From contig OZ316898.1 in the NCBI GenBank assembly GCA_973895155.1, positions 8,481,079-8,545,078 of the forward strand: DNA of 64,000 nt, in the 5' to 3' direction. This DNA comes from Marsupella aquatica (lineage: Eukaryota > Plantae > Marchantiophyta). Below, piece by piece: positions 1 through 64,000 of the stretch. Both the position numbers and the translations under genes were made by a program. A model generated the notes under the pieces. It made no database searches and was not told the origin of the DNA. It saw nothing but the letters and a program-made list of their open reading frames with translations. Every line of letters starts with the position of its first letter. Position 1 is the first letter of the stretch.

Positions 1-771
1 AAGGCTCTTGTTTTCTCACAATGGACTTCGTGTCTCGACATGCTTGAGCCACACATTCTGAAGGCTGGTCTAAAGTTCACAAGGATTGATGGAGGAATGA
101 ATTCCAATGTCAGAGAACAAGCCTTGAATGATTTCAAGATGACCCCAGAGGTACAACCGTCATTAGCCGTGCAGATCGGTGTCTGTATTTGTTCAAAGGG
201 TAAACTCTTTATATTCTAATTAAACTGTTTCTACTCATTTCATGCAGATCAGCATTATCCTCTTGTCCTTGATGGCAACGAACACAGGACTCAACATCAC
301 TGAGGCTACACATGTTCTTATGGTAGACGGGTGGTGGAATCCCACGGTAGAGGACCGGGCCGTCGATCGGTCACATCGTATAGGGCAACCAAGGCCGGTG
401 AAAGTCGTCAGGTTTATCGCCGAAGATTCGATTGAGTTGAAGATTTTGGAGCTGCAGGTAAGATTAGAAGTGCTTGCGTGGACTGCAAGGTGAATAAAGT
501 CACTCTGTGTATGGGGTATTATTGGGGTATTTCAGTTCGCGTGCTTTGCCTATCAATTCCTGCACGCACTCACTAGTAATGATGAATTACGAATTCCATA
601 TATGTGGTCTCTAATTGTATGCATGTTGTATGTTTTGTGCAGAACAAAAAATGAGTGATGATCAGGGACATCATGTATGGCTGTGCAACCGGGAAAAAAG
701 ATAACATGGAACAAAATCTGGAGTTCATACTGGGAGAGAATCGGCAGCAGAGGTTCAATGCATCAGAGTAG
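1..771 (+). pseudogene. 3' end of a RAD5/RAD16-like SNF2 helicase gene (helicase-C domain); exons 1-150, 248-457, 643-771; probably degenerate
   Basis: Spliced translation [33 protein letters not shown]..|ISIILLSLMATNTGLNITEATHVLMVDGWWNPTVEDRAVDRSHRIGQPRPVKVVRFIAEDSIELKILELQ|NKK*VMIRD.. with GT-AG introns. In-frame TGA at 652-654; motifs V/VI deviate from consensus (ATNTGLN for AGGVGLN, EDRA for EEQA). Confidence 0.85.
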
Positions 772-2544
772 CTAGATGAGTTTTAGCTAAGGTTCTCTTC
801 GGTGCTTGAGTCAGTTAGGCAGTGACACTCTTACTGTTCGTTACTTGTCAATGCCACTCTCGTTTCCTCCCGTTGTGATTTTAGTGCAGCGGGACAACGA
901 TGAGACTAGGAGGACAGAGCCTGAGTGGGTCTTTCCTTGCCACATATGTACCTGTTCGAGCCTCCTGCGTGAGCATTATGAATTGAAAACTTCATCTTTG
1001 AATCATGTCCACTGTTTCTCATATCCACTGTTTCTTTGGTATTCTTTCTTGTGTTCTTTTGTGTGTGTCTAGGGTTTAGGTTATGCACTTACAAGACACA
1101 CCAAATGATTACCCTAGGGACATAGGTAATTTACAAGCATAGCAGCCAGTCCACTACAAGGAGATTTGGTTCCCTACTAAATATGGGACAAATACCTTAC
1201 TATGAATCGCTTTGATAAGAGGGGAATGAATTCCCAACTCATCTTCTGGAAATTACCCCCAATAGTAAGGGGGCGGGGAGCATGAGGTACGTTGGGGTTA
1301 ATTTCCCTACTTACCCCCTATATTCCCCTCTTTCAAACTCCTAACCTTGCAGATCTTCCTTGTGTTCAAACTAGCTAGCCAGCTAGCCCGCTGCAGGAGG
1401 CTCGGTAGGAAGGCCAGGTTGTATCTCAATATATGAGTGGATCTGGCTTTGGTGCATGATTATACTGCTAAGAGGACGGCAGAGAAGTCTGCTTGTTAAT
1501 CCCTCGTACTCCATGGAAATCCATGGCAACCCAACTCTACTACAATGAAAATAGCTAGCTTCACAGAGAGCAGCTTGGGGCGAACAGTTCTAATTCTCCT
1601 CATAATTATGTTGCCTCATGTTGCACCAACTGTCCACAATTGTGCCAGGCTGCAGCGCGCTAGTTGCATCAATATCTGACAAGAAACCGATGGATACCGA
1701 TATAGTCCCAGCTAAGGTCAGTCAGCCTGTAGGCACAATCATGAAGAGATTCGAGCAAGGAGGTAGCATGCATCCTCACCAACCAGTGTCGTCTTGCAAG
1801 GTCTCGCCCTTTCAATGTTACCAGAAATCGGATGGAATAACACACATTCGGCGAAGCTCATTATCCGAACTTCCGAGCTCATTATAGGTACACCAAAGTA
1901 AATTCCAGGTATCAAAGCTAATCAATCACCCATTTGCCAGAACCTGAAAGTAGCATTATGTATATATAGCTTCTTGATAGATCTTGCCCTTCTCAAAGTC
2001 TCCCTGTTACTGTCGTCATGCATCTTATTGTTGAGACGGCTCCCTCACCCACTTTCTTTCCCGCTCAGTTGCCACGATGGATGGGCAGATTCTCAGCTGT
2101 AAACCAAACATAGATTAGAAGAAATTCGAACTCTAATTATAAGGATATTCTTCATTTGCTTCAACTCCGGCATCAACCCCTTTAATGTATAAAACACTGT
2201 ACTGTATAATAGGGCACAATGTCTGAGACAATACACTCACTGTAATGTGCATTCAGAAGCAATTCAACATGATCGAAGCTAGCTTGCTGACTTCGCATTG
2301 TCTCTCCCTACAATTTCAGTTCTCTACTCAAAGCTAAAGTGAAACACTGTTCATGCAATCATAATTTTTTATGAGATCGAGGCCAGTCTAATCTGGAGCC
2401 CTGATCTACAACTGTGAATTGTTTGATTCGAAACCTGCGTATAGTTTGACAAGCCACACTAACTATCACTGACCCGAGTTTAATTTAAATAACTCCTGCA
2501 GATTGAAGCACGGTTCATGAGCACTGATCCTTAAAGAGTGAACG

Positions 2545-4920
2545 TCAGACCAAAGGCTTCCGGAAAGCAAAAGTACCTGCTTCTCCGTTCGAATTGTGCA
2601 TATTCATTTCCGCTGCAGCGGTCATCTGGTCAGATTCCTGGTGCATCATCTCTGTATTGTCTACCATCTCTTGGTCCATCGGCAGGTCTCCATTCTTCGG
2701 ACTCCAGTTCGATCCAGTGTGGGTCATTTCTGAATCGTCCCTACGTCCCATCATTTCTGAATCCCTTCGGCTCATGTGCATAGTTCCGGAGGTACTGCGG
2801 CTGTCCGCTCCATTCATGCATGAACTTTGGCCATCAATGATCTTGTCATCACTATGTCCCATGAATTCTGAATCCCTTGGGCTCAAGTGCATGATCTCGG
2901 AGGTACTCCTGCAGTCTGCCCCATTAGTGCATGAACTTCGGCCAGTGATTTCCTGAGCATGCCTACGTTCCATTATTTCTGACTCGTCCCTACGTCCGAT
3001 CATTTCTGAATCCCTCCCGCTCATATATATGCACGGCCCCGGAGGTCCTCCGGCAGTCAACTCCATTGGTACATGAACTTGCGCCAGTGATCTCCGCGGT
3101 GGACCTGGTGAAGCGGTTCGAGGTCGAGCCCCGCATGTTTGAACTCCTCCTTTCCGCATCAATGGGGCCAAAATGCCCATCTCGGCTGGCCTCCATAGCC
3201 CCGGCAGCTGTAGATTTGGTCATTCCTTGGTTGGCCATCGGCGAGGTCTCCTGTGTGTTAGCCATCTTCTTTGCAGCTTCATTTATTGCGGAGGTCGTTC
3301 TCTCCATCTTCACCCACTTTGGAGATGACATTATCTCTCGATCATTTCGCGTCCGATGCTGTCTCGCCGCCATGGGTTCCTCATTCTGGGCGATATTTGT
3401 GTGACAGTCACCGTTGCTGCAGGAGCTCATTCTCCCTCGTGTTGTTAATTGCATCGTTTCCATCGATCGGGGGTTGTTGTCGGCCTCGGCCATGCGACAG
3501 TCAGCTCCTCCAAGTCTGCAAGAACTGAGCGATAAGTCATGATTTCTCTGGGAGATGTGCATTTTCTGAGAGCCTTGAAGTTCTCCATCAATAGCAGCGT
3601 CGCAGTCAGCTCAATTCATTCCGAAGCATCTTTCTGCTGCTGTAGAGGAATCAATTCAGCTTCGGAGTTCCCCGATTGTGAGCCCATATTCATCTCGGCA
3701 TCTGGACGCCTAGAGCTAAGGGGCATGGTTTCGTGCTCCATGGCTCTTGAATCCGTCCTATGGCCGGCCCCAAGGCGATCGCTGCTGCTGCGACAGTCTT
3801 TTCCTTGGCAGAAAGTTGTAGATGATTGCTGCCGTTCCATCATGTTTCCCATCATTGACCGAGCTGCGTTCGAGTTTCGCATTGTACGAGAATTAGCACT
3901 CGTCTGCTCCCAGCCTTGCATGTTGGCAGAGTTTCTCGTCCTCTCCAAGTCTCCTCTCCTGGGGAGATTGTTCATTTGTTCTGCATCTCCCATCGTCTCT
4001 GATCCAAGTCCCTTCTCGCCGTCAAGATTATTGTGCATCTGACCTGAGTCCATCACTGTTAGCGTCTCTTGTGCTTTCTAGGTCTCTCCTCCCCTCTGAG
4101 GTCCTAGCGCTGTACGAGTCTTGCATCATTTCTGATTGCTCGTGCTGAGCATTTCCAAGGGCGGCACTACTCCATGATTCGGAATTTCTCAAATTCGCCG
4201 CAGATTCTCCGACTCTGTTTTGGTCCATCATCTGGTTCGTGTCCCTCCTACTCGATCTCAGAGTTCAGCATTTCCTCCAAGTGTCTACTTGACCTCTCAT
4301 GGACCTCCATTGTATCCATTTGTTGCGAGTTCCTCATGTTGTGAGAGTCTTTCAACCCATCTGAGTCCATCATCCTGTCCGAGTTTGGTATCATCTGCGA
4401 GTCTCTCATGCTTTGGGTGTAGCTCATTCCTTCCGAGTCTATCATCTTCTGCGCATCTCTCATTCCGTCCGAGGCTATCATTCTGTGCGAGTCTCTCATC
4501 GACATATCAGAGTCTATCATTCCCTGTGAGTCTCTCATCTTCTGTGAGCCTGAGCTCAATCTCTCCGAGCCTCTGGATCTATCTGAATCTATGTCTCTCA
4601 TCTTTTCTGCGCTCCACTCTGCTCTAGACTGTGACTCCTGTCTGGTCCTTTGTGAGTCCCTCAACCTCTGTGGGATTCTGATTCTCTTATCAATATCACT
4701 CATTGTATCTGCTGAGTCTGTGATCCTCTCCGAGTCACTCATCCTGTCCATTCTAGGGTCGATCATTTTCTCCAACTCACTCAGATGTCTATGTGCCGTG
4801 TCTCCCATCCATTCGGACTTCTCCCTCATCCTGTCGGAGTCTCTCAGGGACGTCTGATCCTCTCTGTCTGTTGGATTCTAGACTTCAATGCTCCATATTC
4901 ATATTTTTGGGCTCAGAGTC
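2545..4920 (-). pseudogene. Long Met/Ser/Asp/Arg-rich low-complexity ORF of unknown function, frameshifted; 5' part continues at ~10470-10550 beyond the copia insertion
   Basis: Overlapping minus-strand ORFs 4248-4829, 4028-4231, 3616-4056, 2990-3562 and 2545-3180 share composition and internal repeats (RDSEMMG, SSCxNGADxRxTS). They join across frameshifts, and the copy-2 frameshifts are partly at different sites. Confidence 0.6.
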
Positions 4921-5363
4921 TCTGAAAGGGATTTTCTCCCTTTACTGTTCTTTGTCTCGACGTTCTTTCTGTAGTTTTGTGAATTTTCCTGCACCGCTTA
5001 CTGTCCTTACATGTAAAAGGACGCGGGGTGTTTTGACAGCGGGGACTCAACACGTGTTGTGCTCTGCTCTCCCCGCTCCTGTCTAGTGGATGCTCGATCC
5101 TCATGTTTATCCTGTTAAGAATTCAAACTAGCTTTTCTCCCCGGGCGAGTAATGCTCTTGGTTGAAGTACTTATGTCTGGTTTGATTCTCGGGGTACTCA
5201 GAGTTCAATATTCAATAGAGGATTCGAAGCTTATTCACTGGAACTCATGGACTCGATGTTTACTATTTTCTGTCTCCAATTCTCACAGCATTGAGTTCCT
5301 CACGTGTATTCTCTTCACGTACTTCCGTGTGCACTTTACCTCGTTTTGATACTCCTGATCATA
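4921..5363 (+). repeat. 5' LTR of copia element 1
   Basis: Direct repeat of 10022-10464; termini TC(TG)...TA. Confidence 0.97.
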
Positions 5364-5435
5364 GGTTACGGGCCTTTATTTGATCAATACTCTCATCATT
5401 TTACCTCTCCCGGCTTCCTTCTTTTGAGGTTTCTC

Positions 5436-8400
5436 ATGGCATTCACATATCGCGATTCTAGTCATCTGTTGCCTAAACTTGAAGGAGGCTCGAACTATGA
5501 GCAGTGGAATTTACTTGTCTCCTCTAGTCTTGCATCTTCAGGCGGGTGGAAATTTGTTGATGGTACTGCAGTTCCTCCGGTACAAGAAGTGGACGAGAAG
5601 GCCTATCAGTTTCAAGCTCGTTTAGAATCTTACAATGCTCAAGCTGCACATGGTCGTATGATTATTCTCTCTACGTGCAAACCACACATTCAAAGTATGC
5701 TAGCATCTGTGCTCACTGCGGCCGCTTGCTGGGATAAGTTGAAGCAGACATACCAGCCTCAAGGCATCATTCAGAAGCACAACACTTGGGTGACTTTCGT
5801 CAAACTTCAATACCGTGGTGAAGATATGGAGATTTTTACTACAAAATACCGAGATGCTCTTGATCGGTGTGCTGCCGTTGGAATTGTTGTTGATTCTGCT
5901 GTCCAAACCATGCAATTCATACACAGTTTGGATAAGCATTATGAGCATTGGACAGCCAATGTTCGAGATCACCTTCGGCCCAATCCAACCGCTTCTCCAT
6001 CTCTTGATTCTTTGTTACAAGAAGCCAAGGACGAATATCATCTGGCTGTGATTGCTCCCACTCCGATGCAGCTCAATGTGACAACGTCCAATCCCCGGCC
6101 TCCTTCGACGTCGCTCTCCAAGGAAATTTGCAAGTATTGCCGTTTACCTCGTCACAAGGAGGAGACCTGCTACTACAAACATTTACACTTGCGACGTCCG
6201 GGTTGGTAGCCAAATACACTTGTTATGGAGCGCATTCAACAGCGTCTTCAAGGTACCAATAATGTTCAGGCTTCTCCTTCTTCTGCTCCTGTACACGACT
6301 CTTCTCCATATCTTGATCTCTTTAATTTTGTGCAGTGCTCTCATTCGGCACAATTGACAGAGCTTCAAGCAGTTGATACGGGCACATGGATTGCAGATTC
6401 AGGCGCCAATCATCACTTCTGTAATAACCAGAAGCTTTTTCATGACTACACTGCCGATCCGCTTTCCATCAATACGGGTGCTGGTCAAATCATTTCTCCT
6501 GGATATGGCATTGTTGATCTCTCATTACGATGCACTGACCAATCCTTTCGACATATTCGTTTACACAATGTTCGATACATGCCTAGCAGCGAATTGAATA
6601 CTATCTCAGAGCATCTTCTTGAAAAGAAGGGAGTCTATTGGCATGGCTGGGAGTCCCGCTTTATCATACAGGTTACTGGTCACGAACTCGGGGGTCTCAC
6701 TTCCACAAAAATGGCATATCACGTGCGACGAAGGATAGGGTCATTTTATTGGTTCTAAGGGAAGACTTAAGAATTTTTGTAGAAGAACAATAGGGTCTTT
6801 TAAATTCAATTTTGAGACTTATAAGAATATAAGGGTCTTTTTAATCCAAATTTTAGAATATTCCAAGAATATTCCAACTTTATAGGGGTTAAAAAATAAT
6901 TTTTTTTTCTTACATTAGGGGGTCCGAGGCCTAAAAACGTCGCAGGCGATGGGGAGGTCCCCATATAGTGAGACCCCCGAGGTCACGAATTTGCCACTGC
7001 AAAATGGCTTGATGGTCTTAAGGTCTTGACGATTCAATCTACATCTTCTTGTGTCCCTGATAAGAGCCATTTTTACGCCCAAACAGTTACTCTACCTCTC
7101 CTTCATCGAAGATTTGCACATCTTCATTCTGATGGCCTCCAGAAAATCATCCAACAGGAACACATTACGCTTTCTGGTTCTCACACTTTGCCATCCTGTG
7201 AAGTATGCGCTTTGGCCAAATCTTCTCGTGTGATTTCTCGCGAAACTCACACTCGGGCTTCTGCTCCTTTTCAGAAAATCCATCTTGACCTGTGTGGTCC
7301 CATCGCTACTGTTGGCATTCGAAATCAGAAGTATTTTCTTCTTCTTACTGATGATCACTCATGTTTTCGTTGGGTCTACTCTATTCAGAGTAAGAGTCAA
7401 GCTGTCCCTATTGTCCAACAATTTTTTACGGCTATTCAAACTCACTATGCCACCATCATTGCATCTCTTCATTGCGACAATGGCACTGAGTTTGGCAGTC
7501 AGCAGTTTCTGACTTTCTTATCAACCCAAGGGTGTACCATGACCCATTCAGCTCCATACCACCATACTCAGAATGGTATTGCTGAACGATCTAATGGTGT
7601 CATTACAGAGCGGGCTCGTGCGATGTTGCTTGACTCTCATCTTCCACCCCGACTCTGGCCAGAGGCTATTAATGTTGCAGTGTACATGACCAATCGTTTG
7701 CCGACAACTGCAAACACGCTTTCTTTATCCCCAGTTGCTGCCTTGAATGAACCATTTCATCGCCAGTTCAATTCAAATATTTCTCATCTACGCGTCTTTG
7801 GAGCACTTGCTTACGTTCATATACCCCCAGAGACTCGACCTCGTGGTGAGAAGTTTGCTACTCGAGCTAAGAAGGGATACTTGGTTGGATACGGTGATGG
7901 CTTGAATTACCGTATATGGTTTCCGGATACAAATGAGTTTGCGGTGTCTGCATACGTTTCCATTGATGAAACGCCACGCACCACCTCTCCATTAGAGGCG
8001 AGTACATCTTCTGATTCAAGTTTCATTCATCTCGACGTCCCATATGATATTACTTCTCTTATTCCTCCACTTGCAATTGCGGGTTCTATTCTGCCGAGCA
8101 CTCCATTTGTTCCATCTCTCATTGATGGCCAGTCACAATCCGGCCCTTCGTCTACGGCCAATACTCTCGACTCTGTGGAATGTTTTGACAATAACAATTT
8201 AATTCCTTCTATCTTTCCCCCTTTGGGTGCAATCTCGCCACAAGAATTGACAGCAGACCTCACAGCTGCAATATCTAATATACCTTCAGCTCCTCGACAT
8301 TCTGAGCGATCTACGCGGGGAATCCCTCCGCCTCGATTTTCTACTTCTTTGCTGACACGCATTCCATCCACGCTGCTTTATTCTTATTCAGCCGCACTAT

Positions 8401-10026
8401 TTTCAGCCTCCTCTGAGGTGCCTAAGACACACAAGGAGGCCATGTCTAGGCCGGATGCTGATTTATGGCAAGTTGCAGAGAAGAGAGAGTTTAATCAACT
8501 TACGAAGTTGAATGTTGCACGTTTAATCCCTTTACCTGTTGGTGCACGTCTTCTCCCATCAAAATGGGTGTACACACAGAAAGCAGCGGGCATCTACAAG
8601 GCACGTTTCGTAGCTCGTGGCGATAAACAACGACCAGGGGAGGATTACGGGGATACTTTTGCATCAGTGGTCCGTCCTGAGACTTTCCGTGCTATCATGG
8701 CTAATGTTGCTGCATTAAATGTTGAGGCTAAGTGTTATGATATTGTTACGGCTTTTTTGAATGCTCTAATGGCTGGTCAAGCTCCAATCTATGTTCGACC
8801 ACCTCCTGGCTACGAAACCTACGATCATCTGGGCCAGCTTCTTGTTTGGCTGCTTTTACGAGCTTTGTATGGCTTGCGCCAGTCTCCACGCCTTTGGTAC
8901 ATCGAAATCACCGCATACTTAGCTTTGCAGGGCTTCTTTCCTTTACCCTCAGATCCTTGTGTTCTTAAGAATTCTGATGGCGATCTTATTGTCTTATGGG
9001 TGGATGATATTATTACCGTTTCAAAAACTCTTAGCGGCAGTGCGTCTATGAAGTCCATCCTCTCCTCCAAGTATGAGGTTCATGAGCTCGGAGATCTGAC
9101 TGAGTATTTAGGGCTTGCCATCTATCGTGATCGTAGCCAAGGTGTCCTTTACCTTGCCCAACAGAAATATGCTCTTAAGGTTCTTTCTCGTTTTCATATG
9201 GAGTCGACTCTTCCTTTGTCTGCTCCTTCTAGCGGCACTGATCGCCTGCTCCCAAGTGAAATCCCTGCTACACATGATCAGAAGCAGTTGTATCAAGCCA
9301 TGATTGGCTCTCTCACGTACCTTGCAGTATGGACGAGACCTGATCTTTCTGAGCGTTGTTCTCGACTTGGCCAGTTTGCTCATAATCCGGCCTCCGAACA
9401 TCAGAGTTGTGTCAGGCACATTCTTGGTTATCTTCGAGGCACTGTTAATCTTGGCCTCAAATATGAAGCTGTTTCTTCTCCTGGCATTGAAATTCATTCA
9501 ATGAATTTTCAGGGCTATTGTGATGCATCTTTCGCTGATAACAGTGTGGATCGAAAGTCTACATCTGGTTATCTCTTCAAATTAGCAGGCGGTGCCATCA
9601 GCTGGAAATCTCGGAAGCAGCCAATCATCACCACCAGCAGTACGGAGGCTGAATACGTCGCCTACTCAATTGCTTGCAAGGAAGCTATCTGGTTGCGGCA
9701 GCTTCTACAGCAGCTCGATCTCTGCACTTCAGACATTACGACGGTTGTGATCTATGGTGACAATAAACCAGCAATTGCATTAACCATCAATCCTGAGCAT
9801 CACGCTCGGACCAAAAAACATTGAAATCCAATGGCATTATGTACGTGAACAGGTTCGCCAAGGGCATGTGCAGATCAAATATTTGTCTACTGAAATTATG
9901 CCAGCTGATGGTTTAACGAAACCGCTTGCTGGAATACGTTTCCAACGATTCATTGAACTCCTTGGTCTGGTTTTGTTTCCTTCTGCACCAAACACACAGA
10001 AGATCGTCGATCCGGGGGGTGTGTGA
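5436..10026 (+). pseudogene. Copia gag-pol polyprotein (Gag with zinc knuckle, protease, integrase, RT, RNase H)
   Basis: CKYCRLPRHKEETC knuckle; WIADSGANHH protease; HRRFAH..CEVC, LHCDNGTEF, QNGIAER integrase; YKARFVARG, LYGLRQSPRLW, LWVDD RT; YCDASFAD, TEAEY, GDNKPA RNase H. Lesions: in-frame TAG 6207-6209, MITE 6687-6981, +1 frameshift near 9815. Confidence 0.96.
6687..6981 (+). mobile_element. MITE family A (295 bp) inserted in copia pol
   Basis: 15 bp TIR CTCGGGGGTCTCACT...AGTGAGACCCCCGAG; 8 bp TSD GTCACGAA (6679-6686, 6982-6989). Removing it restores the frame QVTGHE-FATAKWLDGLKVLTIQ. Confidence 0.95.
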
Positions 10027-10464
10027 AAGGGATTTTCTCCCTTTACTGTTCTTTGTCTCGACGTTCTTTCTGTAGTTTTGTGAATTTTCCTGCACCGCTT
10101 ACTGTCCTTACATGTAAAAGGACGCGGGGTGTTTTGACAGCGGGGACTCAACACGTGTTGTGCTCTGCTCTCCCCGCTCCTGTCTAGTGGATGCTCGATC
10201 CTCATGTTTATCCTGTTAAGAATTCAAACTAGCTTTTCTCCCCGGGCGAGTAATGCTCTTGGTTGAAGTACTTATGTCTGGTTTGATTCTCGGGGTACTC
10301 AGAGTTCAATATTCAATAGAGGATTCGAAGCTTATTCACTGGAACTCATGGACTCGATGTTTACTATTTTCTGTCTCCAATTCTCACAGCATTGAGTTCC
10401 TCACGTGTATTCTCTTCACGTACTTCCGTGTGCACTTTACCTCGTTTTGATACTCCTGATCATA
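10022..10464 (+). repeat. 3' LTR of copia element 1
   Basis: TGTGAAAGGG...CTGATCATA, followed by TSD GAGTC. Confidence 0.97.
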
Positions 10465-10788
10465 GAGTCCCTCACCCACTCGGAGTTGTCGTCATGATTA
10501 GCCATCTTCTGGTCAGAACTCCTCGCCAATGCAGCGGCTGAGTCCATGAAGCTTAGGCTGTTCGTCGACTTAGCTGACTGGTGCATCGTGTCAAGATCTT
10601 GCTCCATTGTACTCCTCGTTTGGCAGCTCTCTCTTCCGGCGCATGCATTGGTCGACGCAGCAGTACCGGATGGTAGAGCTGCGCCGTCCAGCAGGTCCGC
10701 CCCATATTACGACTAGGATGGGAAGGACAGGCCCAGCAAATATCTGAGTTCGGACCTGGCACTTTGATGCAAAAAGAAGAAACAGGGG

Positions 10789-11172
10789 ATGGATATTTTG
10801 ATCCCGGCAACCTGCCTTAGGGAAGTGACAGAACGAGGTTTTGTGGGTACGTCTTTGAGTGTACTCTTAGATCCCAGGCTTAATGGTAGCTTTGATGAAG
10901 AGCAGGCGAAGAGGACGCTGAAGGTGGCATTTTGGTGTATTCAAGAAGCACCTGAGGACAGACCCAACATGCGGGAAGTTGTCTTAATGCTGGACGGAAA
11001 GTTGCAGATTTTTGACCCGCCTTCTGTAAGATTTACGGGTTTGAACAAAAGAATCCAAAGCATGGAAAGAGAAAAGTTGCGACGGCTGGCTTTTGGTGAG
11101 ACTACCATCACAGGAGAACAATGCTCTCCATCTTTTATCGCCACTCAGACTGTGGTAGTAAATCCGAGATAA
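10789..11172 (+). pseudogene. C-terminal fragment of a receptor-like Ser/Thr kinase (subdomain XI and tail)
   Basis: LLDPRLNGSFDEEQAKRTLKVAFWCIQEAPEDRPNMREVVLMLDG matches the plant RLK C-lobe end; no upstream kinase subdomains are present. Confidence 0.85.
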
Positions 11173-14100
11173 TACACGATATAGAGCTGCTGAGCAAACG
11201 CTGGTCCGACAATGAAGTAGAGTTCGTGGTCTCGCATGACATTTAGCAGACGTACGGCAATCCACGAAAGATACTGGGTTTCTTCTTTATCCGAATCAAA
11301 AGCAGGACTAGCAAAGAGAGTCGAGTGGGTTCTAAGCAAATATATTCCTCTGGTCACTGATTGAAAGGCTTGGGTGTACCAGTGCCACATTGTTTGGATG
11401 ATACTGACTTTGGAGGAAGAAGAGAGGAATGACAGGGTCAATATTGTGATGTGCATTCGTGGTTTCTCAGAAGTACAATCTGGCGTCCCATGACTACCAA
11501 AATGGTTCCAAGAGCCAGAGAAACCCAGGATTCAGACCGTCATGTACATAGTTCAACTTCAACTAAGAAATGGGGTATGTAATATAATTGATGTGAGAGA
11601 ATTTGGTAGTGGTGGGAGAAGGAGATGCAATGCTGAAGTTTCTACAGGTAAGATTTCTGTTGACCCGAAGGATGCAGAAGGCAATTGTATTTCATTGGAG
11701 ACCTGTGAAGCGGCGACAAGTCTCTTTGCTGAATTGTAAGGCAGATTACGATCTCCACTAGGCGATTCGTTAGTTTTGAATACTGAGAAATTCAAAATGT
11801 TTTGGGGCATGTGGACCTCCAATTTACGGGTCTTCTTGATTTGTGCCTTCTTTGCGCTGAATGAAAAGCGACGGAATCGGAAAATTACTACTAGCATAGG
11901 GAGGGACTTATGTGCTAATTTCTTCGCCTAGATTTTGGTGTATTGTTACTGTAGAAGTACGAGTTTAAGAGGGCGGCTGTTTTCTGTCTCATTCCTGAAG
12001 TAATCCTTTTAAAGTAATTGTTACACTATCTCACTCATGTAAGCCAATGGAGCAGTCAAATGTTACCAGATTATGACAAAATTGACTCTTCAATCTTGAG
12101 CGTCCTATTTTTGATTTTAAATGAGAAGCTTTTTCGGCGTTTTCCAAAACAGGGAAAACTCCGAGCCTATCTAGGAGCCAATTATATGAAGGTGCTTTCA
12201 CTCAACTTTATTCAGGATTGTATAGCCGTTGTAAACAGATGTGTGAATGTGTAATGTTTCTCCTGACATGATCTGAATTTTCTTTTCTGTTTCACGTTTC
12301 TAACTAGCTACTGGTCTCTTGAACAATATAGGCCACTACGGCATTCTCGCTCCTATAGGCAAGATTCTTTGCAAATAGACAGTTCTCAGATTGGCTCCTC
12401 CTCTGCCGAAACTCTTTCGGCCATGGAGCCTAGGGTTTCCATTCATGGTGACTGTCTTTCCAGGTGCTCTTTGGCACCATTCTCAAAATGACATCGTGAA
12501 CTCTTTATTCTAAGAAAGGAACTGTACGAAGCATTATTTCCCCTGCACAAGCATTCATTTCTGTGCTTCTGAATTTATGAAAGAGGGGGATTTCCCCTGG
12601 AGTCTCACGAAGAAGATTGATTATATCCCACCTTACCGCTGTCGACATTTATGGATGTGATGACGACAGACGGAGTCGATGCTGTGTGGATTCCAGCAGC
12701 TTTAAGTGTTGGTCATCCTCATCCATACTTTGTGCCTTGCTCAGCTGTTTAATGTAGATTGATATGCCGAATTTGATCCAGCTATAGATTGATTAATGAT
12801 ATGCGAAGCAGAACGATGCTTGGATGTAATGGCAATTTACATCTGGGATGCCTGCAGAGTTGATGTTGATGTAGCATGTCACACTGACGATCATTACTTG
12901 TTGTATCATTATTTGGACCAAATTTGATGCATGAGATTCAAGAATTTGGCTGGCTGGTAAAGGGACTTAGAATGAAATTCAAGAATTTGCCTGGCTGGTA
13001 AAGGGAATACACTACTACACTATCGGCCCCTTTTGCGAACCCATACACATCGCAATCAACAAAGGCCCGATAAACAGAATTCCGGCACTTGCGAACTAAC
13101 ACGCATCGCTACACCATCCCAAATTGCAAAGTTAAAACCTTCGCACGCGGACCATCGCAACGCCATCGCAACACCATGGCAACTTCCTAACCGAATTCCC
13201 TCGCAGCTTGCCGAACAGTTGCAAGTTCAAAATCGTCGCAGACGCTTCGCATTATGCCGCATGGTCCTTTGTTACTGACATTGATTTTTGTGAAGCTGGA
13301 AGGTTTGCTACATCTTTGTGATGGGAATGCGTTCAGTATTTGCGATGTCGTGGTGTTGGCAACTAACGAGCCTTATAAGATCACTCTTATGCGAAATAAA
13401 TTTGACGGGGACTTCCGAAACAAATTGGATCGAAACTTGTGATATATAGTTTAGGCCAGAAGTTGTGAAGCGTTTGCGTTCGCAACTTGTGATGTTACTT
13501 GGTTCTATAATAGCGATCAAGTCATTTCAGTCTTTCCTAGTTATCCAAGTTCGCAATGGGTTTGCACTTTCATGGGAACACGACTTTCAATCAATGTTTT
13601 GCGAGAGATTTCTCTTGGCAGTGGACCCAATGTGGAAGGCAAATGTTTTTTATAAGATGGCAAGTATATAGGTGGATATACCAAAATGTTAGGGCTTGAA
13701 GGAACCCAATACACAAGAGGGGTGGCATATCTGATGCCAAGTCACCCTACTCAACATATGCTATCCTAGCTAAGCTCCAGCCGTGACATGTATCTCATGA
13801 GCCCGGTCATGAGATTCTACAAGCTAACTAAAATGGACTCTTCCGACGCCACTTTGTCGGCTTCTTTGCCGGCTTATTGCCCTTATCCTTCCGTGGATGT
13901 ACAGCCTGGTGCTGACAAGTGCGCGGTGCCTTTCAGCGCTGCTGCTGCTCCTCCTCCTCCTCCTGCCCATCCTCCTCCTCATCACCTCCCTCCTGCTCCC
14001 CCTCATCATCAACCTGTCTCGATGATGCACGACTACTACCACTACCGCGATGGGATGAACCTACCTCCCGGCTACTGCCCCCCTCCCTAGAACCACTGGT

Positions 14101-14567
14101 AAGAGGAGTAGCCCCCTCATCCTCATCATCACTACTACTTGCGTCAGCACCCGACCCCTCAGGCTCATCCGAATCCTGCATCCGTACACTTAATCAGTTT
14201 CTACAAATTAAAAAGGGTCATCCATAATGTTGGCATCACAATTAATTAAATCTTGAACACCTAGATACTTACAGTAGCCAACTCGGCATCCACCATCTGA
14301 AAGAGGTACTTTCTCCCATGCTCCATCCCTATCTCAATATGTTTCTTGGATATCTTCCTCTTATATTTCCGGTACTGCCATGCACCATAAAACCAAAAAT
14401 TAAACCCATAGGCTAAACCAAAATTCACAATGCGAGAGGCCTTAGGCCTAGAAAAGTTAAACTACTTTGAAAACAACTCAAATCACATTTGCGAAGCTGA
14501 TGCGTTCACAAAATGCGAAGCCCTAATTTTTGCAAAGGCATTGCGATGGCTTTTGCGATGCGCGTAT

Positions 14568-17500
14568 TGTGGTGCGTCCCATGGCACCCCAAACCCAAGA
14601 AACCCCCCCCCCGCACAAGCCGATTCCCGCAGGTTTCGTCCTCGACGAGGCCGGTTCCACGGCTTAGCGGCATGGGACGCTGCTAATCTCCTCGACTACT
14701 ACGATTAACATTTTACACACATATACTGGACAGATCCTTCATCGGGTCATGAGATACTTAGCCGGCCTATTCTAGGCCCTCCCTTGTATTCCTCTCCTGG
14801 TCTTCCATTAGGTATGTTTGGAGTCCGCCGCCGGAATGATCCCCAATTGGCTTGGTTAAGCCGCTAAGACCTCTCTCAGCTCAACACATCCATCTCTCAC
14901 TCCCTTGCTACTTCCCTTCATTGATGTGGGCACTCTTCACACAAGTTAATGCGACACACAAATAGCAAAATGACTCCTTCTAACTGAGTTATACCATGCA
15001 CTTGCCATACAAACAGTAAATCTCATACACAAGCTCTGCGAACTAAGCCGTGAGGCCAACTCTATTCAGTTCTTAGGTATGAGGAAACATGAATATACAC
15101 AAGGGTCACTGTATAACTAACCGAGAGCTTCTCTTACTACTTGATCCCAGCCCTGCTGGTGCAACTAAAAACTTGCTAAAGAAGAGGCCCTGAACTCCCC
15201 GCAGCCCAGGTACTTATCCTGGTTGTGGATCCGCCTGATTCCTTGCAGCGTAAGCCTAATCTACTTACTGTAATCTACTTACTGTAATCTACCTAACTGT
15301 AATCTACTTATGTACAACGAGGCAGGAGCACAAGTGTCGCCCTCACTCGTGGATCCGCAATCCCACTAATCTAAGTGTCAGTGCCGTCTCCTGGTCCTGA
15401 TCCTTAGTCTAAACTTGGCGATCAGCGCCCGCCCTGCCCACTCACGCCTCCTACCTCCACGTCCACCCTCCCTAAAAGGGACGGCTCCCTTACACCGTCA
15501 TGACCCCGGTGGCTGGTCCTCAATGGACGCCCCCAACGCTTCCTCCTCAGCCACTGTCGTTGGTCCATCCTCTGACAGATTACCTGCCCTGGACCGAGTC
15601 AACTCTTCATCGGCCTGACTGGGTCCACCCTCGGCTTCGGCCTCAGCATCGGCCACGGCCTCCCCGGCATGTTCTAGTGGAGGATCTGGTACCTTGGCTT
15701 CATTACTGGTTGTCCCGGCCTCGGCCTTGCCATCCCCACTTCCTAGGACTGGTGGATCCACCGCCGTGTCGATGCCGGTGGTTGGTGCGGGGTTTATCTT
15801 CTCGGTCACAACGGCTTGAGAAGCCGTATAACTTCCAGACCTAGAAGGTTTCCGCTTCTTCTTCTTCCCTATTTTGATAGCCGGTTCCTTCCCCTTGCCA
15901 CTTACCTCTGGCACCGGGGTGAGTGTCTCGGCTTGTCCTTCGGCCAATACTACCCCTGGTAACTGGGTTGCCCCAATTGGAGTTGAACCTGATGAACCCA
16001 AGCATTTAAATACTGTGGCTTGTTTCTTCAGCCGCTCCATTTGGTTGCCGACCCGCCGCTGTAGGTTCTCCATCTTCCTCGTGATTTCCTCCAACTCCTC
16101 TTGGGTCTCGTCCAGGTCTTTGCGCACCTCCTCCAACTCCTTTTTGGCTTCCTCCAATTCTTTCTTTAAGGTAGCCCTCTCCTCCTGGGTTGCTCTTAGC
16201 TCCTTGTCAAGCTCTGCTACGACCACAGACTCCATCTTATTCATCTTGGCATAAGTCTGGTCGAGCTGGTCGTCCTTTTCACACAGGTCGGCCTTGAAGC
16301 TGGCCGTCAGGGACGCAAGCTCCTGCTGCAACGCAATAATCCCTTGATAGGATTTCCCTAACTCTGCTTCCTTCTGCTCAAGGGCTCCGCAGATATCTTC
16401 GAGCTCTCCTTTCAACGCCCTCTCCATTCTCTGAGTCTCCGCCATGGCCCGGTTGTTGGCGGTTAAGTGGGCCTCCTCTGCGTCCCTTAGCTCCTGCTTC
16501 CATTTCTCTCTTTCCTTGACTGCGCCGGCCAACTCTCCTTGGGTCTGAGTCAATTTATCTTTGATAATCTGATTGTCAGACTGAGCGGTATCCAACTGCC
16601 CCTACATGATGTTTAGCTCATGCCGCTTAATCCGCAGCTCATCTTGGGCTTTCTTGGCCGCCTGCAGGACTTCCACCTCGGCTTCCTTCTCCCTAAGCCG
16701 CCGGATGACCTCGTCCTTCTTGCTTCTCTCCAAAGCCACCGCTTCTTCTAATCGGTGCTTCTCCAACCTTTCCCTCTGGTAGAAAGGTCCCTGCTCCAAC
16801 TCCTCCCCAAAGATGCTGAGCGCCAGGTTCCCACACATCTCCCCGTACTCTATGGCTCTATCTTTAGCATAGGTGGAGTAAGTAGAAGTCATCGGCAACA
16901 ACCACCTCGGCCTCTATTCCCAAGCCGCCTTGTGGATTTCTTCTACGGTGGCAAGAGGGTTGCTTCTTTTTTCGGCAAGCTGTCCTCTCCCTCTGCTCTC
17001 CGCGGGAAGGAGCCTTAGGCTACTCTGCCTCCGATTCGGGGCTTGAGGCTCCCACATACATTCGCACTCCCGGCTTGTGTTCCGGCCTCCTTCTCTCCTT
17101 GGCTCCGGTAAAGGGGTTTTCCCTCCTGAGTCGGCTTAGGCCGGCCTCTGGGGCAGTGTCCTGTACTGGTGCCGTTGCCGTTGCTGGTGCCGTTCTCTCC
17201 TTCTCCAGCATTTTTAGCAGATTCTGCATGCCTAATTGCTGCATCGGCAAGTCTTCTTTCCTTGGCCGAAACACCTGCTCGATCGTAGGACTGACAGGCT
17301 GGTTGGGCTCTTCTGTTGCCGGCCTCTGCTCTGGAACCTCCTCCGGTGCCCTTGCCGATAGGGGAAGTACTGGGGCAAAGATTTGACTTCTGGCATACCG
17401 GCAAAACAGCGGCATGTGATAGCCAAGCCGGGACACGCTTCCCACACCGATCACCTGCTGTTCCTCCTTCAAGATTTTCTTCAATTGGTTGAGGAGGTAC

Positions 17501-18906
17501 CCGTTGAAATCCCGGCTTGGGTCTGGCCTTTCTGCCAGGTAGACCTGAGCCTTGCCGATCTCTGCCCTCGGCAAGTTACAATGCATGGTCACCCGCAAAA
17601 AATCGATCATCTCTCCGATGTGCGGGTTGGTGCAGGTATTCCGGAAGAAGCCATTCTTCGTTGATGGTCCTGGGAACGACCGGAACTCCTTGTCAGGTAA
17701 GGTCTTCCTGGTATCAACCTTGGTCTTATTACCCATCGGTAAGCCAAACACCTCGACAATCACTAGGGGAGTGAGATAGAAATCCTTCCCATACACCCTC
17801 GTGGAATTGGTCGCGGGTTCCCATGATCCCACGAATTCTAATAAGTCTGAGTCCGGCACCTCCGGCTTCAGCCATGGTAATCTTACAAAGGCTCCAAGCC
17901 GGATCCGGCCATGAAGCCCTGGTACTTCTTGGTCTGCATGGCCGTAAAGCATGCATCCTCCTCCCGTGCAAAATATAATTGCACTTCTTTGGTAGGGTCG
18001 CCGCCCAGCCTTTCCAGGTGTCATCATTTGTTGGAATGGCATTGATGGGATTGACCTCCTCCTCTTCGGCTTCTCCCTGCCTCCTGTTCTGCTGCTCTGC
18101 TGGTTTCCTTGGTGCCGCCGACCTTGTTCTTTTTGCCGGGATGGCCTCTTCGTTGTTGTTTCCTTTCCTCTTCATCTCGGCTACCGTGGATGTTTCTCCT
18201 AGCACAGTTGCCTTTGTCCACCCTTCCGTGCTACCCTTCAACTCCCAGTGCGCGTCGTTGCAGCGGTTGATGGCTTCCCGAATGCCGACAATTATGTCTT
18301 CGCAAAACAGAAGGTCATCGAGCTGATTGGCAGTAGGAGTCCACAAGAACTCGGCCTTGATGAGTTCTCCTCCTAAGAAGGCAGACTTCTACAACTCCCA
18401 CAATCGAGCGAGCTCCTGCCATTCTCGAGCTGCTCTCTCCGATTCTTCATCCTCGTAAGTCCCAATGTACTCAGTTGCCCGTTCGAACAGGCATCCCCAA
18501 AAATGTGCCGCTTGATTGATGTTGCTCATACCCTCCTTGACTCGATCGTTGGTATCTGTTCCCACCCAGAGTGCTTGCCTAAGCAACTGACAGTATTTGG
18601 CCTCCCGTAGTCGTCTGCCCAGTTCGTGCTTGCAAATGAGGCACTATTCCTCGTGAGCAGTCCTTACCCCTCTCCTCCTCTGGTCTTCCCTCCCGTTGGT
18701 CACCCCTAGCCGCCAACGCTTAGCGCGCCCTAACCCTAATCGTGTTCTCTCCCCCGGCGTCCTTACTTCCGGCCTCGGCCCGAGTTCCATAGTCACCCTT
18801 AATTGTTTATATTTTCCTTGTCTTGTTACTATACTAAGGTGTTTCCAGGGTAGACTCCTGCTTTTACCATGTAAACCGGCCTAGTGATTCCTGGCTAGGC
18901 ATCACA
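14568..18906. mobile_element. 4.3 kb solo-LTR-like retroelement unit
   Basis: Inverted termini TGTGGTGC...GCATCACA; near-perfect 5 bp TSD CGTAT/CGTAC (14563-14567, 18907-18911); no internal direct repeat and no gag/pol seen. Confidence 0.75.
15498..18600 (-). pseudogene. Degenerate ~1000 aa retroelement accessory ORF (mobile-domain-like N region plus long coiled coil)
   Basis: ORFs 18389-18586, 17729-18346, 17020-18042, 16602-16901 and 15498-16595 link through in-frame TAG codons and a few frameshifts. LEFVGSW..LTPLVIVEVFGLP motif; heptad-rich ELEEAKKELEEVRKDLDE. Confidence 0.65.
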
Positions 18907-20815
18907 CGTACCTTCACAACAACATCAGAAAATCCAAAAAGAAAAAAGTGCATAATAGAGTTTGCGAGGCTCTTGCGAACGGATACGCATTGCAATGGGA
19001 TCCCAAACTGTGATCCCGAGAGGTTTTTAACCTTAGAAAATATTCTATCAGAGGCTATATATAAATTCTCTAAGTATCTGGCATATAAAATACGCAAATT
19101 TCTAAGTGTCAGTCGTGACCTAAAACAGTGCACACGCAAGCACATTCAGAGAGCATGGACATTCATGACATTCCATTCACTTGCATTACCTCAACTGAGA
19201 AAGTAAGGAGGAAAGAGTTTAGGGAGGAGAGGAGACACTCACAAAGTGGGCCTTGAGACCGGGGAGCCCGCCTTGACCCAGCTTGTGGACTAGATTGTGG
19301 GTGGCTTTCACTCGCTTGGCTGCATCCATGAAACGTTTGGGTGGTCTTCCTTCTTCGTCGACCACCTTTTGCACATCAACTACCTTCTGCTTGAGTCCCT
19401 TCAGGTCATGGTCAAGGGGAAGCTTCCCGGTCTCCTTTGCTTTCAGGGATCGAGCTAGTGTATCCTTCCACTGTTCCAACTCACGAGCTGCTTTGATTTG
19501 CACCTCAATCTTGTAAAATGCATTCCAGATGTCCTCAGTGAATTGGAGGGGCCCGTGCAAATTCCTGTACGATCTCAAGTCTCTCAGGTGGGCTCTAATC
19601 TTCATCCTATCATGGTATCTCATTTGAGACATGGAATTAGAAATCTTGTCTGCCAGCCATTGCTCATCTATGTCAGCTCCATTACGAAATGCATCCTTGA
19701 TCTGATTCATCACTCTCCTTCGCTCTGCCTTCTCAACCTTTCCCCATTGCATGCCTCGTGAGAAATTGCTTGTGATGATCTGTTTGATGGTGCTCTTAGC
19801 CCCTGCATAGGCTAGCTCAATTGGAGTCCCAGTTGTCTCCAAGGCAATGAATGGAAGCTTTTTCCTTGCATCCTCTTTCTGACGTTGCTCATCTCGTTGT
19901 TTTCCAATTGCATTCCTAGATCCTCTCTTCTCTTCTGTTTTTCTATGGCTTGAGGAGAGGCAACTCCCGACTTAGCAATCTCCTCCCTCTTCCTTCTTTT
20001 CTCTCTAGCCTTCTCCTCAGCTGCGACCCTCTCTTCCTCGTCTCTAGTAGCTTGCCCTGCCACAATTCCTGTTTGCAAAACCCTTGGAAAAACCTGGCCT
20101 AAAATGGCACTCAAGGAGGCAAGCCCTACTGGAGTATTCAAATTTACTTCACCCAACTGTGCAGCACTGAGATGTTGGGCAACTAAGTCGCTCCATGCAT
20201 TCTGTTGCTTCTCCTGATTTGCCCCATTGCCACTACCACCAGCACCATGTCCTCCACTCCCACCGTGCTCTCCACTCCCACCGGTAGCCGTAGCTCAATC
20301 CCTCTCAGGTCTCTCTCAATCTTCTCCCCGTGGCCCCTTCTCCTCTCGCTCTCCCAATCAAACAAGGAATGAGCTCGACGCGAGCTCCCGCTGACACTTA
20401 CGCATTTAAAAAAAAACCTCCTTGCAATCACATTCGCATCACAAACTGCCACCCTATTACCTTCGCAAACTGTCTCGCAACTTGCGATACTTTTGTGAAG
20501 AACATACCCTCACTAATCCATCGCAACCCACAGAAACGCCCAAAAATTGCTCTTGCCCTCTGTATTTGCAAAGAAGGTTCGCAAAATGTATCTCTAATTT
20601 GCGAGGCAGGTGATCTCGGTTTAGGGTGGGAAACTATCCCAGGTGTTTAAACGGCTTTACAAGGGTATGGCCTATGGGTAAACCCTTTTAACTCAACATG
20701 GATTTGTGAATGGCCAATTAGTTTGAAGAAGAGGATTTTAGGTTGTAGTTGGGCTTTGTGATTTTGTTTTTGAATCTTAATTGGGTTCTAATTTAACAAT
20801 GGGTTTGAGTTTTAA

Positions 20816-21017
20816 CCCTGGGCCCTCACTCCGTGTAAAAGAAGTGGACCCCCTGCGATCGGGCCCTTTTCGTGTTTACCCCTTGTTATTTCCATTTTAC
20901 CATTAAAAGTTCCCTTATTACCGGTAATAATTATAATTATTAGTTCAAAATGAATAAAAACTACCGTTCAAGCGTTCGCACGTCCTCCATGTATTAGTTA
21001 AGACTGAGGGCCCAGGG
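20816..21017 (+). mobile_element. MITE family B (202 bp)
   Basis: TIR CCCTGGGCCCTCA...TGAGGGCCCAGGG; 8 bp TSD AGTTTTAA (20808-20815, 21018-21025). Confidence 0.93.
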
Positions 21018-21029
21018 AGTTTTAATTTG

Positions 21030-21842
21030 GGGTTTGGATTTAGAAAGGGTTTAGTTTAGGGAGGGTTGTGTTTCAATTGAAGGGGTTAATTTGGGTTTAG
21101 GTTTTAATGTAAGGGTTGGGTTTGACTTTTCACTGATTTCATATTTTTGCTCTATACATATTTCAGTTTAGGGACATGGTTTTAATAGAGGGCTTTAGCT
21201 TAGGGTCTAAGGTAGGGATTTGGGAAAGGTTGTAATTGAGAAGTTTGGGTTAGGGTTTAGGGTTGGGGCTTGATTTTGGTTTAAGTTTAGGGGTTTGGGT
21301 TAGGGTTTAGGGTAGGGGCTTGATTTTGGTTTAAGTTTAGGGGTCTGGGTTAGGGTTTAGGGTAGGGGCTTGATTTTGGTTTAATTAAGTGTAGGGGTTT
21401 GGGTTAGGGTTTAGGGTAGGGGCTTGATTTTGGTTTAAGTTTAGGGGTTTGGGTTAGGATTTAGGGGTAAGGGTTTGATAGGTAATGAGTGAATATGGAT
21501 AGGTAACTTAGGATGGAGTTTGAGTTAGGGTTTAAGGTAGGGGTTTGAGTAAGGTTTTAGCTGAGGGGTTTGGGTTAGGTATTGAATATAGGGGATCGAT
21601 GGGTTCAATTATAATTCAGGGTTGTGTTTAATTTTTAATTTAGGGATTTGGGTTAGGGTTTAGGGTAAAGGCTTCATAGGTAATGAGGGAGTTTGGGTTA
21701 TGGTTTCAGATGGGGTTTGAGTTAGGTTTTAGCTGAGGGATTTGGGTTAGGGTTTGAATGTAGCAGTTGGGTTTTTAGCGTAGGGGTTTTGGTTAGCTAG
21801 GGCTTTGGGTAAGGGTTTTATATGTTCATGTTTAGGGTAGGT
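21030..21842 (+). repeat. Telomere-like G-rich satellite; core of four ~50 bp units at 21247-21450
   Basis: Unit GGGTTAGGGTTTAGGGTAGGGGCTTGATTTTGGTTTAAGTTTAGGGGTTT starts at 21247, 21297, 21347 and 21401; degenerate flanks. Confidence 0.9.
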
Positions 21843-22312
21843 TTTTTTTCTAATTGAGGGTATGCTTTCTTTATTTCATTAACATGAAGGGGTGGAACAC
21901 TCTAGGAGTTGCAAGGCACTTCCCCATCGTTTTCAAAGTTTTGGCTAATGCATATGCATTGCGAGAGCTCGTGCATCTGAAAGGTAAAGCTTGTTTTCCT
22001 GGCATTTTTTATTTTTACTGTAACTTGAGGGTCTATCGTCCCTTTCTATAGTTTACCATAAGTCATTGCTTAATTCATTGTATATTTGCAGATTTTTCCC
22101 TCCTACTTCCAGATTGGGTTCATCAAGTTTGGACCAAAAGACCTATAGGCATTGTTGAGGCCGGGTCTCATAAAGGTATTTTTTCCTTTCATTTTAGTTT
22201 AATATGTCTATGTAGGGATTACAAATGATTGTTTTAGCTACTTTTTACTAACTCGCTATTTACTCGACTGAAGACATCAGCAACTAGCTTTCAACCATCT
22301 CATTGGCAAACA

Positions 22313-22489
22313 TCTGAACCGTTTACATTCCCAAGTCACCTTGAGCAATGTTTCTATATTCCGTACCCACCAGACCCAGAGGAGTGGTCAGTTGTTATAC
22401 CGTATGTGCCACGATCTCGTTCCATTATCTCAGAAAAACCTGAAGTTATTATTGTGTCAAATGGAGGAGAGGATGAGGACCAAGTTTGA
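22313..22489 (+). pseudogene. Remnant of the CACTA TnpD transposase C-terminus (DUF4216-like)
   Basis: Manual translation SEPFTFPSHLEQCFYIPYPPDPEEWSVVIPYVPRSRS..EDEDQV* matches the EPFxxxxQxxQxFY..W.VV...PR motif. Confidence 0.75.
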
Positions 22490-22776
22490 TGCATCACTAG
22501 TAGTAAAACTTATTGTGAGGGTATAATTGTGATTATATTAACTATCATGGTTTTATTTATATTTACCTATTTATTTTCTTCTTTTGTCTTACAAACACTT
22601 GGACTTTGACATTTCATTTTACTGCTATATATGCAACCCTAGCCACTAGAAAGTTATCCTCATGCATGCCACCTTTTTGAAATCCCTAGCTTATAACCTA
22701 AACACATGCATTCTCCATCTTCTAAAGTATTCTCTCAAAAATTTCCATTCTGAAAACTTTGCAAACAACTCTCTTC

Positions 22777-22979
22777 CCCTGGGCCCTTAGTCTTAACTAA
22801 TACATGGAGGACGTGCGAACGCTCAAAGGGTAGTTTTTATTAATTTTGAAATAATAATTATAATTATTACCGGTAATAAGGGAACTTTTAATAGTAAAAT
22901 GGAAATAACAAGGGGTAAACAGGAAAAGGGCCCGATCGCAGGGGGGTCCACTTCTTTTACACGGAGTGAGGGCCTAGGG
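22777..22979 (-). mobile_element. MITE family B, second copy, opposite orientation
   Basis: Reverse complement of 20816-21017; own 8 bp TSD CTCTCTTC (22769-22776, 22980-22987). Confidence 0.93.
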
Positions 22980-23242
22980 CTCTCTTCAATGCGAAACATT
23001 TTTTGAACCAGTCAGGAAGGAATTTCTGAACCTCTTGTGAATCCAATTCCATCGGTACTTGTGATACAAATACGTTCTCAAACTTGCGACCAAATTGGCT
23101 TTGGTACTTTGCAACCCAACGTTCTTCACAACACTTTCCGAACATAATAGGTTCACAAACCACTTGTGATCGTATTAGTATCGCTAAATTATGAACCAAA
23201 ATGTATCTAAATACGGTCGCGATGGTCGCGGACTCACAAAGT

Positions 23243-23539
23243 CTCGGGGGTCTCACTACATGGGAACCTCCCCATCACCTGCGACGTTTTTAGGCCTTGA
23301 ACCCCCTAAAATGTAAGAAAAAAATATTATTTTTTAGCCCCTATAAAGTTGGAATATTTTTGGAATATTCCAAAAATTGGATTAAAAAGGCCCTAATGTT
23401 CTTATAAGTCTCAAAATTGAATTTAAAAGACCCTATTGTTCTTCTACAAAAATTCTTAAGTCTTCTCTTACAACCAATAAAATGACCCTATCCTTCGTCG
23501 CACGTGATATGTCATTTTTGTGGAAGTAAAACCCCTGAG
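23243..23539 (-). mobile_element. MITE family A, second copy, opposite orientation
   Basis: Reverse complement of 6687-6981; 8 bp TSD CACAAAGT (23235-23242, 23540-23547). Confidence 0.93.
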
Positions 23540-24149
23540 CACAAAGTTGTTGCGAGACAACTAGTATCTAAATGTGTTGCGAAGACAATAACATCAAAAA
23601 TGAATTGCGATGTATGTAGCTTCGCAACATGAATTTGCGATGATAAGAGCATGGGATATTGTGATGCGTGTTGCATCACAAAATATCTGAATTTTCTAAC
23701 ATCGCAAGGCCTTCCCGACGTCAAAAAACACCTTCGCAAAAGGGGCCGATATGTAGTGATATATGCACAGGTGGGGAACAAAGAGTAGGTTAATCCAGCA
23801 GGGCCCACTGCTCATAGACCTGGCTCTCTAACAAGACGAGTGGAAATGCTCTAATGAGTTATATATGACAGTGTAAAGTGCAAATCTGAACCCGGGATAG
23901 ATACAATCCCCATGGGCAGTCTATGAGCCCTTTACACTGTCACTTTTGCATACCTCTCCTCCCGAGCTTTGATTTTTTACACCCTAAATTCCTCCCTTGA
24001 TCAATGTTGAGCATTAGCATAGGTAATTTGCTCTTAGAAGGGCTTGGTCGAACTAGCCTCATTTGGCTTACTTTTATTAAAAATGGACAATTCAAAGTCA
24101 CTAATTTTCAAAGATGTCTTTATTGTTTTCTTTTTGCCTTGTACCCAAA

Positions 24150-24436
24150 TGGGGAGAAAATACAATTAGACTCCCCACCCCAATGTGGCACTTTTTCTGT
24201 AGGGAACCCAGACCAGGGTGAGCTCCAATGGATCTCACAGGGACCTGCACCAAAAAGGAGAGGGAATTAAATTAGGGCCACAAAGTGGACAACCAGGGGC
24301 CAAGCAGATAATCAGATTCCATCCCACCCACCCACATATAGTCTCCACACCATTGGGGTGTGGAAGGGGGATTGAACTTGGGACCTCTCAGTTCCAGGCA
24401 AATCCCCTAACCAATTGACCTAAGCCAATTGGTTTC
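24150..24436 (-). mobile_element. Possible tRNA-derived SINE (duplicated at ~37495-37943)
   Basis: Minus strand begins TGGCTTAGGTCAATTGGTTAGG..GGTCCCAAGTTCAATCCCCC, with A-box-like and B-box-like motifs at tRNA spacing; no TSD established. Confidence 0.4.
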
Positions 24437-25139
24437 TTTATTGTTTTCTATCACATTGCACTCTTCTTTGATATGTTTATCTTGTTAGCTCAACAAGAAA
24501 ATATACATACCCGTATACATATCATCTACATACCATCCCCAGACAGGTTAAAATACCTTTTTTTGGTTTCAAAATGTTTAGAGAAATAAATATTTTAAAA
24601 ACATTCAAGTTTTTCAATATTTAAAGCTACTATCCAATTCTTTACATTTAAATAATTTTCCATTTTGGTTAGGTTTGGGCAGGCTACTGGCAACTCAAGC
24701 AGAGGCTATTGAGATTAGAAGGGACAGGTTTGGGTAAGATATGGTCAACTCAAGCAAGACAATTGAGATTAAAAGCAGTACGGATGAATATGAAAGTGCC
24801 AGAAAATTAAATTTTTAAAGAAGGGTTACACTGGTTCATGCCTTTGTTGAGTTTGTAAACCCGTTTATAAACTGAAGAAGTGATTTTTGGCCAGATAGGG
24901 TATTAAAGTGGTAGATGATTATGGTGCACATGCACAAGTTGCTATTTGCAAAAGTAGATTCTATTCCACCTGGGGTTAGCTTACTAAGTATCTACTTAGC
25001 TCTAAAATAGTCCTTTACCACTAGTACTAAGTAACTTTATTGTTGCGAAATGAACACTACGTGCTTAGGAGTTCACTTTTCGGGGATATATTGCCCTATA
25101 TCTTGACTAGAGAACCTGGAGCTGCGGGGCTGTCCTCCA

Positions 25140-28100
25140 TTTGTTCATATTTTGATGAACACCATGTTCTCGTTGTCCAGCGAGAGGTCCGTTTAAGTAG
25201 AGAAGTCCGAGTTTACCAAGTTTTGAGGCAAATATCTGAGTTTTTGTTCATATTTTGATGAACAGCATGTTCTCTTTGTCCTGCGAGAGGTCCGCCGTGT
25301 AAGTATAGAAGTCCGAGTTTACCAGGTTTTGAGGCAAATATCTGAGTTAGGACCTGGCACTTTGATGCAAAAGGAAGTATAGTGTCCGTGACAGCATTTC
25401 CATGCTACGAACAATCTAGAGCCAGTATTAGCAACGTTCTGGGTCGTTCGTGGCTTGGGAGATTGCTGTCACCAGTACCATTTTCCTTTTGCCTCAGGTG
25501 CCAAGATTTCCCTCGATCCGTGGAGTTTACTGGCAGCAAAGTGGAGGAGCGTCAGTGCATGAGAGTTCCACAAGCAGCAAGCTCGACGCTCATCGATGCC
25601 CGCATGGCCACTCAAATATGTCGTGCTTCGTCATTGAAAAGGTAACGCAGCTTCCAGATTGCGTGACTTTCGGTAAATGATTGACACACTTAAGAAGCGA
25701 TCTTAGATCGAGCATCGATGCTAGTTTCACCGTTATAACTCCGCACCTGACGCAGGGTCGAATGGAAGAAGTCCTGGTGCAGCTGGCTAAGGGGCTCGAT
25801 CGTGTAGAACAATTATACGTGCTGCCGTTCTAGCTGCAGCCCACCGAAGTCGTCAATGCATGCAATCTATCCTTTCAGCGTGACCGAGAAGGATCACATC
25901 GAGATAAATTGACTAAAGCGGCGAGATGTCATCCATCTGTTCCAATCAATTTAATATATATTGAACGGCATGTTCTCTTTGTCCAGCGAGAGGTCCGTGG
26001 AAGTAGAGAAGTCCGAGTTTACCAGGCTTTGAGGCAAACATCGGAGTTAGGACCTGGCACTTTGATGCAAAAGGAAGTATAGTGTCGGTGACAGCATTTC
26101 CATGCTACGAACAATCTAGAGCCAGTACTAGCAACGTTCTGGGTCGTTCGTGGCTTGGGAGATTGCTGTCACCAGCTCCATTTTCCTTTTGCCTCAGGTG
26201 CCAAGATTTCCCTCGATCCGTGGAATTTACTGCCAGCAAAGTGGAGGAGCGTCAGTGCGAGTCCCACAAGCAGCAAGCTCGACGCTCATCGATGCCCGCA
26301 AGGCAACTCAAATATGTCGTGCTCGGGTCGTGCTTCGTCATTGGAAAGGTATCGCAGCTTCCAGATTGCGGGACTTTCTGTAAACGATTGACAGACTTAA
26401 CTAGCGGTCTTGGATGGAGCACCGATGCTAGTTTCACCGTTATATCTCCGCGCCTGACGCATGCAGGGTGAAATGGAAGAAGTCCTGGTGCACCTGCGTC
26501 CTACAAGCAGCAAGCTCGACGCCTCCCGCAACCCAAAACTTGTTGCTCTTGGTCATTAATGAGAGGTAAATTGCAGCTTCCAGATTGGGGGGCTTTCTGT
26601 AAATGATCGATTGACAGACTTAACAAGTGATCTATAATTTGTGGTATTAATTGATCATATATATAGTGAGCATTATTAGAGGGGCGGGCTATCTGATATC
26701 TTATTCGATTAACCGGATCTAGTTTAAAACTTATGAAATGCCCAGATCGCGCGATCAGTTACCTTCCCGCAAAATATATTATGTACGCATGTAATGGGTG
26801 ACTGCGTTAAACCAGAGCATCGATCCTAGGTCACAGTTCTAACACCGCAACTGACGCAGGCTCGAATGGAAGATCGAAGTGCTGGACCACCTGGTATGGC
26901 TAAGGGGCTCGTGTAGAGTTCTTCGGAATGATTCTCGCGCAGTTCTCCAGCCCTCCGAAGTCCACAATACATACAATCTACCGTTTCAGCAGGAGCCAGA
27001 AGGATCACAGTCATCGAGAATCACTGGAGCGGCGAGATGTCCTCTCAATTCCGTCCACATACCTCTCGCTGGACAAAGAGAGCATGCCGGTTATCATATA
27101 TATGTTGGAACGGATGGATGACATCTCGCCGCTCCAGTCAATCTATCTCGACGTGATGCTTCTGGCTCCCGCTCAAAGTGTATATAGATTGCAATCATTG
27201 AATTGTGGACTTCGGAGGGCTGCAGAACGGCAGGAGAATTGTTTCGAAGATCTCTGCACGAGCCTAGATAGAGCCTTAGTTACTCGGCCGGCCAAGTGGG
27301 CCATGCAGGACTTCTTCCATATATTCGACCCTGCGGTGTTAAAAATTGTGAAACTAGCATCGCTTCTCTAAGATCGCTTGTTAATGAAGCCTGTCAATCA
27401 TTTACAAAAGGCCCCGCAATTGGGAAACTTCGATACCTTTTCCATGACGAAGCACGAAATATTTGGGTTGCATTGCGGGGATGAGCGCCGAGCTTGCTAG
27501 CTGCTTGTGGGACTCTTAGTGACGCTCTTCCACTTTGCTAGCAGTAAGCTCCACGGATCGAGGGAAACCTTTGGCACTTGAGGCAAAAAGAAGATCAGTG
27601 TCGGCGACCAGTCTCTCAAGCGACGAACAAATCCTAACGCTGTAATATATCATAGCGGCTCGGAGTTGTTCGTGGCTTAGAAACTGTTGTTGATCGCTGA
27701 CACTTAACTTCGTTTTGCCTGTGCCAGGTTGAAAATCAGATGTTTGCTTGATCAGACCTCTCTACTTTAACCTCTCGCTCCCGCTCTCGCTGGACAAATA
27801 GATCGAACGTACATGCCGTTCATGAAAATCGGAACGAATGGACGACATCCTGATCTAGTAGAGAGGTCCGAGTCTAGCTACTAGGTTCTGATCGAGGCAA
27901 ACATCGGTTTTATGATCGACCTGGCACTTGAGGCAAAACGGAGTTAAAGTGTCGATCAGTGACAGGAGTTTCCATGCTACAAACAAATCAGAGCCAGAAT
28001 ATAATAGCAACGTTGTGATTTGTCTGTTGCCTGGAACATTTCTGCTGCCGGCACTGATCATCTTATTGCCTCAAGTGCCAAAGCATTTACTTGATCCGTG

Positions 28101-29476
28101 GAGTTTACTGCCAGCAAAGCGGAGTCCGAGCGTCGATCAGTAAGAGTCCTACAAGCAGCAAGCTCGACGCTCCCCGCAGCCCAAACATGTCGTGCTTAAT
28201 TCGTAATTGAAAAGGTATTGCAGCTTCCAGATTGCGGGGCTTTCTGGAAATGATTGACAGACTTAACAAGCGATCTTAGAGCAGCGATGGCCGGTGCCGG
28301 TGCGTAGTTTTACAGTTCTAAGAGTTCCATTGCCATTTACAATAGAAAAGTAGTACCAATCTGAACCTGAGCAAAAGGAGTTGCTGAACGTTATGTCACC
28401 ACCATGCCGTGACCATAATATATTAAACCATCAACGCCAGACTGAGATCGAACTAGTCAAGTTAATCTTGCTGCAACTGATTGTGTGCGAGGTGTGGGAG
28501 CATTCGGTTCCCTCGACATTAACCTGCAGGTATGGAATTAATCCTCTAGACAGTTTGTTCAATGGCGCGCTGCTATACTCCTCTCGAAAGAAGGGGCCGA
28601 TATTTGATTGCCAATCGAATGGAAGATCGAAGTGCTGGACCACCTGGGATGGCTAAGGGGCTCGTGTAGAGTTCTTCGGAATGATTCTCGCGCAGTTCTC
28701 CAGCCCTCCGAAGTCCACAATACATACAATCTACCGTTTCAGCAGGAGCCAGAAGGATCACAGTCATCGAGAATCACTGGAGCGGCGAGATGGCCTCTCA
28801 ATTCCGTCCACATACCTCTCGCTAGACAAAGAGAGCATGCCGGTTATCATATATATGTTGGAACGGATGGATGACATCTCGCCGCTAGGAGTCAATCTAT
28901 CTCGACGTGATGCTTCTGGCTCCCGCTCAAAGTGTATAATTATAGATTGCAATCATTGAATTGTGGACTTCGGAGGGCTGCAGAACGGCAGGAGAATTGT
29001 TTCGACGATCTCTGCACGGGCCTAGATAGAGCCTTAGTTATTCGGCCGGCCAAGTGGGCCAGGACTTCTTCCATATATTCGACCTGCGGTGTTCAAAATT
29101 GGAAACTAGCATCGCTTCTGTAAGATCGCTTGTTAATTAAGCCTGTCAATCATTTACAAAAGGCCCCGCAATTAGGAAACTTCGACACCTTTTCAATGAC
29201 GAAGCACGAAATATTTGGGTTGCATTGCGGGATGAGCGTCGAGCTTGCTAGCTGCTTGTGGGACTCTTAGTGACGCTCTTCCACTTTGCTAGCAGTAAGC
29301 TCCACGGATCGAGGAAAACCTTTGGCACTTGAGGCAAAACGAAGATCAGTGCCGGCGACCAGTCTCTCAAGCGACGAACAAATCAGAACGCTGTAATATA
29401 TTAAAGCGGCTCGGAGTTGTTCGTGGCTTGGAAACTGTTGTCAATCGCTGACACTTAACTTCGTTTTGCCTGTGCC
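25140..29476. repeat. Array of ~700 bp diverged monomers in direct and inverted orientation (A> B> <C D> <E)
   Basis: A ~25255-25965, B ~25965-27045, inverted C ~27062-27850, D ~27855-28797, inverted E ~28815-29476. 26860-27726 is directly duplicated at 28616-29476. Confidence 0.85.
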
Positions 29477-29978
29477 CTAAACTACTCTCGAAAGAACGGG
29501 CCGATATTTGGTCGCCAATCCGCGCTTCAAGTTCAACATGTCACTGGCGAGCAATGCTTGAAACGGTTAATATTTAAATCGCTTAATTAACATGCGATAC
29601 GATTAACCCTTTCAAAACATTTCTCACCAGTGACACGCTGAACAGTTAAATCAATCGCACGTTAATTAATCAATGGTTTAAAAGTCCTGGCCGTTGCAGC
29701 AGGTTTGTTCGCGCCGTTTAGCTTCTTTCTTTTGAATTTCATTTGTCGCGCGTAGGCAGGCCTAGATAGACATCAGAGCGATATTGGCAATTTATTTTTG
29801 ACCAAGAGAGCTAAATTATGTGAGCTGATTGCAGAAGAACTTGGAATAGTCGATATATATGAATAGCCAACTTATTCAAAACACAGTTGTTTGCATGTAC
29901 GTAGATGCCATCCGCCAGTCAAAGATAATCCATTGCGACAAAGCTTTATGGAATGCAAGACATATCCCTTTGCAAGAC

Positions 29979-30079
29979 ACATCCCTGTACGTACTTTCGT
30001 AGATGGCAAACGAGATGGCAAAGGCAAACCAGTTCTAACCTCCTTTGCCATCGATCTACGAAACTACATACAGGGATGT
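29979..30079. repeat. ~100 nt imperfect hairpin
   Basis: ACATCCCTGTACGTACTTTCGTAGAT pairs with ATCTACGAAACTACATACAGGGATGT (2 mismatches); inner GATGGCAAAGG pairs with CCTTTGCCATC. Confidence 0.8.
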
Positions 30080-32135
30080 AATTAAGTGTTCCGGCCATTT
30101 CAAGACAACCTTCTTCTTATCATTGTCCCTCCTCTTAGTTCTTCTCATTGTCATTGTGTTCTCGATCACGTTCACCAGGATCCCTTAATTTCTGACGGGT
30201 GACGTACAACGAGACCGATGTTGTCTAAGTTAATCACAATTATCTACTCTGCTCGTGGTTTGCGGATTGTTGGTACATTTTCGTGAATAGATGAGACTGT
30301 AGTTAGCTTCTGAGAACATTCTTGCATTGAAAAACTTTTTACTCTGGTGTCAATTTTGATGACGTGAAGTATGTTCAAAACTTCTGATGACTCTAGCTTT
30401 CGAGCTCAAGTACGTGTGAATAGAACTTCTTTCCCTAGTCCAACTTGAGCTATGGAGATCGACCACCTAGGCATTTGAACGTATATCCTGTACGTACGTG
30501 ACAAACGCCCTCTCCCAGGTTGTATGGAACGCTGTCACTGGCGCATAATTTCGGAAATGGCTACATCCAAGAACGTACATTCGAAAGAAACAATGTAGTT
30601 CTCTTCAGACTGGTGATGACCATGCACTCAATAAGCATTTAAGCACATCGATCTCCCCAGGTGGAGTGTAGGGATTCCTTTGAATTTCTACCATCGCAAT
30701 GGAAGAATGAAATTGCCGAGGTCGAAGAAGAGAAAGTACAACCTTAATGTCAGCAGGAGCACTAGTAACATGCAATATGCCACGGGGTCTCATTTTTTTG
30801 GAGTTTTTCAAATATTTTATTGATACAGTGCTCCATCACGCAAATACATATTTCAGAAACGGACCAGCATCCGTTCGACTACAATTAGGGGTTGATCAAA
30901 ATACCAGCACACAAAAGCTTATATCTTCATACAAAATACATATGATCTTCAAACTAGCTAGCCAGCTAGCCCGCTGCAGGAGGCTCGGTAGGAAGGCCAG
31001 GTTGTATCTCAATATATGAGTGGATCTGGCTTTGGTGCATGATTATACTACTAAGAGGACGGCAGAGAAGTCTGCTTGTTAATCGCTCGTAGTCCATGGA
31101 AATCCGTGGCAACCCAACTCTACTACAATGAAAATAGCTAGCTTCACAGAGAGCAGCTTGGGGCGAACAGTTCTAATTCTCCTCATAATTATGTTGCCTC
31201 ATGTTGCACCAACTGCCCACAATTGCGCCAGGCTGCAGCGCGCTAGTTGCATCAATATCTGACAAGAAACTGATGGATACCGATATGGTCCCAACTAAGC
31301 TCAGTCAGCCTGTAGGCACAATCATGAAGAGATTCGAGCAAGGAGGTAGCATGATCCTCACCAACCAGTGTCGAGTTGCAAGGTCTCGCCCTTTCACTGT
31401 TACCAGAAATCGGATGGTATAACACACATTCGGCGAAGCTCATTATCCGAACGTTCGAGCTCATTATAGGTACACCAATGAAAGTAAATTACAGGTATCA
31501 AAGCTAATCAATCGCCCATTTGCCAGAACCTGAAACTGGCACTATATATATATATATATAGCTTCTTGATCGATCTTGCCCTTCTCAAAGTCTCCCTGTT
31601 ACAATCATGCATCTTATTGTTGAGACGGCTCCCTCACCCACTTTCTTTCCCGCTCAGTTGCCACGATGGATGGGCAGATTCTCAGCTGTAAACCAAAACA
31701 TAGATTAGAAGAAATTCGAACTCTAATTGTAAGGATATTCTTTCATTTGCTTCAACTCCGGCTTCAACCCCTTTAATGTATAAAACACTGTACTTTATAA
31801 TAGGGCACAATGTGTGAGACAATACACTCACTGTAATGTGCATTCAGAAACAATTCAACATGATCGAAGCTAGCTTGCTGACTTCGCATTGTCTCTCCCT
31901 ACAATTTCAGTGCTCTACTCAAAGCTAAAGTGAAACACTGTTCATGCAATCATAATTTTTTATGAGATCGAGGCCAGTCTAATCTGGAGCCCTGATCTAC
32001 AACTGTGAATTGTTTGATTCGAAACCTGCGTATAGTTTGACAAGCCACACTAACTATCACTGACCCGAGTTTAATTTAAATAACTCCTGCAGATTGAAGC
32101 ACGGTTCATGAGCACTGATCCTTAAAGAGTGAACG

Positions 32136-34606
32136 TCAGACCAAAGGCTTCCGGAAAGCAAAAGTACCTGCTTCTCCGTTCGAATTGTGCATATTCATTT
32201 CCGCTGCAGCGGTCATCTGGTCAGATTCCTGGTGCATCATCTCTGTATTGTCTACCATCTCTTGGTCCATCGGCAGGTCTCCATTCTTCGGACTCCAGTT
32301 CGATCCAGTGTGGGTCATTTCTGAATCGTCCCTACGTCCCATCATTTCCGAATCCCTTCGGCTCATGTGCATAGTTCCGGAGGTACTGCGGCTGTCCGCT
32401 CCATTCATGCATGAACTTTGGCCATCAATGATCTTCTCATCACTATGTCCCATGAATTCTGAATCCCTTGGGCTCAAGTGCATGATCTCGGAGGTACTCC
32501 TGCAGTCTGCCCCATTAGTGCATGAACTTCGGCCAGTGATTTCCTGAGCATGCCTACGTTCCATTATTTCTGACTCGTCCCTACGTCCGATCATTTCTGA
32601 ATCCCTCCCGCTCATATGCACGGCCCCGGAGGTCCTCCGGCAGTCAACTCCATTGGTACATGAACTTGCGCCAGTGATCTCCGCGGTGGACCTGGTCAAG
32701 CGGTTCGAGGTCGAGCCCCGCATGTTTGAACTCCTCCTTTCCGCATCAATAGGGCCAAAATGCCCATCTCGACTGGCCTCCATAGCCCCGGCAGCTGTAG
32801 ATTTGGTCATTCCTTAACTTGGTTGGCCATCGGCGAGGTCTCCTGTGTGTTAGCCATCTTCTTTGCAGCTTCATTTATTGCGGAGGTCGTTCTCTCCATC
32901 TTCACCCACTTTGGAGATGACATTATCTCTCGATCATTTCGCGTCCGATGCTGTCTCGCCGCCATGGGTTCCTCATTCTGGGCGATATTTGTGTGACAGT
33001 CACCGTTGCTGCAGGAGCTCATTCTCCCTCGTGTTGTTGATTGCATCGTTTCCATCGATCGGGGGTTGTTGTCGGCCTCGGCCATGCGACAGTCAGCTCC
33101 TCCAAGTCTGCAAGAACTGAGCGATAAGTCATGATTTCTCTGGGAGATGTGCATTTTCTGAGAGCCTTGAAGTTCTCCATCAATAGCAGCGTCGCAGTCA
33201 GCTCCATTCATTCCGGAGCATCTTTCTGCTGCTGTAGAGGAGTCAATTGAATCAGCTTCGAAGTTCCCCGATTGTGAGCCCATATTCATCTCGGCATCTG
33301 GACGCCTAGAGCTAAGGGGCATGGTTTCGTGCTCCATGGCTCTTGAATCCGTCCTATGGCCGGCCCCAAGGCGATCGCTGCTGCTGCCACAGTCTTTTCC
33401 TTGGCAGAAACTTGTAGATGATTGCTGCCGTTCCATCATGTTTCCCATCATTGACCGAGCTGCGTTCGAGTTTCGCATTTTGTGCGAATTAGCACTCGTC
33501 TGCTCCCAGCCTTGCATGTTGGCAGAGTTTCTCACGGTCCTCTCCAAGTCTCCTCGATCTCCTGGGGAGATTGTTCATTTGTTCTGCATCTCCCATCGTC
33601 TCTGATCCAAGTCCCTTCTCGCCGTCAAGATTATTGTGCATCTGACCTGAGTCCATCATACTGTTAGCGTCTCTTGTGCTTTCTAGGTCTCTCCTCCCCT
33701 CTGAGGGCCTAGCGCTGTACGAGTCTTGCATCATTTCTGATTGCTCGTGCTGAGCATTTCCAAGGGCGGCACTACTCCATGATTCGGAATTTCTCAAATT
33801 CGCCGCAGATTCTCCGACTCTGTTTTAGTCCATCATCTGGTTCGTGTCCCTCCTACTCTCAGAGTTCAGCATTTCCTCCAAGTGTCGACTTGACCTCTCA
33901 TGGACCTCCATTGTATCCATTTGTTGCGAGGTCCTCATGTTGTGAGAGTCTTTCAACCCATCTGAGTCCATCATCCTGTCCGAGTTTAGTATCATCTGCG
34001 AGTCTCTCATGCTTTGGGTGTAGCTCATTCCTTCCGAGTCTATCATCTTCTGCGCATCTCTCATTCCGTCCGAGGCTATCATATATTCTGTGCGAGTCTC
34101 TCATCGACATATCAGTCTTTCATTCCCGGCCTGTGAGTCTCTCATCTTCTGTGAGCCTGAGCTCAATCTCTCCGAGGCTCTGGATCTATCCGAATCAATG
34201 TCTCTCATCTTTTCTGCGCTCCACTCTGCTCTAGACTGTGACTCCTGTCTGGTCCGTTGTGACTCCCTCAATCTCTGTGGGTTTCTGATTCTCTTATCAA
34301 TATCACTCATTGTATCTGCTGAGTCTGTGATCCTCTCCGAGTCACTCATCCTGTCCATTCTAGGGTCGTTCATTTTCTCCAACTCACTCAGATGTCTATG
34401 TGCCGCGTCTCTCATCCATTCGGACTTCTCCCTCATCCTGTCGGAGTCTCTCAGGGACGTCTGATCCTCTCTGTCTGTTGGAGTGTAGACTTCAATGCTC
34501 CATATTCATATTTTTGAGCTCAGAGTCCCTCACCGACTCGGAGTTGTCGTCATGATTAGCCATCTTCTGGTCAGAACTCCTCGCCAATGCAGCGGCTGAG
34601 TCCATG
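32136..34606 (-). pseudogene. Second copy of the Met/Ser-rich low-complexity ORF, frameshifted
   Basis: ORFs 34101-34436, 33825-34082, 33489-33797, 32807-33547 and 32136-32810 are homologous to 2545-4829. Confidence 0.6.
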
Positions 34607-34844
34607 AAGCTTAGGCTGTTCGTCGACTTAGCTGACTCGTGCATCGTGTCAAGATCTTGCTCCATTGTACTCCTCGTTTGGCAGCTCTCTCTTCCGGCGC
34701 ATGCATTGGTCGACGCAGCAGTACTGGATGGTAGAGCTGCGCCGTCCAGCAGGTCCGCCCCATATTGCGACTAGGATGGGAAGGACAGGCCCAGCAAATA
34801 TCTGAGTTAGGACCTGGCACTTTGATGCAAAAAGAAGAAACAGG

Positions 34845-35244
34845 GGATGCATATTTCCCGGCAACCTGCCTTCGGGAAGTGACAGAACGAGGTTTTGTGG
34901 GTACGTCTTTGAGTGTACTCTTAGATCCCAGGCTTAATAGTACCTAGCTTTGATGAAGAGCAGGCGAAGAGGACGCTGAATGTGGCATTTTGGTGTATTC
35001 AAGAAGCACCTGAGGACAGACCCAACATGCGGGAAGTTGTCCTAATGCTGGACGGAAAGTTGCAGATTTTGAACCCGCCTTTCTGTAAGATTTGCGGGTT
35101 TGAACAAAAGAATCCAAAGCATGGAAAGAGAAAAGTTGCGATGGCTGGCTTTTGGTGAGACTTTGGTGAGACTACCATCACAGGAGAACAATGCTCTCCA
35201 TCTTTTATCGCCACTCATCTGACTGTGGTAGTAAATCCGAGATA
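34845..35244 (+). pseudogene. Second copy of the RLK C-terminal fragment, with stop and indels
   Basis: Homologous to 10789-11172; stop after LLDPRLNST. Confidence 0.8.
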
Positions 35245-37517
35245 ATACACGATATAGAGCTGCTGAGCAAACGCTGGTCCGACAATGAAGTAGAGTTCGT
35301 GGTTTCGCATGACATTTAGCAGACATACGGCAATCCACGAAAGATACTGGCTTTCTTCTTTATCCGAATCAAAAGCAGGACTAGCAAAGAGAGTCGAGTG
35401 GGTTCTAAACCCTCTAAGCAAATTGCTCTGGTCAGATTGAAAGGCTTGGGTGTACCAGTGCCACATTGTTTGGATGATACTGACTTTGGAGGAAGAAGAG
35501 AGGAATGACAGGGTCAGTATTGTGATGTGCATTCGTACGTGGTTTCTCAGAAGTACAACCTGGCGTCCCATGACTACAAAAATGGTTCCAAGAGCCAGAG
35601 AAACCCAGGATTCAGACCGTCATGTACATAGTTCAACTTCAACTAAGAAATGGGGTATGTAATATAATTGATGTGAGAGGAATTTGGTAGTGGTGCAGAA
35701 GGAGATGCAATGCTGAAGTTTCTACAGGTAAGATTTCTGTTGACCCAAAGGATGCAGAAGGCAATTGTATTTCATTGGAGACCTGTGAAGCGGCGTCTCT
35801 TTGCTGAATTGTAAGGCAGATTACGATCTCCACTAGGCGATTCGTTAGTTTTGAATACTGAGAAATTCAAAATGTTTTGTGGCATGTGGACTTCCAATTA
35901 ACGGGTCTTCTTGATTTGTGCCTTCTTTGCGCTGAATGAAAAGCGACGGAATCGGAAAATTACTACTAGCATAGGGAGGGACTTATGTGCTAATTTCTTC
36001 GCCTAGATTGTGGTGTATTGTTACTGTAGAAGTACGAGTTTAAGAGGGCGGCTGCTTTCTGTCTCATTCCTGAAGTAATCCTTCTAAAGTAATTGTTACA
36101 CTATCTCACTTATGTAAGCCAATGCAGGAGTCAAATGTTACGAGATTATGACAAAATTTACTCTCCAATCTTGAGCGTCCTATTTTTTATTTTAAATGAG
36201 AAGCTTTTACGGCGTTTTCCAAAACAGGGAAAACTCCGAGCCTATCTAGGAGCCAATTATATGAAGGTGTTTTCACTCAACTTTATTCAGGATTGTATAG
36301 CCGTTGTAAGCAGATGTGCGAATGTGTAATGTTTCTCCTGACATGATCTGAATTTTCTTTTCTGTTTCACGTCTCTAACTAGCTACTGGTCTCCTGAACA
36401 ATATAGGCCACTACGGCATTCTCGCTCCTATAGGCAAGATTCTTTGCAAATAGACAGTTCTCAGATTGGCTCCTCCTCTGCCGAAACTCTTTCCATGGAG
36501 CCTAGGCTTTACATTAATGGTGACTGTCTTTCCAGGTGCTCTTTGGCACCATTCTCAAAATGACATCGTGAACTCTTTATTCTAAGAAAGGAACTGTATG
36601 AAGCATTATTTTCCCTGCACAAGCATTCTGTTCTTTTGAATTTATGAAAGAGGGGGATTTCCCCTGGAGTCTCACGAAGAAGATTTATTATATCCCACCT
36701 TACCGCTGTCGACATTTATGGATGTGATGACGACAGACGGAGTCGATGCTGTGTGGATTCCAGCAGCTTTAAGTGTTGGTCATCCTCATCCATACTTTGT
36801 GCCTTGCTCAGCTGTTTAATGTAGATTGATATGCCGAATTTGATCCAGCTATAGATTGATTAATGATATGCGAAGCAGAACGATGCTTGGATGTAATGGC
36901 AATTTACATCGTAATGGCAATTTACATCTGGAATGCCTGCAGAGTTGATGTTGATCTAGCATGTCACACTGACGATCATTACTTGTTGTATCATTATTTG
37001 GACCAAATTTGGTGCATGAGATTCAAGAATTTGTCTGGCTGGTAAAGGGACTTAGTATGAAATTCAAGAACTTGCCTGGCTGGTAAAGGGAATTAGTATG
37101 CACAGGTGGGGAACAAAGAGTAGGTTAATCCAGCAGGGCCCACTGCCCATAGACCTGGCTCTTTAATTAACAAGACGAGTGGAAATGCTCTAATGAGTTA
37201 TATATGACAGTGTAAAGTGCAAATCTGTACCGGGGATAGATACAATCCCCATGGGCAGTGACACCCTTTACACTGTCACTTTTGCATACCTTTCCTCCCG
37301 AGCTTTGTATTTCTTAATTTTTTTAGACCCTAAATTCCTCCCTTGATCAATGTTGAGCGTTAGCATAGGTAATTTGCTGTTAGAAGGGCTTGGTAGAACT
37401 AGCCTCATTTGGCTCACTTTTATTAAAGTTTGAGAATTCAAAGTCACTAATTTTCAAAGATGTCTTTATTGTTTTCTTTTTGTGTTAAACCTAAATGGGG
37501 AGGAAATACATTTAGAC

Positions 37518-37722
37518 TGCCCCCACCCCAATGTGATACTTTTTTTGCAAGGAACCCAGACCAGGGTGAGTTCCAATGGATCCGACACTCCCACCCCAAT
37601 GTGACACTTTTTTTGTAGAGAACCCAGACCAGGGTGAGTTCCAATGGATCCGACACTCCCACCCCAATGTGACACTTTTTTTGTAGAGAACCCAGACCAG
37701 GGTGAGTTCCAATGGATCCGGC
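37518..37722 (+). repeat. Tandem triplication of a 68 bp unit
   Basis: CTCCCACCCCAATGTGACACTTTTTTTGTAGAGAACCCAGACCAGGGTGAGTTCCAATGGATCCGACA x3; single unit in copy 1 (~24172-24240). Confidence 0.9.
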
Positions 37723-38025
37723 AGGGACCTGCACCAGGAAGGAGAGAGGATTAAATCAGGGCCACAAAGTGGACAACCAGGGGCCAAGCAGATAATAATC
37801 AGAAAGCCAATTCACTACCCACAAAACCCATCCCACCCACACACATATATTCTCCACAACATTAGGGTGTGGAAGGGGGATTGAATGGGGACCTCCTAGT
37901 TCCAGGAAAATCCCCTAGCCAATTGACCTAAGCCAATTGGTTTCTTTATTGTTTTCTATCACATTGCACTCTTTGTTGATATGTGTATCATGTTAGCTCG
38001 ACAAGAAAATATAATACCCGTATAC

Positions 38026-41000
38026 TGTTGGAGTATTTACAGTAAAGTAAACGCTTGTATTACTGAGAAATTAATGGGCTCAAGGCTTTATACCGTAGAG
38101 CCAAGTAAACAACATGACACATGGCTGCATACTATAAGATTGCATGGCCTACTGCATCCCCCATATATCGATGCATGCAACATGATTTAGTGCATACATC
38201 AAATCTAACCTACTCTATCTACTCTTCCATGTACGCAATCAACTCTAATGCGGTGCGGCTCCTATTATGGTGTGGCGCGGGCTATCAACTCAATTGCAGT
38301 GCGGCACCTATTATGGTGCGGTGCGGCTAGGCACAATTCTAAATAAACTGCTATGCTAAATAAACAACACGTAGTCTAATCAGATATTATTCTGATCGGG
38401 ACACCTCTACGTGATTATAGTGATGAATCAGATCAACATAAGTCATGCTATGTAGTGAGTCACGTACTTTCAACACTTCCATCCGAACTACAATTTCTCA
38501 GAACTAACTACCCCTATGGAAGCTCGCATCCTGCCAAACTGTTCAAAAGGAATAGCCTTGGTGAAAATATCCGCCAATTGTTGGTCCGTGGGTACATATT
38601 GGGGACAGATCTGTTGACCTTGGAATTTGTCACGGACAAAGTGATACTGGACATCTATATGCTTTGTGCGGCGATGAAATTCCGGATTCTTGATGAGCTT
38701 AATTGCACTTTGATTATCTACCATCAATGGTGTTGGAGTCTCTTGCTTCAGCTTCATCCCTTCTAGTAATGTTCTCAACCACATAGCCTCCTTGGTAGCA
38801 GTACAAGCAGACATGTACTCTGCTTCAGTTGTAGAAGTTGCAATGCAACCTTGCTTGGTACTCATCCAAGCAATTGAACCACCATTTAGCATGAAAACAA
38901 ATCCACTCGGACTGGATTTTCTAGTGTTAATGTCAGCAGCATAATCCGCATCACAAAAACCTGTCAGAATGTTTCGAGCTAAATTTGTCTCCCCTCCTAA
39001 ACATATCCCATGGTTGGCAGTACCCTTAAGATATTTAAAGATACGTTTTACCGCCTCCCAATGCTCTATACAAGTATTAGAGCAACAACGAGCAACATTG
39101 CTAACGGCATAAGCAATATCAGGTCGAGTACAAATCATTGCAAACATTAACGACCCTACTGCTTCCTGATATGGTACTTGGCCGAGTACAAATTTTTCAG
39201 ACATTCCTGTACTCAACTTAACATTGGGATCACAAGGAGTAGACACAGGGTGTGCTCTTTCCTGTCCAAACCTCTTCACAATCTCTGAGATGTATCTAGA
39301 CTGATGTAACAGAATGGTATTTGCTACTCTATCTCGGATGACTAGATATCCTACATAATTATCAGCCTCCCTATAAGTAACATCGAGTTGCTACTGAAGA
39401 TAGGATATCATGGCTCGAAGATGCTTGTGATCAGTAGAGCAAGAAAGTCCATCATCCACAAAGATATTAACAATGAGCATAGCTCTTGGTGTCGTACGTA
39501 CACACAAGAATCAGCTATGGTAGGGATCAAATCAAACATTTTCAAAAATTTGTCAAATTTCTGATTCCAAGTTCTAGAGGATTGCTTCAATCCATATAGA
39601 GACCTCTTCAATCGACATACCAGATTTTTGTTTCCCTCCTTCATGTATCCTGTTGGTTGCTCCATGTAGATGGTCTCAAGTAGTTCTCCATTCGTCTTGA
39701 TGTCAAATTGAATCATCTCCATATTTTTGTCAACAGCTATTGCAAAAGTAGTTCTTACTGAATCAAGTTTGACAACAGGTGAGAAAGTCTCATCATAATC
39801 ACTACTGGCCACTTGAGAGTAGCCTTTAGCAACTAGACGAGCTTTGTACTGATCAATTTCTCCATTCGGTTTGTGCTTGGTTTTGTATACCCACTTACAT
39901 TTGATTGCCTTGCGGTCTGGAGGCAACACACATAGCTCCCATGTGTTGTTTTGGATGAGAGCATCGATCTCTTCATTCATAGCTACATCCTTCCAGTGAG
40001 GCAATTTCCATGCATCGGTGAACTGAACAGGATCAGACTGTAAACCAGTAGAAATTTCAAGTGCCTCACTTAACCATGCCTGAGACTTCTTGCTTGTAAA
40101 CTCCACTTCATCAAATCTCTTTGGTGGGATACGTTGATCAGCAGACCTCAAAACCCGATCAGATGTACCTGCATGTGATAATCCAACTTCGTTCTGGTCT
40201 ACTTTTTCGCTAGCTCTCATGGGGCTACGTGAACCCCTACCTGAGCAGCTACCTGAACCCCAATCTGAACTTTGCTACACATTGCTTGGACTCCTAGTGA
40301 GTACAACCTCCAAACTCCCATCTTCATTGGAAATACTCTCTTGATCAACGCTAGATAGAATAGAGGTTGGACTTGATAATTTCTCATCTCCCTCTATTAC
40401 TAGATGGCGAGTCTATTGATTAAGCAGGACTTCATGAAATATTACTTCACGACTTTCTTTGATCCTATCTGAGATAGAATCCCATAATCGATAGGTTGAA
40501 GTATTTTCACAATACCCGACAAATACTAACTTACGGCTCTTCTGGTCAAGTTTCTTCCTGAACTGCTGGGGTACAAGAGTGTAGGCCTCACATCCAAACA
40601 TTCTGAAATGTGCGATAGAAGGTTTCTTCCCTCACCAAGCTTCATAGCTTGTCTTTTCTTGGAGACTCCTGGTGGGTAGACGATTCAGTGTGTGTACAGC
40701 AATGTGAATTGCCTCTGCCCATAATCGAATAGGAGTTCCAAATGCATACAACATACTTTGTGCACTCTTGATAATGGTAAGATTGTCTTGCTCAGCTCTC
40801 CCATTCTGCTCAGGTGAGTATGGTGTTGTCACCTCATGAGTGATACCAACATCTTCAAGGTATTGAGAGAAAGATTTGCTCACATATTCACCTCCCCTAT
40901 CAGTGCGAAGTGTTTTGATTTTTTGACCTATGTCTCTAAAGACCTGTTTTTCAAGCTTCTGAAAACAGGAAAAGACTTCTGACTTTTTCTTTATGAAATA

Positions 41001-42507
41001 TACATAACGGTAACCGCTATGGTCGTCTTTAAAAAGGACATAATAACAGGCTCCACCCAAACTTCTAACACTCATTGGGCCGCATACATCTGAGTGAAAG
41101 AACTCACCAGCTTGCTTAGCACGTTCATGAGAACTGGGGTTTGGGAATGTACGGCGGTGTTGTTTCCCAAGTACACATGATCCTTCACAAAATGGATCAG
41201 CAGGCTCTTTCAGCTCCGTAGGTAAACCATCTACTAGATTTTCTCTCTGCATCTTTTGTAGAGCTGGAAGGTTAGCATGACCACAATGATAGTGCCACAG
41301 CAGGATATTGTCAAGATCTGTTGTTGATGTCGTGGACATAACAGCATGTGCCTGACTAGATTGTTGAACCACCTCAAGCTGAAGTTTGTACAACTTTCCA
41401 TCTCTCCTGCCACTCAAAACCTCAACTCCACCTTCATCTTGAACACCACATCCATGTCTATGGTACGTAGTGATCATTCCATTATCAGCGGCTTGTCCAA
41501 TGGAAAACAAATTCCTCCTTAGCTTGGGAACGTAAAGAACATTCTGAAGAATACCAGAATAAACTTTACCTTATAGTCCTTTTGTGACAACTTTGATGTC
41601 TCCGCATCCTTCAACCCATAGCTGGTGGTTGTCGTCAACTTGTACTGACCATGTATGTGGCGGTACAGACCGAAATGTATGGAAATATGACCTCATGCTA
41701 GTCATGTGCTCACTTGCACCACCATCTGCATACCAAACTTTAGTATCGTTGTTGATGATGAAAGGACAGCAAAAGCAATGCTCTCAGTGGTGGAGACATT
41801 AGCTTCACTTTGTTGTGGCGTGATGTCATTGGCTGCACTCCTTCCGTTGTCGTTTGAATTGCCTTTGCTCCTACATTCTCGTGCCCAATGTCCCTTGGGA
41901 TTGTTGGAATTGGTCTTTTTCTTTTGATCAGCTATAGACCCTCTTCGGGACATTTTCTCAGTATCAGAATAGGCTCTGTTCTGATTACTGAAAAATGCCC
42001 TAGCATCATCTTGACTTACTGCCTCACCTGCCGGGTACAATGTCTCTTCCTTCAGAAGTCGACTTGTGAGCTTGTCAACTGTTTGCTGATCAGAAGGTAC
42101 ATTGTCCCAAGCTACCAACACATGTCGATACGATGCTGCAAGACTACAAATTATATTAGTGATAATTGTAGAATCAGTGACTGTCTCTCCCAAATCATTG
42201 AGCTGTCGTGCCATGGCCTCAATCTTGCTAATGTGAGTAGCCATATCATCTTCCGCCTGGAGCTTGTGCTCAAAGAATCTTTGTTGCAGCAAATGTCGAT
42301 TCTCTGCAGCATTCTGATCGTGAAGAGTACTAAGTCTTGTCCACATTTGATTAGAAGATTTACAGTTCACTAGGCGCTGTATAATCTTCTCATGAAGTGC
42401 GGCACAAATGTACATCTTCGCTGCCTTGTCCTTAGTGTTCCATTCTATAGTACTCGCTGCTGGAGCACCCGGAGCAGGCTTGGCTTCACTACATCAGGAA
42501 ATTGGTA
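38026..42507 (-). mobile_element. Degenerate Ty1/copia element 2: 3' LTR 38026-38475 plus RH-RT-IN-PR-gag, cut within gag at 42507
   Basis: LTR TGTTGG...TTCAACA; RH GFCDADYAAD/TEAEY/LADIFTK; RT YKARLVAKG/LYGLKQSSRTW; IN LRTDRGGEY/EQNGRAE; PR WYADGGASEHMT; gag. Multiple frameshifts; no 5' LTR in the window. Confidence 0.95.
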
Positions 42508-43210
42508 CCCATACTATTCAACAATGTTTCATGATGTTTTCATCACAATGTGTAAGTAGTGTTGATTTACACACAAAGTACTTCGACGATGATTCATCAT
42601 TGAAATTTTCAGCATTGAATGGGGTGTTTTGACCACAAATATTTTCCATGTTTAATCATTGTAGTGTCATCATGGATGACTTCATTACATTTTCATTGTT
42701 GATTGACATCACTTTTTATACAATGAAAATTCTGACAATGCTTAAGCATGGACTCATTGTAAAACCAACAACAATTTTCATCACATTTTCATTGTATTTT
42801 CAGCATGTGTTGAACGGGGTGTTCAACTTGGCAATAGTATCCAGTGTTCTTATGATGAATCATCATAAAATTATCATCATGGAACTAATATGGTTGTGGA
42901 GTGGACATCCATGTTGTTACATTGTTGAATCAGTATGTTAGAGTGGTTGAAAAGCTTTGATTTCAATGATATTTCATGGTGTATCCTTGAGTTATTCAAA
43001 TGGTGTCATCCATTATGCAATAAATTTTCAATGTTGTTTCCACAATGAAAAACTATATCATGAATCAATCATGGTTTTATAGTGCCATATCATGATGATT
43101 CATCATGGAATCATTGCAATATCATTGTTTTGTTAATGCGGAATTTGAAATAGATTTGCACTGTTTCATTGCCTTTATGACCATTTCAATGTCTAATCAT
43201 TGTCATTTGT
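42508..43210 (+). mobile_element. Putative left terminus and subterminal repeat region of a large CMC/Plavaka-type DNA transposon
   Basis: Abrupt switch from copia gag to CCCATACTATTCAACAATG, then ~700 bp of AT-rich CAT/ATG short direct and inverted motifs; a near-inverted copy of the first ~20 nt lies at ~42920-42938. Confidence 0.55.
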
Positions 43211-43571
43211 AGTTGGCATATTTTCACTCTTTCTCTTGTTGCGTGTAGTTCCCGTGAGTCTTCCTTAGCCACCCCTTCACCCACCCCTTCACCCACCCCT
43301 TCCTCTTCTCCCCCTTATTGTTTTGTAGTTAAAAAGTTGTTCATGGTTGAAATTATTTATGGACTATGGAAAAGACACACATGGAATGGACTCATTTTTT
43401 GGAGCCTAAATCAACGTAATAATAGAAACCAATGTAAAGCCAAACTGGGAGACATGGTCCCAATGGCAAAGCATCCCAATAAAGGGGGCAAAAAGGAAAA
43501 GTGTTCATTCAAGAATCTACAAGATGTAATCCACTATATCATGTGTAGTATGTCAACGAGTCTCCACTCAA

Positions 43572-45947
43572 CTAATCTACCAAAATAAGTAGTCTCTTCA
43601 TATCCCTATGAACCTTCTTGACCCTCTCCTCCATCTCCTGCATGCCTCTATGATGGAGGTTCATTCGGGAGGCCTCCATCACTCGGCCATCAATGGCAAG
43701 CTCAAGCTGCAAAGCAAACCACAATTAATATAAATATCAATGGGATGCTTAGTAAGAACTTTTAACAATAAATACCTTTTAACAACAAATTTTACTTACA
43801 TTATAAAGAAAAAATCCTGCTTGTCGAATGCTTATGGAAACCGGTTTTGCTTTGTCGTACCTAATGCCACTTAGAACCCGTGCTATGCTATGGTGAATAG
43901 CATGAGCCCCCCATGGGTCATAAGCATCACCATCCACATCCACCCTCCACTCCTTCGTGCGTTTCTGTTTTGCCAATCACTTTTCCACTCATTCATTTTC
44001 TCATTGTCTCCATCACGAGGCTTTGGTAAGCACAGCTGAGTGTAGAACTCTTCTCTTAATACCTTTAAAACAGAAGAAACAACCATAGTAAAAGGAGTTA
44101 GTCATTGCAAAAGGACTTGTTACTACATGGCTTGAACAAACGTAATTATAAAAAAGCGAGTTGGAGATCCGAACAAGAGTTTCTTCCGAAGAAACCTGAC
44201 GAGTATGAAGTTTCAACTAGACAAACAAAAAGTGAAGCTGTTAGCAACAAAATTGAAGCTGTTAGCAACAAAATTGAAGAAAGGGAACGCCAGGGGAGGA
44301 GCAAGCAATCAAGCAGCGGCTGCTCTTAGTGATTGAGTGGAGAGAGTCTGAATGATGATCAAGGCAAGAGAGCCTTTCTCTCGGGATGGTATGTATATAT
44401 GGATCTATGCAACCTGGTAGCAGACATACAAAAAGAATGAATGACTAAAGACGAGCAAGGCAGTGGTCGCAAATGGCCGAGAGGAGGGTCTGTTAGGGGA
44501 AGGCATGCATGAAGCAACAGCCCCGGCCCACAAATGTTAATGGGGCAAATGGTGCCTTGTTGTTGATACAAGACTGATCCCACTAAACATTCAACTCAGT
44601 AACATCTACTAGATGAATGAGCGGACATTCTAGAATATTCTAAGTTTCTCACCCAAAAGGAAGAAATACATTCAGGTCGATCTAGAAAAACAGAGATCAT
44701 AAGAAATGGACAAGGAGACCTTTGCTTACCAGGTAGCTCTCCATAATCAGCAAATAACTAGACAATGGTAAATTTGCAAAGTAACTCACCCTCAGGATGG
44801 CTCCTCTACGATCACGGATATTGTCATACACATGTATCATGATGCTGTTTTGGCCTCCCTTTCCCCACTCTATGAAAAACTGTTCCACCTCGTCCTTTTG
44901 CTCCATGGTGATGCCAAATGCCTCCAGAATTTGATGCACCAGATTAAGTTCAGTAGGGTACATAGTGCAGTGAACGTCACTTCCAATCAAAAAGGAACTC
45001 ACCACATCAGTCAACACTTTTGAAACGCACTCCCATCTACAATGTCGTGGGAGCTCTGCCACTTTCTGCAAGACACTCGTCTGGATCTTCTGCATGTTAG
45101 CAAGCGTGCGTTGATACTCAATCACTTGCTTCTTCAAGCTATCATAGTGAAGACGGTCAAATGCACCCGTAGCATCTGCCTGTCTACCACAATCACGTCC
45201 TGGAGCATCTGCCTGCCTACCACTATCACATCCTGCAGCATCTGCCTGCCTACCCCAATCACGTCCTGGAGCATCTGCCTGCCTGCCACTATCACGTCTT
45301 GGAACATCTGCCTGCATGCCACAATCACGTCCTGGGGCATCTGCCTGCCTGCCCCAATCACGTCCTGGAGCATCTGCCTGCCTGCCCCAATCACGTCCTG
45401 GAGCATATGCCTGCCTGCCACTATCATGCCCTGGAGCATCTGCTTGCATGCCACAATCATGTCCTGGAGCATCTACCTGCCTGCTAGAGTCACACAACCA
45501 ACAGAATACGTATCAAATTTTCACACTAAAACTAAAACATGTAATGAATAACACCAGAGCATAAATGTGCACACTAACACTAAATAAAATATTTGATGAG
45601 TAACATTGGCAAATATTAATAGGGAAATAATGCATGATAGCAAACCTCTCAGATGCTGAGGCTGACTGTGGATCATGTGGTCTAGTGCTTCGCTTCCTGC
45701 TCCGATCAGAACCACTTTGGCTTCCTAAACTTTTGCCATGCATGGACCTGAGGTTCCCAAACGATCGAGCAGGGCCTGGTGAGCTTCCCACTCTCTCTTC
45801 TGAAGCACATATGTCAACAATGGTCAAAGGGATCCCGGTAAGTGAATCTGGGTCTGTACTTGTATTCCTCTGGGATGACCTGATGGTCTTGTATGCTTCA
45901 TTGGGACCATTTGTGGTAAGCCTTCTCTTGAAAGGATTCATTGCCAC
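43572..45947 (-). CDS. Four-exon gene of unknown function with an 11-aa repeat; probable transposon accessory gene; one apparent frameshift
   Basis: Exons ~45947-45646, 45483-44790, 44062-43800, 43706-43572 with GT-AG junctions in matching phases; frameshift in exon 3 near 43978. Confidence 0.6.
45168..45485. repeat. 33 bp coding minisatellite, ~9-10 copies
   Basis: GGAGCATCTGCCTGCCTGCCCCAATCACGTCCT units encode RQADAPGRD(W/C/S)G on the minus strand. Confidence 0.92.
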
Positions 45948-46203
45948 ACCTTCACCACATCAATGTTATCACTTGTCAATTAACAGATACAAACCTAAAA
46001 GTACACAACCTCATAGGAACAAAAGCGCCTCATAGGAATAAAAATGTAATGCTCACTATACAAAATAGAAATTTCACTGCTGCTCAGTAGATAATCTAAT
46101 GACCAAACGGGATACTGGCAGGCAAATATATTTGATTAGCAGATTTTGCGTCAAATACATTAGGGAATAGAGAAGGGGCAAATGATGTAGAGATTGACGC
46201 ACA

Positions 46204-46692
46204 TTTCCTGAGGTGTCACAAGCACCGGCTAAGATAAAAAAAAGAACATTTGAAAGGATGTTATTTTATCAGCTCAATCATTTCATCTTGAAACAATTCT
46301 TCTGGGAAGCACATAGACGCAAAGGCCTCTTGTCAGCTTTAAGAGATCAAAATTCAGGACGTTCTACTTTCCCGGAGAAGAACTGATAGACAAATGTTTC
46401 CTGAGATGGGGTCAGAAGCACTCGCTACTACCAAGAAAGAACGCCTGAAGGGAGGCACTTTTATTAGCACAATCCTTTCATTTTGAAACAATGCTTCTGG
46501 GAAGCCCATCCTAGCAAAGGCGTCCTGTCAGCATTAAGAGATCAAATTCTGGAGGTTCTTCTTTCCGGGAGAGAACTAATGGACATTTCGTGAGATGCTA
46601 TCAAAAGCACTTGCTACTACGAAGAAAGAAGGCCTGAAGGAAGGTACTTTTATCAGCACAATCCTTTCATTTTGAAACAATGCTTCTGGGAG
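46204..46692 (+). repeat. ~190 bp tandem repeat, ~2.5 copies
   Basis: TTTCATTTTGAAACAATGCTTCTGGGA-like core at ~46281, 46476 and 46666; AAGAGATCAAA at 46340 and 46535. Confidence 0.8.
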
Positions 46693-49600
46693 ACTTCAAA
46701 TCAAAGGCAGGCAGGTTGGTTGACTGACTGACAGGCAGACTGTTTTTTGTGTCCCTGATTGCAGACAAAATACTCCTTCAATGCACAAAACCTATTTCGC
46801 TGGTAAGGATGTAAGGCCTATGTTGATTTGTTGAGAATCTCTCGATCTTGTCTACTTTGAAGACTTGTTTTGGATTTGTCTTTCGTTTAGTGCAATAAGT
46901 GCCCAATTTTGAACAGGTGAGAGTCTCCTACTCGCCGACAAAGCGGAAACCATAAACAGGGGCTCTGCAGATGATCTAATGACCAAACAGACTAAACAAA
47001 ACAGCCATGAACATACAACATGCGTACTCCACAAGACTTAACTTCTTCAGTTGGCAAAAATTTTGAATAGTCGAAGGGGCCAGAAGGTGGTTGTATCTAT
47101 TTACCCGAAGAAATTGCAGAATATTTGACCGACATTGCAATCTGAGTTTATTTTAGGGAGTTTATTTTAGGGTTTTCATCATGATTCTTCTAGCACTCTG
47201 GGATTAGCTGCTAGAAGAATAGTGTCCACCCTGGGATGGGCTGAACACTTGTAAATGAAAGCCAAAATGGTTTTAAAAGAAAACTCATTCATTAATTAGG
47301 AATTCAAACATAATCTAACAAAACCTGAATGGTTCAAGAACAGAATTACCTCCACTTGACTCACAAAGTTTTTTGTCAAACCAGCCTTGCAAGAACCTTT
47401 TGCTTTGTTTCACTCCTGCCGGTGTCGAAGTTTGTGGAACAGGTCCGGAGGCCCTTGTTTCTCTGCAGAAATGCACCCAAGACAAGGAAAAATGCAAACT
47501 CTACAAGAGGGTGCCACTTCTCACATTCGCCCGACTCCTTCTCCGCCTCTCGTCTCGCTGAATTAGCCAACTCATGCTATTTTTCTTCACGTTTGACACC
47601 CCCTCTCTATTCTCAATCCTTAACGCTTTCCACCATCCCTCTCCGTAGTGTCTGGGCACAATGTGTGCTCCTCACTCACACGCCCCACCCAACAAGCAGC
47701 AGCAATTGGCAGCATGGATTGGTTGGCGCATCCATCCACTATCCCACTGACTGCAGCCTGCTTACTCCTGCTTTACTCCTTACTACCCTCTGCTGCTTCC
47801 TCACTGTGCAGTAAACTTACTTGAATGGATTCGCCACTCTACTCAGCCCAAGACATAAAAAACAGTCAGTCATCGAACAAAACTCGAGGGAAAATATGGT
47901 TTGAGTCGATGATACAATTCTGTGAAAAAAATTTGTTCACAAGTATTCGGTGGATTGCTTCCGCAAATGAATATAGAATCGACAATTATCGAGAGCAAGG
48001 GAATTCAGGTAGACGTCATTGCTCCTCACCTAAGACGGAGGCATTGGCTGGACCATCAGGAGGTTGAGTACTCTTGCTCCACAGCGATGAGAAGCGAGGC
48101 AACTAATGATAGAGAGACGACTTTGGATTGAACGAAAGAGAGGAGGGGAGGGAAACACCAAACCTCCTTCCCTCTTCAACCTCCTTCCCCTCTCTTTGCT
48201 TTGCTCCTGTCAATCTTGAAGCAATCTGCTTTTGAACTACTGTTAGTCTGCGGCAGATAATTTCATGCCTGAGCTATGATTGATGATAGCAAGTTTCAAC
48301 AGTCACAACTCAACATTGTTCGAGCTTATCGCTGTTGCCTGGCCTTTCCTTCCTTGATTCCACGGAGCGGCCTTTGTCTATGAATTTACATCCGATGCTT
48401 CAAGTCGACAAGCTTTGAGCACATATTTTTGCAGTGTTGGGACATCTTCATAAGTCTAATGACTCCAATTATAGAAATTGAGCCATGGGATGCTCAGAAA
48501 TTGGGCAAAACCTCTTTGGCAACTGTTTTGTCACGGGAGACTTGTCGGGAGACTGTTAACAGGCTTGTCCTCCAGATCACGGACTTGTTCTCCAGATCTC
48601 ACCACCATGAGCAAGCGCTCCTTTTGTCACCTCCATGGTGACCTGCTCAAACAATGATCAGACTCCATGGCATCAACAAGATGAAATGCTCGAGAGCAAT
48701 AGCAATGTCTTTTGCGAGCCAAAAAGTAGAATTCCACAACGTAAAAGGAAGCGGTGTCCCGCATGACCTTTTCACATCAGACAAGTTTTTTGATTCATAA
48801 TGAATCAAACAAAGCATAGGAAATAGTGCAAACGCGCAGAAGGTCTAGACTTGAAACATTGTCGAAATGAACGCACTAAAATTGTCAAAAGCAAACACAT
48901 CACAATAGTATTTATCTAATAGAAATTTATCACTCAACCTGAGGTACACTTGCACAGATGATTGCATTCAGCTCAAGTTTCGAAGCATGCTTCAGCATCG
49001 ACCTGGATCATAGAGAATTGAAGCAACTACTTTGACTGGTTGGCAAATCAACAAATTAATAACACGTATGAGACCGTGTTCCACTAGCTACTTTGCACGA
49101 CTGCGGAATGCGCAGCCAGAACACAATCCTCCGAACCGTCCATACGCTAGAAAACTTGAGCGTCGTCAGGCAAGACAACAATGACGATGGACAGTTTTGT
49201 TGCAATGACAACCAAAATTGAACGCAAACAAAGTGGCGGAAAAATGAGCAGCAAAAGTTCCCTGGATTTCAACTAGCGCTTCCTTCTAAAATGTAGCACG
49301 ATGACCATACCACGCTCCAACTTGCCGTCACACCAGTGCTATTGCTCTTTTGCGGTAGATATCACCGGAGATTGCATCCTATCAAAGTTCGCAGCATCGG
49401 CAGTTCTTCACCTTCTTCCTATAATCCTCCTATGCGCTGCCCTCATACAACCCTTTGCCCTTCCATCCTTTTCTCAGCACGACCAAATGACCCTTGCGGA
49501 CATCTTTCCATGTTTTCTTCCTGAATTCTAAGACCCACATGCAATGCTATTTCTAGTGATTTCTCTTCATTGAAGACACATAGTTCAAAATGATTAGACC

Positions 49601-50724
49601 CCGCTTCAATTACAAGCCCCCTCGGTAACCATGGTAACTAACTCAGGTTAACTTTTGTCTACTTTGATGATACAATCGACAGAAACACCTAGTCAACCGC
49701 GAAGCACCAGTAGCTCAACATCCGGTGTACTTGCACCTACTCGCACGCACGTCCCTCCTGAATGGCGGTAGTCTACGTTCGAAGATTGAGGCAAGGAGCT
49801 TCTCTATATCTGCGGTGCAACTTTCTTCTTCTAAAGACTTGAAAGCTCTGGGGCTCTTCATCTCATTTAACTCCGGTCTGAACTTTCCTTCTTGCACCTT
49901 CTTTCGTAATCAAAGAATGCAGAGAAGAGAGAATAAGTCCAATGATGCGTGAAGAGATCATATAGCATTAGCGATACCCTGACTGATGCCTTCAAACAAA
50001 GGGCCAATCAGTCGTGCACCAATTGATGCTGGAGGCTCACTCTGCGATTGCAAAGCTTACGATCAGTAGTGTTGAGTACATAATTAACGCTCTTTAAGGG
50101 TGACACCCGCTCAATTTTGGTCTGTATCTCTGCGATGCATTTATTTGTAAGAGGTGCACTGGGCCATTACCAAGTCTGCACTCGAACAACAGAGTTTGCC
50201 CTTCAAACGAAGTTGGGTCGATTACCAAGTCGGAGTGGACAACAAAAGCTCCAGGTTCACTCTTCAATGGAGGCGTACTATCCGGTGATAATGTTGATTT
50301 ATCACTACATATGCACGAAACTGAACAGGATCGACGTTAATCATTCCCAGCCAGGTTCTCTAGTTCATTAGGAATGGTCCAAAAACTTATACAATGATTG
50401 TATAGGACTTGCAAAACTTGTATCCTGACCTCGTAGGAAAGGCTCAAATGACAAAGGGAGACTCATTGGGCAATGCAACCGTAGACAGTTCGTGACTGCG
50501 GTCTCCACCCTTGTGATCAAATCTTGAGCTTTGGGGAGGATTTAGTATATCAAAATCACATTGAGACTCCGAGTGAGACTAACTTAAATCAGGTCAATTG
50601 GTATTTACCATTTGCAACAATATAACAGGACCACAAGATTTGGCAATCATACCTTCTATACAGCACGGGGACTATGCCTGCTCGGTACACAACAATCTGT
50701 TGGAAAGCAGGTTGTGAGTGTTAA

Positions 50725-51420
50725 AGTGCTGCAAAGGGTAGTTGCACCAGCCACCAGCGTTGTTGGGATGCGCGTGGTTTTGGGGGCAGAAGTTGGTTGC
50801 GGTGATCTGGATAGAACGCTGGCCGTAGAGACACCATCTCTGGGAGTTGCATTTGATCTCAAAACAAGCTCCGCAACTAAGTCCATTGTCGAAGAGAGTG
50901 GTGCTCAAAGCTGTTGTGTGCGGGGCTGTGTGAGTCCCGTAACCAGTGTGGTAGAGATTCCCATATCCACATGCTCCACCTGATTTCATTTCAATCCAAA
51001 TTTACAAATTCAAGCATGTTAAGATCTTACTGAAAGCTGAGCAACCTCAGCTGGTTCTAGGCTGAAGACCGCAACTTAGAAATGACCGCTTCTTTCAATG
51101 CATCTCACAACGAGTTTCCAGGAATGAAATCTACAATTATTACTGAGAGGCTCCTACAAATACTTTAGTCCAGTCGATGTTGAATCAATGTGGTCAACCA
51201 CTAGCAGCACCTTAACCTTAATTGTAACTATAACTCACTTGCTTCTCGTAGTTTACAAAAGAAGATTTGTAAAATGCACCTTGTGTGCCTGTCGCGTCAG
51301 AGCCCCCATAGAATGTGGCATGGGCTTGTTGCAAGCCGTGTGCAGTGGTGAACATGTAACCCAGGCTCACAAGCGCCACCAAAAACAGCCTCGTTTCCCT
51401 CCCAAAACCGCACGACATCC
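50725..51420 (-). pseudogene. EXPA: Truncated alpha-expansin (exon 1 ~51420-51280, exon 2 50979-~50725)
   Basis: AHATFYGGSDATGTQG|[47 protein letters not shown] with the conserved intron 1 position; breaks off at the HFD motif, and the CBM63 domain is absent. Confidence 0.93.
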
Positions 51421-51737
51421 TGTGAGCCAGAGGAGGAAATTCAAACAAATTATTTTAAGCATGGTCGCTGACAGAGGCAAAATGTTCAAGCCAAACATGA
51501 AACGAACAATCCTGGGAGCTACGCCTCTGTCTTTATAAGAAGTCAAAATGTCGTATGTGAGTCTAGTCTTGGGTTTTGAGGAGCGGAAGTTTGAAGAGTC
51601 CTTTGAAGAGTCCCCCAAGATCTACCAATACATTGTCTCAGCTGAGATCACCTTCTCAACCTACTGTAGCAGCTCTCCTCGCGCAATGAAACCGGAGCGA
51701 AGAGATGCCCATCGGATCAAAACCAAGGGAGCCTGGC

Positions 51738-51930
51738 GCCAAGGCGGCCCGGGAGGCAAGGGGGAGCCCAGCAGCGAGGCGGCCCGGGAGGCAGCCGGGA
51801 GCCCGGCAGCAAGGCGGCCAGGGAGGCAAGGGGGGAGTCCGGCGGCAAGGCGGCCCGGGAGACAACGGGGGAGCCCCTGCAACAAGGCGGCCCGGGAGGC
51901 AAGGGGGGAGCCCCAGCTGCAAGGCGACCT
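51738..51930 (+). repeat. GC-rich ~36 bp minisatellite, ~5 copies
   Basis: CAAGGCGGCCCGGGAGGCAAGGGGGAGCCC-like units. Confidence 0.85.
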
Positions 51931-52632
51931 GAGGGGGCGGAGAGCCGGAAACCGGCCGCGGTACGCACGGGACCGGAAGCTGCCATCTTGCGAGTGCAGC
52001 CGAACAGAGGAGGTTTGCAACCAGTACACTAGCAAGTCTGATTGTAAATACGACCCTGAGTTGTGACGAAGCCCTTTTCCGCGATCGTGCCAGGCATGGA
52101 GGATTGCCCCCAAATCGAGTTCCCTTATCTTAGTGAGACCGAGCAAGGTGTCCGCCTTTGAACCACTTTTCTCAGTTGAGTGAATTGCGCAAACCCAATT
52201 CAGGTTAACCATTTTGCCTTGAATTTTCTCAGTGACATGTCTTGCGAGTGAGGTGACCAAATTTGGTCCCCGTTTTATTACCGGCGGAAGACCTTGCTTA
52301 GGTGAGTCTCTCAGATGACATGCTCATGTTTGTATTAAATCTCATCCCATCGAGTTTCTCTGAGACCTGATATGAGTAAGCCGACCGAATTGGACCAGCT
52401 TTCCCTGGCAACTGCTGATGTTTCTGAACTTCAATTTCGACTTTCAGTCTCTCTGTGACATTCTTTTCGAGTGAATTAACACAGAATTTGACCACCTTAG
52501 CCGCAGCCAGAAGGGAAAATCTAGGACTCCCTTTCAGATTATGGAGAGGGTGTAATAGTTTATACCAACAAGGCTTTCTCCTTACTCAAACTGGAAAATT
52601 AGCTGCTTGGTTGCTGTTCTAAGCTGTCGTTC

Positions 52633-53078
52633 AAAGAACCTTTCCATTCGGAGCAAGAGGGGGCGATGGCTCCATCTTCTTCTTCTTCTATTCTTGCTCA
52701 TGAACGTCGACATCATCGCTGGACAGCGGAACGGTCTTCACAAGTTCTTTGTACTTGAGAATGTAAAGCATCTCGAGGTAGCGGCGCGTTTCTTGTCGCC
52801 CGAGCTTGGAGACGTACTTCTAGAAGCTATAGACGCCAGCGAGGGTCATCAACCTCTCTGCGTACATCGACTGTATATGCACTCAAGTCCGGCATCTGAA
52901 AGGATCTTCCAGTAGTTCTCTTTGCTCTGGCACCGCTTGAAGAAGTCGACCATCTTCTTGGTCGCCTCGTCGCTGCGGTAAGGATTGATGTGGAATCCTG
53001 ATATCCCGTCTTCAATGATCTTTGCCGGTCCTCCGTGGCAGGTCGCAAACATTGGCAACCCGCACACCATTGCCTCTC
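52633..53078 (-). pseudogene. SUS: Sucrose synthase C-terminal fragment
   Basis: EAMVCGLPMFATCHGGPAKIIEDGISGFHINPY..LECIYSR, small deletion, then [44 protein letters not shown]; no introns within the fragment. Confidence 0.93.
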
Positions 53079-53326
53079 ACAACTTTTAGATGCTTTCTTA
53101 GCAGGGGCAAAACAAAATAATAGTGTTAAGAAATCAATTCCAGATTGTGAGATTGTGTCCATTGTAGATTAGTAATACTCCAGAAAATAGTTGCTTAGTT
53201 CCAAGGCATTATTTTTTACTCACTAGGAGAATGTTCAAAGATGAGATTTGAAGCGACTAAGAAGAGTCACGTACATAGAGTCACCTACATCATCAGCCCC
53301 AACGATTACCCAATTCTTCATTCTAA

Positions 53327-54364
53327 CTAGGTACTGATTTGTGACTTCCAAAGATTCTCTGCAAAATTAGCTTCATGACTAAAAAACACCACTCCAAATC
53401 TAGTCCCAGATGTAATGCTGGAGATTGAGTGTTGTAGAAGGGTTGATCGGAGAAATACCACGTCTCCAGGTTTCAAACCAAATTGAAAACCAAGCTGCGG
53501 AACTTGTAAATATCCACCTTCAAAATCTCCAAATGCTAGGTTTGCAACCCAGCCATCAAGAGCATCATCTTTATCTCTATGGGGACCAGCGTTGAGTTGT
53601 GTATTGATTGCCATCCCTAGAAAACAATTTCAGCTGGTTGTGTGCATCACAGATGCAGCTCCATTCCCAAAAGCATCAAAAAGTGCTTTGTATCTTTCAT
53701 AGTTCTGCCAATCAATACATTCATAAAGTGCTCCAACTGCCTGTGTAATCGGTGTAAATTTGTTTAAAAATGTTGAGACCAAATTCATCTTGTCCCCAAA
53801 ACCAATAATGTGTCGAGACAACACCGCAGAGAAAGTTTTACGACCAATTCCATGCCAAAATGCCAAATGATGAATCCCAGAGTTAAGAGGGATGTGTTTC
53901 CCCTTAAATCTCCCATTTGTGAGCGTTGGACGATTTGGTGGGTACGCTGTCACAAGCTCTTGAAGAGCTTCTAATCCTTGGAAGGTAGGGTCATTCTTGA
54001 AAGGTCTTTGTAGGGCATTTTTCAGAAAGTAGAACAATGGCTTATCATTAGAATCCTTAATGATAATATCTTCACCATGCCACACTGGTAGATCAACAAT
54101 GGAAAAGAATTGATGCTTTTGTTGAATCAAGTCTTCAACAGTGGTGTCGATTTTGTTTACCTGAAATTTTCCCAATAAAAACCTGAAAATCTTCCAAAAC
54201 CTTGGATTCTGCTCCCATTCGTAAGTTGCAGATGTTTTAGGTCGTCTAGAACCTAATCCTTCACATTTCTCAAAGTCTTCATCTCGCTTCCTCTTTCCAG
54301 GTTGCCCTGAAAAATAATCCACATTCTTTCGATCTTCTTTTACTTCTTTCTGGTTTGATTTCAT
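53327..54364 (-). pseudogene. TET/JBP-family 2-oxoglutarate/Fe(II) dioxygenase, ~345 codons, intronless, single in-frame TGA at 53632-53630
   Basis: ORFs 53630-54364 and 53327-53614 are in one frame (HTTS*NCFLGMAINTQLNAGPHRDKDD). HxDxxD, GDFEGGYLQVPQL, PGDVVFLRSTLLQH (distal His) and RFGVVFFSH (R-x5-aromatic-x-H, as in TET2 RISLVFYQH). Confidence 0.85.
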
Positions 54365-54466
54365 TTTTTTTAAATACTTGGTCCTAGTTGAGATGTACAG
54401 TTATACTCCCCTCAACTAGAATGTTAACGCAGTTACGTACACAGGTGACCAAGTATTTAAAAAAAA
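54364..54466. repeat. Perfect 20 bp inverted repeat with a nested 9 bp inverted repeat, abutting the TET/JBP start codon
   Basis: TTTTTTTTAAATACTTGGTC (54364-54383) / GACCAAGTATTTAAAAAAAA (54447-54466); inner CTAGTTGAG / CTCAACTAG. Confidence 0.85.
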
Positions 54467-54559
54467 CTGCAAAGAGAGAATTGAGTGAAGTAAACAAAGA
54501 TTTTGATTGTCCTTATGCGGATTGGATCACGCTAATCTATTCAGAACTCTGCAAAGATA

Positions 54560-54960
54560 AGTGAAAAAGAAAGGCTTTGTCAAAGAACAGATCACATAGC
54601 ACACAAACCAAAATCTATCGACAATTCTGCAAATCTATGTAGATTTCTACACAGCAACTGAAAAGAAAAGTTTTCGTAAAAGAACAGATCATAGAGTCAC
54701 TCCAACCAAAAGATTGTTCGTTGTCAGCCTTTACATAAAAAATGTGCATTAGCCTCTGTAGAGTAAACTTAAAAGCAAATTTTTGCAAAAGAACAGATCA
54801 AAGAGTCACGACCACCAAAAAAAATTGTCCAGATTTCTACACAAATAGTTGAAAAGGAAAGTTTTTGTAAAAGAACAGATTGAAGAGTTACTCAGACCAA
54901 AAGATTAATATTGTTCGTTGTCAGCCTTTGCATATAAAATTGCATTAAACTCTGTAAAGT
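54560..54960 (+). repeat. Degenerate ~95 bp tandem repeats upstream of the TET/JBP ORF
   Basis: AAAGAACAGAT core at ~54582, 54678, 54788 and 54870; TTGTTCGTTGTCAGCCTTT occurs twice. Confidence 0.7.
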
Positions 54961-57900
54961 GCCAGACTTTGTACAGTGTTGGACTTTGCATGAAAGAATG
55001 AATGAAAGACAAGAAACTGACAAGCTTTCTTGGGAACTGATGGTCCACTTAGGGCACAAAAGAAAACTTCTTGGAATAAGCAATATAAGTACTTTGTGAA
55101 ATGGATTCTGAATTGTTTCCTTCAAGCTTTTCACTTGCAGGCTGTGTGGAATCTAGCTTCTCAATAGCCATAGCTATAGATGTCGGCCCCACTGTATTCC
55201 AAGCAACATCCTTGTTGCTTTAATTTGATTCTCTTCCAAGTCTATTACGTCCGTAGTCCTCTCCAATCTGCTAAGCCCTTTTGAATTAGTCCTCTTTGAC
55301 TTTGCTGAACCTTAGAGATGCTAAATGTTTCCAATCCCCGTAGCCATACTAGTGTCTCACATGGCCCCACTATTCTATGGTGTCTGGCCCCACTATTCTA
55401 TGGTGTCTCACACTTATATTTGCCGCACACTGGTTTTTGCTCGCCATCAATAAAGGCTTCACTTTAGACACTTGAGCATTAATAAAACTAGACAGTTGAA
55501 CGCTAATAAAACTAGCCTGATTACCCGTTGAAACCCGTTATTTTACCTTAGATAAAGATGAAGGCAAAATAAAATCTTCCAAAAAAAATTAATTCTATGG
55601 TGTCTCACACTTATATTTGCTGCATCCCGCATTTTGCTCCCCTTGACTTTGTTCTTATTTAAGAGTCCAGTTGTGTCCTTATTTGGAGTTATGGTAAATT
55701 GGATGTAATTTGGATCATCCTCAACCTTCAAATGTTTTTTTTTAATCAATTTTTCAAATGCAAAAACAAATTTTAAGTTTCTGTTTTACTTAAAGATTTG
55801 CATGAGAAGCAAAAGATTTGCATGAGAACATTGTTGAAAACCAAATCAGGGTAAAAACGTTTTTCAGCACAAATACCAACACATGAAAGTTTGATAGTTT
55901 GAAGCGCGCGCTACTCTCATTAATTGTGGTCTGTGCTAGTCTACATTAGGCAGTTCTGTTATCTTCAGCTACACACTCAAGAACTTTGCATGTAACACCC
56001 AAATGTCTAGACCTTTATGAGGCCAGGAAAGGTGAAGTGACAGGTGCGTGTAATTTTTAAGGAGATAAATAAGAATTGCTTTTTTGAAGACAAATGTTAT
56101 GCTATGGAGTAGTTTACAGGGTAAGTCTGCAATCAGTCTACAAGGGCCAGTTACCTTCCAGTTTAAAAGTTCCTTGCTAGTTTAAGGATTTGCGTATAAT
56201 GTTTTCAGGTTCAGGAATTTAGTTCCAATATGCCAGTTATGGACACCTCATTTATTATATTATATTGTCGCCACATATAGGGGTTTCCAAGTACATGGGT
56301 TTGCGTCTGTTCGATTTGTCCACTGACGTTGGAGATCACTCACCTCATTACACACCCCCGTTGGAGATCACTCACCTCATCACTCACCTCTTGAGGTCAG
56401 TTGGGGTGAGCAGCAGGTTCTTGTTATAGGCTGGTTAACTTCTGCGGTTCTGAGTGTTAGTGACCTGATGTGTAGCTCTCATCAACGATTTGCAGCATCG
56501 ATTGCTCTGGTGACCTGATTTGAATGCTGTTGGCTGAGGCGAGTTGAGGCGAGGCAAGGTGAGAGAGGACAAGGAAGGAAAGCAGTGAGCATGTGTCTCA
56601 ACTTTTGCCGCGGAGGTCCGCCAGGCACCATCCAGGACCAGGTTTCCGCTTTGGTTCGATTCGTTCCCTTCTCGAGGGAGTGGGAGTGGCAGAAAGGGTT
56701 GACTGCTGCTTCTCTTTGTTGGACGGGATCCACGCCTGTGTGTCTCCCAGGTAATGCACTGCGTCTCTTATCCCTCTCTTCTCCTTGTGTCTACTCTTTC
56801 AATCTCCTCTATTCTCTACTATACGCCACTGCACACTAATCTCCTTCTGCTAAGGATTTGCTAGGTCAAGTTCAAGTTCCAGGCCACCTTAGATATGGGA
56901 GCTAACTGAGTCAAGCTATTGAGGTCTGCGCGTGAGCAGATCAAGAGAGTGTCTTCCATTTCTACTGGATTAGTAGTCTTGATCAACCAAGATGGCAGGC
57001 TCCCGTATTAATTCGTAGGTTGACCATCGATCCTTATCTAACAGCAAAACTGACAAACTGTGTGCCTCCTGCGTCTAAAGCTATAGCTGCAGTGGAATTG
57101 ATAGTGGCCTTGATGATATTGCCCAAACGCGCGTGTCAATGTGAGCAGACTATTCCTGCAATGCAAGTGTAATATGTCTGGCTACTGTAGAGCTCGAGTA
57201 CACTATTGTAGAGCAGGTCCATTGAAGAATTGATACTTGAATGTGTACAATCTAGAGAATGAATCAGATAAGTAATCATACTAGATTCGTTCTGCGAGTT
57301 GCCACGACATACCTCAATAAGGGCTCCGCATAGGACAAGTATTAAAAAACAAGTAGCTAAGTAAGCGTATAAGAAATTAAGGGAGCTTGCCTACTGACAG
57401 AATGCTTTCTCCTAAGCCTTGAATGAGGGGGAGAGTAATTTAATTGTTATTACAAGGATTGATGGTCAGTTCCAGCCAACCGGTATGAAGTTTTGTCCTA
57501 CAGCTTCAATTCAATGAACTTTGGTTCACATAGTTACATGAGATAAAAAAAACATAGGTTGCCTGATTACCAAAGACTAGCATTGCACTTCAAGCTCCCT
57601 TCCACTCAACGGAGTATATTGTCCTGCAGGTCAGCTTGTCAACAACATTGCAAGGGAGGCACCAATGTGGCATATATTGCACAGGAGGCTATCAACCGGA
57701 CAACTCGTCAAAGAAGCTCTGGTCAAAATGCAAACTATCCCCAGAGTTCTTGAAGATAGGTTAAGACTTTTCCTGGTGCGTAAGTGCGACGATGTCTGCT
57801 TACGCAGAGCTAAATATCCATTTCAGTTTTTTTTTCACTTTAGCACGGTAAAGATTATGAAGAAAGCTCGGGTCCATACATCTCAGCCCCAAGCAACTGT

Positions 57901-58833
57901 CCGCCTGAGAACATCGACGAATCCTTGTGGGAGCCATAAGTCTAAAACTCTAATTCCACTGAACTGATCCGCAAAGTGGAACACCGTGGATTTCTCTTTG
58001 TCACTATCTATTTGGCACCCGATGTAGCTTCTCTGCTCATGATCGAGTTTGCATTTCAATGAGCCGCCAAGGCCCGAGTAGTTCGTAGATGATTGTACGT
58101 AGAAACGGAAGTACTTGTACTGCTAGGCGACGATAATTTACCTCCCCCATGAGAAGTTCTCCAGGAGGTGTAAGGAGAATTCAAAGATGGAGAGCAAGAC
58201 AAGGGGGAAGCGGAACCCAAGCAAATGTTTGAGTCGGGGGATTGCTGGAGTGGCAAGCAAGTAATCAGGCAACTGAGCAGAGTTTAGCGACAGCTAGAAA
58301 GCAGTGGAATGACCGAACAAGACAAAGAAGGAAAAGAAGGAAAGGGAATGAGAACGGAAGGGGCGAAAAGAAGTAGAGCTTTGATTTGTTCGGCGGAGCG
58401 GGGAGTGGCAGGCTAGCAGGTTTGAACAGATTGAAGCAAGCAGGAGCGGGGCAGAGATAGAGCGCATGATGTTTCTTTTTCAATAAACATTATGGAAGAT
58501 TATGTGATCAGCAGATCCTGGATTTTTCATCCCTTGAAACAATGAGTATCATGCTTTGAATTGCAGCCATGCAAGCGAAGACGGATGGTAGCAAACAAAC
58601 TTTAACAAGGAAGCATAGAGAAGGCAAGGAAAGGATAGGACAGAAGTGAGTGTCGTCGGTGGTCTCACAATGTCGCATGGTAGACTGAACGATATCTTCA
58701 TTGCTCTCACCATTTCAGTTTGCTTTTGCGCGCGGCTCAAAGCATGGCCAAGGATGCTAGGGGTTATCGCTATTGTGGACCATTATTTATCGTAACACAG
58801 TTGTACTAAACTTTTGTGGCATTTGGTGTGCAG

Positions 58834-59131
58834 CTCATGGAACTGAATATGCATTTGGAGCTCATGAGCAATCCTCCAGTGGAGTTTTCAAGGTGGAGCC
58901 AAAGAATTGTCCTGGATTTACCGAGGGATTTACTTTTAGAAGTAGAATTAAATATGGTACTACCGACATGACCTCTCAAGCATTTTGAACCTTTATTCAA
59001 ACCTGTGCGGACAATTACAACGGCGACACTTCATCTCATTGTCAGGAACTGCAATCATTTTACCAATGGTATTTGCTACAAATTGACAGGAAAATATATT
59101 CCTTCTTGTGTCAACCAATTGGCTAGAGTAG
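58834..59131 (+). pseudogene. Isolated exon of a PPPDE/DeSI-like peptidase gene
   Basis: AG..GT-bounded HGTEYAFGAHEQSSSGVFKVEPKNCPGF..FRSRIKYGTTD..YNGDT/HLIVRNCNHFTNGICYKLTGKYIPSCVNQLARV, with the catalytic NCNHF motif; one stop and one frameshift. Confidence 0.9.
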
Positions 59132-60337
59132 GTATTCAACTCTCTCTTTCAGTATGAGCAGTCAGAGTGACAAATCCATTGTGCTTGCGTTGACTTGCTT
59201 TCTTGCATTTAGTCTGGGTCACTGGTTAATCTTCGTCCATGCGAACTGCACAGTAGTCATGGCCTTTGGGAATAATTTGTAAAGATCGAATATAAGTTTT
59301 GCCCTGATAGCAGGTTTAGAATCTGACTGTTGTGGGTTCAAATCTACGTCATAGCAGAAATTCCATTTCTCTTGAAATGACTGCAACAAAGTGGCTTTCT
59401 GCTGGGGCTGATCCATGCTAAACGAGATGCCCCTCTTTGGTTTCTCATCTTGGCATCTTGGATTTATTTGTTGAGACCACTATAGTGTCTCTATCGGAAT
59501 ATGATTTGAAATATACATAATCACTTCATTTGTGGTTTGCAGGCCCCAACACAAATTGAGAAGCTGATTGCAGAAAGAAAACTCTATGCTACTGTTCAGC
59601 TTCGTATTCAATCCATCAATATGTAGGATAGGGACCGAGGGGATTCAATCTGTAAGTCAGTCGTAGGAGTGTCAGATCCCCATGTTTTTAGAGCATCTGC
59701 ATACCTAGAAGAGCAAGGGGCATCGTCTCCTCACACCAGCACAATTTCTCACGTACCTTGGACGTGCAAAGTTGTACCTTTGACTTTGCAAACTTGTACG
59801 TGCAAAGTTGTACCTTGGATGTGCAAAGTGTGCAAAGTTGCATTGTGGCCTAGACAAGGATTCTTCCAACACCTTCTTAACAAACTTCAGTAGTGTCCTG
59901 AGATTATGGATTGCAGTCGCAGTCCTAAGAAGTTTGTCTGTTTCCACATGTGCAGTGAGAGGAACAACATGGAGAAGTTGGCGCTTGCTGTTGTCTCACA
60001 TCTGCCTACTTCCATTCTTTACATGCATGATTTAACTGGAGAATGTGGCTCGTCAGCTGCTAAACAGGTGCTAGCTGACATTATGATTGGAGGTATTTCA
60101 TGCCAAGAGACCCTTGTTGACATTTTTATGTTTATGTTGACTTGCGCGCTGTTGTGTAACTATCTCAGTCTCTACTTTGATAAATCCCACTAGTCTGTCG
60201 TTAGGGAGCTGTAAACTATGTTGGATGTTTCAGTTTTAGTGTGTATTTGAGAATTAGTTGATTTGATTTCCTGATTGTTCTGTTGGCTCATTCACTGTGA
60301 TCATGTGTCCAGTGCAGGGGTTTTAGTCACTGAAACA

Positions 60338-63300
60338 ATGATGGTTTATGATTGTGACACTTGTGGGTGTATTGGTTTTAGAAATCCTGGGGCCCTAGCT
60401 TCTCATAAGACAACCAGTCGAGCATGTAAACTTGCAGCTAAATGTCGCAAGGAGAGTAATGATGATGTGAGATCTCAAGTAGGTGTCCAAGAACAACCTT
60501 CTGGTTTTGAACCTCAAATGGCTCATGAATATATTAGCATGATAGATCCATTATATTCTTCTATGAGTACGCCAGTTGCCAATCATGTGGAAGATGTATT
60601 ATGCACTCCAGTAAGTGAATTCTACAAAGCTAGTCAACCAGCAGATCGTTTTGATTCCACATTACACCTTGTAGCCTTCATTCGACAATGTAGGAATACT
60701 ATGGGACTGTCTATGAAAGACACTAGAAGACTATTAAGTCTTCTCTTCCATACAGAGTTCTCACTCACAAACATAGATGTGAAAAATGTGAGTGACCTTG
60801 TCAAGTATGAGAAGAGAATTGCAAGTACTCACACTGTTACATGGAAGCAAGTGATAGTTCGCCCGAAAGGCTTCCATATACCGGAGCTTGTGCTACATTA
60901 TCAAGATCCAGTGGATGTCCTGTGTAGACTGTTTTCGAACGTGAGTAACAAAGAGAATTTTAAAGTTGGTCCATCCCAGCCAGGTCTGACAAGATGTTAC
61001 AGAAGTCCAGACACTGGAGATTGGTGGAGACAAATGCAGGTGAGGACCCTTCAGTCTTCACTGTGCACTTATGTCAGTGAGTTTCGAATGGACTTCAGTC
61101 AACGGTGTACTAACCTTTCATTTTCCTTTGACACAGGATAAAATTGATGAGAAATGTCCTGGTGGAGTCATCGCAGCAATCATACTTTATTCTGATCAAA
61201 CTGGGCTATCAAACAACCAGAGAGTATCTGGTTATCCATTAATGATATCGCTGGCAAATATTGAGTGTGTCGGGAGGCGAGAGGAGTCGGGTAATGCTTT
61301 GCTTGCAATTCTTCCCACGTATGGAGCTTCTGATCCAGACTATACAAATTCTAAGCATCCTACTCGCCTCAAGATCTCTTTACTCCACAAGTGCTTGACC
61401 ATCATATTGGCGCCCTTGAAGGCATTAAGTTACACGTAAGTGACATGCAGTTTTGATGAAGATGCCAGTCTTGATGACACATGTACTCTTATCTATTGAA
61501 ATTCTGAAATTGTATACCTCTAATGCAAACATTCTTTTGTCCAGTGGTTTGCCCTTGGAAGATCCTTGGGGATGTCAAAGATGGGTGTTTCCTCTTCTGT
61601 ATGGATATGTTGGAGATCATCCAGAAACCTGCAAAGTGACTTGCACTTTTGATTCAAATCGCTGCAATTTCCCCTGCAGTGTTTGTGTATGCCCTAAAGA
61701 ACAGCTTAGTGTTGTTACAGTCACACATGAGTATCGTACTCAGAATCAAATGACAAGTGTTTATAATGAGATGGTTATGGCATCTACATGTGTGACTGAT
61801 GAAAGGGCGAAAAGAGAGTCTGTGCATCCTGTCCAGGTATGCTCATTTTGTATGGTGTTGAGTCTGTCAATCTTGTTGCAATGCTTTACCTTTTTACATG
61901 TCTTTTTCTTGTATCCTGACATCACATTAAAGCCGTTGTTTATATCTGCAGTGTGCGCTTTGGGGATTTTTTGGTGGAGAGACCATCTTAGGAAATCCTT
62001 ACAGATCGGTGCATCCAGACAAGATGCACCAGTTTGAGTTAGGTTTGTTCAAAACTTTCATTGGAATTTTGAAAGATATGGCAAGTGAAACTCCTAGAGT
62101 TACTTTTAAACAAAAGCCACTTGAGATCTTGGATGAAAGGATGACAGTGATTGGAGATAACCATCGATATCCAGAGTTCAGATTACTGGCATGCAAAGGA
62201 AGGACAGGCTATTTCACATCTAGTGCAACATTTCAAGCATTCGAGCACAGATCTGTGCTTCAAGTTATCATACCATTGTTATTGGGAGTCTATCCAAATA
62301 CTGTCGTCCAAGTTGCTATTAGCATGTGGAAATGGTATTCTGTTGCTTTCAGGACCAACGAGCATACAGAGGAGACACTTTCTAAAATGGATGCATTAAT
62401 GTCTGAGTAAGTATCTTTTTGATTTACCTTGCTAAAAGACATGTTGGAATCACAAATGATGTTTATGATGAATTCATTTTAACACCAGACTTAATTTTGC
62501 AAGATACTAATGTTCATATTTGGTTGTTCATAGGATGGTGAGGAAATTGATTACTGTTGTAGGGAGATATCAAAAATCAGAGTTTGAGATTGTTAAGATT
62601 CACGCAATGAATCATCTTTCTGACTCCATTAGGAGATCTGGGATTCCGTGTGAATATTCTACCAACCTGTACGAGCATCTGCACATTTTGTTAATGAAAA
62701 TTCCATACCGTGCTAGTAACAAGAAAGATTTTGCAAAGCAAATGACCCGGCATCACCAGAGATTGCTCGCTATTGGCAGAAAGACTTCTACATCCGTCGA
62801 GGTTGAAGTCTCTCATGATAGGGAAACAACCTTGGACAAAGTATGTTTCAAAATGGATGCAAGATGCATGTTGAATTTCATTTGTGCAAGGTTTCCATAA
62901 ACTTTGAACTCATTTGTTGGCCAGGTATAAGCAGCTATTTTGCTGTGATTTGCAGGTGTGAAAACAGGAGAAAATATTCTCATGGGCTCAAGAATTTGCT
63001 TCCAAATGGAATGGCTACAAAGGCTTCCCGAAGACATACCTTCAAGTGGAAGAGAACTGTTACATGCACAACCAGAGATCAAAGCGAATCTGATAATCAC
63101 TCTAGAAACGTACTCTAGAGAAAATGATTTACAGAAGTTGAAGGTACACATTTGTCTTGTGATATTGCATTTATTTAACTACAATTGTCAATGACATCAA
63201 ATATTAAGCTTTTAGACTCTTTGGCTGCACATTAACATATTTATCCTTCCCTCTTGGATGACAGGTACTTGAAGTGAAGAACGGGGTGGCTATCCCAGCA

Positions 63301-63741
63301 GGAGTTGGAGAAAGACTTGCAGACTGGCCTATGATTGCCCGGGCAACACCAGCATTCCATGGGAGTCCATATTTTAGCGATGTGATGATTCAAATGGAGG
63401 CAGAAGGGGATGAACCCTTGACTGAGTATGCGCAAATGAGATTGCTATTTTCGTGTGAAGTCGCTTCAACTAATGGAGATGTTGGGAGGAGAGAACTTGC
63501 TTTGGTAAGGTGGTATGATTGCAGCAAGAGACCAGAAAGAATTACTAGTTGTGTCATCTTCCGACCTGTTTCTGAAATTTTCAATGTGCAGAGCTCAAGA
63601 GATTCTTCCTCTTCAAGGAGACGGCGTAGAGATCCCTATGCCATCATTCCCATTGCCAACATCCTAAAAGCTGTCCAGCTAATTCCGTATTTTGGCATGG
63701 GGGAGCAAAGCCAATTTTTGGTGAATCATTTTAAGTTTTGA
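60338..63741 (+). CDS. Plavaka-type (CMC-related) DDE transposase, 7 exons, ~906 aa
   Basis: Exons 60338-61039, 61137-61435, 61545-61836, 61952-62406, 62534-62840, 62956-63143, 63265-63741. N-terminal CxxC..H..C finger; TGDWWRQMQ; IILYSDQT..YPLMISLANI; YVGDHPE..CSVC; DKMHQFELGLFK; KIHAMNH..IRRSG..STNLYEHLH; RATPAFHGSPYFSDV. One 1-nt phase mismatch at the exon 5/6 junction. Confidence 0.88.
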
Positions 63742-64000
63742 ATTTGCAGCAGTAGGGAAATCATTGTTGTGACCTGTGAAGGGATAGCGGTAGGTTTAGC
63801 CCGTAGCTGGGTCTTTCACGGATCCTTCATCTTTGCACCTGATCAGAGCAGTGTCGTTGTGCCAGGAGATCATGTGCAGGTTGGGGCTCACTGTCTTCCC
63901 ATAAACCTTATATTCACACTTTTTGGATGTGTAGGAAAGGAAGACTCAGGCTCTCTTCCATGATTTTTTTGTTCATTTTTGTTCATTTTGGCTGTGAGGC

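Follow-up and report, generated by a model that had tools for sequence, protein, structure and literature searches.

A PlavakaB-type terminus, a disabled TET/JBP gene and a Plavaka transposase gene to the right of an interrupted copia gag in the liverwort Marsupella aquatica: a candidate giant transposon

Results

The window, by which we mean the whole 64,000 nt stretch of Marsupella aquatica DNA that was analysed, carries a copia LTR retrotransposon that breaks off within its gag gene. The interrupting DNA to its right holds a transposon-like terminus, fragments of host genes, a TET/JBP dioxygenase gene and a Plavaka transposase gene. The features at the interrupted target are:

38026-42491, minus strand: copia LTR retrotransposon without its 5' part (3' LTR region, RT, integrase and partial gag), the interrupted target
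42489-42491: candidate target site duplication (TSD), TA or CTA, the length for PlavakaB being 2 or 3 bp

The order of gag, integrase and RT on the minus strand (Pfam Retrotran_gag_2, gag_pre-integrs, rve and RVT_2) identifies the retrotransposon as Ty1/copia. Its 3' boundary lies between 38025 and 38026 (TATAC plus the TG start), with the uninterrupted copia copy at 24453-24553 as reference. The gag gene lacks approximately its first 43 profile positions, as the Retrotran_gag_2 match begins at profile position 44, and neither a resumption of gag nor a second LTR is found within the 64 kb window, in agreement with the original prediction. That prediction was also right to place the cut within gag, but set it between 42507 and 42508, 16 nt away from the junction between 42491 and 42492 reported here.

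The junction was defined by the contigs of other copies, whose loose ends in runs X1 and X4 (organisms A and B) fall before 42492; the agreement of their flanks at these loose ends is low, at 0.61-0.65. The exact Logan contig coming from the copia side stops at 42492, and none of the Logan contigs shown spans the junction with 31 nt on each of its sides. A CACTA terminus, suggested by the string CACTACA at 42487 that overlaps the junction, was considered and rejected, because it is at 42492 that the other copies part from the window, and this position also suits the published Plavaka terminus.

The features at the left end of the interrupting DNA are:

42492-42509, plus strand: left terminus of the interrupting element, with a CATCAG start of the PlavakaB type
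42501-43250, both orientations: subterminal repeat field of TCATTGT/ACAATGA, TCATCATG and similar short motifs
42492-44163: multi-copy part of the element, matched by pieces of Logan contigs from organisms A and B at 85-95% likeness
43572-44086, minus strand: ORF pieces inside the multi-copy end, with no Pfam match

The bases at this independently fixed junction are CATCA, a match with a chance of approximately 1 in 1000 per position. Published PlavakaB termini are CATCA..TGATG, and the TET-carrying Agaricus family Plavaka-11_AB begins CATCAG (Kojima 2025, PMC12730594). The sequence therefore supports the view that the interrupting DNA opens with a Plavaka-kind transposon terminus. A start at CCCATAC, as first proposed, is incorrect, given the loose ends at 42492, and so is the right terminal inverted repeat (TIR) predicted alongside it; with an element start of CATCAG, the expected right end becomes ...CCTGATG. 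The 18-mer of the left terminus occurs once in the window, and no inverted copy of either the earlier 19-mer or the corrected 18-mer was found in the 64 kb.

It is conceivable that the junction is no insertion site at all but stems from a join made in the assembly or from a subsequent rearrangement or deletion, and both the halt of the copia-side contig at 42492 and the lack of a listed contig bridging the junction would fit such an event. However, the edge of a repeat is where a unitig would be expected to end, and the break matches a canonical transposon terminus to the base, unlike a random misjoin. We consider this the most improbable of the explanations discussed here.

The subterminal repeat field was confirmed: its motifs number 44-60 per kb in 42501-43250, versus 4.2 per kb across the window. 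The field has the top both-orientation 8-mer score in the 64 kb, its edges are sharp and it begins at the terminus; no further terminus-like field was detected between 43.4 and 64 kb. An outward-facing spliced gene had been proposed at 43.6-44.1 kb. The ORF pieces exist, but they change frame and match no family, and do not establish a gene.

Logan contigs reveal a family of left ends that share this terminus in several copies with differing flanks. Raised multi-copy depth spans 42391-44163 in four runs from the two organisms. The adjoining 44164-46330 is present approximately once in organism A and hardly at all in organism B, and 44734-45220 is found in organism B too.

At the other side of the window lies the predicted Plavaka transposase gene:

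60341-63741, plus strand: Plavaka transposase gene, six-exon model of 842 codons with no internal stop
60341-61039, 61137-61435, 61545-61836, 61952-62406, 62534-62840 and 63265-63741, plus strand: predicted transposase exons

The identification of this gene was confirmed by Pfam PF18759 matches in three consecutive ORFs (E 5e-13, 4.8e-9 and 1.4e-3), which run contiguously over profile positions 18-287, a continuity that agrees with the exon borders. The five predicted introns measure 97-424 nt and are all GT-AG, the fifth (424 nt) being the least certain, and the exon blocks are common to relatives P0001-P0004 and contig L001. The CxxC motif (CSVC) lies in exon 3 and the Hx4H motif (HPDKMH) in exon 4, an order that is as expected; the D, D and E residues were placed by eye only. 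Judged by its reading frame, the transposase gene is apparently intact. The N-terminus of the transposase had no match in a metagenome scan.

Between the terminus and the transposase gene lie the TET/JBP gene and further cargo:

44697-45947, minus strand: two ORFs of 266 and 144 aa without a family, with only a weak, repeat-driven Pfam match
50675-51001, minus strand: alpha-expansin gene fragment (DPBB_1, profile positions 1-56 of 83)
52852-53076, minus strand: group-1 glycosyltransferase gene fragment (profile positions 111-165 of 172), 250 nt downstream of the TET gene
53330-54364, minus strand: TET/JBP dioxygenase gene without introns, 344 codons long and collinear with homologues of 330-380 aa
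54562-54940: repeat of ~100 nt in four copies, in an AT-rich stretch upstream of the TET gene
58761-59154, plus strand: PPPDE/Peptidase_C97 gene fragment in two pieces (profile positions 40-86 and 101-139 of 151)
59894-60190, plus strand: NOG1 GTPase gene fragment (profile positions 1-35 of 58)

Host gene fragments are present as expected, and the Pfam matches count four partial genes that are unrelated to each other. In the 266-aa ORF, a 33-nt unit occurs nine times (45106-45526), which gives the predicted protein an 11-residue repeat.

The TET/JBP assignment holds: the residues after the stop codon described below score 39.8 bits against Pfam Tet_JBP (cut-off 34.9), and the C-terminal 74 residues match the Tet-like dioxygenase NgTet1 of Naegleria (PDB 4lt5, 5cg8) at E 1.6e-8. 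A search for relatives returned 600 at E<=1e-3, and those that were looked up carry PF12851. The HxD...H iron triad and the 2OG-binding Arg are kept, with PHRD, QH and TRFG aligning with PHKD, KH and WRIG of NgTet1, and the catalytic columns show little or no variation in alignments A2 and A3. No PDB match was found by sequence for the N-terminal 244 residues, and the ESM Atlas returned nothing informative for the N-terminal part or for the 266-aa ORF.

The TET reading frame is broken by an in-frame TGA at 53630-53632, in the place of a conserved Arg in ..TTSRNCFLGM.. and 17 codons before the HxD motif. Because the TGA precedes the catalytic HxD motif, this copy of the gene is, from its reading frame, disabled by a single nonsense codon. 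The suggestion that the element carries its own anti-silencing enzyme cannot apply to this copy.

The closest full-length relatives of the TET protein are uncharacterized 330-380-aa proteins from metagenomes and from metagenome-assembled genomes (MAGs) of lichen-associated ascomycetes; the relatives at 45-47% come from MAGs named Watsoniomyces and Peltula. Thirteen loci were fetched for the TET relatives, and 11 carry one. At one of these loci (L005), the TET relative is adjoined by an XS-domain gene, whose product is a protein without named relatives.

Discussion

Our preferred reading, to which we assign a probability of roughly 0.6, is that the left end, the cargo, the TET gene and the transposase belong to one large PlavakaB-type transposon inserted in the copia gag. 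Such a cut-and-paste element would have entered the gag gene with its left end at 42492, followed by approximately 750 nt of subterminal repeats, which are presumably the binding sites of the transposase. It would extend to position 64000 or further and so measure at least 21.5 kb. The interior would comprise ORFs without a family, captured pieces of four host genes and a full-length intronless TET/JBP gene, and the six-exon transposase gene would lie near the right end of the element. That right end, the second copy of the TSD and the rest of the copia would be located beyond position 64000. An intact TET copy would oxidize 5-methylcytosine. Its presumed substrate is the DNA of the element itself, which it would protect from silencing by methylation; an anti-silencing role of this kind has been proposed for fungal TET-carrying transposons.

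Several observations bear on whether this DNA is a single unit. The window contains a single Plavaka transposase gene, 17.8 kb rightward of the terminus and in a compatible direction. The TET gene is also to the right of the left terminus, no boundary was found between the two, and the DNA on its other side is seen up to position 64000. The interior mosaic of partial host genes resembles the content of gene-capturing CACTA-type DNA transposons.

The same stretch could instead be composite, with 42492 to ~44160 the terminal piece of a short or broken Plavaka copy, the transposase at 60-64 kb another, possibly truncated, copy, and the TET gene and fragments resident transposon-rich DNA that moves with neither. 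DNA transposons hop locally, so two separate neighbouring Plavaka pieces are possible, which counts against unity. Only the left 1.6 kb is multi-copy, the next 2 kb being single-copy and nearly absent from organism B; among the Logan contigs, no second copy with the same cargo was found, and only 42492 to ~44163 is multi-copy. CpG observed/expected speaks both ways: the two flanks have in common the lowest values of the window (0.38 for 42-46 kb, 0.36 for 60-64 kb), which favours a single unit, and the interior, at 0.65-0.71 over 48-54 kb, is unlike both ends, which counts against it.

A composite origin would also fit the lack of a Plavaka neighbour beside the TET relatives at L003-L009, where tblastn found no Plavaka exon on contigs that are mostly short and partly fungal (L010-L013 were left out of this comparison); one further Logan place, seen as a gene list only, has no Plavaka family among the listed genes. 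Since the contigs are short and partly fungal, such TET-relative contigs are no evidence against linkage in this plant. Against a composite, the stretch at 43.4-64 kb yielded neither a further terminus nor another repeat field or boundary, and the interior consists of partial gene fragments, not whole host genes. We regard a composite origin as a credible possibility, albeit an unlikely one.

It is also worth considering whether the TET gene arrived independently, in a separate, unrecognized transposon nested in or beside the Plavaka element. Fungal TET genes are carried by many superfamilies, including Helitron, hAT and Zisupton (Kojima 2025, PMC12730594). The TET gene is intronless and the transposase gene is not, and the ~100-nt repeat just upstream and the glycosyltransferase fragment just downstream could mark a separate unit. 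However, no LTR pair, TIR pair or other element boundary was found inside 42.5-64 kb, the surroundings of the TET gene included, in a search that left out ends of the Helitron 5'-TC...CTRR-3' type, and the 96 ORFs of 43.3-60.3 kb contain no second transposase family. An independent arrival of the TET gene appears very unlikely to us, and the single PlavakaB-type transposon remains our preferred reading.

In the prevailing view, land plants have no TET enzymes and remove 5-methylcytosine by means of glycosylases. Our literature search found no report linking TET/JBP with bryophytes. TET-carrying transposons have been described only in fungi (PMC12730594). The pairing of a TET/JBP gene with a Plavaka transposase gene, seen here in a plant, has so far been reported from fungi alone. 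If the single-element reading is true, a Plavaka with a TET gene in a liverwort would extend transposon-borne anti-methylation to land plants. It should be noted that the value of the finding is limited, as the TET gene of this copy is dead and the unity of the element is unproven. A far wider reading is that liverworts harbour a living giant Plavaka family with its own TET/JBP 5-methylcytosine oxidase, of a gene lineage shared with ascomycete fungi (possibly by horizontal transfer), and that this family is the source of the TET-like genes of this genome. We consider this idea speculative and doubtful.

Comparison with known systems

Plavaka is a member of the CMCT clade (CACTA/EnSpm-Mirage-Chapaev-Transib). 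Plant CACTA/EnSpm elements capture fragments of host genes, and VANDAL Mutator elements carry an anti-silencing gene. The stretch described here shares with these systems a field of subterminal repeats, a patchwork of host gene fragments and a possible self-protective passenger gene. Unlike CACTA/EnSpm elements, it has a CATCA terminus in place of CACTA and a transposase of another family; it would differ from VANDAL in that base oxidation is proposed in place of a VANC-type hypomethylation factor.

TET-carrying transposons in Agaricales fungi were reportedly described by Iyer et al. in 2014. Among the Plavaka lineages, TET/JBP genes are known from PlavakaB alone, so far in fungi only, and TET-carrying PlavakaB of the Agaricales include Plavaka-11_AB of Agaricus bisporus and elements of Gymnopus confluens (Kojima 2025, PMC12730594). 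In common with these elements, the stretch has a PF18759 transposase with CxxC and Hx4H, a CATCAG left terminus and a TET/JBP gene. The host, however, is a land plant, as seen in the expansin fragment and the plant-type copia. Further differences are the five predicted introns of the transposase gene, the pieces of host genes in the interior and the disabled TET copy. The fungal insertions measure ~7-10 kb (PMC12730594 supplement), compared with at least 21.5 kb here, if this is one element.

The giant Plavaka of the red alga Bostrychia moritziana, at 17.4-19.1 kb and with accessory genes PAG1-3 (bioRxiv 10.1101/2025.02.11.637652), is likewise very large, resides in Archaeplastida and carries accessory genes for chromatin or DNA modification, one with a 2OG-oxygenase domain. 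PAG3 is a ParB-plus-oxygenase protein, whereas the M. aquatica stretch has a genuine member of the TET/JBP family as its accessory gene. A further difference is that no PAG1 or PAG2 homologue was seen in the window, and that the family here is low-copy.

Finally, Plavaka candidates have been identified across Archaeplastida in the Spirogyra pratensis genome paper, including streptophyte transposases, among them moss; Plavaka was read there as largely lost in land plants, and no TET cargo was reported (PMC13519894). In comparison with those candidates, the M. aquatica stretch presents an apparently intact Plavaka gene in a land plant, adjoining a TET gene.

The interrupted copia and the left terminus of the element

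The interrupting DNA, here called the element, lies in the gag of a copia whose minus-strand ORFs at 38.5-42.4 kb show the order RVT_2, rve, gag_pre-integrs and copia-type gag (Pfam). The original prediction had placed the copia 3' boundary at 38026, with TATAC. The region 23762-24518 is a diverged copy of the flank 37097-38025, and alignment showed that both flank copies are identical through ...CCCGTATAC, beyond which TGTTGG... follows in the window but ATATCATC... in the other copy; the boundary and TATAC are therefore correct. The first gag residue matched was profile position 44 (Pfam), and upstream of the gag ORF the translation reads ...SEAKPAPGAP..., followed by stops. No second LTR or further gag piece was found elsewhere in the window.

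Left of the element, two pairs of long direct repeats with 96-100% identity (1365-4822 and 30948-34429, spacing ~29.6 kb; 10447-12843 and 34505-36910, spacing ~24.1 kb) are copies of at least one large repeated unit. Interstitial degenerate plant-telomere-like repeats, with TTTAGGG variants and ~25-nt and 50-nt units, occupy 21181-21759.

Logan contigs from four runs, two each from organisms A and B, were aligned to 41800-47700 at 85% likeness; 70% of the region's words were present in the two organism A runs, and 10% in the two organism B runs. Contigs representing other copies in both organisms match the window rightwards from 42492 and carry unlike letters before it, the agreement among their left flanks being low (0.61-0.65), and the exact contig from the copia side stops at 42492. 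From this position the window reads CATCAGGAAATTGG. Reconstructed Plavaka families of the PlavakaB lineage have termini 5'-CATCA..TGATG-3' and TSDs of 2-3 bp; every TET-carrying Plavaka is a PlavakaB, and one of them, Plavaka-11_AB, begins CATCAG (Kojima 2025 and supplement, PMC12730594). Because the contigs set the boundary without reference to the motif, yet the published terminus agrees, there is strong evidence that 42492 represents a Plavaka terminus. The CCCATAC at 42508, originally proposed as the element start, is actually 16 nt inside the element, as the contig copies diverge at 42492. CACTACA at 42487 was considered as a candidate terminus and rejected: it overlaps the junction, but the copies diverge elsewhere (42492).

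The subterminal-like repeat field originally noted after the element start was borne out by motif density and an 8-mer scan. Short motifs in both orientations are packed into 42501-43250, and the field's kilobase holds 29 of the 118 window matches to five 7-mers. The borders are sharp, with 0 motifs per kb at 42251-42500, 44-60 inside and 0 at 43251-43500. The field had the top score in the window (8-mer scan, both orientations), with no further peak in that scan at 43.4-64 kb; the final 250 nt of the window showed a slight, non-significant motif rise.

Among Logan contigs, 42391-44163 is multi-copy in both organisms (85-95% likeness). The adjoining 44164-46330 is approximately single-copy in organism A and almost missing from organism B, in which 44734-45220 and 47119-47512 are present again. 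A 48 nt sequence in the left part of the element (43440-43487) was extremely abundant, with a summed depth of 1800-4900 in all four runs and loose ends on both sides, where dozens of contigs break; a MITE core or a very short dispersed repeat would be a candidate identity. A 266-codon minus-strand ORF (44697-45497) has a first half built from 33-nt repeats, nine in all, each specifying 11 residues on the pattern GRQADAPGRDW, and its C-terminal non-repeat part also occurs in organism B; no family match was found for this ORF.

The Plavaka transposase

The originally noted Plavaka transposase is present: three successive ORFs in different frames match Plavaka profile positions 18-102, 99-197 and 201-287 (Pfam). 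A splice-site scan placed canonical GT-AG introns of 97, 109, 115, 127 and 424 nt exactly at the ORF transitions, and L001, a related metagenome contig, has the same exon blocks at 49-66% identity. The six-exon model comprises 842 codons with no stop. Its exons contain CSVC and HPDKMH, corresponding to the C(2)C and H(3-4)H motifs listed for this clade (Kojima 2025, PMC12730594). Similarity searches were run per exon, and joined exons were used only for length and stop count. A search of 5.8 billion proteins in the suitable length range gave only four relatives of exon 1, at up to 84% identity.

The TET/JBP gene

TET ORFs of the window
54364-53633, minus strand: TET ORF 1, 244 codons
53614-53330, minus strand: TET ORF 2, 95 codons, in frame with ORF 1

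The two ORFs are separated by a TGA and five codons. A TET/JBP gene had been noted originally, and the 95-codon ORF indeed exceeds the Pfam Tet_JBP threshold and aligns to Naegleria Tet1 (4lt5; E 1.6e-8) with HxD, distal His and Arg all in place. The pieces before and after the TGA were searched separately. Run with HMMER in full against 1.84 billion representatives, the latter retrieved 600 relatives, the best being P0005 (344 aa, 62% identity), to whose N-terminal 253 residues the 244-codon ORF is 38% identical. The alignment with relatives is collinear end to end and places the window TGA at a column that is mostly Arg (..TTSRNCFLGM..), from which we conclude that the gene is full length and intronless, with one nonsense codon 17 codons before HxD. 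The TGA would fit a CGA-to-TGA change, the type produced by methylated CpG. MAGs of lichen-associated ascomycetes (Watsoniomyces, Peltula) supply the named relatives, at 45-47% identity; closer relatives are metagenome proteins.

The P0005 gene was found again at ~100% identity in several soil-type metagenomes. Its neighbour in a tail-to-tail arrangement is a 528-codon ORF bearing a JmjC-like cupin motif (contig L003, 2850-4436; also L004, L010 and L012), and on contig L005 a further TET relative adjoins an XS-domain gene. The AT-rich stretch upstream of the window gene contains local repeats of ~100 nt (54562-54940) and 197 nt (55395-55642).

Putative cargo and probable unity of the element

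Ninety-six ORFs from 43.3-60.3 kb were scanned against Pfam. Besides TET, all that they yielded were incomplete stretches of four unrelated host genes, in agreement with the host gene fragments originally reported.

Host gene fragments (Pfam)
Expansin DPBB: profile 1-56 of 83
Glycosyltransferase 1: profile 111-165 of 172
PPPDE peptidase: profile 40-86 and 101-139 of 151
NOG1: profile 1-35 of 58

No further transposase turned up among these ORFs, and repeat searches between the left end and the transposase gave neither an LTR pair nor a TIR pair. CpG o/e has its minima at the two ends of the stretch (0.38, 0.36) and is higher in the middle (0.65-0.71). A GC-rich tandem repeat of five ~36-nt units (51732-51913) gives rise to long, mutually overlapping open frames on the two strands that are unlikely to be genes.

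We favour, with a probability of roughly 60%, the reading that the left end, TET gene, fragments and transposase form one element. The Plavaka terminus faces right, the window's only Plavaka transposase lies 17.8 kb rightwards, and no competing boundary was found between them; a mosaic of gene fragments is also typical of capturing DNA transposons. A further point in favour is that giant Plavaka elements of 17-19 kb are already known from a red alga (bioRxiv 10.1101/2025.02.11.637652). Against unity, the right end is outside the window, the repeated part is only the first 1.6 kb, composition along the stretch is heterogeneous, and TET relatives at the loci checked had no Plavaka neighbour. Local hopping, a further point against unity, is common among DNA transposons.

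As a single element, it would be excised and reinserted by the DDE-type transposase through its CATCA/TGATG ends and subterminal repeats, a mode established for the CMCT clade. If intact, a TET passenger would oxidize 5mC and so relieve methylation silencing of the element, as Iyer in 2014 reportedly proposed for fungi. Such relief has also been proposed for fungal transposons by Kojima 2025 (PMC12730594). Of the suggestion that the element carries its own anti-silencing enzyme, the presence of the gene stands, but the window copy would yield no enzyme without TGA read-through.

Comparison with known systems

Plant-type features of the window include an alpha-expansin fragment, a plant-type copia and TTTAGGG-like arrays. 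Plavaka elements have been reported in Archaeplastida, including a moss, and interpreted as later lost in land plants (PMC13519894). Our literature search found no paper on TET/JBP in bryophytes. The only known hosts of TET-carrying Plavaka are Agaricales fungi (Kojima 2025, PMC12730594), and giant Plavaka elements of red algae carry DNA/chromatin-modifying cargo (bioRxiv 10.1101/2025.02.11.637652). Since both have already been described, the kind of system is known, and it is the host group that is new.

Follow-up and report, generated by a model that had tools for sequence, protein, structure and literature searches.

How does a gene for a DNA base dioxygenase of the TET/JBP family come to lie in the genome of a liverwort, and in what state has it survived there? 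To our knowledge, the removal of 5-methylcytosine in land plants is attributed solely to DME/ROS1 glycosylases, and TET enzymes are held to be missing from them. Among the papers searched, those that mention JBP together with Marchantia or Physcomitrella, a selection that covers the bryophytes as a group less than cleanly, report no such gene. It is the host that is unusual here: the TET/JBP family is known, as are its fold and its occurrence with transposons. Our analysis concerns a stretch of 64,000 nucleotides from Marsupella aquatica (hereafter the window), in which a first-pass annotation had recognized a broken gene of this kind. We consider it likely that the locus represents a gene, inactivated not long ago, for a small single-domain TET/JBP dioxygenase of about 345 amino acids, of ascomycete ancestry, residing in a land-plant nuclear genome and probably within a Plavaka-type element.

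The gene occupies positions 54364-53327 of the minus strand as a single frame of 346 codons, running from an ATG at 54364 to a terminal TAG at 53329-53327, without introns and with one internal TGA at codon 245 (53630-53632) that lies ahead of all catalytic residues. This stop separates an N-terminal piece of 244 amino acids (53633-54364), made up of a basic, probably disordered head and the N-terminal half of the TET fold, from a C-terminal piece of 100 amino acids (53330-53629), which holds the catalytic half of the double-stranded beta-helix and matches Pfam Tet_JBP, NgTet1 and CcTet. The open reading frame (ORF) past the stop, 95 amino acids long from its own ATG and 100 when counted from the stop, shares its frame with the 244-amino-acid ORF. 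Only one GT..AG span crosses the TGA; with 34 nucleotides it is too short and, not being a multiple of three, out of frame, so that an intron cannot account for the stop. No second copy of the TET gene was found elsewhere within the 64-kb window.

Within the basic head, the patch GKRKRD (residues 23-28; 54281-54298) has the sequence of a possible nuclear localisation signal. The catalytic piece carries HRD (residues 262-264; 53573-53581), nearly invariant and aligned to HKD of NgTet1, in which His262 and Asp264 are the putative HxD iron ligands. The distal iron ligand would be His312 of LLQH (53429-53431), as judged from the NgTet1 alignment and from the alignment of relatives, and Arg322 of TRFGVVFFSH (53399-53401), again nearly invariant, is the predicted 2-oxoglutarate (2OG)-binding residue, being aligned to the arginine of GWRIGLVYFAH in NgTet1. 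The two same-frame ORFs, the lone TGA, the intronless protein of about 345 amino acids and the motifs HRD, LLQH and RFGVVFFSH, all of which had been noted in the first-pass annotation, are indeed present.

Family membership was examined with sequence profiles and with structures. In Pfam, the C-terminal piece matched a single family, Tet_JBP (PF12851), at 43.2 bits (cutoff 34.9). Against PDB sequences the same piece found NgTet1 (E 1e-8) and CcTet (E 0.03), and a profile built from the gene together with its relatives found these two at E 4e-12 and 2e-8, respectively; no other match in these PDB searches was significant. HMMER retrieved 600 matches to the C-terminal piece at E<=1e-3 among 1.84 billion representatives. 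Given the 43.2 bits, the NgTet1 E value of 1e-8 and these 600 matches, the TET/JBP match is not due to chance. The N-terminal piece alone gave no Pfam match, no PDB sequence match and no match in a word-indexed homologue search. In the alignment with NgTet1, the HxD pair, the distal His and the 2OG-binding Arg all coincide with residues of the window protein. D234, F295 and H297 of NgTet1 are matched as well, by the window Asp three residues past HxD and, in the final strand, by a Phe and a His; these NgTet1 residues reportedly contact the flipped 5-methylcytosine base in the NgTet1 structure.

The fold search was made with an AlphaFold2 model not of the broken window protein but of its best relative, P0163, an intact protein of 342 amino acids that is 50% identical to the read-through protein over 325 residues (34-row alignment, pLDDT 89.9). 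In Foldseek, this model matched CcTet (6e-17), NgTet1 (2e-11), human TET2 (2e-9) and CMD1 (5e-9), whereas AlkB and FTO reached only about 1e-5. The gene is a member of the TET/JBP family, nearer to the solved TETs than to AlkB, FTO or other 2OG oxygenases. The TET/JBP arrangement that had been proposed from motifs is thus borne out by the profile and structure comparisons called for at the time, with Tet_JBP above its cutoff and NgTet1, CcTet, TET2 and CMD1 as the best folds; a best match to AlkB, P4H or another 2OG family, named beforehand as the outcome that would speak against it, did not occur.

The closest parallels among characterized proteins show both likenesses and differences. NgTet1 of Naegleria gruberi (PDB 4lt5/5cg8) is, like the window protein, a single-domain protein of about 320-345 amino acids that lacks a Cys-rich/CXXC module, and the similarity of the catalytic halves (E 1e-8) includes aligned HxD, distal His and Arg ligands. 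However, NgTet1 has no HMMER-detectable similarity to the N-terminal 244 residues, the basic head belongs to the window protein, the fold match of NgTet1 to the P0163 model is weaker than that of CcTet, and the window copy is broken. CcTet of Coprinopsis cinerea (PDB 7vpn/8jkk), a fungal TET bifunctional for 5mC and 6mA that stems from transposon-associated TET expansions, is the best structural match of the P0163 model (Foldseek E 6e-17, TM 0.59); yet it is only about 15% identical and comes from a basidiomycete, whereas the window gene falls in an ascomycete clade. CMD1 of Chlamydomonas and the mammalian TET1-3 proteins share the superfamily fold of the P0163 model (Foldseek about 5e-9 and 2e-9) but are much larger and bear extra domains. 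CMD1 uses vitamin C instead of 2OG; the 2OG-binding Arg is conserved in the window protein.

Does the gene reside in plant DNA at all? It is flanked by copia elements, an expansin gene and, 250 bp downstream, the decayed 3' remnant of a sucrose synthase gene (52691-53076, minus strand) with a frameshift and an in-frame TAG. The best named match of the copia polyprotein is from the liverwort Calypogeia fissa, at 50% identity. In its composition (GC 39.6%, GC3 33%, CpG o/e 0.40) the TET ORF resembles its surroundings, and its fungal relatives have 47-50% GC. The stretch was present in sequencing runs of two organisms from two studies, and a second version, diverged by about 5%, occurred among the contigs of those runs. 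Because the flanks are plant DNA, GC3 is 33% and CpG is depleted, contamination is unlikely, and we regard the gene as resident plant nuclear DNA. The notion that a fungal contaminant, from an endophyte or a lichen fungus, was mis-joined to plant sequence draws on the fact that the closest relatives are all fungal or metagenomic. We find it barely credible, since the nearest fungal protein is only 50% identical, the base composition is plant-like and depleted of CpG, the stretch recurs in the runs of two organisms and the window is free of fungal genes. In addition, a contig from an independent run agreed without a single difference over 52946-53167, which comprises part of the sucrose-synthase fragment (52946-53076) and about the first 90 bp of the spacer, ending short of the TET gene itself.

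The condition of the resident gene was assessed against its intact relatives of 330-380 amino acids, with the two pieces searched apart and the read-through protein aligned with an X at the stop position. Both pieces align end to end with these relatives in non-overlapping columns, and exactly one column is left for the stop. In most close relatives this column holds Arg, within the motif TTSRNCFLG, which makes CGA>TGA, a transition at a CpG, the simplest plausible change behind the stop; this is the substitution that the first-pass annotation had favoured. As all metal and co-substrate ligands come after the stop, the predicted 244-residue product would not be an oxygenase: as judged from its sequence it is catalytically dead, and the reading frame of the assembled sequence is not intact. 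Decay past the stop appears slight. Of the 34 columns that at least 85% of 32 relatives conserve, the window copy keeps 33, and of the 60 that are invariant in its nine nearest relatives it keeps 55. Since the conserved columns are almost all kept, the inactivation looks recent, as had been suggested before the relatives were compared.

The same retention of conserved residues, together with an ORF that is otherwise complete from ATG to TAG, is what one would expect if the gene were intact and functional and the TGA were an error in the consensus or the assembly, or else an allele confined to one strain. We judge this distinctly improbable. Zero-difference contigs nearby otherwise confirm the assembly, the neighbouring genes are decayed as well, and the CpG o/e of 0.40 speaks of many C>T losses of the same kind. 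Moreover, the terminal branch of the window gene is about 2-3 times longer than the branches of its relatives.

From where, then, did the plant obtain the gene? None of the relatives examined bears a plant or algal name. Those with names come from metagenome-assembled genomes (MAGs) of the lichen-forming ascomycetes Watsoniomyces, Peltula and Phylliscum. The hosts of the closest clade members were deduced not from names but from neighbouring genes. The 226-kb contig that carries P0173, the sister of P0163, also bears a HET-domain gene and a gene of the TPR_10 NLR type, and P0167 has a HET gene as neighbour; genes of both kinds are hallmarks of filamentous ascomycetes. Wherever the host of a relative was identifiable, through a lichen-fungus MAG or a contig with HET/NLR genes, it was an ascomycete. 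A close relative, P0006, has an XS-domain gene next to it; XS domains are mostly found in plants, and the hosts of some clade members are less certain for this reason.

In the maximum-likelihood tree, the window gene fell inside a clade with 96/96 support together with P0163, P0173 and the group of P0001, a protein 38% identical to the N-terminal piece over 207 residues. P0167 stood just outside, with the named Lichinomycetes further out. An approximately unbiased (AU) test disfavoured the tree that united the 17 non-plant ingroup sequences without the window gene, at a marginal p of 0.031 and for a group that had been chosen with a first tree already at hand. The terminal branch of the window gene is long (0.84) and could distort its placement. 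Because the window gene nests inside the ascomycete-bearing clade, transfer from an ascomycete to the plant lineage is on balance favoured by these sequences, and the earlier suggestion of a fungal-like, possibly horizontally acquired enzyme gains substance from a clade whose identifiable members are ascomycetes.

Vertical descent would instead make the gene a survivor of an ancient TET/JBP lineage of streptophytes or Archaeplastida, perhaps one that rode on old Plavaka elements and was lost in most land plants. In its favour are the XS-domain gene beside one close relative and the Plavaka elements reported from red algae, chlorophytes, streptophyte algae and moss (PMC13519894). We nevertheless think such descent very improbable: the window gene lies within, not beside, a clade with ascomycete members, and none of the relatives examined is a named protein of a plant or alga.

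Among the metagenome contigs of the P0163 cluster, two (L006, GC 38%; L007, GC 45%) carry the closest relatives as fragments of 90, 79 and 267 amino acids. The DNA of both is AT-rich and gene-poor, and the other relatives lie on DNA of about 50% GC. These contigs might represent RIP-mutated repeats of an ascomycete.

We then considered what might have carried the gene. A Plavaka transposase domain (PF18759) is spread over three reading frames, owing to introns or frameshifts, at 60275-62037 on the plus strand; it scored 18.4, 49.4 and 36.3 bits against a cutoff of 26.3, the latter two at 61071-62037. The transposase and the TET gene are 6 kb apart and oriented away from each other. A candidate left end of PlavakaB type lies on the plus strand at 42492-43000, where CATCA at 42492-42496 is followed by a cluster of CATCA/TGATG motifs, according to the rule that PlavakaB elements, which form the one Plavaka lineage known to carry TET genes in fungi, have CATCA...TGATG termini (PMC12730594). 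The 500 bp past 42492 contain nine such motifs and are the densest in the window, where the mean is 1.6 per 500 bp. At this very point, adjoining the CATCA, a copia gag ORF on the minus strand is broken off at 42493 without its N-terminal part. The interval from 42400 to 64000 bears no resemblance to the rest of the window. Nowhere in the window did we find a right terminus matching the 42492 end, a target-site duplication (TSD) or an inverted-repeat pair linking the TET gene to the transposase. Contig depth rises several-fold over 53854-55335, and contigs from other copies have deletion-type joints that skip 477-518 nucleotides inside the gene.

On these grounds the TET gene may be cargo of a Plavaka-type transposon whose right end would lie beyond the window. 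The transposase need not itself be fungal, given that Plavaka elements are known from algae and moss (PMC13519894).

Alternatively, the gene may stand alone as a host gene, whether inherited or taken over from a fungus, which came to lie in transposon-rich DNA and decayed as dispensable, the nearness of Plavaka being coincidental. The 6-kb separation, the divergent orientation and the lack of a terminal inverted repeat (TIR) or TSD joining the gene to the transposase all suit this explanation, as do the fungal contigs with the closest relatives, on which no Plavaka was found next to TET. Decayed host-gene fragments between the candidate terminus at 42492 and the TET gene likewise count against cargo; on the other hand, decay of the gene fragments in this interval is just what captured cargo would undergo. 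A stand-alone gene also fits poorly with the multi-copy state of the upstream region and of a portion of the gene itself, with the deletion-type joints of the other copies, and with a PlavakaB-like terminus candidate at 42492 for which no right end appears before the window closes. We rate a stand-alone gene as a serious but rather unlikely alternative, and carriage by a Plavaka-type element as the probable one.

TET-bearing DNA transposons of fungi, reportedly described by Iyer in 2014 and treated by Kojima (2025; PMC12730594), comprise Kyakuja/Dileera/Zisupton, EnSpm, PlavakaB and Helitron elements; Kojima distinguishes PU, AG and PE types of their TETs. The window locus resembles them in having a TET/JBP gene near a Plavaka transposase, a candidate CATCA terminus and subterminal DNA rich in CATCA/TGATG, and the role proposed for the fungal elements, escape from silencing by methylation, could apply here too. 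It differs in its land-plant host, in boundaries that are not closed and in the decayed plant gene fragments within the interval.

What would the intact protein have done? We propose that it would enter the nucleus and bring a modified base, in all likelihood 5-methylcytosine, by flipping into its HxD...H iron centre. There the base would be oxidised to 5hmC, 5fC or 5caC, erasing the methylation mark. By analogy with the transposon-borne TETs of fungi, the most likely role would be to act on 5mC in the DNA of the carrier itself, here probably a Plavaka-type element exceeding 21 kb, and so to shield it from methylation-based silencing. In the window copy the TGA, most simply a CGA>TGA change at a CpG, would end the protein at residue 244, upstream of the iron and 2OG ligands. 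Being broken, this copy is evidence of history and not of function.

A canonical, Pfam-positive TET/JBP gene in a liverwort chromosome shows that land plants did receive a member of the family. This gene can be traced back to ascomycetes, a lineage with lichen-forming species among its members, and arrival on a transposon is possible. If intact and active copies exist, they would offer a natural test of TET-type oxidation within a plant methylation system and would constitute a clear fungus-to-plant transfer of an epigenetic counter-defence. A broader proposal, which we advance as speculative and unlikely as it stands, is that liverworts host a family of giant Plavaka-type transposons with ascomycete-derived TET/JBP genes whose intact copies oxidise 5-methylcytosine and so escape plant silencing. 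If true, liverworts would provide the first example of a TET-bearing transposon beyond the fungi and, in addition, the first land-plant case of a functional TET-type 5mC oxidase.

Several features of the surroundings deserve mention in their own right. In the sucrose-synthase fragment the frame shifts past ...ECIYSR, and the TAG occupies a position at which relatives have Trp (YSF*KYVSKL). We considered whether a live sucrose synthase gene might harbour the TET gene in one of its introns and rejected this, as the upstream exon is absent and the fragment is frameshifted and has an in-frame stop. In contigs of other runs, the fragment extends upstream into coding sequence (GLTVV) that the window lacks; an intact sucrose-synthase paralogue therefore probably exists elsewhere. 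The alpha-expansin-like gene (50592-51454, minus strand) has an apparent frameshift in its QHF(D)xSQPAFQQI motif and is probably a pseudogene or a captured fragment.

Upstream, a palindrome of 103 nucleotides with perfect 20-nucleotide arms and an inner inverted repeat touches the TET ATG (54364-54466). Contig depth in that bin was very high in run X4, and the palindrome is for this reason probably a MITE-like repeat. Beyond it, tandem or dispersed repeats of about 100-197 nucleotides (54562-54960) vary between runs. On the other side of the gene, a GC-rich unit some 35-37 nucleotides long occurs five times in tandem at 51732-51913, with ORFs rich in Pro, Gly, Ala and Arg on both strands.

Farther away, the bin 14001-14500 is second in density of CATCA/TGATG motifs, with seven, and is possibly another terminus of Plavaka or CACTA type. 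A 365-residue ORF on the minus strand (15498-16595) has a weak ATG16-like coiled-coil match just under the Pfam cutoff. Copia-type LTR retrotransposons with gag, integrase and RVT_2 occupy 5304-9824 (plus strand) and 38488-42493 (minus strand), the gag of the second being cut at 42493. Finally, 34000-37093 shares direct repeats of 2.6 kb and 0.5 kb, 95% identical, with 4399-4920 and 10464-13008, which are probably LTRs or else copies from a single retroelement family.
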